Positions 1 to 44,660 of a stretch of DNA of 44,660 nucleotides are shown here, piece after piece. The position numbers and the translations under genes are program-made. The notes beneath the pieces are model-generated. The model saw only the letters and a program-made list of their open reading frames with translations, was not told the origin of the DNA and ran no database searches. Source of the DNA: a bacterium (GTDB taxonomy: Bacteria; UBP15; UBA6099; JAJRTR01); contig JAJRTR010000197.1 in assembly GCA_024278215.1 (NCBI GenBank), forward strand, positions 1 through 44,660, written 5' to 3'. Position 1 is the first letter of the stretch. Every line of letters starts with the position of its first letter.

Positions 1-104
1 AGATCAGCATAAAAAATGCCTCATGGCTTGCGAAAGATCCCCTCGATTATGCTACTTTCAGAGAGCACGACGGGGAAATACAATATGGCCCTTATGAGGG
101 TTGA
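1..104 (+). CDS. 3' end of a FapA/DUF342-family protein (gene starts upstream of the window)
   Basis: The frame from nt 3 reads ISIKNASWLAKDPLDYATFREHDGEIQYGPYEG*. This aligns with the C-terminus of the FapA at 2011..3480 (KIITPNASLAVKDEFSFCSFSEHKEEIMFGPYG*). It is not in the ORF track. Confidence 0.7.
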   Translation, partial: ISIKNASWLAKDPLDYATFREHDGEIQYGPYEG

Positions 105-186
105 CAGTGTCCTCGGCACCATTCTTATCTTCCTGCCGGTTTTTCAAGCATGATATTTTCTGCGGCAATACACATAAAGCAATATC

Positions 187-710
187 ATGGTGAACAACAT
201 AACAATATTCGATGATCCACGGGCGACTATTGAGCCAATTTCAAAATTATGTTCGTAGCGAGATCGAGCGAAATTGTACAGAGCAAGGCGGAGGTGTAAA
301 ATCCTCGCAGGCGTACTTGTAGAGTACGTCGAGGACAATTTTGTGCCGACAACGCAGCTATGGACAATAGCAGCCGACCGCAGCAGAATCAGAATTTTGC
401 AATTGGCTCTATTGAAAATACTGCTCTGGTTTCGAGATTTCTCGATTATGTGCAGTTCCAAACGCAGACCGATGAAAAAAGTGTGTCATGGCGGCAGAGC
501 GATGGAAGCTGCCATGCTTGCCGGAATTGCTCCGGCACTCTGCCCGATGCGCGGTGGGACCGACGGCACTGTACTCACTGCTAAAGGGCTTCCGACTTTT
601 AACTTTTCTTTGGAGGCGTCAACTACCACGGTCCGCAGGAATGGACTTCTACTCGCGCTATGGCACTCTCCTTCTGCACGATCCTGAACCTTGTTCAACT
701 CCGGTCGTAA
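187..710 (+). pseudogene. pepT: Peptidase T (tripeptide aminopeptidase, M20B) remnant with a MITE insertion, a large internal deletion and a frameshift
   Basis: Removing 232..413 restores MVNNITIFDDPRATI|ENTALVSRFLDYVQFQTQTDEKS, a PepT N-terminus. This joins directly to the C-terminal PMRGGTDGTVLTAKGLPTFN and, after a frameshift, to FGGVNYHGPQEWTSTRAMALSFCTILNLVQLRS*. Confidence 0.8.
232..409. mobile_element. 178-bp MITE (ERIC-like) with terminal inverted repeats and a 4-bp target-site duplication
   Basis: The ends are GAGCCAATTTCAAAATT ... AATTTTGCAATTGGCTC, flanked by TATT at 228-231 and 410-413. A full-length inverted copy lies at 20332..20509. Confidence 0.88.
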
Positions 711-828
711 CAGTAGACGAATACATGGAGATGATTAGGAAGCACTTCCACAATTCACATAATTTGCTCTTTGCGTCATATTCGGTTTTCTTTTTCATCA
801 TATCACTTATGTTGCCCCACACAGAATC

Positions 829-837
829 TGCTATAAT
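829..837 (+). promoter_or_regulatory. Extended -10 promoter element upstream of archaemetzincin
   Basis: TGCTATAAT about 30 nt upstream of ATG 866. Confidence 0.4.
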
Positions 838-865
838 ATAAACAAAGTGAGAGTATGGCGACCGC

Positions 866-1663
866 ATGAAAAAGCTGCTGAAATATTTTTTTACTATCTG
901 TCTGTTTACCACCATCACTGCTGCCTTCACCGCAAACACAATGGCCGGGGAAACGCAGGCTGTCGCCGCTACTGCCACAGTCTCTACGCCCGCTTTTTAT
1001 ATCTATCTCTACGACAATATCGATCCGGAACTCGTCAGGAAAATCATTCCTATGTTGAAGGAAGCCCTCTTCGACATGGAATTTGTAATTGTGCCTGAAA
1101 AACTCGAGGTGCCTGAAAGCGCATGGGTGGAAGTGCGTAAAAAGTATTATGCAGGCGACATCCTTAAGCAACTCGCAGCAATCAAACCTGAAAATGCAAT
1201 CGCTGTTGTAGGCATTCTCGATGTGGACATATTCGTCGGCAGGCATCCTTACGTCAAAGGGCTCTCGAACCCTGCCATCGGAACATCCGTTGTCTCTGTA
1301 AAAAGACTCCGGGAGTACGCATCCGAGTACCGTTTCAAGCTGCGGCTTGCAAAGGAGATACTGCACGAACTTGGCCACCTGCTCGGTCAGGAACACTGCC
1401 AGTACCCCAGGCACTGCGTCATGGGCTATTCGACAACACTTGCGCAACTCGACGCGAAATCAAGGTTCTTCTGCCCGTATCATAAAGAGCAGATTTTAAA
1501 GGAACTAAAAGATAGAGGCCTCTCACCGCAAAAGCATAAACTGCCCGAACTGCCTCCGGTCAATACCGCTGAGAAAGACAAGGTGAAAAATCGAGATAAT
1601 GAAAAAGCCGAGTCATCCTCCCGGGAGACGGCGGAAACCACACTCGATTTTATCGTGGATTGA
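866..1663 (+). CDS. Archaemetzincin-family Zn metalloprotease (peptidase M54) with a signal peptide
   Basis: KEILHELGHLLGQEHC..HCVM..S.....LD.K...FC..H matches HEXXHXXGXXHCX4CXMX17CXX(C/H). The N-terminus is a hydrophobic signal. Confidence 0.85.
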   Translation: MKKLLKYFFTICLFTTITAAFTANTMAGETQAVAATATVSTPAFYIYLYDNIDPELVRKIIPMLKEALFDMEFVIVPEKLEVPESAWVEVRKKYYAGDILKQLAAIKPENAIAVVGILDVDIFVGRHPYVKGLSNPAIGTSVVSVKRLREYASEYRFKLRLAKEILHELGHLLGQEHCQYPRHCVMGYSTTLAQLDAKSRFFCPYHKEQILKELKDRGLSPQKHKLPELPPVNTAEKDKVKNRDNEKAESSSRETAETTLDFIVD

Positions 1664-1695
1664 TTATTTGTATGCTTTCACATCGTAACAATTAT

Positions 1696-1955
1696 GAGCC
1701 AATTGCAAAATTCTGATTCTGCTGCGGTCGGCAGCTGCAAGTATCCATAGCCCGGATTTCTCAAAAAGAAATCCGGAAAACCGTGAGAAGCCCCATTCCA
1801 CTGCGTTGCGGTGGCGATTCGGGATCGGTCAATTACCGGCATTTTGCGCGCAAGAGGCCGGCTGGCCGGCTGTTCCCTCACCACTCACTTATGGGCATTC
1901 TCCCGATTTTTGGCTCGCATTGGTGAAACCTGCGCCATAATTTCAAAATGGTGTC
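1696..1955. mobile_element. MITE family member, about 260 bp, with an alternative internal module
   Basis: It starts GAGCCAATTGCAAAATTCTGATTCTGCTGCGGTCGG, the same end as 232..409. It has an internal hairpin GGATTTCT-CAAAA-AGAAATCC, and its interior is the reverse complement of about 20018..20211. Confidence 0.8.
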
Positions 1956-2010
1956 AACCCCAAATATGCCGGATCAGGAGGTCTGACGTTTTTGAAGGAG
2001 AGAGGCAATA

Positions 2011-3480
2011 TTATCCGTAAGGGCCGAACATGATTTCTTCTTTGTGTTCGGAGAAGCTGCAGAAGCTGAATTCGTCTTTGACTGCGAGCGATGCGTTGGG
2101 TGTGATGATTTTTACGCCCGGATGCACAACGTTTCGAACTTTGCAGATGCCGCCTTTGAGCGCGTTGATCTTGTCCATGAGGAACCGCAATTTGCCGGAC
2201 TGCTCTTCTATCTCGTCGTTAAGCTGGTGGAATGCTGGAATTATTTTTCGCAGCAGTTCTTCTTTTTCTGCGGGCAGGGTGCCTTCTTTTTTTTGCTTGA
2301 GAAGTGTTTTCAGGTTGAGGTTGATCTTTTCACGTTTTTCACGTTTCTCTTCTATCTCGCGGCTGAGTTCGTTACGGATTTTCATTGTTTTGGGGCCGAG
2401 CCCGATTTCGACGATCGTTTCGGTGAACGAAGTCGAGCCGAGTTCGGTGACATCGCATATTTTGCCGCAAACGATCTTGCCGCCGATGATGCTGCCCCTG
2501 GGGTTGTTCAGAATGATATTTTCGCCGGCTGTCAGGTTGCTGTGTCGCGATGCCTGCAGGATAGTGATGTTCCTGCCGGCCTCGACATTGCCGCTCTCGA
2601 CCGAGCGGATCGTGACGGAGCCGCCGGCGACGATTGTTCCCTCGTTGAGTCCGTAGAGGCCCCCGCCGATGAGTATGTCGTTTCCTGCTTCCACTATCGC
2701 TTTTTCAACGTTTCCTTTAACCTGGATGTCATAGACAGCTTTAACTTTGAAATCCGCGAGTACGTTTCCATGCACGAGCACAGAGCCGTCGAAGTCGATG
2801 TTGCCGATTGCGAAATCCACATCACCGGCGACTTCGTATACCGGGCTGACGAACAGTTTGCCGTCCCGCAGTATCGGCTGTCCGCATATTTTCGAAATAA
2901 CGGACTGACCGTCTTCGGATAGTTCGGCGTTTTCGCCGACTACAATGTCCACATCGCGCCCCTGAAGCGCAGGGGTTTCGCTGCCCATGACATCCGTGCC
3001 GGGTTTGCCGGGCCGGGGCGGTATTTTCTCGGCGATTACCGCGCCTTCCGCTACGCTCTGCACAAGATTCAACTCGTGATGATCCACATTTCCGTAGTTG
3101 TCTTCCTCGAGCCTGATATCGTCTTTTTTTGTGTTGAATTTATAGTCTATGCGTGCGCTGATCCCGTTTGTTGGTGCGACGCCGTGTGCGACCGGTACAA
3201 AAACATTGTACGAGCCATAAAGGAAAATCTCCCGGATAGCGTCTTCGTCTATCCCGCAGACAACTCCCGCTGCCTTCAATGCTTTTTTTACGTCTTTCGC
3301 GTCTATATCCTGGTCGCACTCGACGGGCGGCCTGACTTTAACCGATGCCTTGAGATTGTCATCGCTTATATGTACAGTTACGGCGGCGTCCGAATCGTGT
3401 TTGTCGGCGATCCTTTTATCGAAACCATCGAGACTTCGTATTATGTCGTCTTCCCATGTGGATTTATCTTTTGCGTTCAT
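2011..3480 (-). CDS. FapA (DUF342) flagellar assembly protein A family
   Basis: Typical motifs are present: VDHHELNLVQSV.EG.VIAEKIPP..G.PG.DV.G, VYEVAGDVDFAIGNIDFDGSVLVHGNV, a coiled coil, and VHPGVKI. The start is probably ATG 3480, although the ORF extends to 3552. Confidence 0.88.
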   Translation of the reverse strand: MNAKDKSTWEDDIIRSLDGFDKRIADKHDSDAAVTVHISDDNLKASVKVRPPVECDQDIDAKDVKKALKAAGVVCGIDEDAIREIFLYGSYNVFVPVAHGVAPTNGISARIDYKFNTKKDDIRLEEDNYGNVDHHELNLVQSVAEGAVIAEKIPPRPGKPGTDVMGSETPALQGRDVDIVVGENAELSEDGQSVISKICGQPILRDGKLFVSPVYEVAGDVDFAIGNIDFDGSVLVHGNVLADFKVKAVYDIQVKGNVEKAIVEAGNDILIGGGLYGLNEGTIVAGGSVTIRSVESGNVEAGRNITILQASRHSNLTAGENIILNNPRGSIIGGKIVCGKICDVTELGSTSFTETIVEIGLGPKTMKIRNELSREIEEKREKREKINLNLKTLLKQKKEGTLPAEKEELLRKIIPAFHQLNDEIEEQSGKLRFLMDKINALKGGICKVRNVVHPGVKIITPNASLAVKDEFSFCSFSEHKEEIMFGPYG

Positions 3481-3669
3481 TGCCGCGATCCTTTCATAGA
3501 TAATTTTACAATTGGCTCTTATAAGTGTTTTACCTTGTGGCGGGTTTTCCAAACGTGATTTATGTCAATAACGGATTATATGCGATAATTTGCTGTTATA
3601 TGCGGCTCAAAATAATATATTTTTTGTTCAGGTTGTATAATGAACCGTGAAAGGTGTCGAGAGTCGAAA

Positions 3670-5067
3670 ATGGCGAAGAAAGAAATACGGCTGATATGGG
3701 AGCGCAGCGCGCGAGGCCCGGCGGAGCATAAGTGCGATTTCAGACGCGTCGAAAGATACGGCGGGAGGGACGACGCGTCCGGTCAGTGCCGAATGTATCA
3801 CGGCGACAATATGGCGGCGATGTGTGATGTCGCCTGCGAATATGCAGGCGGAATCGACCTGATATACATTGATCCGCCGTATGGCACCGGCAGGCGGCTG
3901 AGCAGCAGGTTGCGGAGCAGGGCAGGGGAGTCGCCGCCTGTCGAGTGCAGCGCGTTCGACGACAGGTGGGGCGGCGGTCCCGCGGAATATATGGATATGC
4001 TTGCGCCCAGGCTGGAGATGATGTGCAACTTATTGTCGCCTCGCGGCTCGATCTATGTACATGCGGACTGGCGTATGGTCCACTACATAAAAGTTTTTAT
4101 GGATGAGATATTCGGTCGTGAAATGTTCCAGAATGAAATCGTCTGGTGCTACAGGGAAGCGGTGAACTCGAAAAAAAGATGGAACCGTAAACACGACACA
4201 ATTCTTTTTTATTCGAAAAGCGATAAGTTTACATTCAATTATTCAGAAGTGCTTGAACCGCACGCGGAATCTACATTGAAGAAGTACAGGCGCGGTGACG
4301 AGAAAGGCCCGTACAGGCTTATGGGGCGGGGGTTGAAGGGCAGCCCCATCAGGTCGGCACGCGACGTCGCTCCCGAATGGGAGCAAAAACATCCCGAACT
4401 AACCTACAGGCACTACCTGCCCGCCGGAAAACTTCCGGTCGATTACTGGAATATCGACATCGTCAACCAGGCGGCGCATGAGCGCACCGGATACGCAACA
4501 CAGAAACCCGAATCACTGCTCGAAAGAATAGTGCTCGCGTCGTCGAATCCGGGTGATATTGTCGCGGATTTCTTCTGTGGTTCGGGCACAACACCTGTTG
4601 TGGCGCAGAAACTCGGACGCCGCTGGATCGCTTGCGATGCGCAGAAAAGGTCGATTCATATCACACGGAAAAGGCTTCTGGCACTGGACAAACCGATTGA
4701 ATTTGAAATCCTTTCGGCAGGCGGTCTATATCAAAGTCCGGATAAAAAGCGGGATGACTCTCTTTTCGACATAGCGGAATATAGCGGCGAATCAAATGCG
4801 TTTTCAGTAGTTCTCAAGGAAATGAAAAGCAGCGAAAAAGATGAAAACGGCAAAACTGCTGCTGGAAATAATATCGAGTTCTGGGCGATAGACCCGGAAT
4901 ACGACGGTACTGTATTTCGTCCTCAATGGTGGACAATCAAGAGAAACAAGAGAGGCGCGGTCGATGTCGAATCACCGGTGTTGCGAAAAAATGGTGACAC
5001 TGCTGTTGCGATCATTGCGGGTTTTGAAGACGGCGAGCAGTGTAAGATAGTTCGAAGAAGTGTTTAA
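3670..5067 (+). CDS. Site-specific DNA amino-methyltransferase (N6/N4, beta class, Mod-like)
   Basis: The catalytic motif IDLIYIDPPY precedes YATQKPESLLERIV and the SAM-binding VADFFCGSGTT. Confidence 0.9.
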   Translation: MAKKEIRLIWERSARGPAEHKCDFRRVERYGGRDDASGQCRMYHGDNMAAMCDVACEYAGGIDLIYIDPPYGTGRRLSSRLRSRAGESPPVECSAFDDRWGGGPAEYMDMLAPRLEMMCNLLSPRGSIYVHADWRMVHYIKVFMDEIFGREMFQNEIVWCYREAVNSKKRWNRKHDTILFYSKSDKFTFNYSEVLEPHAESTLKKYRRGDEKGPYRLMGRGLKGSPIRSARDVAPEWEQKHPELTYRHYLPAGKLPVDYWNIDIVNQAAHERTGYATQKPESLLERIVLASSNPGDIVADFFCGSGTTPVVAQKLGRRWIACDAQKRSIHITRKRLLALDKPIEFEILSAGGLYQSPDKKRDDSLFDIAEYSGESNAFSVVLKEMKSSEKDENGKTAAGNNIEFWAIDPEYDGTVFRPQWWTIKRNKRGAVDVESPVLRKNGDTAVAIIAGFEDGEQCKIVRRSV

Positions 5068-5129
5068 AAAGCTGGAGCCGCTTGCAGCAATCTGTTCTGT
5101 GTAGGGGACGGCAACGCCGGGGCAGGGGA

Positions 5130-5501
5130 TTACGCGCTTTCGATCTTTCTGATAGCCTGTAGAGCAGTTTTCTTGAGATAGGGGTCTCTGTCGTTTGTGA
5201 GTTTTTTCAATTCGTGTACTGCGGCAGCGGCCTTTTTGTAGCCCAGTGTTTTGGCGGCATTCCTGCGGACTGCAAAATCTTTATCGCCAAGTGCTTCGAT
5301 GAGCGCGGGGATAACTTCCGGGTCTTCGAATTTTCTTAATATATATGTCGCCTGCGACCTGACAGTGGGGTTTCCATTCTTCAGGGCACGAATCCATTGT
5401 TCGGCGTTGTTGTCGGTATATCCCATATACATCCCTGGCAAAGCATCTTCAGTAATGCTCATTAGACAATGGATTATAATACTCGTATTTGCATTTTTCA
5501 A
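5130..5501 (-). CDS. HEAT/PBS-lyase repeat protein
   Basis: Repeats ALKNGNPTVRSQA, ALIEALGDKDFAVRRNAAKTLG and LTNDRDPYLKKTA. Confidence 0.7.
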   Translation of the reverse strand: MKNANTSIIIHCLMSITEDALPGMYMGYTDNNAEQWIRALKNGNPTVRSQATYILRKFEDPEVIPALIEALGDKDFAVRRNAAKTLGYKKAAAAVHELKKLTNDRDPYLKKTALQAIRKIESA

Positions 5502-5556
5502 ACAGAAAAATCCTATTAAAAACTATGAAATTTACAACTTTGAGCGTAATCTCCGA

Positions 5557-6705
5557 TCATGAAGGCCTGGCCAGGACACTGCGCGCGATAACCATTCTCT
5601 GAACTTCGCTTGTGCCTTCGTATATCTCTGTAACTTTAGCGTCGCGGTTGTAGCGCTCGACATCATATTCTTTGCTGTAGCCGTAGCCGCCGTGTATCTG
5701 GACGGCGGTGTTTGCGACTTTTGTGGCGGTTGCGCTGCAATAGAGTTTCGCCATGGCTGCCTCCGCGGAGTACGGCATGCCGGAGTCTTTATACGCGCAG
5801 GCTCTGTAGAGCAGAAGGCGAGCGGCGTCGATCTGCGTCGCCATGTCGGCGAGATAATTCTGTATTGTCTGAAATGAGGAAATCGGTTTTCTGAACTGCT
5901 GTCGTTCTTTCGAGTATTTTACTGCGGCCTCGAACGATGCCTGGGCGATGCCTAGCGCCTGTGCGGCGATGCCGAGCCTGCCGGTGTCAAGTGTTTTAAG
6001 GCCGATCTTCAGTCCGTCACCGCGTTTTCCGAGCAGATTGCCGAGCGGCACACGGCAGTCTTCCATGAAAAGAGACGATACAGGATTGGCTCTCATGCCG
6101 CAGAGATCTTCTATCTCGCCTACCGAATATCCGGGTGTGTCGTTTTCGACAATAAAAACACTTGCAGCGCGTCTCGGGTTATCGGGGTCGGTTACTGCGA
6201 ATATCAGCGCCGTTCCGCACACTCCGCCGTTCGTGACAAATATCTTTGTTCCATTTATTGTATATCCGCCGTTTTCCTCGACAGCGTTCGTTTCCACACC
6301 GCCCGCGTCGGAACCGGCGTTTGCCTCGGTGATGCAGAACGCTCCTATTTTCTCGCCGCGCGCGAGCGGTGGTATGAACTTTTCTTTCTGTTCCTTTGTG
6401 CCGAAAACGTAAAGCGGGTAAACGCAAACGCTGTTGTGGACAGTCACACACAGCCCGATCGCGGCGCACACACGAGAAAGCTCTTCGATGACAATGGCGT
6501 AGCTTATCGTGTCGAGACCCGCACCGCCATATTCCGGCGGCACCTGGAGTCCGAAGTAATTGAGCTTCCCCATTTTCTCGATCACTTCCACGGGGAAGCG
6601 TGCTTCGCGGTCGATTTCCGCCGCGATGGAGCCAAGCTCGGCCTCGGCAAATTCGCGCGTTGTCTTGCGGATCACTTTGTGTTTCATGCAAGGATTGAAG
6701 TCCAA
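5557..6705 (-). CDS. Acyl-CoA dehydrogenase (short/branched-chain type)
   Basis: GAFCITEANAGSD, INGTKIFVTNG, QIHGGYGY, RDAKVTEIYEGTSEVQR. Confidence 0.95.
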   Translation of the reverse strand: MDFNPCMKHKVIRKTTREFAEAELGSIAAEIDREARFPVEVIEKMGKLNYFGLQVPPEYGGAGLDTISYAIVIEELSRVCAAIGLCVTVHNSVCVYPLYVFGTKEQKEKFIPPLARGEKIGAFCITEANAGSDAGGVETNAVEENGGYTINGTKIFVTNGGVCGTALIFAVTDPDNPRRAASVFIVENDTPGYSVGEIEDLCGMRANPVSSLFMEDCRVPLGNLLGKRGDGLKIGLKTLDTGRLGIAAQALGIAQASFEAAVKYSKERQQFRKPISSFQTIQNYLADMATQIDAARLLLYRACAYKDSGMPYSAEAAMAKLYCSATATKVANTAVQIHGGYGYSKEYDVERYNRDAKVTEIYEGTSEVQRMVIARSVLARPS

Positions 6706-6901
6706 TTTCGTTACCCCGTAAAATCGTTATTATCGTGAACCGACTGCACATTCATGATTATCGCATAAACTTATTATGATAGAAAATAGAATGAAGTAAC
6801 AAGATGAAGAATACAAGTTCCTTGAAGAAAAAATGTGCAATTGATAATATAAAACTGCGCAGTTGAAAGTGTGCCGCAACAAAAATGGAGGACACAGTCC
6901 A

Positions 6902-7855
6902 ATGTATATAGTAACAGGTGGAGCGGGTTTCATCGGCAGCCATATAGTCAGGGGCCTTAACGACAGGGGAGTCACGGATATACTTGTTGTCGACGATCTC
7001 AAGAACGGAATGAAGATATTCAATCTCAACGATTGCAAGATGTCGGATTACATGGACGCGGCGGAGTTAGAGTCCATGCTGGACCGTGGCGCGCTAGGTG
7101 GCGACATCACCGCGATACTGCATCAGGGCGCGTGTTCCGACACTATGGAATATGATGGTCGGTATATGATGAAAACGAATTTTACTTTCTCAAAAAAGCT
7201 GCTGCATTTCGCACTCGAAAAAAAGATTCCGTTAGTTTATGCATCAAGCGCTTCGGTGTACGGAGCGAACACGGAGTTCAAGGAAATACCCGCAAACGAA
7301 CACCCGATAAATGTCTACGCGTTCTCGAAACTCGTGTTCGACCAGCATGTCAGAAAGCTTCTCGAAGGCGCTGAGAGCACAGTAGTCGGGCTTCGCTATT
7401 TCAATGTCTACGGTCCGCGGGAGACGCTCAAGGGAAAGATGGCGTCGATGGTTTATCAACTATACAGGCAGGTAAAGGAAACCGGCAGTGCACGACTGTT
7501 CGAGGGAACCGCAGGTTACGGCGACGGCGAGCAGCGGCGTGATTTTATTTACGTCGGCGATGTTGTAGACATCAACCTGCATTTCGCCGATGCCCCCGTC
7601 ACAAAAGGTATTTTCAATGCCGGAACTGGAAAGAGCCGCACGTTCAATGCCATTGCCCGCGCATTTATCAAACAATTCGGTAAGGGAACAATCGAGTATA
7701 TACCGTTCAACAAAACGCTTGAAGGCAAATACCAGAGCTTCACAGAGGCCGACCCCACAGCACTACGCGCCGCTGGGTATAAGAAGGAATTCACGGGGCT
7801 TGAGGAGGGCATCGCAGCCTGTTTCAAAGAATGGGAAGCGGGCAGGGCGATTTGA
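6902..7855 (+). CDS. hldD: ADP-L-glycero-D-manno-heptose 6-epimerase
   Basis: MYIVTGGAGFIGSHIV..LN..G.TDILVVDDL, HQGACSDTME, YASSASVYG, GLRYFNVYGP.E..KG.MAS, KYQSFTEAD. A GGAGG RBS precedes ATG 6902. Confidence 0.93.
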   Translation: MYIVTGGAGFIGSHIVRGLNDRGVTDILVVDDLKNGMKIFNLNDCKMSDYMDAAELESMLDRGALGGDITAILHQGACSDTMEYDGRYMMKTNFTFSKKLLHFALEKKIPLVYASSASVYGANTEFKEIPANEHPINVYAFSKLVFDQHVRKLLEGAESTVVGLRYFNVYGPRETLKGKMASMVYQLYRQVKETGSARLFEGTAGYGDGEQRRDFIYVGDVVDINLHFADAPVTKGIFNAGTGKSRTFNAIARAFIKQFGKGTIEYIPFNKTLEGKYQSFTEADPTALRAAGYKKEFTGLEEGIAACFKEWEAGRAI

Positions 7856-7903
7856 AACGGATTTCGTGAACCTGTTCCTCAGGGATATGCCTGAACCCGC
7901 ATG

Positions 7904-8386
7904 TTATTCTTTCTTGAATGATTCGGAAACAGCGAGATTCACTTCAAGTTTTCCTGTGGACATATCGAGCGGAATGACGATTGTCTTTATATGCTCCTGG
8001 CAGGATATTTCCATTTGCCTGCCGGTGATAACGGATGGCGGGGTTATGTCGGTAGAGTAACCGGCGTCCGCGAGTCCTATGGTGGCGTTGGCGGTGATCA
8101 TATTCGACATCTCTGCGAGTGCGCTCTGAGCGAATTCGTCGAGCTCAAAGATTTTCTCTTCCATGAGCATGACAGCGGCAATGCCTTTAGCGGTTTCCAC
8201 CGACATAGTGATTACAACCTGACCCGTCAATGCGCCGGTTATACCGACGATGATGGCCACATCGTAAGTCTTATACGGGTACTTGTCTCTAAGAAATATT
8301 TTTCCTTTAGATGGTGCTTCTCCGACTGTGCTTTCGATAATGCTTACAATAGATTTTATAAATGGATTAAGAAATTCCGCTTTCAT
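7904..8386 (-). CDS. cheX: Chemotaxis phosphatase CheX
   Basis: MKAEFLNPFI, IVGITG.L.G, SALAEMSNMITANA (E-x2-N motif), DITPP.VI.G. Confidence 0.88.
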   Translation of the reverse strand: MKAEFLNPFIKSIVSIIESTVGEAPSKGKIFLRDKYPYKTYDVAIIVGITGALTGQVVITMSVETAKGIAAVMLMEEKIFELDEFAQSALAEMSNMITANATIGLADAGYSTDITPPSVITGRQMEISCQEHIKTIVIPLDMSTGKLEVNLAVSESFKKE

Positions 8387-8415
8387 TATTCTGGCTCCTT
8401 ATAAAGTTGCATTGT

Positions 8416-10200
8416 TCACTTACCGGCGACCCGGTTGATGATTTCCACGACCTTGTCCGGAACAAAAGGTTTGATAATGAAATCTTTCGCGCCGGCGATT
8501 ATGGCGTCCTTGACTTTTTCTTTCTGACCCAGCGCCGAGATCATTATTACATTCGCTTTCGGGTTCATTTTTTTGATAGCTTTAAGAGCTGTAAGCCCAT
8601 CGACATTCGGCATTGTTATGTCCATGGTGACGACATCCGGGTTCAGCTTACTATAAAGCTGGACAGCTATTTTGCCGTCTTCCGCTTCGCCCAGCACATT
8701 GAAATTAGCGTTTTCGAGAATATTCTTGAGTTTGTTGCGCATGAATTTAGCGTCATCGACAACCAGCACGGATTTCTTCTTTTCTTTTGTGCCGACACTT
8801 CTTGTTCTCATCTTGCCTGTCATTTCGTCATAAGAAGAAAGCGCGATGCCGCCGGTGTTTTTGTCTGCCGACAGGGTAGCAAATTTCATCGGTTTCCTTA
8901 TTCGTTCTTTCGACGCGCCGATGTATACGAAACAACCGGGGTGTATGAATTCCTCGCCCTTGACCGTCGCGAACGGGTTCACATGAATACGTGTCTTGAG
9001 CGAAGCGATCTTATTCTGGAGTGTAGATTTATTCGCCTCGAGTTTTGCGGCCATTTTTTTGTAATCTTCGATTTTATCATTCGCCACGGTCCCGGAAGTT
9101 CTCAGGCTTTTACGGATACTCTCGAGTTTGAGAACTATTTCATCGAGTTTTTTCTCCATTTCCGACATTTTGATATAGACATCGTGCTTGTATCCTGCGC
9201 GTAAATAGGTAGCTGTTTCCTTGTCGGTGCCAAGGTGTTTTGCCCTGATCTCATGGTATGCCATGATGTCGCCGCCCATGATTTTTCCTTCACGGGATGT
9301 GCATATTATCATTCCGTTGCTTCTGACTCTGCTGGAAATAATAGCTCTGTCGACAATAACATTTCCGTCTGCTTCGACTTCGGAGTTCTCGATGAATTTT
9401 GCGGATATGCTGCCTTTTGCGATAACAGCACCCTCGTTTCGAGTGATTATACCGCCCTTGACCATGATGTCGCCGTTGGAAATAACTTCGCAGGCCTGCA
9501 CGTTGCCGCCGATTGTGATGTTGCCCTCAGCTTTTACGACAAAGCCGTCCGCGATATTTCCCTTTATGTCCAGTGCGCCTGAAAAGTTTATGTTTCCTGT
9601 CGAGTAATCGACATCGCCGTTGACGACATACACAGGGTCGACGCTTACTTCGCCGTTGACTAATTTCGGAGAGCCGTCCATATCGGCGATCAACCGGGTT
9701 CCGTCTTCCGAGGCCGTCACATTTGCCCCCGCTTTGACGGATACTTCCATTCCCCATTCACCGGGTATTTTTTCACCCTTGACGTTTATGCCCTCTTCGC
9801 CTCTTGTTGCAGGTACTTTATACGCGATGACTTCACCCTTTTTGACGGACTTCACAAGGTTCAATTCGCGCAGGTCGATACGATCGCCGTCGTCTGTCGT
9901 CCGCGATGCCTCGTCTGTATCTTTCCACGTATATGTTACAGTGGCATCCTGTCCGAATCCGGGATTAGTGCCCGCGGCGGCCATGAAGTCGACATGTATC
10001 AATTTGCCTTCTTCAACGAAGGCTTCGATCCTTTCATTGTTGACAATGCCGTGGACTACGCCTGCCGCTTTCAGCGCTTTTTTCACATCAATAACATCGA
10101 CCGGTTTCCCAAAGTCGTCCGGTGGAACGATAAAAGCCACAGCGGACATTTTGTCCTCGGAAATCTCGACGGTTACTATTCCGTCCCTGTTCTCACTCAT
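8416..10200 (-). CDS. FapA (DUF342) fused to a C-terminal CheY-like receiver domain
   Basis: The DUF342 body (VNGDVDYSTGNINFSG) is followed by VLVVDDAKFMR...PDVVTMDITMP...ISA...IKPF. A GGAGGT RBS precedes ATG 10200. Confidence 0.88.
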   Translation of the reverse strand: MSENRDGIVTVEISEDKMSAVAFIVPPDDFGKPVDVIDVKKALKAAGVVHGIVNNERIEAFVEEGKLIHVDFMAAAGTNPGFGQDATVTYTWKDTDEASRTTDDGDRIDLRELNLVKSVKKGEVIAYKVPATRGEEGINVKGEKIPGEWGMEVSVKAGANVTASEDGTRLIADMDGSPKLVNGEVSVDPVYVVNGDVDYSTGNINFSGALDIKGNIADGFVVKAEGNITIGGNVQACEVISNGDIMVKGGIITRNEGAVIAKGSISAKFIENSEVEADGNVIVDRAIISSRVRSNGMIICTSREGKIMGGDIMAYHEIRAKHLGTDKETATYLRAGYKHDVYIKMSEMEKKLDEIVLKLESIRKSLRTSGTVANDKIEDYKKMAAKLEANKSTLQNKIASLKTRIHVNPFATVKGEEFIHPGCFVYIGASKERIRKPMKFATLSADKNTGGIALSSYDEMTGKMRTRSVGTKEKKKSVLVVDDAKFMRNKLKNILENANFNVLGEAEDGKIAVQLYSKLNPDVVTMDITMPNVDGLTALKAIKKMNPKANVIMISALGQKEKVKDAIIAGAKDFIIKPFVPDKVVEIINRVAGK

Positions 10201-10388
10201 TTGTCCAAACCTCCAATTAAGTCTTTCTTCTAATTCTTCAGGTTGCCACATAAAAGATGTGTCCTGAATCAAGTTGTTTTTATATCAACCCGCATTGCCT
10301 TTCAGGGCGATTCGGCGCAAAAACATTATCACGAAAAAAAAGCTATATGCAAACGTGAAAGTGTGCCGCTCTCTGTCGTATTTTTAAA

Positions 10389-11591
10389 CTATTCGGCGGT
10401 CCATCGCACCGTCACACTGGTGCCTCTTCCACATTCGGTGTCGTACTCTATCTTCCCGCCGCTTTCCTCTATCACTCCCAGCGCGATGGAGAGACCGAGC
10501 CCTGTGCCTTTCCCAATCGGTTTGGTGGTGAAGAAGGGCTCGAAAATCTTGTCTCTCTCATCTTCCGGAATGCCTTCTCCGTTGTCAGTGATTACGAGTA
10601 CCTTATTGCCGGCGGCCAATTCTGTTTTAACCTCTATAGCCGGGTCTTCAACATGTTCCAGCGCATCACAGGAATTCTGTATAAAGTTCATAATTGTATG
10701 AACCAGGTTCTGCCCATTTGCGGAAATACTCCCGACATTATCTGAAAGCATTTTCTCGACGGATATGTTCCTCAATCGTGGAGAAAGAATACTCAAAGCG
10801 TTTTCTACACAATCGTTCAGTGAGGCTTCCTGAACATCCCCCTGGTCACGTCTCGCAAATGTTCTCAATGCCATGGAAATCTGTGAAACCCTTGTGACGC
10901 CGTTTCTTATTCCCTGAAGAATCCCATCGAGATTTTGTCTGATTTTTATAATTTCTTTTTTGTCGATCCCGCTGCTTTCCAGGATTTCATCGACTCTCTT
11001 CAGGTACTTTTCGAGAGTCTGGATATTTGTGGAAATGAATGCGAGCGGATTATTTATCTCATGGGCCATGCCGGCCGACATGGTGCCGAGCACTTTCAGT
11101 CTTTCCGAATGTACGAGTTCACGCTGTTGCTGTTTTATCGTGTCGAGAGCCTCCTCGAGCTCCGAAGTCCTGTTCGCAAGGTGTTTGAGGAGTTCGCGGT
11201 TTTCCACCTTCAGCAATCTTTTCTCAGCGGCGCTGTCGATAATGCCGGGTAGAATCGAGGGCGCGTCGATGGGTTTCTTAAGGAAATCAATTGCGCCGAG
11301 CCGCATCGCTTCAAGAATATTACCGGCATTTCTGTGTGCGGAAATCACAATAACCTGTGTGTCGGAGTCTCTCTTTCGTGCAGCCTTCAGGACATCCATT
11401 CCTGATGCGCCGGGCATTTTCAGGTCGGTAAGGATAACGTCATATCTGTTCTGCTGAATCTTTTCGACAGCTTCTTCGCCACTTCCTGAAATATCGGGTT
11501 CGTAGCCGTACTTTTCAAGTATCTTCCGGAGCGTATCGAGGAACAAATCCTCGTCGTCCACAACCAGCAGTTTTAAATTCTTACGGTCCAC
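10389..11591 (-). CDS. Cytoplasmic hybrid receiver-histidine kinase (REC-coiled coil-HisKA-HATPase)
   Basis: LLVVDDE, TDLKMP, AHEINNPL, DNGEGI, FEPFFTTK..GKGTGLGLSI. Confidence 0.92.
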   Translation of the reverse strand: MDRKNLKLLVVDDEDLFLDTLRKILEKYGYEPDISGSGEEAVEKIQQNRYDVILTDLKMPGASGMDVLKAARKRDSDTQVIVISAHRNAGNILEAMRLGAIDFLKKPIDAPSILPGIIDSAAEKRLLKVENRELLKHLANRTSELEEALDTIKQQQRELVHSERLKVLGTMSAGMAHEINNPLAFISTNIQTLEKYLKRVDEILESSGIDKKEIIKIRQNLDGILQGIRNGVTRVSQISMALRTFARRDQGDVQEASLNDCVENALSILSPRLRNISVEKMLSDNVGSISANGQNLVHTIMNFIQNSCDALEHVEDPAIEVKTELAAGNKVLVITDNGEGIPEDERDKIFEPFFTTKPIGKGTGLGLSIALGVIEESGGKIEYDTECGRGTSVTVRWTAE

Positions 11592-11600
11592 CGAAACTCC

Positions 11601-13156
<1,556 letters not shown>

Positions 13157-13555
13157 CTTCCCACTCTCCAAGTATGTCGATGACAATATTTCTGATAAGC
13201 TCCGGAGTGAACGGTTTTCTAATGAAGGCTGTCACACCCTTATTTATCAGCCTTTCTATTTTCGCGCGGCTGCCCTCTGTGGAGACGACGACAGTCGGCA
13301 GATTATCAAGGATATCCTCTTTTTTCATTGTTTCTATCATTTCAACGCCATCCATCACAGGCATGTTTATATCTACAAAGACCAGATCAATCCAGTTGTT
13401 GCGCAAAATATCGAGCGCCTCTCTGCCGTTGCCTGCTTCATGCACTATCCCGACAGGTATTCCCGCTGCCGCAAGAGTCTTTTTCAGCATCGTCCTGATG
13501 ATAGTCGAATCATCAGCAGTCAGAAAATTGAAAGCCATGTCTGCTCTCTCCTCAC

Positions 13556-14041
13556 CTAAAGTTCCATTTTCTCGCCCTTGATCTTCAGGTATGTCTTTCC
13601 CGTCCCTATTTCAAGCATCATAATAATCGGATAGCTGTTACCGATGTGTTCACCGGACATGATCACATTGTTTTTCCAGAATATCTTTCGCATATAGATG
13701 TAATTTCTTCTTCCGATCTCGAACATGTCGTTTCCTTGAGTCGTTTTTCCGCCGCCCGCAACTTTTACAACCATTCTGTTCTTTTTCGCGCCAAGTTTGT
13801 AAGCTTCTTTGAACATCATTGGAATCCCGGTGTCGGCATACATGAAAGGATTTCTCTTAGCTTTGTCCGGCTCGTTTTTCGAGCCCGGGAGTTGGAAATG
13901 CAGCAGTGCTCCCACATGAACCTCAGGATCATATATTGTTATTCCTATACAGGAGCCGAGCGCGTGTGTAATGATGATGTCGTTTGGATTCGATGATATC
14001 TTCATGTCGGAAACGCCAACGACTTTTCTGTTTCTGTTCAT
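13556..14041 (-). CDS. cheD: Chemoreceptor glutamine deamidase CheD
   Basis: THALGSCIGI..YD, H..LP, YADTGIP, KVAGG, IGRRN. Confidence 0.92.
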   Translation of the reverse strand: MNRNRKVVGVSDMKISSNPNDIIITHALGSCIGITIYDPEVHVGALLHFQLPGSKNEPDKAKRNPFMYADTGIPMMFKEAYKLGAKKNRMVVKVAGGGKTTQGNDMFEIGRRNYIYMRKIFWKNNVIMSGEHIGNSYPIIMMLEIGTGKTYLKIKGEKMEL

Positions 14042-14103
14042 TCTTTATGTCCGTTTCGCTATATTCGAAAAGTATTCCCCGGATTTCAATGAGAATGAGT
14101 TCA

Positions 14104-15012
14104 TTACGATTTCCGGTAGACTGCCGGTTTTATGTATTTAAAACCATGTTTTATACTCGAAAGGCTTTCAGAATGTCCGACAAAGAAGTAGCCTCCCGGC
14201 AGTATCGCATCATAGAATTTATTGACAAGTTCCTTCTGTGTGGCCCTGTCGAAATAGATCATTACATTGCGGCAGAAAACGACGTTGAACTTTCCCTGGA
14301 AAGGCCATTGCGCCATGAGGTTGAGCTGCCTGAACCGCACAAGGGCGGTAAGGTCCGGGTTGACTTTATACTGCTCTCCTTTCCTGTTCGGATATCGTGA
14401 AAAATATTTGAGGCGGAAACCTTTGGGAGTGGCCCTGAAAGCCGAAGCATTATATATTCCCTGCTCCGCCCGGTTGAGGATTCTCGTGGAAATATCAGTC
14501 GCGAGAATAAGAGCGTCCATTCGGTGCATATTGGGGATTTGTTCTCTCATCAGCATGGCGATCGTGTAGGGTTCCTCGCCGGAAGAACATCCCGCGCTCC
14601 ATATTCTCAACTTTCTGTCTTTATCAGGATCAATCGGCTTCAGCACATTTTTTGTCAGAAAGTCGAAGTGGTCTTCTTCCCTGAAAAAGAATGTGAGATT
14701 AGTCGTCAAGACATCTACCATGTTGATCAACTCTTCGCCGGTAGCGTCCTGCTCGACGTAATGGAGATATTCTTTGTAAGTGTCGAAACCGAGTTTTCGC
14801 AGGCGCTTGTTTAGTCGTGCCTGGACGAGTTCTTTTTTACCGTCATGAAGATTTATTCGGGAAAGTTCGTAGACTTTATCGCTGATAATCTTAAATTCAC
14901 GATCCGACAACGGGCGGCTTTTAAGGATGTTGCCGACCGGGGCGTTATTGTGCTTCTCGTATGTTTTGTTATACCTGTTTTGCAAAAATACTCTTCCTGA
15001 ACACAGCTTCAA
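14104..15012 (-). CDS. cheR: Chemotaxis methyltransferase CheR
   Basis: TTNLTFFFRE, IWSAGCSSGEEPYTIAM, ATDIS, FCRNVMIYFD, GHSESL. Confidence 0.96.
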   Translation of the reverse strand: MKLCSGRVFLQNRYNKTYEKHNNAPVGNILKSRPLSDREFKIISDKVYELSRINLHDGKKELVQARLNKRLRKLGFDTYKEYLHYVEQDATGEELINMVDVLTTNLTFFFREEDHFDFLTKNVLKPIDPDKDRKLRIWSAGCSSGEEPYTIAMLMREQIPNMHRMDALILATDISTRILNRAEQGIYNASAFRATPKGFRLKYFSRYPNRKGEQYKVNPDLTALVRFRQLNLMAQWPFQGKFNVVFCRNVMIYFDRATQKELVNKFYDAILPGGYFFVGHSESLSSIKHGFKYIKPAVYRKS

Positions 15013-17648
15013 ACCGGTGCGAATTCGGCATTATTGGCAAGTCGCACAAGACCTGTCGTATCAAGTATAAGGGAGACTTTCCCGTCGCCGAGAATCGCGC
15101 CTCCGGATATACCCTCGAGATTGTCGAAAGCCCGTCCCAGCGATTTTATCACCACCTGCTGCTGGCCAAGGAGCTTATCGACCAGCAACGCGCATTTCTT
15201 GCCGTCTCCCGTGATAATGACGAGAAGCGCCTCTTCCGGTTTGGACACGGCACCTTCTATTTCAAACAACCGGTAGAGCCTGAAAAGAGGGATCAGGCTG
15301 TCCCTGACATTCAGCATTTCCCCTTTGCCCACCACGGTCTTCACCTGCCCGTTTTCAGGCCTGATGCTTTTCATGATGGCGATTGTGGGGATGATGAATT
15401 TTTCTTTTCCGACCGAAATGAGCATTCCCTCGATGATGGCGAGTGTGAGCGGCAGCCTGATTATGAATTCGGTGCCCTTGCCTTTTTGGGTTTTTATTTC
15501 CACCCGGCCCCTGAGTCCGTCTATACACTTCTTTACAACGTCCATGCCGACGCCCCTGCCGGAAACATCGGTCACCTCTTCGGCGGTCGAAAAGCCGGGT
15601 TTGAAAATGAGATTGTATATATCTTCTCGGCTGAGTTCCTGTCCCGGTTCTATCAATTGTTTAGCTTCAGCCTTTGCGCGTATCTTGTCGACATCCAGCC
15701 CTTTGCCATCGTCCGCTATTGATATTACAACATTGCCGCCCTCGTGCTTTGCCGATATACGCACACTGCCTTTTTTCGGCTTATCCGACAGGCTCCTCTC
15801 AGCCGGGGATTCAATACCGTGGTCTACAGCGTTTCTGACCATGTGCACGAGAGGGCTGCTTATCTCTTCGACAACATTTCTGTCGAGTTCGGTGTCTTCG
15901 CCGGAATAGGAAAACTCGACGGGAACGCCCGATTTTACTGAAAGATCGCGGGCGATTCTGGCCAGCTTTTGAAAAGTGCTTTTCAAGGAAATCATTCTCA
16001 TGCTGGTAGCGAGTTCCTGGAGTTCCCGCGTTATCTTGCCAAGGTGCGCGACATTCTGTGCGAGCTTCTCATTTTTTGTATCTCTTATCTCAGGTTCCTG
16101 GACGACCATCGAGTTGGCGATAACAAGCTCCCCTACAGCGTCGATAAGTGTGTCGAGTCTGCTGGTGCTGACTTTTATCATGGAACTGATGCGCGTCGAT
16201 ATCATCGGCGTCTTTACAGACGATTCTTTTTTCTGAGCCCTGAGAGCCAGCGCGACATCCTTCGCTTTTACCGCGCCTTCCTCGACAAGCAACTCGCCGA
16301 GTGGCCGTTTTTCACCGCCATGTTGTTTCTCCAGCACTTTATCGATTACTTCGCGACCGATTACTCCTGAATTCGTCAGCACTTCTCCGATCTTCTTGCC
16401 GGGAAGCATGACAACTTCCCTTTCGCTGGATTCGGCAGGGTTATCAAGCCGCGAGAGCAGTTCGTCGATACCTTCGGGCCTCACATATTTGCCGCCCGAA
16501 ATGTTTCGGCTGATGACCTCCACAAGCTCCTTGAGCATGTCGAGCGCATCGAAGCATACGTCGGCATAATTTCCTTTCAGTATTATGCGGCCCTCACGGG
16601 CATCGTCGAGCAGCGACTCCGTGCGATGGGCGATATTGCCGACATCCTTAAGCTTAAGAAAACCGGCTATCCCCTTTACGTTGTGAAACGCTCTGAAAAG
16701 TTCCTGCAAGTCCTCCTGGCTTTCAGGGTTGGTTTCGAGGCTGAGCAGCGCAGTCTCCGCATTGCTCAAATATTCCAGTGTCTCTGTCACGAAGTCCATC
16801 AACTCGCCGCGTTCGGCATCGAGGTTTATGATAATAGGTCTGTAATGCGATACAGGTTTTACAGGCTGTCCGGTCTTCTGGGGATGCACGCCGAATTTCG
16901 TGCGGATACTGTCGATCAAAGAATCTTCTATTTCAGGAATGTTGTCCGGTTTCAGGCTGTCGCAGAAGTCCGCAAGAAAATCTTTAGCAGCAAGCAGTCC
17001 GTCTGCAATATTTCTTTTCGACGCATTCTTGTTCTGTTCGATAATGCTCTCCAGGTCGTGAAGGAAGCCCGAAAGCGCTTCAAGACCGATCGCTCCCGCT
17101 TCGCCTTTCGCGTTGTGAATGTATCTTTTCACCTCGTCCAGATCGGCGCTGCCGTCATCTTTTTCCAGCGAAAGAATCTGCGATTCGAATTCATCGAGCA
17201 TCAACCTCTGATTCTGGATAAACGCATCAATGAGATCGGGAGTCACAAGTTCGTTGAAAACGCCGGATGACGGTTTGGCTGGAGACATGTCGCCTGTCGA
17301 TTCATAAATCCCGGCTTCATCTTCAGGCTCGTCCGATGCGTCCTCGTCTCCGCCTCTCATTTCGCGCTCGATGTGAGCGATCATGCCCTGCAAATCCGTT
17401 ATGTGTTCTGTGAGCTTATCCGTCAGTGCCGGGATATCTGCATCGTCCTCGATCAATTCGGTGGAAGTCTCAAGCGTGTCTCCGGCGGCAATACGAAATT
17501 CTTCCGGCATTTCTTCATTGAGCGCAAGTTTCTCCACCTGGTATATAACTGCCTCGGCGACATCCTGGTCGTCCGGCTCGAGTTCCATCACAAGAGCAGC
17601 TACAACCTCCAGTACCATTCTTGCTTCTTCTATTATGTGTTCGTTCAT
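15009..17648 (-). CDS. cheA: Chemotaxis histidine kinase CheA with two HPt domains and an MshEN-like insert
   Basis: HPt motifs YIHNAKG and AFHNVKG; LD.LIDAVGELVI; HMVRNAVDHGIE; DDGKGL; GRGVGMDVV; and a C-terminal CheW-like domain (GGAILGDG.V.LILD). Confidence 0.96.
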   Translation of the reverse strand: MNEHIIEEARMVLEVVAALVMELEPDDQDVAEAVIYQVEKLALNEEMPEEFRIAAGDTLETSTELIEDDADIPALTDKLTEHITDLQGMIAHIEREMRGGDEDASDEPEDEAGIYESTGDMSPAKPSSGVFNELVTPDLIDAFIQNQRLMLDEFESQILSLEKDDGSADLDEVKRYIHNAKGEAGAIGLEALSGFLHDLESIIEQNKNASKRNIADGLLAAKDFLADFCDSLKPDNIPEIEDSLIDSIRTKFGVHPQKTGQPVKPVSHYRPIIINLDAERGELMDFVTETLEYLSNAETALLSLETNPESQEDLQELFRAFHNVKGIAGFLKLKDVGNIAHRTESLLDDAREGRIILKGNYADVCFDALDMLKELVEVISRNISGGKYVRPEGIDELLSRLDNPAESSEREVVMLPGKKIGEVLTNSGVIGREVIDKVLEKQHGGEKRPLGELLVEEGAVKAKDVALALRAQKKESSVKTPMISTRISSMIKVSTSRLDTLIDAVGELVIANSMVVQEPEIRDTKNEKLAQNVAHLGKITRELQELATSMRMISLKSTFQKLARIARDLSVKSGVPVEFSYSGEDTELDRNVVEEISSPLVHMVRNAVDHGIESPAERSLSDKPKKGSVRISAKHEGGNVVISIADDGKGLDVDKIRAKAEAKQLIEPGQELSREDIYNLIFKPGFSTAEEVTDVSGRGVGMDVVKKCIDGLRGRVEIKTQKGKGTEFIIRLPLTLAIIEGMLISVGKEKFIIPTIAIMKSIRPENGQVKTVVGKGEMLNVRDSLIPLFRLYRLFEIEGAVSKPEEALLVIITGDGKKCALLVDKLLGQQQVVIKSLGRAFDNLEGISGGAILGDGKVSLILDTTGLVRLANNAEFAPV

Positions 17649-18082
17649 GGAGTCCCCTTGAAATTTTCAAAACCCATTCCCTTTTTCCATCTTGCTACTC
17701 TTTCGATCGCGCATTTAACAGCATCGACAAGCAAGTCAAGATCATGGAAAGGTTTCGCGAAATAATCCGCCGCGCCTGCCGAAAAGCAATCCAGTAGATA
17801 CGACATGTTGGAATATGCTGTCATTACTATCACCACGCACATCGGATTCACATCCTTGATACGCCGAAGGAGTTCTACTCCATCCATCCCCGGCATCTTT
17901 ATATCGGTAATAATGATGTTGTAGTGATCGTTCAATAACTTCTGAACCACTTCACGCGGGTCACTGCATATATCGGCATTTATACCCTCCAGATCGAAGT
18001 GCCTCTTCAGGCTTTCAAGTAGTTGCACTTCGTCGTCAACAATCAGAATGCTTTCCTGACTGTAGTCAATTTTGTTTGCCAT
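17645..18082 (-). CDS. Single-domain response regulator heading the che operon
   Basis: ILIVDDE, TDIKMPGMDG, MTAY, KPF. It has an AAGGAG RBS and an ATGA overlap with cheA. Confidence 0.9.
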   Translation of the reverse strand: MANKIDYSQESILIVDDEVQLLESLKRHFDLEGINADICSDPREVVQKLLNDHYNIIITDIKMPGMDGVELLRRIKDVNPMCVVIVMTAYSNMSYLLDCFSAGAADYFAKPFHDLDLLVDAVKCAIERVARWKKGMGFENFKGTP

Positions 18083-18195
18083 TCACATCTCCTTCGAATT
18101 AAGAAAAGCGTAATATCAGATTTTTCTCTCCACAATCCAACCGGAAATTCATCCGTAATTCTTATATATTGTAGACTAAATTATTATTTATACAG

Positions 18196-18591
18196 GAGCA
18201 GATTGCAAAATTATCTTCGCAGCCGGACGCGGCAGAAACAGAATACAGTAATCGGCTCGCACATATACAAGTAATTTACCGTATGCCCATCGTCATAGAT
18301 GACATGTAATATATCAACATCCATGCCAACTACTGAATATACGTCCCTGATCATCATCGCAAGCCGGTCGGTCAAAACACCTGTGCAGTAGGATGAAAGG
18401 GCGCGGGAGCGAGATTCTTCGCTTTACTTCGTGCCTTCAGTACGACAAACAGGGAAACGCAATAATAAAGTTCACATAATGTATTAATTACCATACAACA
18501 TGTCTGTATCTGCATATAAGTGCCGGTGTGCGATCAGAAGTCATAACAATTTCGCTCGACCTCGCTACGAACATGATTTTGAAACAGGCTC
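18196..18591. mobile_element. Degenerate MITE-family element, about 400 bp
   Basis: The left end is GAGCAGATTGCAAAATTATCTTCGCAGC. The right end, ACAATTTCGCTCGACCTCGCTACGAACATGATTTTGAAACAGGCTC, is nearly identical to the reverse complement of 232..277. Confidence 0.65.
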
Positions 18592-18697
18592 GATAGTGAT
18601 ATAGTTTTATGGAAATCCGCAACCTGAATGTTCTATACTGAATGTCATGAGGCGCATGACCGTAATACACACAGTATCATCGCGTATGTCTGTATTC

Positions 18698-19936
18698 ATG
18701 CCGGTCAAAACCGCATTTGTTATAGTTCTTCTGTTTTTTTTTGCAGGTATTTTCTCAGGCTGCGGCGGTGTCGACACTACTGTAATTACGATAACCCCCG
18801 AACCGCCGCCGACCCAATCGATAACCGGCTTCACTGCTTCGCAGGGTGACGGCACAGTTATTCTTTCATGGACGAATCCCACTTATGACGACTTTGCAGG
18901 TGTGATGATACGGCGCGGCGCGCTGGGTTTTCCCGACTCGCCCGACGCTCCGGACGCGGCATCGGATACGGTTGTTTTCAATGGTCTCGATAATACATTC
19001 ACAGACACTTCGGTCGAGACCGGTTCATCATATTATTACTCTGCTTTCGGATACGACAGAGCCGCTGTGTACTCCGAAAGATCGACTCAGACTGTTACTG
19101 TAATCTATCTGCCTTTCACGCTGGTGGCACTGCCCGACACACAGTACTACTCTCTCGATTACCCCACACTGTTCAGTTCGCAGACACAGTGGGTCGTCGA
19201 TCACGCCGAGGAAAAAAACATAAAATATGTGCTCCATGAAGGTGATGTAGTCCACAAGAACACAGATGCGGAGTGGGAAAACGCCGCATCAAGCATGTTC
19301 CTGCTCGACGGTGTGGTGCCCTATGCGATATCCGTCGGTAATCACGACTATGACGGCGACCGCGACACCACACGTTTCAACACATATTTCCCTAGATCGA
19401 AATATGCCGGCTACTCTTGGTTCGGCGGCAGCCGGGAACCGGACAGTATGGACAACACATACCATTTCTTCACAGCCGGCGGTGCCGACTGGCTCGTGCT
19501 GGCCCTCGAGTATAACCCGCGCGACGAAGTTCTGGAATGGGCGCGTGGTATCGTGGAAATGTATCCGCACAGAAAAGTGATTCTCGACACGCACGCATAC
19601 CTTTATCCGGACGACACCCGCCACAGCATCGGCAACAATGTATGGGATAAGCTTGTGCGCAAGTATAAGAACTTTATCTTCGTCGTCAACGGGCATTACA
19701 CGGATTCTGAAGCGGCGAGACTCGTAAGCGAGGGAGACAACGGCAACAAAGTGTACCAGATGTTCGCCAACTACCAGACATGGGTATTCGGCGGGCAGGG
19801 CTACATGAGAATCATCGAAGTCATACCCGAAGAATCAAAAGTGAAAGTGCGTTCATTTTCGTCGTGGCATAACGATTATCTCGAAGACTCCGACAACCAG
19901 TTTGAGTTTGATAATGTGGACCTGGCAAGCCCATAG
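18698..19936 (+). CDS. Lipoprotein with an FN3-like domain and a calcineurin-like metallophosphoesterase domain
   Basis: Lipobox FSGC; an FN3-like segment (LSWTNP...YYYSAF.YD); and metallophosphoesterase motifs LPDTQ, HEGDVV, GNHD, THAY and NGH. The start is uncertain (18647-18698). Confidence 0.85.
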   Translation: MPVKTAFVIVLLFFFAGIFSGCGGVDTTVITITPEPPPTQSITGFTASQGDGTVILSWTNPTYDDFAGVMIRRGALGFPDSPDAPDAASDTVVFNGLDNTFTDTSVETGSSYYYSAFGYDRAAVYSERSTQTVTVIYLPFTLVALPDTQYYSLDYPTLFSSQTQWVVDHAEEKNIKYVLHEGDVVHKNTDAEWENAASSMFLLDGVVPYAISVGNHDYDGDRDTTRFNTYFPRSKYAGYSWFGGSREPDSMDNTYHFFTAGGADWLVLALEYNPRDEVLEWARGIVEMYPHRKVILDTHAYLYPDDTRHSIGNNVWDKLVRKYKNFIFVVNGHYTDSEAARLVSEGDNGNKVYQMFANYQTWVFGGQGYMRIIEVIPEESKVKVRSFSSWHNDYLEDSDNQFEFDNVDLASP

Positions 19937-19986
19937 AGGTATCTCAACTTGTGGCTGACATAGCATTTCAGTCGTATAATACTATT

Positions 19987-20240
19987 GAGCAAACGGCATT
20001 GGGTTTAACCCGCACATATTTCACCAATGCGGGCTAAAAATCGGGAGAATGCCTGTAATAACAAGGCGCGACAAGTGAGTGGTAAGGGAGCAGCCGGCCA
20101 GCCGGCCTCTTGCGCAAAATGCAGGTATGTGACCGACCCCGAATCGCCACCGCAACGCAGTAAGTAGAACAGGCGTTATCGAGATTTTCCGGATTTCTTT
20201 GTGAGAAATCCCTTGCGAACAACTACCTGTGAACGGATTC
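19987..20240. repeat. Inverted copy of the 1696..1955 MITE interior
   Basis: TTTCACCAATGCGGGCTAAAAATCGGGAGAATGCC...AAGTGAGTGGTAAGGGAGCAGCCGGCCAGCCGGCCTCTTGCGC...GAATCGCCACCGCAACGCAG...TTTTCCGGATTTCTTTGTGAGAAATCC is the reverse complement of about 1754..1929. The boundaries are approximate. Confidence 0.8.
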
Positions 20241-20331
20241 AAGCATTGAATGTCGGCAAAAACAGCAGGCCATGCTTACCATCCCGAGCCCCTGCACTTT
20301 TCCGATTCCTTCCACTAAGTTTTTTCCTTAT

Positions 20332-20509
20332 GAGCCAATTGCAAAATTCTGATTCGGCGGCGGTCGTCTGCAATTGTCGACAGATGCGTTGTCGGCGCAA
20401 AATCTCCTCGACGTACTTTACAAGTTCGCCTGCGTGAATTTTACAACTCCGCCTTGCTTTTGAACAATTTAGTTCGACCTTGCTTCAAACATAATTTTAC
20501 AATTGGTTC
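20332..20509. mobile_element. 178-bp MITE, second full-length copy
   Basis: It is collinear with the reverse complement of 232..409 and has the same length, with scattered substitutions. Confidence 0.88.
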
Positions 20510-20571
20510 CAGGCAACAAGATTTTGACACGGCTGTTATGCTATAATCGTTTTGATAATAAGGAGACTGTT

Positions 20572-22479
20572 TTGACTGGAAAAAACAATCGGGCAGCAAC
20601 CCTGATACTGCTGGCAGTCGCGCTGGCAGGTGCACTTGCTTCAGGGCGCATCCTGTGGAAAAGAATGTCGTTCGAGAAGGCCGCCGGAACTGTGCAGATA
20701 GCTGTGGACTTGCCGTCTTTTTATGCTGTCGCGCCTCCGGGTACTGATATTAACGCACTGATCGAAAAACTAAAAAACGCCGGTGTTGGTGCGTTCGGAG
20801 TTTTCGAGTACAAGAGCAAACAGCTTGTCGAGTCAGGCCTTATTAGCTTCGAGTATCCGATAGCCGGTGCGAATAGAGGTAATTTAAACGGGATATCGCT
20901 GCGTCTTGATGCTGCTCGCGCAGTGCCTGAACTGATAAGCAACTGGAAACCGTTTCTGAATACGTATTTCGGCCCGGGAACATGCGATGATAATGATTTC
21001 GTGTGCACGATACCGGCGGTTGAGAAAAGCAAGTTCGATGAAATTTCATTCGGACTCGAGGCAACGCCGAAAGACCTGCATATAGTTCCGCGCCTTTTCA
21101 ACTCACCTTTTGAAAACAAAGCTACTATAAGAAAAAAGATTTCTTCTATCAGTGATTCAGGAAAGCAAACAGTAATAATTTTCGACGGCGATTCTGTGCT
21201 TGGTTATCCGGATTTGACGGATGTTGTCGCGGCGGCGATAAACGAACGCGGGAATCTTGATTTCGGAATGATAGAAATAACAAAGCAGGATGGAGCGCAT
21301 AAACTGGCGGAAAAACTGCCGGGCAGGGTGATTCCCGTACACAGCATCCCTTCGGATGAACTCGCAAAAACACCAGAAGATGAAGCCGTGTCCAGATTTC
21401 GCAGGGCTGTGCGGGAACGCGGAATAAAAATGGTTTATGTCAGACCATATACAACATTATATGGTTTGTCGCCCGAAGAAGCACTTGAGAGAAATATCGA
21501 GTATATCGAGGAAATAGCGGCGGGCATCAGGGCAGACGGTTTCGAGATTGGCGATGTAGAGCCGATGGGGCCGTTTATCATATCGCAGTTTCTAAGAGCG
21601 ATATGCCTTGCGGGTGCCGCGGCGTTTGTGTGGCTGCTCGCATCAGCCGTGCTGAAGATGCCTGCGTTTCCGGGGATAGCACTGGCGTTTATTACGTTTC
21701 TAATGGGAGTTTACCTGCCGTCAGGCGAGGGGAAACTGAGCATCGATTTTCTGGCGAAACTGGCTGCTCTCGGTACGGCATGTACAGTTCCCGCGCTTTC
21801 TGTTTCATTATTCTTCCTCGGGAGGCAGGAGGGCGGCAGAGCCTGCGGATTCGGAGAAAACGCGGTCAAATGGGTCGGCGCTTGTGCTGTCACCATTGCC
21901 GGTGCGGTATTTATCGCGGCAATGCTTTCGCAGAGAAGTTTTTTCCTGCGGCTGGATCAATTTGTTGGTATAAAACTCTCTTTCCTTTTGCCGCTGTTGA
22001 TAGTTTTCGTTGTTTACATGATCAAAACGGATATGCGATTCAGTGAGTTTCTGGCGACACCGCTGAAGTATTCGGAAGTGATAGCGGGTCTGGTGCTGCT
22101 TGCTGCCCTGGCCCTGTATATATTAAGGTCCGGAAACGATGCCGCGGGTGCCGTGAGCGGTATCGAAGTACACCTGCGTGCAACGCTTGAAAATCTTCTG
22201 CAGGTCAGGCCGAGAACAAAAGAATTCCTGATCGGGCATCCGGCGCTGTTGATTGCGGGCCTTTTCCCGGCTTCAAAAAAGAATTTCTTTCCGCTACTGG
22301 TGCTTTTTGCCGGTCTGATCTGTCAAATCAGCATAATAAACTCTTTCTGCCATCTCCATACACCGGTGGCTATAACATGGACGCGAACTACTGTCGGCAT
22401 GTTATTGGGATTCGGCACAGGTGCGTGTCTGAGGGCCGTTATTCCTTTGTTGAAAAAGATTTTTACGTTTTCCGGGTAA
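20572..22479 (+). CDS. DUF5693-family membrane protein
   Basis: RAVRERGIK..YVRP, F.GIKL, LRSGN, RPRTKEFLIGHP, NSFCHLHTP. The TTG start follows AAGGAG, and an extended -10 TGCTATAAT lies at 20539-20547. Confidence 0.82.
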   Translation: MTGKNNRAATLILLAVALAGALASGRILWKRMSFEKAAGTVQIAVDLPSFYAVAPPGTDINALIEKLKNAGVGAFGVFEYKSKQLVESGLISFEYPIAGANRGNLNGISLRLDAARAVPELISNWKPFLNTYFGPGTCDDNDFVCTIPAVEKSKFDEISFGLEATPKDLHIVPRLFNSPFENKATIRKKISSISDSGKQTVIIFDGDSVLGYPDLTDVVAAAINERGNLDFGMIEITKQDGAHKLAEKLPGRVIPVHSIPSDELAKTPEDEAVSRFRRAVRERGIKMVYVRPYTTLYGLSPEEALERNIEYIEEIAAGIRADGFEIGDVEPMGPFIISQFLRAICLAGAAAFVWLLASAVLKMPAFPGIALAFITFLMGVYLPSGEGKLSIDFLAKLAALGTACTVPALSVSLFFLGRQEGGRACGFGENAVKWVGACAVTIAGAVFIAAMLSQRSFFLRLDQFVGIKLSFLLPLLIVFVVYMIKTDMRFSEFLATPLKYSEVIAGLVLLAALALYILRSGNDAAGAVSGIEVHLRATLENLLQVRPRTKEFLIGHPALLIAGLFPASKKNFFPLLVLFAGLICQISIINSFCHLHTPVAITWTRTTVGMLLGFGTGACLRAVIPLLKKIFTFSG

Positions 22480-22499
22480 TTTGTAATGTTTACAAGCAA

Positions 22500-24290
22500 T
22501 TATTTATCGTTACAGGCGGGAAAAGTCAGAACGAAGGAAGTGCCTTCACCTTTTGTTGATTTGACATCTATTTTTCCATTATTGTTTTTCACAATGCGGA
22601 AGGTTATGGACAGTCCCAGCCCGGTGCCGGCCCTTTTTGTCGTGAAGAACGGGTCGAATATCCGTGACAGGTCTTCTTCGCTTATTCCAGGCCCTGTGTC
22701 ACGGATACGCAACACAACATTATCATTTACCGCATCGCAGGATATGGACAAAGTACCTTTGCCCTTCATTGCCTGCGCGGCATTCAGGGAAATATTCATG
22801 ACGGCCTGAATTATTTCCTTTCTGCTTCCGACAATAAACGCTTTGCTTGAGAAATCCGCAATATTAACATCGACATACTTCATTATTTTGTGAAACATAA
22901 GGATTCGCAAGGCTTCTTTTACTGCTTCTGCTACATCGACAACTTTCTTTTCAACACCGCCGGGACGCGAGAAGTCCAGGAGTTCCCTGATTGTCGAATC
23001 GATGAACCCGACTTCTTTATCAAGTTCAATGATGTAGTGGTCGAATTTTTCGGGCGGAGCGTTCCGCAGCAGTTGGAGATATCCGGATATGGCGGCGAGA
23101 GGATTCCCTATTTCATGGGCGACCCCGGCGGCGAGTTCACCAATGGCGGCGAGTTTTCCCGACTCGATAAGCTGCTCCTGGTTGAGCCTTATTTCCTCGT
23201 CGCGCCTCTCCAGCGCTTTTCCCATCCTGTTGAAGCTTTTCGCCAGTCTGCTGAATTCATCTTTTCCCGTTTCCGGGATTCTGTGCGCAAAATCACCGGT
23301 TTCGATACGGCTGACGCCTTCGGCCAGATCATCGAGCGGCTCGACGATTCTTCTTGACATCGAAGCGCTCGCGAGAACTGAAAACGCGAAGGCCAGCACG
23401 GCGATCAGTGCGATGGCGAGGAGACCGCTCTCCTGGATTTCGGAGATTCTCGATTTCGGATAGATCGTGATCAGGTAGGCGACATGCCTCTGTCCGCTTG
23501 TGATGGGTGTGCGGCCCACAAGATAGTCTTTATCAAGATACTCGCCGGGCGAAAGCTGCGCTTCATTTGTAATCTCGAAAGTTGCTGAAATAATGGTGCC
23601 GCGATATTCGACAGCGGTTTCCGTTCCTGTCAGAGATCGTATTTTCTCGACAAAACGTTCGTCGAGATAGTTGCCGATACGCACATAGCCCGAAGGCGCA
23701 GTCCTGGCTGAGGCAGTGTCGCTGCAAGCCTCGTCGATGTCTCTGTATCCGCATGTGCTTTCGTCGGAAAAAACAGGAGCCACAGCTACCGCGGCGATCC
23801 TGCCGGGAAAAACAGGTTCGATACCGGCCGCCGCTGTTTTGGTGCTTTCGGCATTCTGGAATGACGGATACAAAAAAAGAGGCTCGGTTTCCGCGAGTTC
23901 CGCGTCAATATCTTCATAATCGAACCTTGTCGCGTGACGCAGCACAACACCGTCTTTGCCCGCGATAGAAATAAAATCCGCTCCGAGCGAGTCGATCTGT
24001 TTTTTCAATTCCGCCTGTGTAATCTCTCTGCCGTCCTTACCCAGAGAAGTTTTAATAAAATAATCATTCGACATCAGCCTTGAGAGTAACGCGGCATCCA
24101 GAATGTTTTGCCTGATGATGTTGCGCGCAAGCAGGGAAGCACGTTCCATTTCGTTGCGTGCTTCGGATTCCAGGTATCTTGATGTGAAAACAAAAAAAGC
24201 GACGCCTGTAAAAATGACAACGCCAAGCACAACGGCGGCATGGGCCGACATGAGTTTGCCGAAAAGGGACGTTGTTCTATTATTCAACAT
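22500..24290 (-). CDS. Membrane sensor histidine kinase (TM-Cache-like-TM-HAMP-HisKA-HATPase)
   Basis: Two TM helices, a HAMP domain (DEFSRLAKSFNRM), AHEIGNPL, DTGPGI and GTGLGLSI. Confidence 0.92.
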   Translation of the reverse strand: MLNNRTTSLFGKLMSAHAAVVLGVVIFTGVAFFVFTSRYLESEARNEMERASLLARNIIRQNILDAALLSRLMSNDYFIKTSLGKDGREITQAELKKQIDSLGADFISIAGKDGVVLRHATRFDYEDIDAELAETEPLFLYPSFQNAESTKTAAAGIEPVFPGRIAAVAVAPVFSDESTCGYRDIDEACSDTASARTAPSGYVRIGNYLDERFVEKIRSLTGTETAVEYRGTIISATFEITNEAQLSPGEYLDKDYLVGRTPITSGQRHVAYLITIYPKSRISEIQESGLLAIALIAVLAFAFSVLASASMSRRIVEPLDDLAEGVSRIETGDFAHRIPETGKDEFSRLAKSFNRMGKALERRDEEIRLNQEQLIESGKLAAIGELAAGVAHEIGNPLAAISGYLQLLRNAPPEKFDHYIIELDKEVGFIDSTIRELLDFSRPGGVEKKVVDVAEAVKEALRILMFHKIMKYVDVNIADFSSKAFIVGSRKEIIQAVMNISLNAAQAMKGKGTLSISCDAVNDNVVLRIRDTGPGISEEDLSRIFDPFFTTKRAGTGLGLSITFRIVKNNNGKIDVKSTKGEGTSFVLTFPACNDK

Positions 24291-24888
24291 AATCGTGATA
24301 TAACCGGGCGAAGATGCCTGTTTCATTTAAATAAATCAGTATTTCAACGACTGCGGCCGACAATTCAGGGCCGCCCTGTTCAGAAACGCAAAGTGTTTTC
24401 CAGCCCTCCACGCCGGTGAAAAAATATTTTATCCTTCTGCCGCCCTCGCAGTCCTGTGTCTCTCCTGTAAGGAACATAACGTCGAATTTGTCGTGCCAGT
24501 CGCTATTCTTAGATTTGTTTACTTCGCCTGCCATTACGATATTTGTTTTAACTTCAAGAACGGAAGAAATCTCATTGGCGAGCGAGGGATTGAAACCGGC
24601 GGGCAACCCGAACCGGGGATCAGGATATTGGAAAGGCTTTTCCGTTGCGGGCAACGCTACCCTCAATACTCCGCGCGCGCGCACCTCTTTCAGCCTTCCG
24701 GCATCAGGTATCTGCGAAAGAACTCTGCGTGATATCCGGCCCATCACTTCCTTCTGGATTGTTTCCGGCGCATCGGATTGCGCTCCGGATGAGGATTTAT
24801 TGCCGGATATGTCGGCGCAACTCGCAATTATTGCAGAGATGCACACCGCGCACAACATAATCAATATATGTTTTCCATATCTATTCAT
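24280..24888 (-). CDS. Lipoprotein with a family-3 solute-binding-protein-like domain
   Basis: Lipobox IIASC; LKEVRARGVLRVA...PFQY...GFNPSLANEI...L.VK. Its ATG overlaps the TPR gene stop. Confidence 0.7.
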   Translation of the reverse strand: MNRYGKHILIMLCAVCISAIIASCADISGNKSSSGAQSDAPETIQKEVMGRISRRVLSQIPDAGRLKEVRARGVLRVALPATEKPFQYPDPRFGLPAGFNPSLANEISSVLEVKTNIVMAGEVNKSKNSDWHDKFDVMFLTGETQDCEGGRRIKYFFTGVEGWKTLCVSEQGGPELSAAVVEILIYLNETGIFARLYHDYVE

Positions 24889-26069
24889 TCCGATTTTAAT
24901 ATCCACAGAAATTTGGGGTTGTCCGAAAGCCAGCCGAAATCGGAGTCGTTCTTTAACCGTACAATCATCGGGCGGCCTCCCCACTCGACAGCCTTTCCCG
25001 CATACTCGACAGCTTCCGTGCCTTTCTTCATTCTGGAATATATCGCGGCTATTTCGTACCATGTTTCAGCAAGTGAAGGATCGATATCCACTGCTGTAAG
25101 GAAGATGTCCACTGCTTTCGAGTACTCAAAAGTTTTGCTGTAAAGCAATCCGAGTTGATGGTAGTATTCAGGGTTGCCGCTGTCGATATCGATTGCCTTC
25201 TTCAGTTGATGTTCGGCAGCCCCGTACTTCCGCGAAAGGAAATCCGTGAAGCCTGACCAGAAATATGCTCTTGGGTCGGACGGTGCAGTCTCGGCAACTG
25301 ATTTAAACTTTGCCTCAGCTTTACTAAGTTCTGTCTTTTCCAGGTAGATTCTGCCGATCAGGATGCTGGGTTCAATGTAATTCTCATCAGAACTCTCGGA
25401 TTCCCGTGCCAGGATGAGCGCCTTTTGCGTTTCGTTATTCTCATAAGCATAAAGTGCTTTCCAGTACTTCACATAAGCCTCATTATTGTCGGTACCGACG
25501 ATTGAAACATCATCCGGTTCCGGTAATTTCACATCAATTGCAGCGCTGATATTTCGTGCCAGTAATGTTTGCGCTTCAGCAATTGAGAATTTCTTTATAT
25601 TGAAGGAAATGTCATCAATAATTCCCGTATCCGGATTTATAAGTGTGCCGATGAAAGAAAAACCGGTTCTTGTCTGTTCGAGTCGACCTTCTATCAGAGC
25701 CGAAGCGCCCAGAAACTGCCTTAAAGCATCTTTAGTTTCAAATGATAGAGAAACCTTTTTTCCACGGTTCCATCTGTTGGCCAATCGCCGTAGCTGCTCG
25801 CGCGGCATTGCCCTGTATGAGCCAGTTCTGTTGATGAGCTTTATCGAGTAGTCTGTAAGAGCTAGCGCCGCCCACGGCTGATCTAAACCTGCTTCCGACA
25901 CATAATCGAAAACGACTATATCCACTCTCGCCCGCGCGGTTGCTGTCGACGCGAGAAAAACAGACAGCACAAAATATAGAAGTGATGTCACTTTACATAC
26001 GTGTACAATATTTGTGACGACATCTTTATGGATATTGCACTTTTTCATCAACGAAACCTTTGTTGACAT
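24885..26069 (-). CDS. Secreted tetratricopeptide-repeat protein with a TolB-N/CsgG-like N-terminal domain
   Basis: A signal-like hydrophobic segment and several TPRs (AYFWSG...AIDIDSGNPEYYHQLGLLY...AVDIDPSLAETWYEIA.IY). Confidence 0.78.
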   Translation of the reverse strand: MSTKVSLMKKCNIHKDVVTNIVHVCKVTSLLYFVLSVFLASTATARARVDIVVFDYVSEAGLDQPWAALALTDYSIKLINRTGSYRAMPREQLRRLANRWNRGKKVSLSFETKDALRQFLGASALIEGRLEQTRTGFSFIGTLINPDTGIIDDISFNIKKFSIAEAQTLLARNISAAIDVKLPEPDDVSIVGTDNNEAYVKYWKALYAYENNETQKALILARESESSDENYIEPSILIGRIYLEKTELSKAEAKFKSVAETAPSDPRAYFWSGFTDFLSRKYGAAEHQLKKAIDIDSGNPEYYHQLGLLYSKTFEYSKAVDIFLTAVDIDPSLAETWYEIAAIYSRMKKGTEAVEYAGKAVEWGGRPMIVRLKNDSDFGWLSDNPKFLWILKSE

Positions 26070-26109
26070 GGACTTGCCGTTATATGTAGTTTAATGAACG
26101 GCTCCGATG

Positions 26110-26232
26110 CTGTCTTATCATCGTTCCCAGGGTCTACCCTGTGAACGTCGAAACTGAAAGCGCCGGCTTTCTCAATAAAAGTTTTTCACGACAACACATT
26201 GTCGCTTACAGCGCGATAAGGGCCTATCTCCC
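26110..26232 (-). repeat. Dispersed intergenic repeat (hairpin module), homologous to 44527..44640
   Basis: The minus strand reads CTTATCGCGCTGTAAGCGACAATGTGTTGTCG...TTCAGTTTCGACGTTC...GGG...AACGATGATAA. Confidence 0.65.
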
Positions 26233-26283
26233 CAGAGGGAAGGACAACTGCCACAAAAAAAGATAAAAATGATTCTATTATTG

Positions 26284-27267
26284 TCATTTACAGATATTGA
26301 TTATCTCATTCACCGGGGTTTCCTTTCCGGCTTGAATCCTGAGTTCGAAACAACTTGCGGAGGATGCGATGTTATCACAACGCAGCAAATACCTTTCGTA
26401 GTCAGCCTCGATCAGGGGCGTTCTGTGCAGGTTCAATAACTTCAGAACAGCTTTCTTTTTACTTAATGAAATAATACCATGTCGCGCTTGCATAATCGAA
26501 GGAAAAAATACAAAATCAACACAGGCGGCGACGCAGTCCGGCGGCGGCGACATGAAAAGCCCTTCGTGAAAGTAAGTAAAACCCTTAGCGAGCAGCCTGC
26601 CGCCGCATTTCTCCGAAAGGTCGGCAGCGTTAAGTAATTCCGAATTTCTTAATAGCATAGGTGTGTGTTTGTCGAAGCCGACGGCGGCGGAATCGTCCGA
26701 CATATACTCTGCATCGTTCTCGAGCATTGCCCTCATCAGAGTCGATTTCCCGCTCATGTTTTCACCGCAAAACATAATACCTTTGCCGTCGTATATCACG
26801 CTGGAAGCGTGAATGAACAATATGTTTTTTGATTTCATTACATGCCCGATAAAAGAAGTAATTGCAGAGAAAAACACTTCCGCCGGGTTGTCCGGAGGCA
26901 CGCCCGGTAGTTCGATCGTACACCTGTGTGTCTCCATATCGCACATCATAACAATATCACCCGTCGCCCCGCGAAGGGGTATGCAGATATTATCATCGCC
27001 GGGCAACGGCAACTCTTCATCGTCGGTTTCCAGAAATTCGAGAGAAAAAACACTTTCATTACTATTATCGTCCGCAGGCAGTATTCTATTGCCGTAATGC
27101 AGCTTAAGACAATGCTCGAGGAAATTGCCGCGGACGGAGCAGAAACGAAGAACAACGCCGAACAGATGGAGGTCGAAACTATTCCTGTCGCCGATGCGTG
27201 AATAAATGTCGTGGGTTGCAGTCTCTATCGTTCTGGTCCTATCGTGCAGTCTTGAGCCTGGCGGCAA
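26284..27267 (-). CDS. HPr kinase/phosphorylase-like P-loop kinase (RiPP/lasso-associated type)
   Basis: IHASSV..DGKGIMFCGENMSGKSTL (His plus Walker A) and YMSDD. The start is uncertain. Confidence 0.78.
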   Translation of the reverse strand: MPPGSRLHDRTRTIETATHDIYSRIGDRNSFDLHLFGVVLRFCSVRGNFLEHCLKLHYGNRILPADDNSNESVFSLEFLETDDEELPLPGDDNICIPLRGATGDIVMMCDMETHRCTIELPGVPPDNPAEVFFSAITSFIGHVMKSKNILFIHASSVIYDGKGIMFCGENMSGKSTLMRAMLENDAEYMSDDSAAVGFDKHTPMLLRNSELLNAADLSEKCGGRLLAKGFTYFHEGLFMSPPPDCVAACVDFVFFPSIMQARHGIISLSKKKAVLKLLNLHRTPLIEADYERYLLRCDNIASSASCFELRIQAGKETPVNEIINICK

Positions 27268-28753
27268 TCGAATTGAATCCCTTATACAGCGGCTTCATAA
27301 TACGGTGCTCGAGGGCGGGCGACACGAAAAAAAGAATCCTCGAACAAAGTGACGCAACGGCCCAGGCCAACTTGCGAAGTCCCATCTTCCAGCCGTCACC
27401 CTGTATCGCATGGCGCGTAGAAAGTGGAAACCTGCAAAGGTAATTTCTTGTTTTCGCCGAATAGTTGAAAAAATTTCTCTCAAGAAAAGGGTTCCTTGAT
27501 TGCAACCACCGGAAAAGCGGTCGGCCCGGCTTCTCGACAGCTTCCAGGTAGTCCTCCAGCCACCATTCTGTAAATCCGTATTCACGGTGATAGTCATTGT
27601 ACAGTTGTGTGCCGGGAAACGGTATCGGCACAAAAACTATAAAGGATGCTTTTTCCCGAAATTTATCCATGAAGTCGAGATTGTTTTGAAAATGCCTCGG
27701 GCCTTCCCAGGGCAGGCCGGTTATGAAATACCCGCTAACATTTATTCCCGCGTCAGAACACAGCCGTATCGCTTGCTCGTTCTGCTCGGAGCATATTCTT
27801 TTCCGCAACATTTTCAGAGTATCGTCGTTGGCGCTTTCCATGCCGATAAAGATATCCGTGCAGCCCGCGGATTTCATCAAGGCAAGTGTTTCTTCATCGA
27901 GATGATCGGTCCTGGCCATGCACTTCCAGTGAAACGGCCTCTTCCCGGCGAGCTTCGTCATTCTATCGCAGAGGCTGCGGACGAGTTCAATATTCTCAAG
28001 GAAAGATGAATCGATGAAATGCAGGTTTGCTATCGAGTGGTTGGTGACAGCATCTTCGATCTCGCTGAAAACACTTTCTTCCGATCTGTATCTCACGCCC
28101 CGGTTGAGATGTCTTTCAACGCAGAAAGTACATTTGCGGAAACAGCCCCTGCTGAGCAGTAAAATCAGCAGGCGATCGTCGGCATCGCCTGTCTCTGAAT
28201 AGAAACGATTCGACGGAGGTGGAAGATCGTCGATATCTTCAACATAAGACGCGCGCCCGATGTATCTCGAACCATCTTCGGAACGCCAGGCGATACCGCT
28301 CATTCCGGCAGGCGATTTCCCTTCACGCCAGCGCAGGATAAGTTCCTTGAATGTTTCCTCTCCGTCCCCGATCACGGCAGCGTCGAAACCGGCGTCGAGA
28401 ACCTCGCCGGGCAGCAGGGTGGCGTGCAATCCGCCGGCGACAAGCTTTGCTTCCGGCAGTGCGGAGCGTACCAGTTTAAGAAAATCATAGGCGTAGAGAA
28501 TATTCAGACTTGTATTCAGGGAAAAGCCAACAACATCCGGGCTTAGCTGCTTGATTCTACTGATCAAACGGCGTGCACCCGAGTCGAAATCAAGGCATGG
28601 TTCGTCCAGCAATTCCGTGCCGATGCCGGCTGCTCTGAGACTGGATATAACATAACCGGCACCAAGAGAATAGCTCAGACCTTTACCTGGATAAGGGGGG
28701 ATAATGATCAGGGTTTCTTGTTTGTCGGATTCCACTTTTTCGATAGCGGGCAT
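27239..28753 (-). CDS. Cobalamin-binding radical SAM enzyme (class B methyltransferase-like)
   Basis: An N-terminal B12-binding domain (DVVGFS, VAGGLHAT, GDGEETF), SRGCFRKCTFC, GMES, GYFITGLP.E and P.PGTQLY. Confidence 0.92.
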   Translation of the reverse strand: MPAIEKVESDKQETLIIIPPYPGKGLSYSLGAGYVISSLRAAGIGTELLDEPCLDFDSGARRLISRIKQLSPDVVGFSLNTSLNILYAYDFLKLVRSALPEAKLVAGGLHATLLPGEVLDAGFDAAVIGDGEETFKELILRWREGKSPAGMSGIAWRSEDGSRYIGRASYVEDIDDLPPPSNRFYSETGDADDRLLILLLSRGCFRKCTFCVERHLNRGVRYRSEESVFSEIEDAVTNHSIANLHFIDSSFLENIELVRSLCDRMTKLAGKRPFHWKCMARTDHLDEETLALMKSAGCTDIFIGMESANDDTLKMLRKRICSEQNEQAIRLCSDAGINVSGYFITGLPWEGPRHFQNNLDFMDKFREKASFIVFVPIPFPGTQLYNDYHREYGFTEWWLEDYLEAVEKPGRPLFRWLQSRNPFLERNFFNYSAKTRNYLCRFPLSTRHAIQGDGWKMGLRKLAWAVASLCSRILFFVSPALEHRIMKPLYKGFNSIAARLKTAR

Positions 28754-28792
28754 GTAATGATGATCCCGGGTCCATTTTTAAAACAAATACAA

Positions 28793-28813
28793 CAACACAA
28801 AACACTTGTGTTG
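28793..28813 (-). terminator. Stem-loop downstream of the precursor gene (terminator or RNA stabiliser)
   Basis: The minus strand has CAACACAA-GTGTT-TTGTGTTG (8-bp stem) followed by the T-rich TTGTATTTGTTTT. Confidence 0.45.
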
Positions 28814-28847
28814 CGGCAGCTGTTTGTAACAGGAAAGCGAAGCAGGC

Positions 28848-29009
28848 CTACTTATCGGCGTCCTTTGCCATAGCAGCCTTGCACGACGGCCCACTGTATA
28901 CGTCTTTAACAGTCCCGTATTTTGTCAGGGTCGGTTTGACAAACAATTTTTTGCCATTTTCAAAATGATCGGCACTACCTGTCTGCGAGCAGTTCTTTTT
29001 CTTTTCCAT
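28848..29009 (-). CDS. Putative RiPP precursor peptide, 53 aa
   Basis: MEKKKNCSQTGSADHFENGKKLFVKPTLTKYGTVKDVYSGPSCKAAMAKDADK. It has a strong AAGGAGGTG RBS before ATG 29009 and an RRE-binding motif (Y/F)xxPxLxxxG. Confidence 0.75.
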   Translation of the reverse strand: MEKKKNCSQTGSADHFENGKKLFVKPTLTKYGTVKDVYSGPSCKAAMAKDADK

Positions 29010-30051
29010 TCCGCACCTCCTTTTCCATGAAAGTGTTGACGATTCTGCAAACTTCGCGCGGCGCGGAGAAAATATTTCCGTGTTCATACAGACCCAGTCC
29101 CGGGCACGGCCTGCATTTCGGAAAATGGTTGCAGCCTGCGCATTCAAATTGTTTGACTTTCATATTACGTATTTCTTTCAGCGCGTTCGAGTTGCGCCAC
29201 AAATCACCGAAAGAGGATTCTCTTATATTTCCGGCCGGAATATCGACCAGCGAGCAGGGCAGCAAGTCTCCATGGCTTGTGATGTAACCGGTGGTTCGCC
29301 CCATTGTGCACCATGACTCGATCGTATTGTCAGGCAGATAATCTTCGGGATCGACTTTACCGAAATCTGCCGCGAAAGTTTCCCACGGCCGGGGCAATTC
29401 CCTGAAAACCGATTCTGGCAACCTGTATTTCAGTGGCGAATTGTCTCCATTTTCCCTTGGCAGAATTATCGAATAGAACTGGTGCCTGACCCCTAACTTC
29501 CCGCAGAGTGCTTCAATGGCGTCACACTCTGAATGATTTACCGTCATCAGGAGTGTGGAAGCTTCGGGATGCAAGCGGGCTTCCGCCAGTCTTTCAAGCG
29601 CACTTATTGTTTTTGCAAAGCTTCCCGGTGTCCGGGTGACTTTTTCGTGAATCCGCTTTTCAGCGCTGTAGAGACTAACGGCGACTGCCTTGATCTTTTC
29701 CGGTCGCTGCGAAAGCATGTCGATGATTCGGTCTGTCAGCAAAACTCCGTTTGTCTGGAGCGTTAGCGGAAAGTCCGAATCGAGCAATATCTCAAGGATC
29801 TCATATATTCTCGGATGAGTCAGGAACTCGCCACCGGTGAGATTCAGGTGAAAAACCCCTGCCTCTTTCATCTCCGGCAATATTTTCTTATAGTCTTCCG
29901 GTTGCAACTCGTTTTCGATATTTGTATTGCATTTGAGCACACAATGGACACAATTGAGATTGCAGCGTCTTGTGACTTCGATCTGGATGCGCACAGGACT
30001 GCTTTTTCGTGACAGGTATTTGAATAACTCTTCGCGTTTTTTTCTTATCAT
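28975..30051 (-). CDS. Radical SAM enzyme with a SPASM domain (peptide maturase, PqqE-like)
   Basis: RRCNLNCVHC, TGGEFL, QTNG; SPASM cysteines WCTMG...GDLLPC...CAGCNHFPKCRPCPG...C. Confidence 0.93.
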   Translation of the reverse strand: MIRKKREELFKYLSRKSSPVRIQIEVTRRCNLNCVHCVLKCNTNIENELQPEDYKKILPEMKEAGVFHLNLTGGEFLTHPRIYEILEILLDSDFPLTLQTNGVLLTDRIIDMLSQRPEKIKAVAVSLYSAEKRIHEKVTRTPGSFAKTISALERLAEARLHPEASTLLMTVNHSECDAIEALCGKLGVRHQFYSIILPRENGDNSPLKYRLPESVFRELPRPWETFAADFGKVDPEDYLPDNTIESWCTMGRTTGYITSHGDLLPCSLVDIPAGNIRESSFGDLWRNSNALKEIRNMKVKQFECAGCNHFPKCRPCPGLGLYEHGNIFSAPREVCRIVNTFMEKEVRNGKEKELLADR

Positions 30052-30341
30052 AAAGCGCGATCAACTTCAGTAATCAGATTTTCTGCACACAGATCGTCAA
30101 GCAATTCTTGCACCTGGCTCTCAACATCATGCGCACAACAGTCATAATCATTTTGAAGAACTTCGATTATATCCTCGATTACGCATATATCGCCAAGTAA
30201 TCGCCATATCTCGGTTCCTGTTTCATTCAGACTGTAGTATACCCCTGATTTAAGATTCAAAAGCACAGCCTCGCCGTTGATTATCCGTTCGACACAATCT
30301 TTGCTCCTGGTCCATCGTTTCTTTTTCGCATTAATCATCAT
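30048..30341 (-). CDS. PqqD-family peptide chaperone (RiPP recognition element)
   Basis: GEAVLLNLKSGVYYSLNETGTEIWRLL...I...L...YD....VE..V..LL.DL...LI. It has an ATGA overlap with the rSAM gene. Confidence 0.92.
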   Translation of the reverse strand: MMINAKKKRWTRSKDCVERIINGEAVLLNLKSGVYYSLNETGTEIWRLLGDICVIEDIIEVLQNDYDCCAHDVESQVQELLDDLCAENLITEVDRAL

Positions 30342-30385
30342 ATTATTGTGTAGCCGCCGGATATTTCAGTAAATACATTTCGCAC

Positions 30386-30435
30386 GAGCCAATTGCAAAA
30401 TGATATTCTGCTGTATCCGGCTGCAAGTGGTTCTC
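30386..30435. repeat. Truncated MITE terminus upstream of pqqD
   Basis: GAGCCAATTGCAAAATGATATTCTGCTG...GGCTGCAAGT. Confidence 0.65.
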
Positions 30436-30608
30436 CTTATATAATATTTTAAAATGTGGAAGTAAAAAAGTAAAGCTGTAAACGGGATGATAATAGTAAG
30501 TGTACTGTGCATCAGGTGATAATCGAGACATTTGAAGCCAGTTATTGCAGCACCTTAAATCAAGCCCAGACAGGTTGTAACGCAAGAGCAAGAAAAAAGA
30601 GTTTTTAA

Positions 30609-30637
30609 TTGCAAGGATTTTTGACATGCTGTATAAT
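30609..30637 (+). promoter_or_regulatory. Sigma70-type promoter for the SLBB-divIC-S1 genes
   Basis: TTGCAA-N17-TATAAT. Confidence 0.55.
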
Positions 30638-30713
30638 TTAAAATTAGTCGAAATACCCGACAGATAAAAAATACTTCGATTTTCATCTTTAACAGAAAAT
30701 GGAGGCACAAATA

Positions 30714-31661
30714 ATGAATAAGGCGTTTTTAAAAATCTTTTCAGCAACGCTGGTGTTTTTGTCTGCATTTGTGATGATTCACACTGACAATTCATTGTGC
30801 GTTGATAAAAGTAATTTCAAACTTGATACCGGCGATGAAATAATGGTACGAATTCCAGTCGAGCCCAAATTCAGCGGTAAATACGTAATTGACGAACAGG
30901 GACAGTTTTTCCTTCCGCTGATAGAGGGAATTGAATTGGGAGCATTTGTGGCAAAGGGCAAAACCATAAGTGAAATCGAAAAAATACTAAGTGACCGGCT
31001 TAGCGAGTACTTCATACAAACCGAAGCAACCGTATCACTGGTAAGCATGGGGATCAGACCCGGCAGATCGGTATCTGTGATAGGAGAAGTTTTCAGACCC
31101 GATAACTTTAACTTTTATGACGGATTCACCCTTGTTGACGCTATTATAAAATCTGCAAATGTCAAACCTAATGCCGACATAAGCAATATTGTGGTGCAAA
31201 GGAGAGGTTCTCCCCCGATCAATATAGACGCGAGAAATATTCTTAATGGAACAGACATGACAAACAACATTTTACTGAAGGCCGGCGACTATGTAATTGT
31301 GCCTGGTATGACATCGCACATGCAAATAAAAATAGTTGTTCTTGGAATGGTTAGTGATCCCGGAAGCTACACACTGCCGGAAGGTTCGCAGGTAATCGAC
31401 GCGATATCAGCCGCCCAGGGAACCATCGGAAGAGCGGGTATCGGAAAGTCGTACATCATCAGGTCCGTAAATGGAAGGCCAACGGTTATACACACAGATT
31501 TAAAAGCGTTGATACAGAGAGCCGATTTGAAGGAAAATGTGGAATTAATGGATGGCGATATCGTATTTGTGCCCGAATCATCAGGTTACGACATAATGAA
31601 CAAAGTGTCCGATATACTCAACCTTAATCTACTGAAAAACATCATAAAAGACGATTTTTGA
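30714..31661 (+). CDS. Polysaccharide export protein (Poly_export plus SLBB, Wza-like)
   Basis: L.TGDEI.V, IDEQGQ..LPLI....G...AKGKT, and two SLBB repeats (VSVIGEV.RP; VLGMV..PG.Y...L.DGDIVFVPES). It has a GGAGG RBS. Confidence 0.85.
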   Translation: MNKAFLKIFSATLVFLSAFVMIHTDNSLCVDKSNFKLDTGDEIMVRIPVEPKFSGKYVIDEQGQFFLPLIEGIELGAFVAKGKTISEIEKILSDRLSEYFIQTEATVSLVSMGIRPGRSVSVIGEVFRPDNFNFYDGFTLVDAIIKSANVKPNADISNIVVQRRGSPPINIDARNILNGTDMTNNILLKAGDYVIVPGMTSHMQIKIVVLGMVSDPGSYTLPEGSQVIDAISAAQGTIGRAGIGKSYIIRSVNGRPTVIHTDLKALIQRADLKENVELMDGDIVFVPESSGYDIMNKVSDILNLNLLKNIIKDDF

Positions 31662-31671
31662 ACAGGGACTA

Positions 31672-31998
31672 ATGGAGCCGGGAAAACGCGAACAGCATTA
31701 TTTGAGAAGACTGAACACTCGCGGTATATCGCGGGTCATCTATGTCGTTCTGTTCACATTCCTTGCCGTTTATTTTGGAAAACTTCATTACAGGAACTGG
31801 ATATATATGGAACACAGAGTTCGCGAAGCAAAACAGACATACAACGAGAAGTTGAACAGACTTGAAGAACTTAAAAAAGAAAAAAGGCGAATGAAAGACC
31901 CGGAGTATGTAGCGAAAATAGCACGAGAAGAACTTTACTTCATGAAACCAGGTGAAGTCAGAATAGAAGTTACGCCTGATCCGGTGACTGAAAAATAG
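31672..31998 (+). CDS. divIC: Septum formation initiator FtsB/DivIC family
   Basis: A single TM helix, a coiled coil and DPEYVAKIAREELYFMKPGE. Confidence 0.85.
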   Translation: MEPGKREQHYLRRLNTRGISRVIYVVLFTFLAVYFGKLHYRNWIYMEHRVREAKQTYNEKLNRLEELKKEKRRMKDPEYVAKIAREELYFMKPGEVRIEVTPDPVTEK

Positions 31999-32050
31999 CA
32001 GTACCGTTTGCCGGTAAACACAACCCCCTGACAGGGAGGCGTCTTTACAA

Positions 32051-32500
32051 ATGGACTATGAAGTTGGGGCACTGGTCGAGGGCACCGTGGTTGATATAGT
32101 GAAATTCGGGGCGTTCGTCAAGATCAGAGGCGGGAAAACGGGGCTTGTCCACATTTCCCAGATCAGCGACAAATTCGTGCGCGAAGTGTCGGATCATATT
32201 GACGTCGGAGCCAAAGTCTACGCCCGGGTAATTTCCATCGACGACCGAGGCAGAGTTCAATTGTCCATTAAAGATGTCTCTGAAGAAGAAATCGAAAAAC
32301 TGGAGTCCGAGAAGGAACAAAGAGACACGATCCGCAAACAGGTGTATCCCGAACATTCCGATACTTCCCACAGGCACAGGGAAGAAGATAATTTCGAGTC
32401 GAAATTCAAGCGATTCATGCGCCAGAGCGAAGACCGCCAGGTTGACATCAAGCGCAATCTCGAATCAAAACGTGGCGGCAGCAAACGTCGCAGAAAATAA
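32051..32500 (+). CDS. S1 RNA-binding domain protein (YabR-like)
   Basis: EVGALVEGTV..I..FGAFV.....TGLVHISQIS and the C-terminal FE.K..RFMRQSEDR..D.KRN.ESKRGG. It follows divIC as in Firmicutes. Confidence 0.9.
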   Translation: MDYEVGALVEGTVVDIVKFGAFVKIRGGKTGLVHISQISDKFVREVSDHIDVGAKVYARVISIDDRGRVQLSIKDVSEEEIEKLESEKEQRDTIRKQVYPEHSDTSHRHREEDNFESKFKRFMRQSEDRQVDIKRNLESKRGGSKRRRK

Positions 32501-32609
32501 TCATTCAGTAACTTCACCTCTACCTTCCGCTCGAAAGAAATATCAGATGCTTTTTCGTCGATTCATTCCGTCAGTCCTCCATGTCAGGCGAATCGAAGAT
32601 TCTCGTTTT

Positions 32610-32800
32610 CGATAACCATCTCCTCGGTTCCACTGTTCCCGGCTGGAACGATCGGACTGAGTGCTCCTGCTACGTTCTCAACTTAACGGATTTCTTTTTG
32701 AGAAATCAGGGATAGCGCTTTCCTCGCAATAACCCGACAAAGAGCATAGGATCGTTCAATCCGGGCGTTTCGGGTCGGCCCACGGGACGAGAAAGAACGT
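32610..32800. repeat. Composite repeat: two inverted arms around a GGATTTCT/AGAAATC hairpin
   Basis: The right arm CGTTCAATCCGGGCGTTTCGGGTCGG and the left arm (reverse complement AGCACTCAGTCCGATCGTTCCAGCCGG) resemble 44590..44620. The central hairpin is shared with 1754 and 20190. Confidence 0.55.
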
Positions 32801-33156
32801 CACAATACTGATTCGTGTGTAATTAGCCATTTTCAATACAGCCGTTGTTGTTAAAGTCAGCGAAAATGCACAAAAACGCTATTTGCGAGTTCGCTATTGT
32901 TGCTTATTGTCTGTTGACAAATGTCATCCGTGCCTTTTTATACACGAATCAATACTAAGAAAAAATATGCAATAAAACATACATTATTTCACAAGGTGAA
33001 AACATATCCGACAACCCGGTTGTGAGTTGACATTATTGATCGGGCAACATAAACTTAAGCACGGAAAATCAGTGACGCAACAGCATATTCATGAATAAAT
33101 GCTTAAGATAATCCGGTTACGTAAAATCTCATTGAAGAGGGTTGCGGGAACATAAT

Positions 33157-34239
33157 ATGGAGCTTGTTGAACTGCTGAAGGTATTCAGGAAACATCTGAT
33201 ATTGATATTCGGACTTTCGATATTTTCTATGGTATCTGCAATATGCGTTGTCTGGAATATCGAAAGGGAATATGCCGCAACTGCGAAGCTTATCGTGCGG
33301 AAATCAGATAATCTCAGATTGGGCCGTGCCTCCGTACTGATCGGACTCGACAGTTCCATGTCGGGGATTTCCGTCGAGTATGTAAGAGTCATCATCAGCT
33401 CCGACACGATCGCAAAAAAGGTGATAGAGTCGCTTGACCTGTTGAATGAACCTCTTTTTACCGACAAAAAACTCACTTACGAGAAAATGCTTAGAAAATT
33501 CCATAAAAAGACGGAGATAGATGACAAACAATATGGAACACTCGCTGTGAAATTTTACAGTACAGACCCGGAGTTCGCCGCGAAGGTCGCAAACGAGATA
33601 GCACAGCAGACGGTTGATTATATCCTGCAGGAGAAACTGGAGGATTCGGAATATCTGAGTTCAAAGGTAGTCGCCGCGAGGGCGGAACTCGAGGCTATCG
33701 AAGCAAAAACCCAGCAATATGAAGAAGAAAATAACATTGTGAAAATTAATAGCCAACTTGATCTGCATCTTTCCTCACTTACGCAATACCAGCGCCAGGT
33801 GGTTGAGAATAATGCAACAGTAAAGGGGTTGAAGAGAGTTCTCGAATCGACTACAAACCCGGTACTGGCGACACAGACGCAGCAGAAGATCGAGGAACTG
33901 ACTCAGCTTGGGAAAGTACTGCAATCAAAAATCGACGAGTTGGAAGCCCGCTTCAGTAGTATGCCCGAGCAGAAACGGGAGTACCAGGAAATGCTTAGGC
34001 AGAAGGCTGAAGCTGTGAAAAAACTCGTCTCTCTCGAAGCTATGCTCGATATGAACATGACCGAAGTCGACCGTTCTGCCGAAAACGTGAAAATTCTGGA
34101 CAGAGCCTATGCAACAGACCTGCCTGTGAGACCGAGAAAGATTCTTATCGTCATGCTTTGCACAGCAGCAGGCTTCTTTCTCGGTTTTTTCATTGCCGTT
34201 GCTGTCGAGGCTGTCAGAGCAGATGAAGAGGCATCCTGA
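33157..34239 (+). CDS. Polysaccharide co-polymerase / chain-length determinant (Wzz/GumC-like, no kinase domain)
   Basis: An N-terminal TM helix with Y.ATAKL, S.DPEFAAKVAN, a long coiled coil, and KILDRA...PVRPRK before the C-terminal TM. Confidence 0.85.
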   Translation: MELVELLKVFRKHLILIFGLSIFSMVSAICVVWNIEREYAATAKLIVRKSDNLRLGRASVLIGLDSSMSGISVEYVRVIISSDTIAKKVIESLDLLNEPLFTDKKLTYEKMLRKFHKKTEIDDKQYGTLAVKFYSTDPEFAAKVANEIAQQTVDYILQEKLEDSEYLSSKVVAARAELEAIEAKTQQYEEENNIVKINSQLDLHLSSLTQYQRQVVENNATVKGLKRVLESTTNPVLATQTQQKIEELTQLGKVLQSKIDELEARFSSMPEQKREYQEMLRQKAEAVKKLVSLEAMLDMNMTEVDRSAENVKILDRAYATDLPVRPRKILIVMLCTAAGFFLGFFIAVAVEAVRADEEAS

Positions 34240-34278
34240 CAGGTACAACTTGAATATTTCATTGAGGAAAAACGATAA

Positions 34279-35862
34279 ATGAATTGCATATCAAACAGAA
34301 GAATTGTTGTCTGTGTTGTTGGAATGCTTTTTACTTTGCTGATGCTTTCGATGTCGCCGAAACGCGCATATTCGGAATCGACGGAATATGCCAGGGCCGG
34401 GAGTGATTTATCTATTTACCAGGCAATGCCGGATATGCAATCCGGGAGAAGCGCCGCGGATCATGTCCCCATGAATATCGATTTCTACAACAGGATGATC
34501 AGCAGTATCGATCCTGACAGATATGTAGTTGATTCAGGAGATGTTTTCAGTGTCCTCACGTGGAAACCCGGCTTGAAGAGTAGTGAGATGCTTGTCACGG
34601 TCGATCATGGAGTTATCTTTCTCGAGATGATCGGCGAATTGACTGTCGGCGGGCTTACGCTGACCGATACAATCGCGAAGATAAAGGCTGCATATTTCGA
34701 GAAGTTCAAGCAGTTTAACGTGAGAGTGAAACTCAGCAGGATGAGAACTTATGAAGTGCTTGTCGCAGGCCAGGTGAAGTCTCCCGGCTACTACCAGCTG
34801 AACCCGCTGACAAGACTATCGACCATACTGGACATGGCGGGCGGTTTCAATGGGGTCGGGTCTATGAGGTCCATAACCGTTTATGACGATAACGGCGGCA
34901 GCAGGGTGTGCGACCTTACGCTTTTCGATGAAGAGGGCGACGCGGAGCAGAACCCGTATATCCTTGAAAACAGCAGGATCATCGTGCCGGTTGTTTACGG
35001 CAGAGTGATGGTGAAGGGCGGTTTTATAAAACCGGGCAATTACGAAATTGTGGACGGCGAAACGCTTTTTTCGCTCATAAAATATTTTAAAGGTCTGCTC
35101 CCCGGTGCCGACAAGTCGGAAATACAGTTGATACGGCATGTCGCGCAAGGAACTTCCGGACCCAGATTTGCCACATTTGTTTTCTCTATGGAAGACATCG
35201 CGGGAAAAATCGGCAAAGATTTCAACGTCGCGCCGGGAGATACTCTGGAAGCCATTGACAGTTCGGCAAATTATACTGTTTCGATTATGGGCGCTGTTAA
35301 AAATCCGGGGACGCACTCTTATGTCGACGGAATGCGCTTGTCCGACCTCATAAGGGCAGCAGGCGGGCTCCAGCTGAAAGCGGGCCGGGCGGGCGACAGC
35401 CCGGGCGTGGAAATGTCTTCAATAAGAAACGCCACACTCCGGAGAGTTTCTCCCGAGACAGGCGAGTCCACCGAGACTGTGATCGACTTGAATGCTCTGC
35501 TCATTTTCCATGACGGCACGCAGGATATCGAACTCAAGGCGGGCGATTACATCACTGTGCTTGTTGAAACACAGGTTGTTTATGTCGACGGCATGGTCCA
35601 GCACGGCGGGTTCTTTCCTTACGATCCCGATAAAAGCGTGAAGGATTACATCTACATGGCGGGAGGCCCGAAACAGGAATCGGATATCGGCAGATCGAAG
35701 TTGACACGAAACGGTGTAACAACGTATATCAGTTTGTCGGAAAATGTTTTGCCGGGCGACAGCATCAATGTGCCTCCGGACAAAAGTTACAACTTATCCA
35801 GATATCTCGGGTTCCTGTCAAACCTGTACATCGTGTTTCAGATAATAGGCAAAACAAATTAA
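34279..35862 (+). CDS. Multi-SLBB polysaccharide export protein (KpsD/OtnA-like)
   Basis: YVVDSGD, G.I....IG.L.V.GLTL, and repeated V.G.V..PG.Y....L...AGG modules. Confidence 0.85.
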   Translation: MNCISNRRIVVCVVGMLFTLLMLSMSPKRAYSESTEYARAGSDLSIYQAMPDMQSGRSAADHVPMNIDFYNRMISSIDPDRYVVDSGDVFSVLTWKPGLKSSEMLVTVDHGVIFLEMIGELTVGGLTLTDTIAKIKAAYFEKFKQFNVRVKLSRMRTYEVLVAGQVKSPGYYQLNPLTRLSTILDMAGGFNGVGSMRSITVYDDNGGSRVCDLTLFDEEGDAEQNPYILENSRIIVPVVYGRVMVKGGFIKPGNYEIVDGETLFSLIKYFKGLLPGADKSEIQLIRHVAQGTSGPRFATFVFSMEDIAGKIGKDFNVAPGDTLEAIDSSANYTVSIMGAVKNPGTHSYVDGMRLSDLIRAAGGLQLKAGRAGDSPGVEMSSIRNATLRRVSPETGESTETVIDLNALLIFHDGTQDIELKAGDYITVLVETQVVYVDGMVQHGGFFPYDPDKSVKDYIYMAGGPKQESDIGRSKLTRNGVTTYISLSENVLPGDSINVPPDKSYNLSRYLGFLSNLYIVFQIIGKTN

Positions 35863-35910
35863 CTGATGAATGTTGAACTGCAGTGACTACAGCAAGGACG
35901 CAACTTAGAA

Positions 35911-37440
35911 ATGACAACCGTCAGTCTATCTCCTGAAAAGCGCAATATAAGAATATACCTGTTTGCAGCGTTTGTTGTAGCAGTGGGTATTATCCTCGCG
36001 TATTACCTGTGGGGTTTGCTGGGACTGTTTTCTTTTTTCCTGATCTCACTGTATCTTTTCGCCGGAACAATAGCCGGTAAATTTGTCAAAGACGTGCCCG
36101 AACGCGAAAAAAGAAATGTGTGGTGCCTGTTTCTCATCGCACTCGCGATTCGGGTTGTGTGCGCAATCGCCGTCTACATGTTGCATCCGACAGCCGTTAC
36201 GAAGGACGAAACAATCTACTTGCGGAGCGGCCTCTATATCGCTGATATTCTGGCTGCCGGTCGCATCCCCGACCTTTACATGATTTCACAGGGTGGGTTC
36301 CACTACGGATATTCTCTGCTTGTCGCATTTCACGACCTGCTTTACTCCTCACGCCTGCTGTCCATGTTTACGAACTGTTTTCTTAACGCTTTTACGATAT
36401 ATTTTCTTCACAGACTGACCGTAATATATTTTCCGGGCGAAAAAAATGAGAAACTGCGTCACGTTACATGTTTCATTTATGCCCTGTTCCCATTTGCAAT
36501 ATATTTAAGCGCAAGCAACCTGAAGGAAGCGACCGTAACATTTATTGTCATGGCGATACTTGTGCAACTGTCCGAACTGGCGAGAAAGGTGACAGCCGTA
36601 AGGCTCGCGCAACTGTTGTTGCTGCTGTTTGTCCTGAGGACATTCAGGTTTTATCTTCTGTTTATTATTGTTGCCGTTATTTTTGCGATGATGTTGATGA
36701 TCTATAACCGAAAAGGCCCCGATGTACTGCTGAAGAGAATATTTGCGATAGCATGTGTTATCGCCGTTCTTATGGTTGTTCCGGCGTTTCGAGACCTTTT
36801 TACGCATAATCTGCAACGAAGCATCTCGCAGGAAGTTCTCGGAAGATTTGTTTTAACGGCACTGGTTAAGGGCGCGCCTGTCGGCGTAGTAGGCGGTACG
36901 ATCGGTTCTTCGACTCTCCTTTCATCACTTGCAGGCGGTTTGACAAGATTTTTCTTCAGTCCTATTCCCGGCACCGCTTATCTCAACGACGGTGTCCGGG
37001 CCACACTCGAGTTCGATGCGCTCGCAAGTTATTTTCTGCTGCCTTTTTTCCTCTATGGCTTTTTCGGGTTCATCAAACGAAATTTCAGGAACGGTCTGCC
37101 TGTCTATGCGTTCATGCTCGGCTTCCTTATTCTGGAGTCGATAGTGTTCTTCGGCATCGGAAGGCGCAACATGCCTGTGGAGGTACTGTTCGTGTTCTTC
37201 GCCGCATACGGGCTGGTCGGGCGCAAGGAGTTTTACCCATACGCCGCAATGTTTCACTTCTTAATTGTTTGTTTCCTGTTTAATTTTCATTGCGGATTGA
37301 AGTTGACGATAACCTTGATCGGGCCACTCTTTGTGATACTCTTTCTTTTTATAGTGTGGCTGGCGTTTTTCGCACATCTGCCGGGCTATAAATGGAGATT
37401 TCAAAAGAAACAGGCAACGAGCGGCAGCGTGATGAAATGA
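35911..37440 (+). CDS. Polytopic membrane protein, probably a Wzy-like polymerase / GT-C fold
   Basis: Many TM helices and a DE..Y motif in the first loop. It lies between the SLBB gene and the flippase. Confidence 0.6.
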   Translation: MTTVSLSPEKRNIRIYLFAAFVVAVGIILAYYLWGLLGLFSFFLISLYLFAGTIAGKFVKDVPEREKRNVWCLFLIALAIRVVCAIAVYMLHPTAVTKDETIYLRSGLYIADILAAGRIPDLYMISQGGFHYGYSLLVAFHDLLYSSRLLSMFTNCFLNAFTIYFLHRLTVIYFPGEKNEKLRHVTCFIYALFPFAIYLSASNLKEATVTFIVMAILVQLSELARKVTAVRLAQLLLLLFVLRTFRFYLLFIIVAVIFAMMLMIYNRKGPDVLLKRIFAIACVIAVLMVVPAFRDLFTHNLQRSISQEVLGRFVLTALVKGAPVGVVGGTIGSSTLLSSLAGGLTRFFFSPIPGTAYLNDGVRATLEFDALASYFLLPFFLYGFFGFIKRNFRNGLPVYAFMLGFLILESIVFFGIGRRNMPVEVLFVFFAAYGLVGRKEFYPYAAMFHFLIVCFLFNFHCGLKLTITLIGPLFVILFLFIVWLAFFAHLPGYKWRFQKKQATSGSVMK

Positions 37441-38954
37441 GCGATTCAAGGCGAGTCCTTTCAGGCAGTATCGCGTTATACTCCTCTAATATCTTTGTCA
37501 TCATAATTGGTTTTTTCACATCCGTAATACTTGTTAGAAACGTGTCCGAGGCGGATTACGGCGTTTATAATGTGTTTGTAAGTATCTTTGCTCTCGGCTC
37601 TTACATCACCTCGCTCGGCCTTCAAAATGTCATCATCCGCTTTGTCCCCGAATACCTTTCGCAAAAAAAATATAATATTGTTTTTATGCTTATCTCCGGT
37701 TCGCTCATGCTGCGGGCCGTGATGTCGATACTTTTTGTTTCAGGGCTTATTATCTTTAAAAATGCGTTGCTGATACATTTCAAACTTCCTATTCTTATCT
37801 CCTCGATATACATGATGATTTGCTTCACATTTTTACTGATCGCCATGAAGAGGATCATCGGAACGAATTTTCTGAACGCGTTCATGCGACAAATGATGGA
37901 TACCGGTACTATCGTTGTTACGAATATTATCCGCATCGTCCTTCTGCTGCTCTTCTTCAGGATGGGATACGGGCTTTACGGAGTGTTCCTCTCATGGTTT
38001 ATTTCGGAATTCGCGGCATTTTCGATATATGCCGTCAATGCCATAACGATCCTTGCCGGGTTGAAAAAGAAAAAACACGAAGACTCCGGCGGTGAACTGG
38101 AGATAACGCCGATAGTAAGATACGGCCTTTTCGACTATTTCGGCTCATGGACTTGGTTCCTGCGAGACCTGACGATAGACACTTTTATCATTGCCTATTA
38201 TCTCGACATGAAGCAGGTCGGGCTGTACGCTTTCGCGATTAAGATTATCGTCCTGTCACGCATATTCAATCCCACGGAAATACTCAAAGGCGTCATTATC
38301 CCCATGGTCGCGTCGAGATACAGAGAGTCGGAGGCCAAAGAGGACCTGAAGTTTCTATTCAAGTTTTTAACGAAGCTGACTCTTTTCCTGATCGTACCGG
38401 CGTATTTCGGAATCGCGTTCCTTGCTGAAAAACTTATCATTCATGTTTTCGACCCCAAGTTCGTGGCGAGTATACCGATACTTTTTATGCTGCTCGGGTT
38501 CCTTTTCTTCAGGCGCATAACGAGCGCATTCGGTATCATACTTGTCATTCTTAAGAAAAATGAGTACTTTTTCTATACGGGCATTTTCGGGGTCTACAAC
38601 ATTCTTCTGGAGCTTGTCCTTGTGCCGCGAACGGGGATAATGGGCGCGGCCTTTGCTTCCGGGTCCACCGTGCTTCTGATGTATCTTTTCTACTGGCTTG
38701 TATTCATTTATATTCTCAAAATCAGGATAAGTTTCCCTTTTACGGCGGCGCTCAAGATTGCGCTGAATACGGCGGCGATGCTGATCGCTTTGTACTTCAT
38801 GGAACCTCACATCAACTCCGTGATCTCGCTTATGGCGGCAACACTTGTAGCGGCGGTCGTTTATTTTATGGTGTCTGCCGTCAACAGACCGTTTGTCGAT
38901 GAAGAAAGAAAATTATTGAACAAGTCCATCGGCAGACCCCTGTGGATTTTCTGA
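37437..38954 (+). CDS. wzx: Oligosaccharide flippase (Wzx/MOP family)
   Basis: R....ADYGVY, LGL...IIRFVP, D.FII.YYL...QVGLY.FA, LVPR.GIMGAAFA. It has an ATGA overlap with the preceding gene. Confidence 0.85.
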   Translation: MSDSRRVLSGSIALYSSNIFVIIIGFFTSVILVRNVSEADYGVYNVFVSIFALGSYITSLGLQNVIIRFVPEYLSQKKYNIVFMLISGSLMLRAVMSILFVSGLIIFKNALLIHFKLPILISSIYMMICFTFLLIAMKRIIGTNFLNAFMRQMMDTGTIVVTNIIRIVLLLLFFRMGYGLYGVFLSWFISEFAAFSIYAVNAITILAGLKKKKHEDSGGELEITPIVRYGLFDYFGSWTWFLRDLTIDTFIIAYYLDMKQVGLYAFAIKIIVLSRIFNPTEILKGVIIPMVASRYRESEAKEDLKFLFKFLTKLTLFLIVPAYFGIAFLAEKLIIHVFDPKFVASIPILFMLLGFLFFRRITSAFGIILVILKKNEYFFYTGIFGVYNILLELVLVPRTGIMGAAFASGSTVLLMYLFYWLVFIYILKIRISFPFTAALKIALNTAAMLIALYFMEPHINSVISLMAATLVAAVVYFMVSAVNRPFVDEERKLLNKSIGRPLWIF

Positions 38955-39017
38955 ATCATCAAATATCCAGTGTCCTGTCAACTTTAGCAGCCAGATAGAA
39001 AACGCCCTTTTTTGCAT

Positions 39018-39070
39018 AAATCAAGGAATGCCTCGGAAAGACAACCGTGCGAAATGAGTGGTGGAGGGGC
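39018..39070. repeat. Highly diverged fragment of the MITE internal module
   Basis: AAATCAAGGAATGCCTCGGAAAGACAACCGTGCGAAATGAGTGGTGGAGGGG resembles AAATCGGGAGAATGCCTGTAATAACAAGGCGCGACAAGTGAGTGGTAAGGGAG at about 20038. Confidence 0.5.
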
Positions 39071-39272
39071 GTTCGTGGCGGAGCAAGGTCGGGACAAGAA
39101 TGTTCGTCGATACATAGTCGTCACGGGAAAAACGGATAAGCCAGTTATAACCTCACAGAGGTTAAAGGTGTATACAAGCAATAAGTAATGGTGTAAAATT
39201 GCAAGGAAAACGGGAAGCCATTTTCAAGACAAAATTTCAAGATATAAGCGATCAGGATAACTGTTCAGTCTA

Positions 39273-40256
39273 ATGAAAGAAACTGGGATTTCAGAGAAAC
39301 TGGTGAAAACCGATTGTCCTCTCTGCGGAAGCGGTGATTTCACCATAATACTCCGTGCGCGTGACTGGTTTTATGGTGCGCCTGGTGTGTTTACTGTCTC
39401 CAGATGCAATAACTGTTCTCTTGTCATGCAGAATCCACGTCCGGGACCTGAGAAGATGGCGGATTTCTATCCCGATGATTACGAGCCGCATATCATGGCG
39501 GCGAGCGGAGCTGACCTAGATAATATAATCGCAGGTCAGGAATCCCGCAGGGAATTACTGGAAAGATTCACAGCGCGGGGAAGAAACCTCGATGCAGGCT
39601 CGGGAGACGGAAGGTTCATGTTATGTCTGAAGCGGGCCGGATGGGATGTCGAGGGCTGTGAGTTCGTGGAGAGAATGGCGAACTATCAGCGCGATGTGCT
39701 GGGGTTGAACGTGAAAGGATGCGACCTCATCACTGCGAAATATCCGGAGAATAGATTTGACTCAGTTACATTCTGGAGTGTTCTCGAACATCTGTATAAT
39801 CCTGTCGCAACACTGACAGAAGTCAACCGCATACTGAAACCCGGCGGTGTCGCTGTTGTGGGTGTTCCCAACTTTCATTCTCTTGAAAGATTGTTCTTCG
39901 GTCAGTACTGGTATGCGCTCTCAGTGCCGTACCACCTGTTTTTCTTCACGCCGCGGACTATGAAAAAGATTGTGGACAAGGCGGGCCTGGTGATAGAGCG
40001 GACCTTTTTTTCAACTACTGCTACAAGTACTATTAAAAGTACAAAGAAGATTATAAATATCGTTTCGGGACAAAACGCGGCTGAGGATTCCAGTTCCGAG
40101 AAACTGACCATCTCTGATGAGCCTGTCACAAAGAGTCGCGATATTGCTGGTTTGAAAAAGATTTTTTTCAACAATGTTGTTTGTCCCGTATTGAAGATAT
40201 TTGATATTCTTCATGTTGGTGGAACCACCAATTACATTATCAGAAAACCACTTTAA
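39273..40256 (+). CDS. Class I SAM-dependent methyltransferase with an N-terminal Zn-binding domain (glycan-locus type)
   Basis: CPLC...CNNC.L...NPRP, LDAGSGDG, FDSVT.W.VLEHL, LKPGG, VPNF.S, P.HLFFFT. Confidence 0.88.
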   Translation: MKETGISEKLVKTDCPLCGSGDFTIILRARDWFYGAPGVFTVSRCNNCSLVMQNPRPGPEKMADFYPDDYEPHIMAASGADLDNIIAGQESRRELLERFTARGRNLDAGSGDGRFMLCLKRAGWDVEGCEFVERMANYQRDVLGLNVKGCDLITAKYPENRFDSVTFWSVLEHLYNPVATLTEVNRILKPGGVAVVGVPNFHSLERLFFGQYWYALSVPYHLFFFTPRTMKKIVDKAGLVIERTFFSTTATSTIKSTKKIINIVSGQNAAEDSSSEKLTISDEPVTKSRDIAGLKKIFFNNVVCPVLKIFDILHVGGTTNYIIRKPL

Positions 40257-40360
40257 CCGAACTGCTATGTCAATACGCATAGATTCTGTTGAAACGTAAG
40301 AATATCACAGTGCAAAAAATATATCTTCCAGCGAGAAAATCAACGATGTTTCATGTATGC

Positions 40361-40615
40361 TTTTCCACGTCATTTATGCCTTTTTGTTTTTCCACATTCA
40401 CAAGTGTATTTTTCACAAACATTTCACATGATTCCAACAAATATTCCACATGGCACTAAGCCGGAAATATGACGATAGTTTTACGGTATACTGGAGAATA
40501 CCTGCATAAACGCCTTAATATGGAGAATATAAGAGAATCAGGGGTGTAATATTAAGGTAATTCGACTACAACACGATATACGGTTTTATGCCAAAACACA
40601 ACACATTGTGGATAA
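40361..40615. promoter_or_regulatory. Cluster of DnaA-box-like 9-mers
   Basis: TTTTCCACG 40361, TTTTCCACA 40388, TTTTTCACA 40409, CATTTCACA 40420, TATTCCACA 40442, and a perfect reverse box TGTGGATAA at 40607. Confidence 0.55.
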
Positions 40616-40642
40616 CTATTTGGGGTATACAATATATAGTAT
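40596..40642. promoter_or_regulatory. Tandem NrdR boxes
   Basis: ACACAACACATTGTGG (40596) and ATACAATATATAGTAT (40627) match the acaCwAtATaTwGtgt consensus. They are 31 bp apart and upstream of an RNR gene. Confidence 0.8.
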
Positions 40643-40659
40643 TTTTTTAAAATGCACTA

Positions 40660-40688
40660 TTGACATTATGGTGCTGCTGATTTATGAT
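40660..40688 (+). promoter_or_regulatory. Sigma70 promoter of nrdJ
   Basis: TTGACA-N17-TATGAT directly downstream of the NrdR boxes. Confidence 0.7.
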
Positions 40689-40913
40689 GGATTCGTCAGG
40701 GAATCGGGACGGAAAAAGTTTACCCGCACAAGACCATTCAAATAACTGATAGTGAAAGAATCGTGTCTTCATTATAAGGGTATTATGTGTAAATAATTAT
40801 ACTATTATTGATAATATATCGGAAGAAGAGAACGTCGATTTTGCGATGATAGATTTGCGATATTGCGGGAGATGTCGAAACGAACACTTAAATAGAATAA
40901 AGGGGCAGCGATA

Positions 40914-43394
40914 ATGTCGGACATCAGCAGAAATGAAGATCGAAGTAGTGAAATTACGGAAGTAACAAGTGATGTAGTAAGCGATATGTTTTCGGAACTT
41001 ATAGAAGTTGACAGTGAGCAGAAAGCAGCTCCAAAGAAAAAGAAGAAAACGAAAGTGAAGAAGAAATCTGCAAAAAACGACCGGAGGAAATCGCCGGAAA
41101 AGGGGGAATTGAAAGAGGCTTCCGCATGTGCCGAGGATTTAAAGCCGAAGATAACAGCCAACGCAATGCGTGTGCTCGAGCGCCGCTATCTGAAAAAGGA
41201 CGAAAACAACAGGGTATGTGAGGAACCTGCTGAAATGATGAGGCGTGTGGCGCACAACATCGCGTCGGCCGATGTGCTGTATAATCCACATGCGAATGTG
41301 AAGGAAACGGAAGAGAAGTTTTACAGGATAATGGCGGCACTGGAATTTGTGCCGAATTCACCGACGTTGATGAATGCGGGAAGGGACCTCCAGCAGCTTT
41401 CCGCGTGTTTTGTTCTGCCGGTAGACGATTCGATGGAAGACATCTTCGACACGGTGCGAAACACCGCGCTGATCCACAAGTCAGGCGGCGGCACGGGATT
41501 CAGTTTCTCGAGGCTGCGCCCGAAGAACTCGCGTGTCAGGTCTACCCGCGGCGCATCGAGCGGCCCTGTTTCTTTCATGCAGGTGTTCAATGCCGCCACA
41601 GAAGTCATCAAACAGGGAGGAACACGCCGGGGCGCCAATATGGGTATCCTGCGCATCGACCATCCCGATATAATGGAATTCATAGAATGCAAGAAGGATA
41701 CAAAAAAACTAAATAATTTCAATATTTCAGTGGGAATCACCGACAAGTTCATGAAGGCGGTCAAAAGCGGCTCGAAATTTGATCTTGTAGACCCCCGCAA
41801 CGGACAGACGACGGCGGAACTGGATGCAAGAAAGGTATATCGAAAAATCATCGAGATGGCCCACAAAAACGGTGAGCCGGGTGTCGTGTTTCTGGATGTA
41901 ATCAACAAGTTTAATCCGACACCGCATGTGGGAGAAGTGGAAAGCACCAACCCGTGCGGAGAACAGCCTCTGTTACCTTATGAGTCGTGTAATCTCGGCT
42001 CGATAAATCTTTCATGTATGGTGAAAAACGGAGAGATAGATTATCCGAAACTGAAACATGTCGTTCATGCTTCGACACATTTTCTGGACAACGTGATCGA
42101 CATGAACAGGTATCCTATCGACAAGATCGACGCCATGACGAAAGCTAACAGGAAGATCGGGCTGGGTGTGATGGGATTCGCTGATATGCTGGTCCAGATG
42201 GGAATTTCTTACAACTCCGAAGACGCTGTAGATACAGCCGAGAGTGTCATGCGGTTCATACAGGTCGAATCGAAAAAGGCATCTGCGGAACTCGCGGCAT
42301 CGCGCGGCGCGTTTCCGAATTTCGAAGGCAGCGCTCTCGACATTCCCGGTGTTCCGAAAGTGCGCAATGCCACAACAACGACTATTGCACCTACCGGCAC
42401 TATTTCCATTATTTCAGGCTGTTCCAGCGGGGTCGAACCATATTTCGCTGTTTCCTACGTCAGGACGGTGATGGACAAAGACGAGTTGGCGGAGGTTAAC
42501 CCCTACTTCGAGAAAATAGCAAAGGAACGTGGATTCTATTCTGAAGAACTGATGAAACGCATTGCGAAAAAAGGTACGATCAAAGACTTCGAAGAGATTC
42601 CGCAGGAAGTCCGAGACTTGTTTGTAACATCCATGGACATCACGCCCGAGGACCATATCCGGATACAGGCAGCTTTCCAGAAATATACAGACAACGCTGT
42701 ATCCAAGACGGTGAACTTTCCGGCGGATGCGACAGTAGATGAAGTGGAACAAGTGTACAATATGGCTTATGAAAGCGGCTGCAAGGGGATCACAATCTAC
42801 AGGTACGGCAGCCGCGACGAGCAGGTGCTGACATTTGCGAAAGAAGAAAAAAGCGGGCGGGAAAAAACAGCGGCAGCCGTAGATGTAAAGACCGTAACGG
42901 CGCAACCGCGTGAAAGACCGTCGGTCACATTCGGTCGCACAGAACGTATACGCACCGGTTGCAGCAACCTTTATGTCACGCTCAATTCCGATGATAACGG
43001 GCTTTGCGAGATTTTTATGCAGATGGGAAAAGCCGGTGGATGCGCAGCGGCTCAGTCCGAGGCGATCTCAAGGCTGATCTCGTTGTGTCTCAGGTCCGGG
43101 ATCGAGATGGAAAAAATAAGAAAACACCTCAGGGGTATACAGTGCCACATGCCGACGTGGGAAAACGGGTCTATGATCCGCAGTTGCCCGGATGCACTTG
43201 CGATAGTGCTCGAGAGACACAGTCGCTGGATGGAAGCCGACAAGAATGCCGGCAGGAGTACACACACGAAAATCGAGAGGTCCGGCAAAGACCTTCTGAA
43301 TCTTGTCGGGTCATGTCCACAGTGCGGCGGCCCGGTCGAACATTCCGAGGGCTGCCCGAAGTGCAGAATCTGTTCGTGGTCTAACTGTACATAA
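40914..43394 (+). CDS. nrdJ: Adenosylcobalamin-dependent (class II) ribonucleotide reductase with C-terminal TSCPD and Zn-ribbon domains
   Basis: PNSPTLMNAG, SACFV, GGTRRGANM, TNPCGEQPL..YESCNLGS, TIAPTGT, DNAVSKTVN, TGCSNLYVT, SCPDA, CPQC...EGC..C..C.WS.C. Confidence 0.95.
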   Translation: MSDISRNEDRSSEITEVTSDVVSDMFSELIEVDSEQKAAPKKKKKTKVKKKSAKNDRRKSPEKGELKEASACAEDLKPKITANAMRVLERRYLKKDENNRVCEEPAEMMRRVAHNIASADVLYNPHANVKETEEKFYRIMAALEFVPNSPTLMNAGRDLQQLSACFVLPVDDSMEDIFDTVRNTALIHKSGGGTGFSFSRLRPKNSRVRSTRGASSGPVSFMQVFNAATEVIKQGGTRRGANMGILRIDHPDIMEFIECKKDTKKLNNFNISVGITDKFMKAVKSGSKFDLVDPRNGQTTAELDARKVYRKIIEMAHKNGEPGVVFLDVINKFNPTPHVGEVESTNPCGEQPLLPYESCNLGSINLSCMVKNGEIDYPKLKHVVHASTHFLDNVIDMNRYPIDKIDAMTKANRKIGLGVMGFADMLVQMGISYNSEDAVDTAESVMRFIQVESKKASAELAASRGAFPNFEGSALDIPGVPKVRNATTTTIAPTGTISIISGCSSGVEPYFAVSYVRTVMDKDELAEVNPYFEKIAKERGFYSEELMKRIAKKGTIKDFEEIPQEVRDLFVTSMDITPEDHIRIQAAFQKYTDNAVSKTVNFPADATVDEVEQVYNMAYESGCKGITIYRYGSRDEQVLTFAKEEKSGREKTAAAVDVKTVTAQPRERPSVTFGRTERIRTGCSNLYVTLNSDDNGLCEIFMQMGKAGGCAAAQSEAISRLISLCLRSGIEMEKIRKHLRGIQCHMPTWENGSMIRSCPDALAIVLERHSRWMEADKNAGRSTHTKIERSGKDLLNLVGSCPQCGGPVEHSEGCPKCRICSWSNCT

Positions 43395-43661
43395 TCTCAA
43401 ACCGATGTGCAGGTGCGCTACTATATTCAGTCATATCCCATTATTTTCAGCCCGCTGATTCTGCGATGGAAGTGAAGAAGCGAGGCCCCCGTTCATATTA
43501 TGGGGTGACATTCGGGAATCTCTTTTTCCAAAATGCACAAGTTCAGATATAATATCCGATATATGCAATTTGCTATTTAGTATGGATATACTGGAGCTTG
43601 TCTAAGGGCGGGAATAATAGAAAAAGAGGTAGAAGAACTGCTTTCGAAGAATGTTGAAATA

Positions 43662-44450
43662 GTGGATGTCGATCCACTCCAATATCAGAATATGCTGTGT
43701 ACCATGAAGGAATCCGGCAGGGTGTCCTTTAACTGTGAAGTGCCGACCCTGATTGTTTTTTATCACGAAAACAGGGCTGTTCACGTGGTGCATTCGAAAA
43801 AGGGACCACTGGAAAGTATCCGTTTCAGCGGTCCCGGCAAACTGGATTCGCTGGCTCGTGATTATGGCGTAGACCGGATTATATGCCTCGAAACCGGGGC
43901 GCTCCGCAGAGTTGCGGCAGATGCGCAGGCACGTATACGGTATGACCAGCCGTTGTGGGGCCAGTTGCTTGCGGCGCGCGCGGCGCTTGGGCGTGAGTGG
44001 GGATCGGGAATTCACCTGTATCCCGACCCGACGACCGCATTGCCTGATATTCCCGAGTTGGCACTCAAGTTGTTCCGCCGTCTGCTGCCGCCGAGTTTTT
44101 TCCTTGTCGTTGCCGCTTTCACAGGCGATACTGTGTGGACTTCTCTTATGGTGAAGGTGGAGGGCGGTGAGGTTACGACGATCACGACGACCGACTCGCT
44201 GGGACCGCTGGATATCAAGGACTTGAACATCGAAGAAAAGTCTACAAAGATAAGCCGGGTTATCACAGCGCGTTGGGGTGCCGCGACTGCCGGTTTCTAT
44301 ATGGAGCGCACGGCATTTCAACAAATTATTGCGCATCCGCGCCCTGTTTCGGCACTGGCCAGGCTCGTACACAGAAAATGGGTTGTTGTCACCCCATTCC
44401 CTTTGCGAATGAGGGTTTTGCTCGCTATTGGAAAGATGTTCAGGATGTAG
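43662..44450 (+). CDS. Hypothetical protein
   Basis: A 262-aa ORF, co-oriented with its neighbours and of protein-like composition. No family was recognised. Confidence 0.65.
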   Translation: MDVDPLQYQNMLCTMKESGRVSFNCEVPTLIVFYHENRAVHVVHSKKGPLESIRFSGPGKLDSLARDYGVDRIICLETGALRRVAADAQARIRYDQPLWGQLLAARAALGREWGSGIHLYPDPTTALPDIPELALKLFRRLLPPSFFLVVAAFTGDTVWTSLMVKVEGGEVTTITTTDSLGPLDIKDLNIEEKSTKISRVITARWGAATAGFYMERTAFQQIIAHPRPVSALARLVHRKWVVVTPFPLRMRVLLAIGKMFRM

Positions 44451-44526
44451 TGTCGTGTCAACGATGAAAAGACGTAAGATGGGTTAGCCCGCATATCTCA
44501 CGCATTTACAAGTGTGACATGACAGT

Positions 44527-44640
44527 GGGTTCTTATCGCGCCGCAGGCGACAACACATTGTCGCCAAGCAGATAATGTGGTGAACATGTAGCGTTCAGTC
44601 CCTGCGTTCCGGGTCGGAGCCTCGAAACGATGAAAAATCG
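44527..44640 (+). repeat. Dispersed intergenic repeat (hairpin module)
   Basis: CTTATCGCGCCGCAGGCGACAACACATTGTCGCC...GCGTTCAGTCCCTGCGTTCCGGGTCGG...AACGATGAAAA, homologous to 26110..26232 on the minus strand. Confidence 0.65.
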
Positions 44641-44660
44641 GTGTGGACGAGTGTGAGTAC

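Follow-up and report, generated by a model that had tools for sequence, protein, structure and literature searches.

A probable operon for an uncharacterised RiPP of the 'RRE + radical SAM/SPASM + HprK/ScmC-like kinase' kind in an uncultured candidate phylum

In paeninodin-type lasso peptides, HprK-like kinases act on leader-bearing precursors, while sactipeptides, ranthipeptides and QhpD/QhpC are thioether-forming SPASM radical SAM systems. The SynChlorMet (SCM) cassette is defined by comparative genomics only, through the NCBIfam models ScmC, ScmD, ScmE and ScmF (TIGR04249, TIGR04248, TIGR04250 and TIGR04251, respectively) and the Pfam family PF27840 (ScmC), and we know of no published function for it. 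Popov et al. (Nat Commun 2026; PMC13381572) described the LPP family, lppA-K-B-S-D-N of Paenibacillus alginolyticus. As far as the available text of that report goes, core Ser3 is phosphorylated without a cyclase, and in polysaccharide loci, by an HprK-like kinase that works with a discrete lasso-like RRE and a YxxP leader, and both LPPs and paeninodins are patchily distributed, the LPPs within Bacillota (PMC13381572). According to the accessible part of the RRE-Finder report, approximately 300 lasso-type discrete RREs are found together with radical SAM enzymes (PMC7470986).

The locus compared here with these systems lies in a window of 44,660 nt, the whole stretch of DNA that was analysed. 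Five minus-strand genes follow one another: a discrete PqqD-family RiPP recognition element (97 aa, 30048..30341), a radical SAM enzyme with a full SPASM domain (358 aa, 28975..30051), the precursor peptide MEKKKNCSQTGSADHFENGKKLFVKPTLTKYGTVKDVYSGPSCKAAMAKDADK (53 aa plus stop codon, 28848..29009), a B12-binding radical SAM enzyme (504 aa, 27239..28753) and an HprK/ScmC-like P-loop enzyme (327 aa, 26284..27267). The stop of the PqqD gene and the start of the SPASM gene share an ATGA at 30048-30051. The precursor ATG at 29009, preceded by AAGGAGGTG, is located 35 nt inside the 3′ end of the SPASM gene, and the TTG start of the P-loop gene (27267) lies 29 nt inside the 3′ end of the B12 radical SAM gene. 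The initial annotation, which is partly supported overall, had listed the same genes and overlaps, and these are borne out by the ORF coordinates and the sequence; domains and conservation also support the RiPP-type appearance it described (RRE, SPASM enzyme, precursor with a lasso-like leader, HprK-like enzyme, no lasso cyclase). Its five-gene set, however, is conserved only for the PqqD-type RRE, the radical SAM/SPASM enzyme, the precursor and the HprK/ScmC-like P-loop enzyme, which form the core. The B12 radical SAM gene is accessory, as it occurs in 3 of the 11 precursor-bearing genomes (the source genome, G008, and G011, where a contig end cuts it). Nor is the unit confined to 26284..30341, as first assumed, since conserved synteny runs on through three further minus-strand genes (22500-26069).

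Directly after the kinase-like gene stands a TPR protein with an N-terminal hydrophobic segment (24885..26069), which matches Pfam TPR families and, weakly, NCBIfam PrsT (48.8 bits, cut-off 312) and is syntenic in all related loci reaching this far. It is followed by a small SBP_bac_3-like putative lipoprotein (24280..24888, ATG at 24888) with a weak Pfam match (E 0.0046) and conserved synteny. The last gene of the block encodes a sensor histidine kinase (22500..24326; Pfam HAMP, HisKA and HATPase_c), found in the same position with 44-51% identity across the 9 loci that reach it whole, and with 40% identity in L020. On the plus strand, a Wza-like polysaccharide export gene (30699..31661; Pfam Poly_export and SLBB; NCBIfam pepcterm_export at 121 bits, cut-off 180) faces the conserved unit and is followed by DivIC-like and S1-domain genes. 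This divergent arrangement is kept in every locus that extends far enough upstream to show it (8 of 11 loci in one set and 9 of 14 in another).

As the initial annotation had stated, an asparagine-synthetase-like cyclase, a B2 protease and an exporter are missing from the window. A profile search of its contig (C175) gave no match to Asn_synthase or Transglut_core3, the 34 window ORFs scanned (outside the cluster, ORFs of at least 120 aa) include no ABC or MFS exporter, and lasso cyclase, B2 peptidase, SpI-like peptidase and peptide exporter are all absent from the window. For the archaeal-type SpI, no protein reached the cut-off genome-wide (best 22.9 bits against 51.85; genome 95% complete). 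A conserved block without leader peptidase or peptide exporter counts against reading the locus as a RiPP operon.

The small ORF (28851-29009), whose lack in homologous loci would have refuted the pathway according to the initial annotation, is kept: of the 13 genomes that represent this small uncultured phylum, 11 match the precursor profile, each with a single copy that always directly follows the SPASM gene, and in 12 of 14 metagenome loci the precursor likewise directly follows a SPASM homologue. Variable sites at the three codon positions number 7, 9 and 24 (24 codons, 12 sequences) and are thus dominated by third positions; pairwise codon comparisons gave 676 synonymous and 330 non-synonymous differences. 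Given this conservation and the third-position variation, the ORF is a genuine gene and not a chance reading frame. Across 14 precursor sequences P26, L28, Y31, G32, K35, D36, V37, S42 and C43 are invariant. The lasso/LPP-type leader motif [Y/F]xxPxL is followed by YG and, further on, the invariant Ser-Cys. An Asp lies downstream of the Cys in 17 of the 18 distinct precursors, in 15 of them at Cys+9, while the residues between vary. An orphan precursor copy is also carried by a phage-like contig.

The PqqD protein scores 59.2 bits with Pfam PqqD (cut-off 23.4), its best NCBIfam match is lasso_PqqD_Bac (60.7 bits, under the cut-off of 80), and its gene adjoins the SPASM gene in every complete related locus. 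Complex prediction for the PqqD protein and the precursor gave a score of 0.52 against 0.01 for the best control, with runs agreeing in at least 80% of contacts and a partner pLDDT of at least 52. Among solved complexes, 116 of 157 passed the mark for this prediction, as did 2 of 215 mismatched pairs. The support is weak: passes with a score of at most 0.60 comprise only 18 of the 157 solved complexes and both of the passing mismatches, and this pass may reflect likeness only, because RRE-leader complexes have already been solved.

The SPASM enzyme matches Pfam Radical_SAM (82.8 bits) and SPASM (39.4 bits), and 10 of 10 homologues keep C30/C34/C37 as well as seven SPASM cysteines (C248, C266, C304, C307, C313, C316 and C335). 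Every NCBIfam equivalog model stays far under its cut-off. The B12 radical SAM enzyme matches Pfam B12-binding at 68.9 bits and Radical_SAM at 70.3 bits, with ApyD (127 bits) and BchE (124 bits) as top NCBIfam matches, both far under their cut-offs.

The P-loop protein had no match in the local Pfam profile set and bears the precomputed Pfam family PF27840, named ScmC; its NCBIfam matches are weak (HprK_rel_B 24.4 bits and HprK_rel_A 22.7 bits, cut-offs 200). Its AlphaFold2 model (pLDDT 83) has a PEPCK/HprK fold: the alignment to PEPCK covers 272 residues at Z 16.4, HprK 1knx is among the Foldseek matches, and a profile search of HprK structures gave a weak match to 1ko7 (E 5e-4 over 85 residues). 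H153, G173-K174-S175 and D191-D192 are invariant, in an order of His, P-loop and Asp-Asp that we take to be that of HprK. The protein is a putative peptide Ser kinase. ATP-dependent chemistry other than Ser phosphorylation is possible, given the scores below cut-off and a fold common to PEP carboxykinase.

With regard to the LPPs, the present locus shares the discrete lasso-like RRE, the leader motif (in the LPPs [Y/W]xxPx[L/V/I/F/A]), the HprK-like kinase, the lack of a macrolactam cyclase, a position in or beside polysaccharide biosynthesis or export genes, and an invariant Ser approximately 19-20 residues after the leader aromatic (20 for Ser42 here and 19 for Ser3 of LppA, the proven phospho-site), so far as the LPP report describes these features in its accessible text (PMC13381572). 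This half of the pathway, RRE, kinase and YxxP leader, has been characterised since 2026 through the LPPs. Beyond what the same text describes, the present locus encodes a radical SAM/SPASM enzyme that is translationally coupled and, in some cases, a B12 radical SAM enzyme, whereas the SpI-like peptidase LppS, the MsbA-like exporter LppD, the NTP transferase LppN and the remaining LPP leader motif VLxHQxIxFET are absent. Moreover, it is vertically inherited in an uncultured candidate phylum, whereas the LPPs are patchy in Bacillota (PMC13381572). Paeninodin-type phosphorylated lasso peptides likewise have an HprK-like precursor kinase together with a discrete RRE and a leader motif that are both of lasso type; they differ in that the locus here contains no cyclase or B2 peptidase, no ring-forming acidic residue is conserved, and the conserved Ser lies near the core start and not at the C-terminus.

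In enzyme content the locus resembles the SynChlorMet cassette, which also joins a PqqD-family chaperone and a PqqE-like radical SAM/SPASM enzyme to a ScmC-type HprK-like protein, the latter bearing PF27840 as does the protein here. A genuine SCM cassette in G034 contains this trio. However, the present locus has one SPASM enzyme instead of two, its scores are far from the SCM models (ScmD 26.5 of 100, ScmE 87.7 of 400, ScmF 93.6 of 400), and none of its proteins matched TIGR04249 (ScmC) at E ≤ 0.01. The G034 cassette also has an S26-type peptidase and an ABC exporter, both absent here, and no precursor resembling the present one was found near it. The combination of PqqD, radical SAM/SPASM and HprK/ScmC-like proteins, which the initial annotation did not recognise from a characterised RiPP class, is already catalogued in NCBIfam and Pfam (SynChlorMet, GeoRSP systems, PF27840) and recurs in unrelated genomes. 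Since all curated family cut-offs are missed, the present locus constitutes a separate family within a kind of pathway that is widespread.

We consider it fairly likely that the locus is an operon for an uncharacterised RiPP of this kind, a conserved gene set that would cross-link and phosphorylate a small ribosomal peptide. We infer the chemical steps and their order, as well as leader removal, export and role. The discrete PqqD protein would bind the lasso/LPP-type leader of the 53-aa precursor and present the peptide to the enzymes. The SPASM enzyme would then make one cross-link in the invariant core K-D-V-Y-x-G-P-S-C, our preferred guess being that a thioether joins the single invariant Cys43 to a carbon of either the conserved downstream Asp (Cys+9) or Asp36. 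The HprK-like enzyme may phosphorylate the invariant Ser42 with ATP, and the B12 radical SAM enzyme, where present, could add a methyl group as optional tailoring. Shared with thioether systems are an RRE-dependent SPASM enzyme, two auxiliary-cluster Cys sets, a Cys-bearing core and, as in Cys-to-Asp/Glu thioethers, an Asp at a fixed distance after the Cys, and the nearest solved sequence to the SPASM enzyme is SkfB (E 1.9e-16). However, there is one Cys per peptide, the AlbA, StsB and PapB scores are far under cut-off, and the top NCBIfam matches are the haem and mycofactocin enzymes AhbD, NirJ2 and MftC and not thioether synthases, so the thioether stays putative. The variant precursor of L061 has no Asp after the Cys, and the representative P0005 carries Val in place of Tyr38. 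Both count against the reading, as does near-universal, single-copy, syntenic inheritance of the block within the phylum, unlike the patchy LPPs and paeninodins. With such inheritance, a housekeeping cofactor or a signal fits better than an antibiotic. The co-inheritance with the TPR/binding-protein/histidine-kinase module and the polysaccharide exporter suggests that the product probably serves envelope or exopolysaccharide physiology, or acts as a signal.

That the modified peptide is an autocrine signal, with precursor, maturation enzymes and receptor encoded together in an agr-like manner, appears rather unlikely, although this concerns the role and is compatible with the proposed chemistry. 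After export, the product would be perceived by the SBP-like lipoprotein, the TPR protein and the HAMP histidine kinase, which would also control the divergent polysaccharide export genes. Consistent with this, the block from PqqD, SPASM, precursor and, where present, B12 enzyme to kinase, TPR, SBP and histidine kinase is intact, together with the divergent Wza-like gene, across the families of the phylum, with 30-50% protein identity between families and differing flanks. The TPR and SBP genes overlap by ATGA and the SBP and histidine kinase genes by 47 nt, the orphan precursor on the phage-like contig would also fit, and orthologues of the histidine kinase, TPR, SPASM and Wza-like genes are all missing together from G001, which is 94% complete and belongs to the same family as the source. 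However, the block has no exporter, leader peptidase or response regulator, the gap of 214 nt between the kinase-like and TPR genes in the window may separate two transcription units, synteny in a phylum of 13 species genomes may be inherited without functional coupling, and the absence from G001 could be an assembly gap.

That the peptide gives rise to a small PQQ- or mycofactocin-like cofactor, or to an intracellular metabolite of that sort, instead of a secreted product is improbable, and more so than a signal. Cross-linking or oxidation by the SPASM enzyme would in that case affect the invariant D-V-Y / S-C residues, and the cell would retain the product. A gene that 11 of 13 genomes carry in single copy and at one constant locus, within a block containing neither exporter nor dedicated peptidase, would suit such a product, and the RRE belongs to the PqqD family, with the mycofactocin maturase (114.7 bits) and PqqE among the NCBIfam matches of the SPASM enzyme. 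However, later PQQ and mycofactocin enzymes have no homologues in the block, the HprK-like kinase and the lasso-type leader point to LPPs and phosphorylated lasso peptides, and G001 lacks the whole block, which is thus not essential. A lasso pathway with cyclase and B2 peptidase encoded elsewhere in the genome appears very improbable: besides the lasso-type leader motif and RRE, there are an orphan 135-aa Transglut_core3 protein (C171) and three Asn_synthase homologues of approximately 630 aa (C138, C141 and C151), but the former gene also occurs in G001, which has no precursor, none of the latter lies near an RRE or precursor, the enzyme translationally coupled to both is the SPASM enzyme and not a cyclase, and a core starting at Gly40 has no conserved acidic residue at positions 7-9, the window peptide having none there.

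Just 3′ of the precursor stop codon, a consensus scan placed a terminator-like hairpin with a 10-pair stem and a T-rich tail (28792..28814, minus strand). It is not conserved, as similarly low z values after the precursor were found only in L026 and L050 among 11 other loci folded; in the window, the 70 nt that follow the stop codon and include the hairpin fold at -17.0 kcal/mol (z = -2.2).

ORF mapping confirmed the five minus-strand genes that the initial annotation had placed at 26284-30341. The PqqD-family gene (30048-30341) shares an ATGA overlap with the radical SAM/SPASM gene (28975-30051), and the precursor ORF of 53 codons (start 29009, stop 28848), preceded by AAGGAGGTG, begins 35 nt within the 3' end of the SPASM gene. 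In the 94-nt gap between the precursor and the gene of a B12-binding radical SAM enzyme (27239-28753) lies a hairpin (28792-28814) that has a 10-pair stem and a T-rich tail. The final 29 nt of the B12 gene overlap the TTG start of the gene for a 327-aa P-loop protein (26284-27267). Pfam cut-offs were passed for PqqD, for Radical_SAM together with SPASM, and for B12-binding together with Radical_SAM, and the NCBIfam equivalog cut-offs were reached by none of the locus proteins. Three further genes extend the block in every locus long enough to reach them, encoding a TPR protein, a HAMP histidine kinase and, between the two, a small lipoprotein of SBP_bac_3-like type. The TPR stop and the lipoprotein ATG overlap as ATGA, and the kinase-like and TPR genes are separated by 214 nt in the window and overlap in G008, a genome of the same phylum. 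On the opposite flank a divergent, Wza-like gene for polysaccharide export is followed by genes for a DivIC-like and an S1-domain protein, and synteny is limited to these eleven genes. Between the divergent PqqD and Wza-like genes, the intergenic region (30342-30698, 357 nt) is AT-rich, its 1-kb bin having a GC content of 0.38 versus approximately 0.49 in the two preceding bins. Of the promoter-like matches in the region, the best (10/12, plus strand) was located there at 30609-30637, and a 150-aa ORF at 30343-30795 gave no family match.

On comparative evidence, the small ORF can be taken as a real gene. The peptide was found in nine of ten related-genome stretches by tblastn of the window proteins, the tenth contig ending short of it. 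A profile built from ten peptides matched 11 of the 13 species genomes of the phylum in single copy each, and the expectation that homologous loci keep the small ORF was thus borne out. The genomes come from anaerobic-digester and activated-sludge habitats. The two profile-negative genomes are G005, in which the contig stops just past the kinase gene, and G001 (94% complete), in which the SPASM, TPR, histidine-kinase and Wza-like genes have no orthologue either. Across 24 aligned codons of 12 sequences, the first position varied in 7 codons, the second in 9 and the third in all 24; pairwise codon differences in the same sequences comprised 676 synonymous versus 330 non-synonymous changes. When 1.84 billion representative proteins were searched with the profile, 15 reached E <= 0.001, of which six are clear family members and the remainder share the leader but not the rest of the precursor; this makes the precursors a rare family, confined so far to one lineage. 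A scan of viral_contigs with the precursor profile returned 7 pattern matches with no relative among them. A 1056-bp metagenome contig carries a variant precursor (L061:73-174, plus strand) whose C-terminal ...PSCYAIALLNC contains a second Cys and lacks the downstream Asp. The start of a Crp-like ORF and a convergent FabD-like gene come next, in place of a kinase-like gene, and the upstream side is cut by the contig end.

The precursors follow the consensus KK-x-Y-x-K-P-x-L-T-K-Y-G-T-V-K-D-V-Y-x-G-P-S-C, succeeded by about ten variable residues and usually A-D-K at the end. The leader motif [Y/F]xxPxL is present in all 14 aligned precursors, with F23 as its first residue in the window peptide, and corresponds to the motif [Y/W]xxPx[L/V/I/F/A] that is described as bound by discrete lasso and LPP RREs (PMC13381572). 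Ser42 and Cys43 are invariant across all 18 distinct precursors collected. Downstream of the Cys, 17 of these carry an Asp, 15 of them at position Cys+9, and the intervening residues vary; such fixed anchors on either side of a variable loop would be the pattern expected of a macrocycle. No residue of the peptide separates the loci with a B12 gene from the others. The best NCBIfam match of the PqqD protein was lasso_PqqD_Bac, at 60.7 bits versus a cut-off of 80. Structure prediction of the PqqD–precursor complex, with both partners entered as alignments, gave 'weak support' at a score of 0.52 versus 0.01 for the best control, a score which may reflect likeness only, because RRE–leader complexes have already been solved. 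Of the solved complexes, 116 of 157 attained the mark applied, as did 2 of the 215 mismatches; at scores of 0.60 or below, only 18 of the 157 solved complexes did so, along with both passing mismatches. The runs shared at least 80% of contacts, with a partner pLDDT of at least 52.

With regards to the modifying enzymes, the CX3CX2C motif of the SPASM enzyme (C30/C34/C37) and its seven SPASM cysteines (C248, C266, C304, C307, C313, C316 and C335) were invariant in all ten homologues. Among solved sequences the thioether synthase SkfB is nearest to it, and in NCBIfam it matched AhbD, NirJ2 and MftC best, so that its chemistry cannot be read from similarity. The enzyme may install a Cys sulfur-to-carbon thioether of the sactipeptide/ranthipeptide type; in the precursor, an invariant Cys and a conserved downstream Asp were observed. 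By its domains, an N-terminal B12-binding domain (68.9 bits) and Radical_SAM (70.3 bits), the second radical SAM protein is a putative class B methyltransferase; it reached no curated subfamily cut-off. Its gene was seen only in the window's genome, in G008 and in G011, where it is cut by the contig end. Of the five-gene unit originally suggested, a four-gene core thus stands, and the B12 enzyme is present in only 3 of the 11 genomes with a precursor.

The P-loop protein had no match in the Pfam release searched, carries the newer Pfam family PF27840 (ScmC) as a precomputed annotation, and did not match NCBIfam TIGR04249 at E <= 0.01. An AlphaFold2 model based on ten homologues (pLDDT 83) aligned with PEP carboxykinases over 272 residues (Z 16.4, rmsd 5.0), Foldseek matched it to the HPr kinase 1knx, and the family profile gave a weak match among HprK structures (1ko7, E 5e-4). 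Invariant in the family are H153, G173-K174-S175 and D191-D192, an order which we take to be that of the HprK catalytic motifs. There is good support for an HprK-like enzyme that uses ATP, and we infer that it may phosphorylate the precursor. A word-indexed homologue search returned 2 proteins, one being the query itself, too few to inform on the distribution.

A RiPP pathway remains the best explanation of the locus, but the enzyme combination, previously described as unrecognised, is not categorically new. It is already recorded in databases as the SynChlorMet cassette and the GeoRSP system, and further sets occur in unrelated genomes. To our knowledge, cassettes of PqqD, SPASM radical SAM enzyme and HprK-like kinase are widespread and have been catalogued for more than a decade, with no known product and often no known substrate. 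The locus differs from the two catalogued types in missing the cut-offs of SynChlorMet (ScmD 26.5/100, ScmE 87.7/400, ScmF 93.6/400) as well as those of GeoRSP (geo_PqqD_fam 28.2/100, GeoRSP_rSAM 99.1/400, HprK_rel_B 24.4/200), and SynChlorMet has two SPASM enzymes, whereas the window locus has one SPASM gene. The window locus represents a new variant, restricted to one lineage, of a kind that is catalogued but functionally unsolved. Unusual in it are the near-universal vertical inheritance within the phylum and the constant link to a sensor module. No characterised pathway with a radical SAM enzyme and an HprK-like protein was found in the literature searched; the terms GeoRSP, HprK-related kinase, HPr-rel-A and SynChlorMet yielded no relevant paper among those listed, and none of the papers listed combined 'HprK' and 'radical SAM'. 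Approximately 300 lasso-type discrete RREs are given as adjoining radical SAM enzymes in the RRE-Finder account (PMC7470986).

Cassettes in other genomes were reached from weak P-loop matches. An unrelated genome contains a genuine SynChlorMet cassette (G034:C9, L064:5634-17647; ScmD 103.7 bits versus 100, ScmF 408 versus 400) that combines ScmD with two HprK-like, two ScmF-like and one ScmE-like genes and also encodes an S26-type peptidase and an ABC exporter of the MsbA-like type; no precursor like that of the window was found near it. Two further unrelated genomes hold an HprK_rel_B-like gene adjoining a SPASM enzyme and a nucleotidyltransferase (G022) and a set of HprK-like, PqqD and S26-peptidase genes (G036). 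Within the phylum, G005 has a paralogous second cassette on contig C357 (L068:1984-4100, plus strand), comprising a 294-aa kinase-like ORF, PqqD and an MftC-like SPASM enzyme, in which no clear precursor was found. In the window's own genome, a second PqqD-family gene on contig C115 (L071:5295-8033, minus strand) is followed by ATP-grasp-like and PLP-decarboxylase-like ORFs, as read by eye, and belongs to a different PqqD-dependent system. Near the HprK-like/PqqD/SPASM cassettes (L064-L068) and in the compared stretches L049, L071 and L077, no similar precursor reached significance (A2 profile and leader regex; best E 0.074).

One of the closest known pathways is that of the linear polyphosphorylated peptides (LPP, lppA-K-B-S-D-N), in which, as heterologous expression showed, an HprK-like kinase, a discrete lasso-like RRE and a leader of YxxP type give a linear peptide (Popov et al. 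2026, PMC13381572). According to that account, core Ser3 of the product is poly-phosphorylated, an SpI-like peptidase removes the leader, and the gene clusters sit in capsular polysaccharide loci (PMC13381572). As far as the pathway is described there, RRE, leader type, kinase type and polysaccharide neighbourhood are common to both. The phospho-Ser of LppA is placed at residue 19 counting from the motif Tyr (PMC13381572), and Ser42 of the window peptide is residue 20 counting from Phe23. The full LPP leader, given as YxxPxVLxHQxIxFETxxS, and the YxKPxLTKYGTVKDVYxGPSC of the locus share YxxPx[L] and a Ser near the expected distance. Unlike the LPP clusters in that description, the locus has a coupled SPASM enzyme and an optional B12 enzyme. 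Among the scanned window ORFs, neither an LppS-type archaeal signal peptidase I (genome best 22.9 bits versus a cut-off of 51.85) nor an LPP-type NTP transferase domain was present, and, in line with the initial annotation, no MsbA-like exporter was found among these ORFs.

A lasso pathway agrees with the locus in its leader, [Y/W]xxPx[L/V/I/F/A] for the discrete RRE and [Y/F]xxPxL here, but it would bring a macrolactam cyclase and a B2 peptidase in the cluster, and the absence of both, as initially noted, held, with no Asn_synthase and no Transglut_core3 on the window's contig. In lasso peptides, an Asp or Glu at core position 7-9 closes the ring, whereas with Gly40 as core start an acidic residue at positions 7-9 is absent from the window peptide and from the L012, L011 and L013 types; in the absence of a conserved one, a lasso ring is unlikely. 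Elsewhere in the genome, Asn_synthase matches lie on contigs C138, C141, C151 and C107 and a Transglut_core3 match on C171. The latter is an orphan 135-aa protein (L049:7829-8236, plus strand) after dnaA-dnaN-dciA and convergent with a radical SAM gene. Transglut_core3 is the fold of the lasso B2 peptidase, and this protein could act in trans as leader peptidase. Co-occurrence does not support this role: homologues are present in 10 of 13 phylum genomes, and since these include the precursor-less G001, the distribution is uninformative either way.

Within the catalogued kind to which we assign it, the locus has a short, highly conserved and unambiguous substrate gene, whose peptide contains one Cys and one invariant Ser, and it therefore offers a clean test case for the roles of radical SAM enzyme and kinase. 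Its constant association with a sensor kinase module and a polysaccharide exporter provides a testable lead to the biological role. An orphan 35-aa precursor copy was found on a 3972-bp metagenome contig (L050:2285-2392, plus strand) amid small unidirectional ORFs. A clear terminator follows the peptide gene, neighbouring ORFs match phrog_2650 (E 8e-24), phrog_32498 and DUF7448, and no PqqD, SPASM or kinase gene is present on the contig. Only the peptide gene resembles the 13 phylum genomes at the DNA level (up to 90% over 63 nt), and the contig looks like a phage-like element with a captured precursor gene. A far-reaching reading, improbable as a whole, is that the peptide is not an antibiotic but a cross-linked, phosphorylated signal or envelope factor inherited vertically across the phylum, that the genes for its production, its sensing (SBP-like lipoprotein, TPR protein, histidine kinase) and polysaccharide export form one inherited unit, and that the bare precursor gene was captured by a phage-like element. 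If so, such an element could feed into or jam the peptide system via the host's own maturation enzymes.

An exosortase/PEP-CTERM link, prompted by weak PrsT and pepcterm_export matches, was discarded, as no Exosortase_EpsH was found in the 95% complete genome. Elsewhere in the window, two minus-strand stretches (8416-18082 and 2011-3552) hold a complete chemotaxis set (CheA, CheW domain, CheR, CheD, CheX, CheB, CheY-like) and also encode two proteins with FapA domains, of which one carries a fused receiver domain.

Follow-up and report, generated by a model that had tools for sequence, protein, structure and literature searches.

A conserved 53-residue peptide gene overlapping the 3' end of a radical-SAM gene suggests a probable cyclase-free RiPP pathway with a lasso-type leader

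The window (the whole stretch of DNA that was analysed, 44,660 nt) contains a gene for a peptide of 53 aa plus stop at 28848..29009(-), identified by direct reading and by its conservation in orthologous loci. In the mechanical ORF list this frame is enclosed by a 99-aa ORF that starts with TTG (28848..29147(-)). The precursor itself starts at ATG 29009..29007, with a spacer of 4 nt separating this codon from a Shine-Dalgarno sequence, AAGGAGGTG (29014..29022(-)), that lies within the coding region of a radical SAM/SPASM maturase. Because AAGGAGGTG falls inside the radical-SAM ORF, whose stop codon occupies 28975..28977, the radical-SAM and precursor genes overlap by 35 nt. Translation from the ATG gives MEKKKNCSQTGSADHFENGKKLFVKPTLTKYGTVKDVYSGPSCKAAMAKDADK.

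A locus search with the radical-SAM protein alone returned no relative, and the orthologues came from a genome search. We found the same small ORF 3' of the orthologous radical-SAM gene in all 10 orthologous loci, which belong to 10 other genomes of the same order; each copy has a start codon preceded by a GGAGG/GAGG-type site, and this start often touches the radical-SAM stop. The ORF is under strong purifying selection (mean pS 0.71 versus pN 0.13 over 25 codons, 11 loci, and 55 pairs), and each invariant residue is written with 2-6 synonymous codons across the 11 loci. Sequence comparison confirms that the 53-residue precursor gene is real and conserved, concealed in the tail of the radical-SAM gene. 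The first-pass annotation had picked out this peptide as buried in the 99-aa ORF, had placed its start at ATG 29009 behind a ribosome-binding site in the 3' end of the radical-SAM gene, and had advised searching beside homologous radical-SAM genes for further precursors; the orthologous loci bear it out on each count. The family of precursors with a GPSC core is limited to one uncultured order. Downstream of the peptide gene is a weak terminator-like hairpin (28792..28814(-), 10-bp stem, T-rich tail) with a fold z-score of -1.07. Terminator-like sites in the region are not above chance (6 seen versus 5.6 expected), and in minimum-free-energy folds inspected by eye a counterpart of the hairpin was not evident in most orthologues.

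We divide the peptide into a predicted leader (residues 1-39, 28893..29009(-)), assigned from its lasso-leader register and from weak but recurrent matches to lasso-precursor HMMs, and a predicted core, GPSCKAAMAKDADK (residues 40-53, 28851..28892(-)), in which G40, P41, S42, and C43 are invariant. With the boundary placed, by inference, at residues 39/40, F23 falls at -17, P26 at -14, L28 at -12, G32 at -8, Y38 at -2, and G40 at +1. A 15-sequence alignment shows M1, K21, P26, L28, Y31, G32, T33, K35, D36, V37, Y38, G40, P41, S42, and C43 to be invariant and D52 and K53 nearly so (orthologue L021 lacks the C-terminal ADK); position -17 is Tyr in 11/15 family members and Phe in 4/15. Two relatives deviate: the Ser of P0010 comes one residue sooner, and position -2 is Val in P0008. 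The lasso register proposed in the first-pass annotation is upheld by F/Y(-17), P(-14), L(-12), and Gly(+1) across the 15 sequences, and the FxxPxL motif, whose conservation in homologous clusters had been named as one of the points on which that proposal turned, is kept as F/YxxPxL. Tyr38 does stand at -2, as had been noted, although the Thr that it was said to replace is not truly invariant: the available portion of PMC10368454 describes phosphorylated lasso peptides with Ile or Val at this position. Two lasso-precursor models, NF033528 and NF033521, matched 13/15 family members weakly but consistently, in every case below the curated cut-off (best 21.4 versus 33 bits and 18 versus 19 bits), and a genome-wide scan with the NF033521 profile gave nothing at E <= 1, the window peptide included. 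When a strict leader motif was searched for in six frames of the whole genome, the window peptide was the sole small ORF among 3 matches. A looser regular expression gave 98 matches, among which inspection found no other recognisable leader, so that this search was uninformative.

The predicted core has Ser42 (28884-28886) as core Ser3 and Cys43 (28881-28883) as core Cys4. In the window peptide, Asp occupies core positions 11 and 13, of which position 13 is the conserved acidic residue; an acidic residue at core positions 7-9 is found in only 4/15 peptides (Glu9, all from one genus), and the window peptide has none. The earlier description of a non-lasso core, with Asp at 11 and 13 and not at 7-9, is sustained by this pattern and by the lack of a cyclase (see below). 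That description had listed one Cys, one Ser, and one Met as plausible modification sites. Ser42 and Cys43 proved invariant, but Met47 is not conserved, position 47 varying among M, L, I, and A. A second Cys of the window peptide, residue 7, is not conserved. Residues 29-39 (T-K-Y-G-T-V-K-D-V-Y-x) are almost invariant, which would be unusual for a mere leader and suggests that the modified region could begin earlier than residue 40.

Adjacent to the radical-SAM gene is a gene for a 97-aa PqqD-family RiPP recognition element (RRE) resembling lasso B1 proteins (30048..30341(-)). The protein matches Pfam PqqD with 59.2 bits (cut-off 23.4), and its top NCBIfam match is lasso_PqqD_Bac (NF033536; 60.7 bits, under the cut-off of 80). 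Against solved structures, a profile of 11 orthologues matched TbiB1 (5v1u, 2e-18) and PbaB1 (9x90, 2.4e-15) and also ranked TfuB1 (6jx3) and LppB (9x8z) ahead of true PqqD (2e-4); the B1 and LppB PDB codes are those identified in the portion of PMC13381572 available. By these profile matches, the adjacent PqqD protein is a predicted recognition element of the lasso B1 type. A second PqqD gene of this genome (G000:C115) sits in an ATP-grasp/decarboxylase cassette.

The radical SAM/SPASM maturase (358 aa, 28975..30051(-)) matches Pfam Radical_SAM and SPASM (the latter with 39.4 bits versus 21.5) and has no N-terminal RRE of its own. Across 12 sequences the CxxxCxxC cysteines (C30, C34, and C37) are invariant, as is a 7-Cys SPASM set (C248, C266, C304, C307, C313, C316, and C335). 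None of the NCBIfam equivalog cut-offs was reached by this protein; the NCBIfam matches that cover its full length are sactipeptide maturases (StsB and SkfB), and SkfB (6efn, 1.9e-16), which synthesises sactipeptide thioethers, is its nearest relative with a solved structure. Beyond the peptide gene is a second, B12-binding radical SAM enzyme (504 aa, 27239..28753(-)), assigned from Pfam B12-binding and Radical_SAM; no NCBIfam equivalog scored at its cut-off (best ApyD, 127 bits versus 750). This accessory gene is present in 3/11 loci (the window, L014, and L019, where it is cut by the contig end) and is an optional member of the cluster. A radical-SAM paralogue elsewhere in the genome (G000:C170, 36% identical) lies near neither a PqqD gene nor a peptide and was not considered further.

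The next gene encodes an HprK-like peptide kinase (327 aa, 26284..27267(-)), recognised by a conserved catalytic set, weak family matches, and the fold of its structure model. It is present in 9/10 orthologous loci; the exception, L019, is on a contig that stops short of where the gene would be. Ten orthologues all keep H153, G168, G173, K174, S175, D191, and D192, and the spacing of H153, G168, K174, S175, D191, and D192 equals that of H148, G163, K169, S170, D186, and D187 of BsfK, residues that the available portion of PMC10368454 reports to matter. Two more distant cassettes keep the H, both G, the K, and the first D. Family matches are weak and under cut-off (TIGR04355 and TIGR04352, E 1e-5), Hpr_kinase_C is matched by 6/10 orthologues, HprK/P structures appear at E 0.002-0.017, and the ScmC Pfam family turns up in clusters similar to the kinase. 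The structure model (pLDDT 83.7) predicts a PEPCK/HprK-type fold. Passages of PMC10368454 and PMC13381572 report that BsfK and LppK phosphorylate core Ser3 with assistance from the RRE, and Ser42 of the window peptide is invariant and lies at Pro+16, as in BsfA. With such a kinase in the cluster, Ser42 is, by analogy, probably the best-supported modification site.

A candidate leader peptidase is encoded away from the cluster. This 135-aa B2-type protein (G000:C171:11828-12232) matches NF033537 with 36.8 bits (cut-off 33), the 4 orthologues scanned score 35.7-42.8 bits, and C53 and H87 are invariant. The gene occurs in 10/13 genomes of the order, unlinked to the cluster in all 10 and with differing neighbours. 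It was not found in G001, the sole genome that also lacks the radical-SAM, kinase, and TPR orthologues, nor in G010 (73% complete) and G005 (83% complete), both of which have the module or its end; the co-absence in G001 alone is weak evidence of a connection, and related genomes are not independent. A profile of the family found no solved structure at E <= 0.1, and the structure model is poor (pLDDT 62.2), its best Foldseek match (transglutaminase 2, E 0.34) being not significant. The kinase and its bearing on Ser42, this unlinked peptidase, and the optional status of the B12 radical-SAM gene had all escaped the first-pass annotation.

Three further genes may be co-transcribed with the cluster. 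A TPR protein (394 aa, 24885..26069(-)), assigned from Pfam TPR families, follows the kinase gene at -20..+22 nt in 8/8 orthologous loci that reach it and after a gap of 214 nt in the window. A candidate SBP_bac_3-like lipoprotein (24280..25062(-)) has weak Pfam and NCBIfam matches and keeps its synteny and tight packing in 8/8 loci. By its domain matches, the last gene encodes a sensor histidine kinase (HAMP-HisKA-HATPase, 608 aa, 22500..24326(-)), which in orthologues recurrently overlaps the preceding gene by 14 nt. No exporter is present in the cluster. At the other end, a 150-aa ORF at 30343-30795 has no family match and no counterpart in 13 loci (L013-L025) and is probably not a gene.

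From this arrangement we infer a cyclase-free RiPP pathway, assembled from lasso leader-handling parts and a radical-SAM enzyme, of which the ORF would be the precursor (A) gene. That an RRE-dependent precursor is matured by the kinase and the radical-SAM enzyme without a lasso cyclase is, in our judgement, moderately probable as a whole, and its steps differ in strength. The PqqD protein likely binds F/Y23-x-x-P26-x-L28 and would present the peptide to each enzyme. By analogy with BsfA, the kinase may phosphorylate Ser42 (core Ser3, at Pro+16), a step whose chances we put at about even. Where present, the B12 radical-SAM enzyme could add a methyl group, which we rate a little below even. We give similar, slightly unfavourable chances to removal of the leader by a cut at residues 39/40, for which the unlinked B2-type peptidase, working with the PqqD protein, is a possible agent. 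More tentatively still, the radical-SAM/SPASM enzyme might modify the core via Cys43 and form a thioether there; by analogy with the sactipeptide synthases, its likeliest product would be a thioether from Cys43 to a C-terminal residue, for example Asp52 (Cys+9).

The most serious competing explanation accepts a genuine precursor but puts the modification in the K-Y-G-T-V-K-D-V-Y block and not in GPSC. As with PQQ, mycofactocin, or streptide, the SPASM enzyme would then join Tyr or Lys through a C-C or C-O bond; there would be no lasso-type cut at 39/40 and no role for the orphan B2, and the product could be intracellular and cofactor-like. Y31, G32, T33, K35, D36, V37, and Y38 are indeed invariant, PqqE is among the solved relatives of the radical-SAM enzyme, and its NCBIfam matches include the mycofactocin maturase (114.7 bits) and PqqE (70.5 bits); the cluster without an exporter and the unlinked B2 also agree with a product of this kind. 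These matches, however, score far under cut-off and lie chiefly in the radical-SAM core, and the kinase analogy indicates Ser42. The closest relative from beyond the lineage (L080, 31% identity) has the same PqqD-rSAM-peptide-kinase order, and its peptide bears on the same point: Gly at Pro+14 and Cys at Pro+17 are kept as in the window peptide, whereas the K-Y-G-T-V-K-D-V-Y block does not recur. We therefore regard modification within the block as unlikely and prefer a modified GPSC core.

The genes downstream of the kinase allow two further readings, of which the first would extend the preferred GPSC-core pathway. The product might be a phosphorylated, thioether-bridged 14-residue self-made signal, read out by the TPR protein, the binding protein, and the sensor kinase to control the adjacent exopolysaccharide export locus. 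We offer this as a long shot; if true, it would be a RiPP class of a new kind, one that comes with its own receptor. The second takes the peptide to be a small conserved non-RiPP protein, such as a regulator or scaffold for the TPR, binding-protein, and histidine-kinase genes, with the neighbouring enzymes acting on something else. Tight packing with the TPR, SBP-like, and sensor-kinase genes in 8/8 orthologous loci is what it would lead one to expect, but the RRE-type leader motif and translational coupling to the radical-SAM gene fit a substrate peptide, and the PqqD-rSAM-peptide-kinase order recurs with other cores, so that we consider a non-RiPP role very unlikely.

A true lasso peptide, served by a cyclase gene at another place in the genome, is more improbable again. 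To distinguish lasso cyclases from asparagine synthases, we compared scores on NF033535 (cut-off 525 bits) and TIGR01536 (cut-off 267). The leader and the kinase are indeed of lasso type, and the genome also encodes a B1-like RRE and a B2-like peptidase; three of its four PF00733 matches, none of them inside the window, are full-length genes of the Asn-synthase family. All three full-length homologues pass the asparagine-synthase equivalog (467-501 bits) but reach less than half the lasso-cyclase cut-off (210-259 bits), and no lasso cyclase was found among them. They also begin with MCGI, which we take to provide the glutaminase nucleophile. The scarcity of acidic residues at core 7-9 and the conserved acidic residue at 13 argue further against a lasso ring. 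Least probable of all, and in our view hardly worth entertaining, is a chance, untranslated ORF spanning the radical-SAM 3' end and the downstream spacer, since the pS/pN contrast, the synonymous codon usage of invariant residues, the Shine-Dalgarno-type site ahead of every start, and the presence of the ORF in every orthologous locus all speak against it.

Among the systems with which we compared the cluster are the phosphorylated lasso-peptide clusters of Bsf type (Bradymonas sediminis bsfA/B1/B2/K; PMC10368454). Both have YxxPxL at -17..-12, a residue other than Thr at -2, Gly at +1, a discrete B1-type RRE, a kinase with the same six catalytic residues and spacing, core Ser3 (the B1-assisted site of BsfK), and a B2-type cysteine peptidase in the genome. 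Unlike Bsf, the window cluster lacks a macrolactam cyclase, and no acidic residue is conserved at core 7-9; a radical-SAM/SPASM enzyme, sometimes with the B12 enzyme, stands in the cyclase's place, B2 is unlinked, and -2 is Tyr. The LPP clusters (lppAKBSDN; Popov et al., Nat Commun 2026, PMC13381572), as described in available parts of that paper, are likewise cyclase-free, with a lasso-type [Y/W]xxP leader, a discrete RRE, and an HprK-like kinase that acts on core Ser3, an action that in our case would follow by analogy. Both lie within polysaccharide loci, and the polysaccharide-export gene neighbourhood parallels those published for LPP and paeninodin clusters. By the same paper's account, LPPs occur solely in Bacillota and are equipped with a SipW-like signal peptidase, an NTP transferase, and an MsbA-type exporter, families that were unmatched in the 9 ORFs between 22500 and 30795 of the window. 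In contrast to the window cluster, LPPs have no radical-SAM enzyme, the terms "radical," "rSAM," and "SPASM" being absent from the text of PMC13381572.

The radical-SAM side has its own relatives. With the sactipeptide and ranthipeptide maturases (SkfB, AlbA, and StsB) the maturase shares a 7-Cys SPASM set, a predicted dependence on an RRE, and a Cys in the putative core; it differs in that the RRE is a separate lasso-B1-type protein and not an N-terminal fusion, that a single Cys is conserved, and that all family scores fall far under cut-off. The SynChlorMet (Scm) and GeoRSP cassettes of NCBIfam/TIGRFAMs, which are bioinformatic definitions only, likewise pair a PqqD chaperone with a radical-SAM/SPASM enzyme. 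Matches to ScmF (93.6 versus 400), ScmE (87.7 versus 400), ScmD (26.5 versus 100), and GeoRSP models amount to 26-99 bits against cut-offs of 100-400, and the window cluster is thus not a member. RRE-Finder (PMC7470986) records, in the portion available, about 300 lasso-type RREs adjoining rSAM genes and flags them as "false positives"; the co-occurrence of RRE and radical-SAM genes is the same, and neither a precursor nor a kinase or product is given for them in that portion. Given these pairs and the cyclase-free LPPs (PMC13381572), radical repurposing has precedent in the published passages, and the first-pass proposal that a lasso-like leader has been repurposed for radical chemistry is plausible on the sequence evidence.

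The literature searched contained no instance of a lasso leader combined with a radical-SAM enzyme and Ser3 phosphorylation, and queries for YxxPxL with radical SAM, the peptide motifs, SynChlorMet, and GeoRSP gave no relevant match there. A pathway of this type (lasso leader, radical SAM, and cyclase-free) appears not to have been characterised previously. Lasso peptides and the recently described LPPs illustrate that one leader/RRE system can feed differing chemistries, to which this cluster would add radical-SAM cross-linking together with Ser3 phosphorylation. If the proposal is right, the lasso kit (B1-type RRE, Ser3 kinase, and B2 in trans) would now feed a radical-SAM cross-linker. One may also ask if a lasso B2 peptidase, encoded at a separate locus, can act in a pathway that makes no lasso. 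The 53-aa peptide with its invariant Ser-Cys pair would be a testable substrate for learning what the widespread cassettes of PqqD, rSAM/SPASM, and HprK-like proteins do. One such cassette, the second in a sister genome (L068), has a core that likewise bears a Cys.

The 53-aa peptide (MEKKKNCSQTGSADHFENGKKLFVKPTLTKYGTVKDVYSGPSCKAAMAKDADK) is encoded at 28848..29009 (-), enclosed in the mechanical ORF list by a 99-aa TTG ORF (28848..29147, -). The first-pass annotation had started it at ATG 29009, behind a ribosome-binding site in the 3′ end of the radical-SAM gene, and re-reading the sequence confirmed the coordinates, the start, and the site: AAGGAGGTG at 29022..29014 precedes the ATG with a 4-nt spacer, and both lie inside the 3′ end of the 358-aa radical-SAM/SPASM ORF (28975..30051, -), which the peptide gene overlaps by 35 nt. 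We searched 41 genomes in six frames: of the 12 others belonging to the order, 10 have clear orthologues of this enzyme (42–53% identity, E 1e-95 to 1e-134), and no comparable gene turned up in 28 genomes of other lineages. The search that the annotation had proposed beside such homologues bore it out: all 10 orthologous loci carry, 3′ of the enzyme gene, a small ORF that shares the motif, each with a GGAGG/GAGG-type site before its start codon, and in several the start codon is contiguous with, or overlaps, the stop of the radical-SAM gene. Four more family members came from a 5.8-billion-protein collection. In the 15-sequence alignment, M1, K21, P26, L28, Y31, G32, T33, K35, D36, V37, Y38, G40, P41, S42, and C43 are invariant and T29, A45, D52, and K53 nearly so. 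Across 11 loci (a 25-codon ungapped block, 55 pairs), mean pS was 0.71 versus a pN of 0.13, and each invariant residue is written with 2–6 different codons. We take the ORF to be a translated gene. The family is small: of 14 matches at E ≤ 0.001 from a profile search over 1.84 billion representative proteins, we counted six as true members, and a pattern scan covering 185,579 species, each represented by a single genome, returned the same 10 loci and no others.

The peptide gene belongs to a minus-strand series in the order PqqD-family protein (30048-30341), radical-SAM/SPASM enzyme, peptide, B12-binding radical-SAM enzyme (27239-28753), HprK-like P-loop protein of 327 aa (26284-27267), TPR protein, SBP_bac_3-like protein, and sensor histidine kinase, with a divergent Wza-type polysaccharide-export gene upstream. 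The PqqD, radical-SAM/SPASM, and peptide genes occur in 10/10 orthologous loci and the HprK-like gene in 9/10, the tenth contig ending first. Because the B12 enzyme is encoded in only 3 of 11 loci (the window counted), it is accessory. The TPR, SBP-like, and histidine kinase genes are present in all eight orthologous loci long enough to show them, each within ~20 nt of the preceding gene (8/8); the kinase–TPR gap in the window is 214 nt.

With Gly40 as core position +1, the leader has Phe or Tyr at −17 (Tyr in 11/15), Pro at −14, and Leu at −12. The register claimed in the first-pass annotation is thus correct, and it is that of the YxxPxL motif of lasso leaders described in PMC10368454. The NCBIfam lasso models NF033528 and NF033521 match 13 of the 15 peptides, all below cut-off (best scores 21.4 versus 33 bits and 18 versus 19 bits, respectively). 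A profile of 11 orthologues of the PqqD protein ranked solved lasso B1 proteins first (TbiB1 2e-18, PbaB1 (9x90) 2.4e-15, TfuB1 1.8e-10), followed by LppB, the recognition protein of the linear polyphosphorylated peptide (LPP) pathway (9x8z, 2.9e-10), with genuine PqqD not before 2e-4; the structure codes were identified through section 35 of PMC13381572. When all six frames of the genome were scanned with a strict leader motif, three matches emerged, and this peptide was the only small ORF among them. The genome encodes only two PqqD-family proteins, and the second gene (~5709-5891 (-) of locus L040, G000:C115:35000-47000), upstream of 355-aa and 450-aa ORFs, is unrelated to this peptide. Four metagenome peptides (P0012, P0013, P0014, and P0016) carry a K-K-P-Y-x-K-P-x-L-type motif twice in tandem within one ORF, and in P0018 the leader is followed by a partial repeat resembling the family's G-T-V-x-D-V-[YF]-x-G..C block.

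Family searches match the 327-aa protein weakly: HprK-related kinases A and B match at E 1e-5, Hpr_kinase_C matches 6 of 10 orthologues, and HprK/P structures match at E 0.002–0.017, below bare P-loop matches. Its structural model (pLDDT 83.7) resembles PEP carboxykinases (E 5e-11, TM about 0.5), a fold class that we take to include HprK. What we regard as decisive for a putative kinase assignment, over these weak matches, is the catalytic residue set. H153, G168, G173, K174, S175, D191, and D192 are invariant, and the catalytic residues are spaced 15, 6, 1, 16, and 1 apart, identically to H148, G163, K169, S170, D186, and D187 of the lasso kinase BsfK, which matter in the mutagenesis reported in PMC10368454. 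BsfK phosphorylates core Ser3 with the assistance of a recognition protein, in a lasso pathway with Ile at −2 (PMC10368454); LppK does likewise, also assisted, in the cyclase-free synthesis of LPPs (PMC13381572, section 7). Core Ser3 is thus the target of both characterized kinases that act on such leaders. The first-pass annotation had listed one Cys, one Ser, and one Met as plausible modification sites and made no use of the kinase; with the Ser3 precedent, the serine probably becomes the best supported of the three. We predict that the kinase phosphorylates Ser42 because this invariant residue occupies core position 3 when numbered in the lasso register and lies 16 residues past the motif Pro, as the serine of BsfA does, and because BsfK and LppK act on Ser3. 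Reached by analogy, this is nevertheless the best-supported single prediction for the cluster.

In the radical-SAM/SPASM enzyme, CxxxCxxC and the full seven-Cys SPASM motif are invariant (12 sequences). The enzyme has no N-terminal recognition domain of its own, and no curated family reaches its cut-off. Its whole-length matches are the sactipeptide maturases StsB and SkfB, and among solved structures SkfB is the closest (1.9e-16). Outside the lineage, the nearest relative (31% identity) lies in a Victivallales MAG locus, L080, with the identical order of PqqD, radical-SAM enzyme, peptide, and kinase. In the L080 peptide, Tyr-x-x-Pro-x-Leu is retained, as are Gly at Pro+14 and Cys at Pro+17, the remaining core differing. 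One sister genome contains another, distinct cassette (L068, G005:C357, 1686-4515), which comprises a divergent small ORF followed by genes for an HprK-like kinase, a PqqD protein, and a radical-SAM/SPASM enzyme (31% identity to that in the window), and the divergent peptide has a Y-x-K-P leader and a core Cys. Given the kinship with SkfB and StsB and the Cys in the L080 and L068 cores, Cys43 is the likely target of the enzyme. By analogy, the most likely outcome would be a thioether joining Cys43 to the C-terminal tail, where Asp52 is found at Cys+9 in 14/15 peptides. In L080 (1-7739), a large gene 3′ of the kinase may encode a nucleotidyltransferase, and the set comes straight after an open frame of >1000 aa that continues past the end of the locus; in L068 the last element of the cassette is the start of a gene that is S24/S26-peptidase-like by eye. 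Neither a PqqD gene nor a small peptide accompanies a paralogous radical-SAM/SPASM gene in the window's genome (L023:3582-4643, G000:C170, +; 36% identity). Its neighbors are a convergent gene resembling, by motifs, a sigma-54-type response regulator and a histidine kinase gene, and it has counterparts (34–37% identity) in eight other genomes of the order.

We rejected the possibility that the product is a lasso peptide. The genome has four asparagine-synthase-family matches, three of them full-length; these three pass the asparagine-synthase equivalog (467–501 bits versus 267) and fail the lasso cyclase model (210–259 bits versus a 525-bit cut-off). All three begin with MCGI, which presumably reflects an intact glutaminase nucleophile. 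An acidic residue stands at core positions 7–9 in only 4/15 peptides, the conserved one being Asp52 at core position 13.

A B2-type leader peptidase candidate lies apart from the cluster. The genome's one Transglut_core3 gene (G000:C171:11828-12232; L039:5829-6236, +) encodes a stand-alone 135-aa protein with invariant Cys53 and His87 that passes the lasso B2 model NF033537 (36.8 versus 33 bits). It follows two genes that we take, from their N-terminal sequences, to be dnaA and dnaN, and a DUF721 gene, far from any recognition protein or cyclase gene; in sister genomes its neighbors vary, a DUF1648 membrane protein, PanE, and an amidohydrolase among them. The B2 match occurs in 10 of the 13 genomes of the order. 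Of the three without it, G001 (94% complete) is likewise missing orthologues of the radical-SAM enzyme, kinase, and TPR protein; G010 (73% complete) has the cluster module; and G005 (83% complete) probably has it, since a kinase gene cut by the contig end adjoins a TPR gene. Among the 12 genomes with the module, B2 is therefore found in 10, and it was not seen in the single genome without the module, a co-occurrence that is suggestive and amounts to at most one independent contrast. Lasso-type cleavage between residues 39 and 40, by B2 acting in trans with the cluster's PqqD protein, is plausible because the leader scan hit one small ORF and the other PqqD gene lies elsewhere, although we hold it tentatively, at somewhat less than even odds.

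The finding is real, and the first reading of a lasso-like leader repurposed for radical chemistry was essentially right. The family is best filed as a new, lineage-restricted one within an uncharacterized variant of lasso/LPP-type RiPP pathways in which, we infer, the radical-SAM/SPASM enzyme stands in place of the cyclase; product chemistry, cleavage site, and role of the peptide are likewise inferred. LPPs follow a cyclase-free pathway with a lasso-type leader, a recognition protein, and a Ser3 kinase, set in capsule loci (PMC13381572), but that pathway uses a SipW-like peptidase and no radical-SAM enzyme (the words occur 0 times in PMC13381572). RRE-Finder, which reported ~300 lasso-type discrete recognition proteins beside radical-SAM genes, classed these as false positives (PMC7470986). 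Literature searches with the peptide motifs, or with YxxPxL plus radical SAM, found no paper, and broader searches gave only reviews and lasso papers. Several traits are particular to the family: its core begins with an invariant Gly-Pro-Ser-Cys, Tyr occupies position −2, the B12 radical-SAM enzyme is optional, a B2-type peptidase is encoded at a separate genomic site, and the cluster has an operon-like connection to genes for TPR, binding, and sensor-kinase proteins near polysaccharide-export genes.

This setting recalls the published LPP and paeninodin clusters, also in capsule loci. Plus-strand envelope and polysaccharide genes flank the cluster (20503-22479 and 30699-35862), including those for a DUF5693 membrane protein (430 bits) and the Wza-like Poly_export/SLBB protein, with two more large ORFs at 33142-34239 and 34279-35862 (+). 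The PqqD gene and the divergent export gene are separated by a 150-aa ORF (30343-30795, -) that matched no family and lacks a counterpart in any of the 13 loci searched. This ORF is probably spurious, with the divergent promoter region likely occupying that stretch. In sister genome G008, ~2.6 kb of extra DNA (L014, 924-3521) separates the export gene from the PqqD gene.
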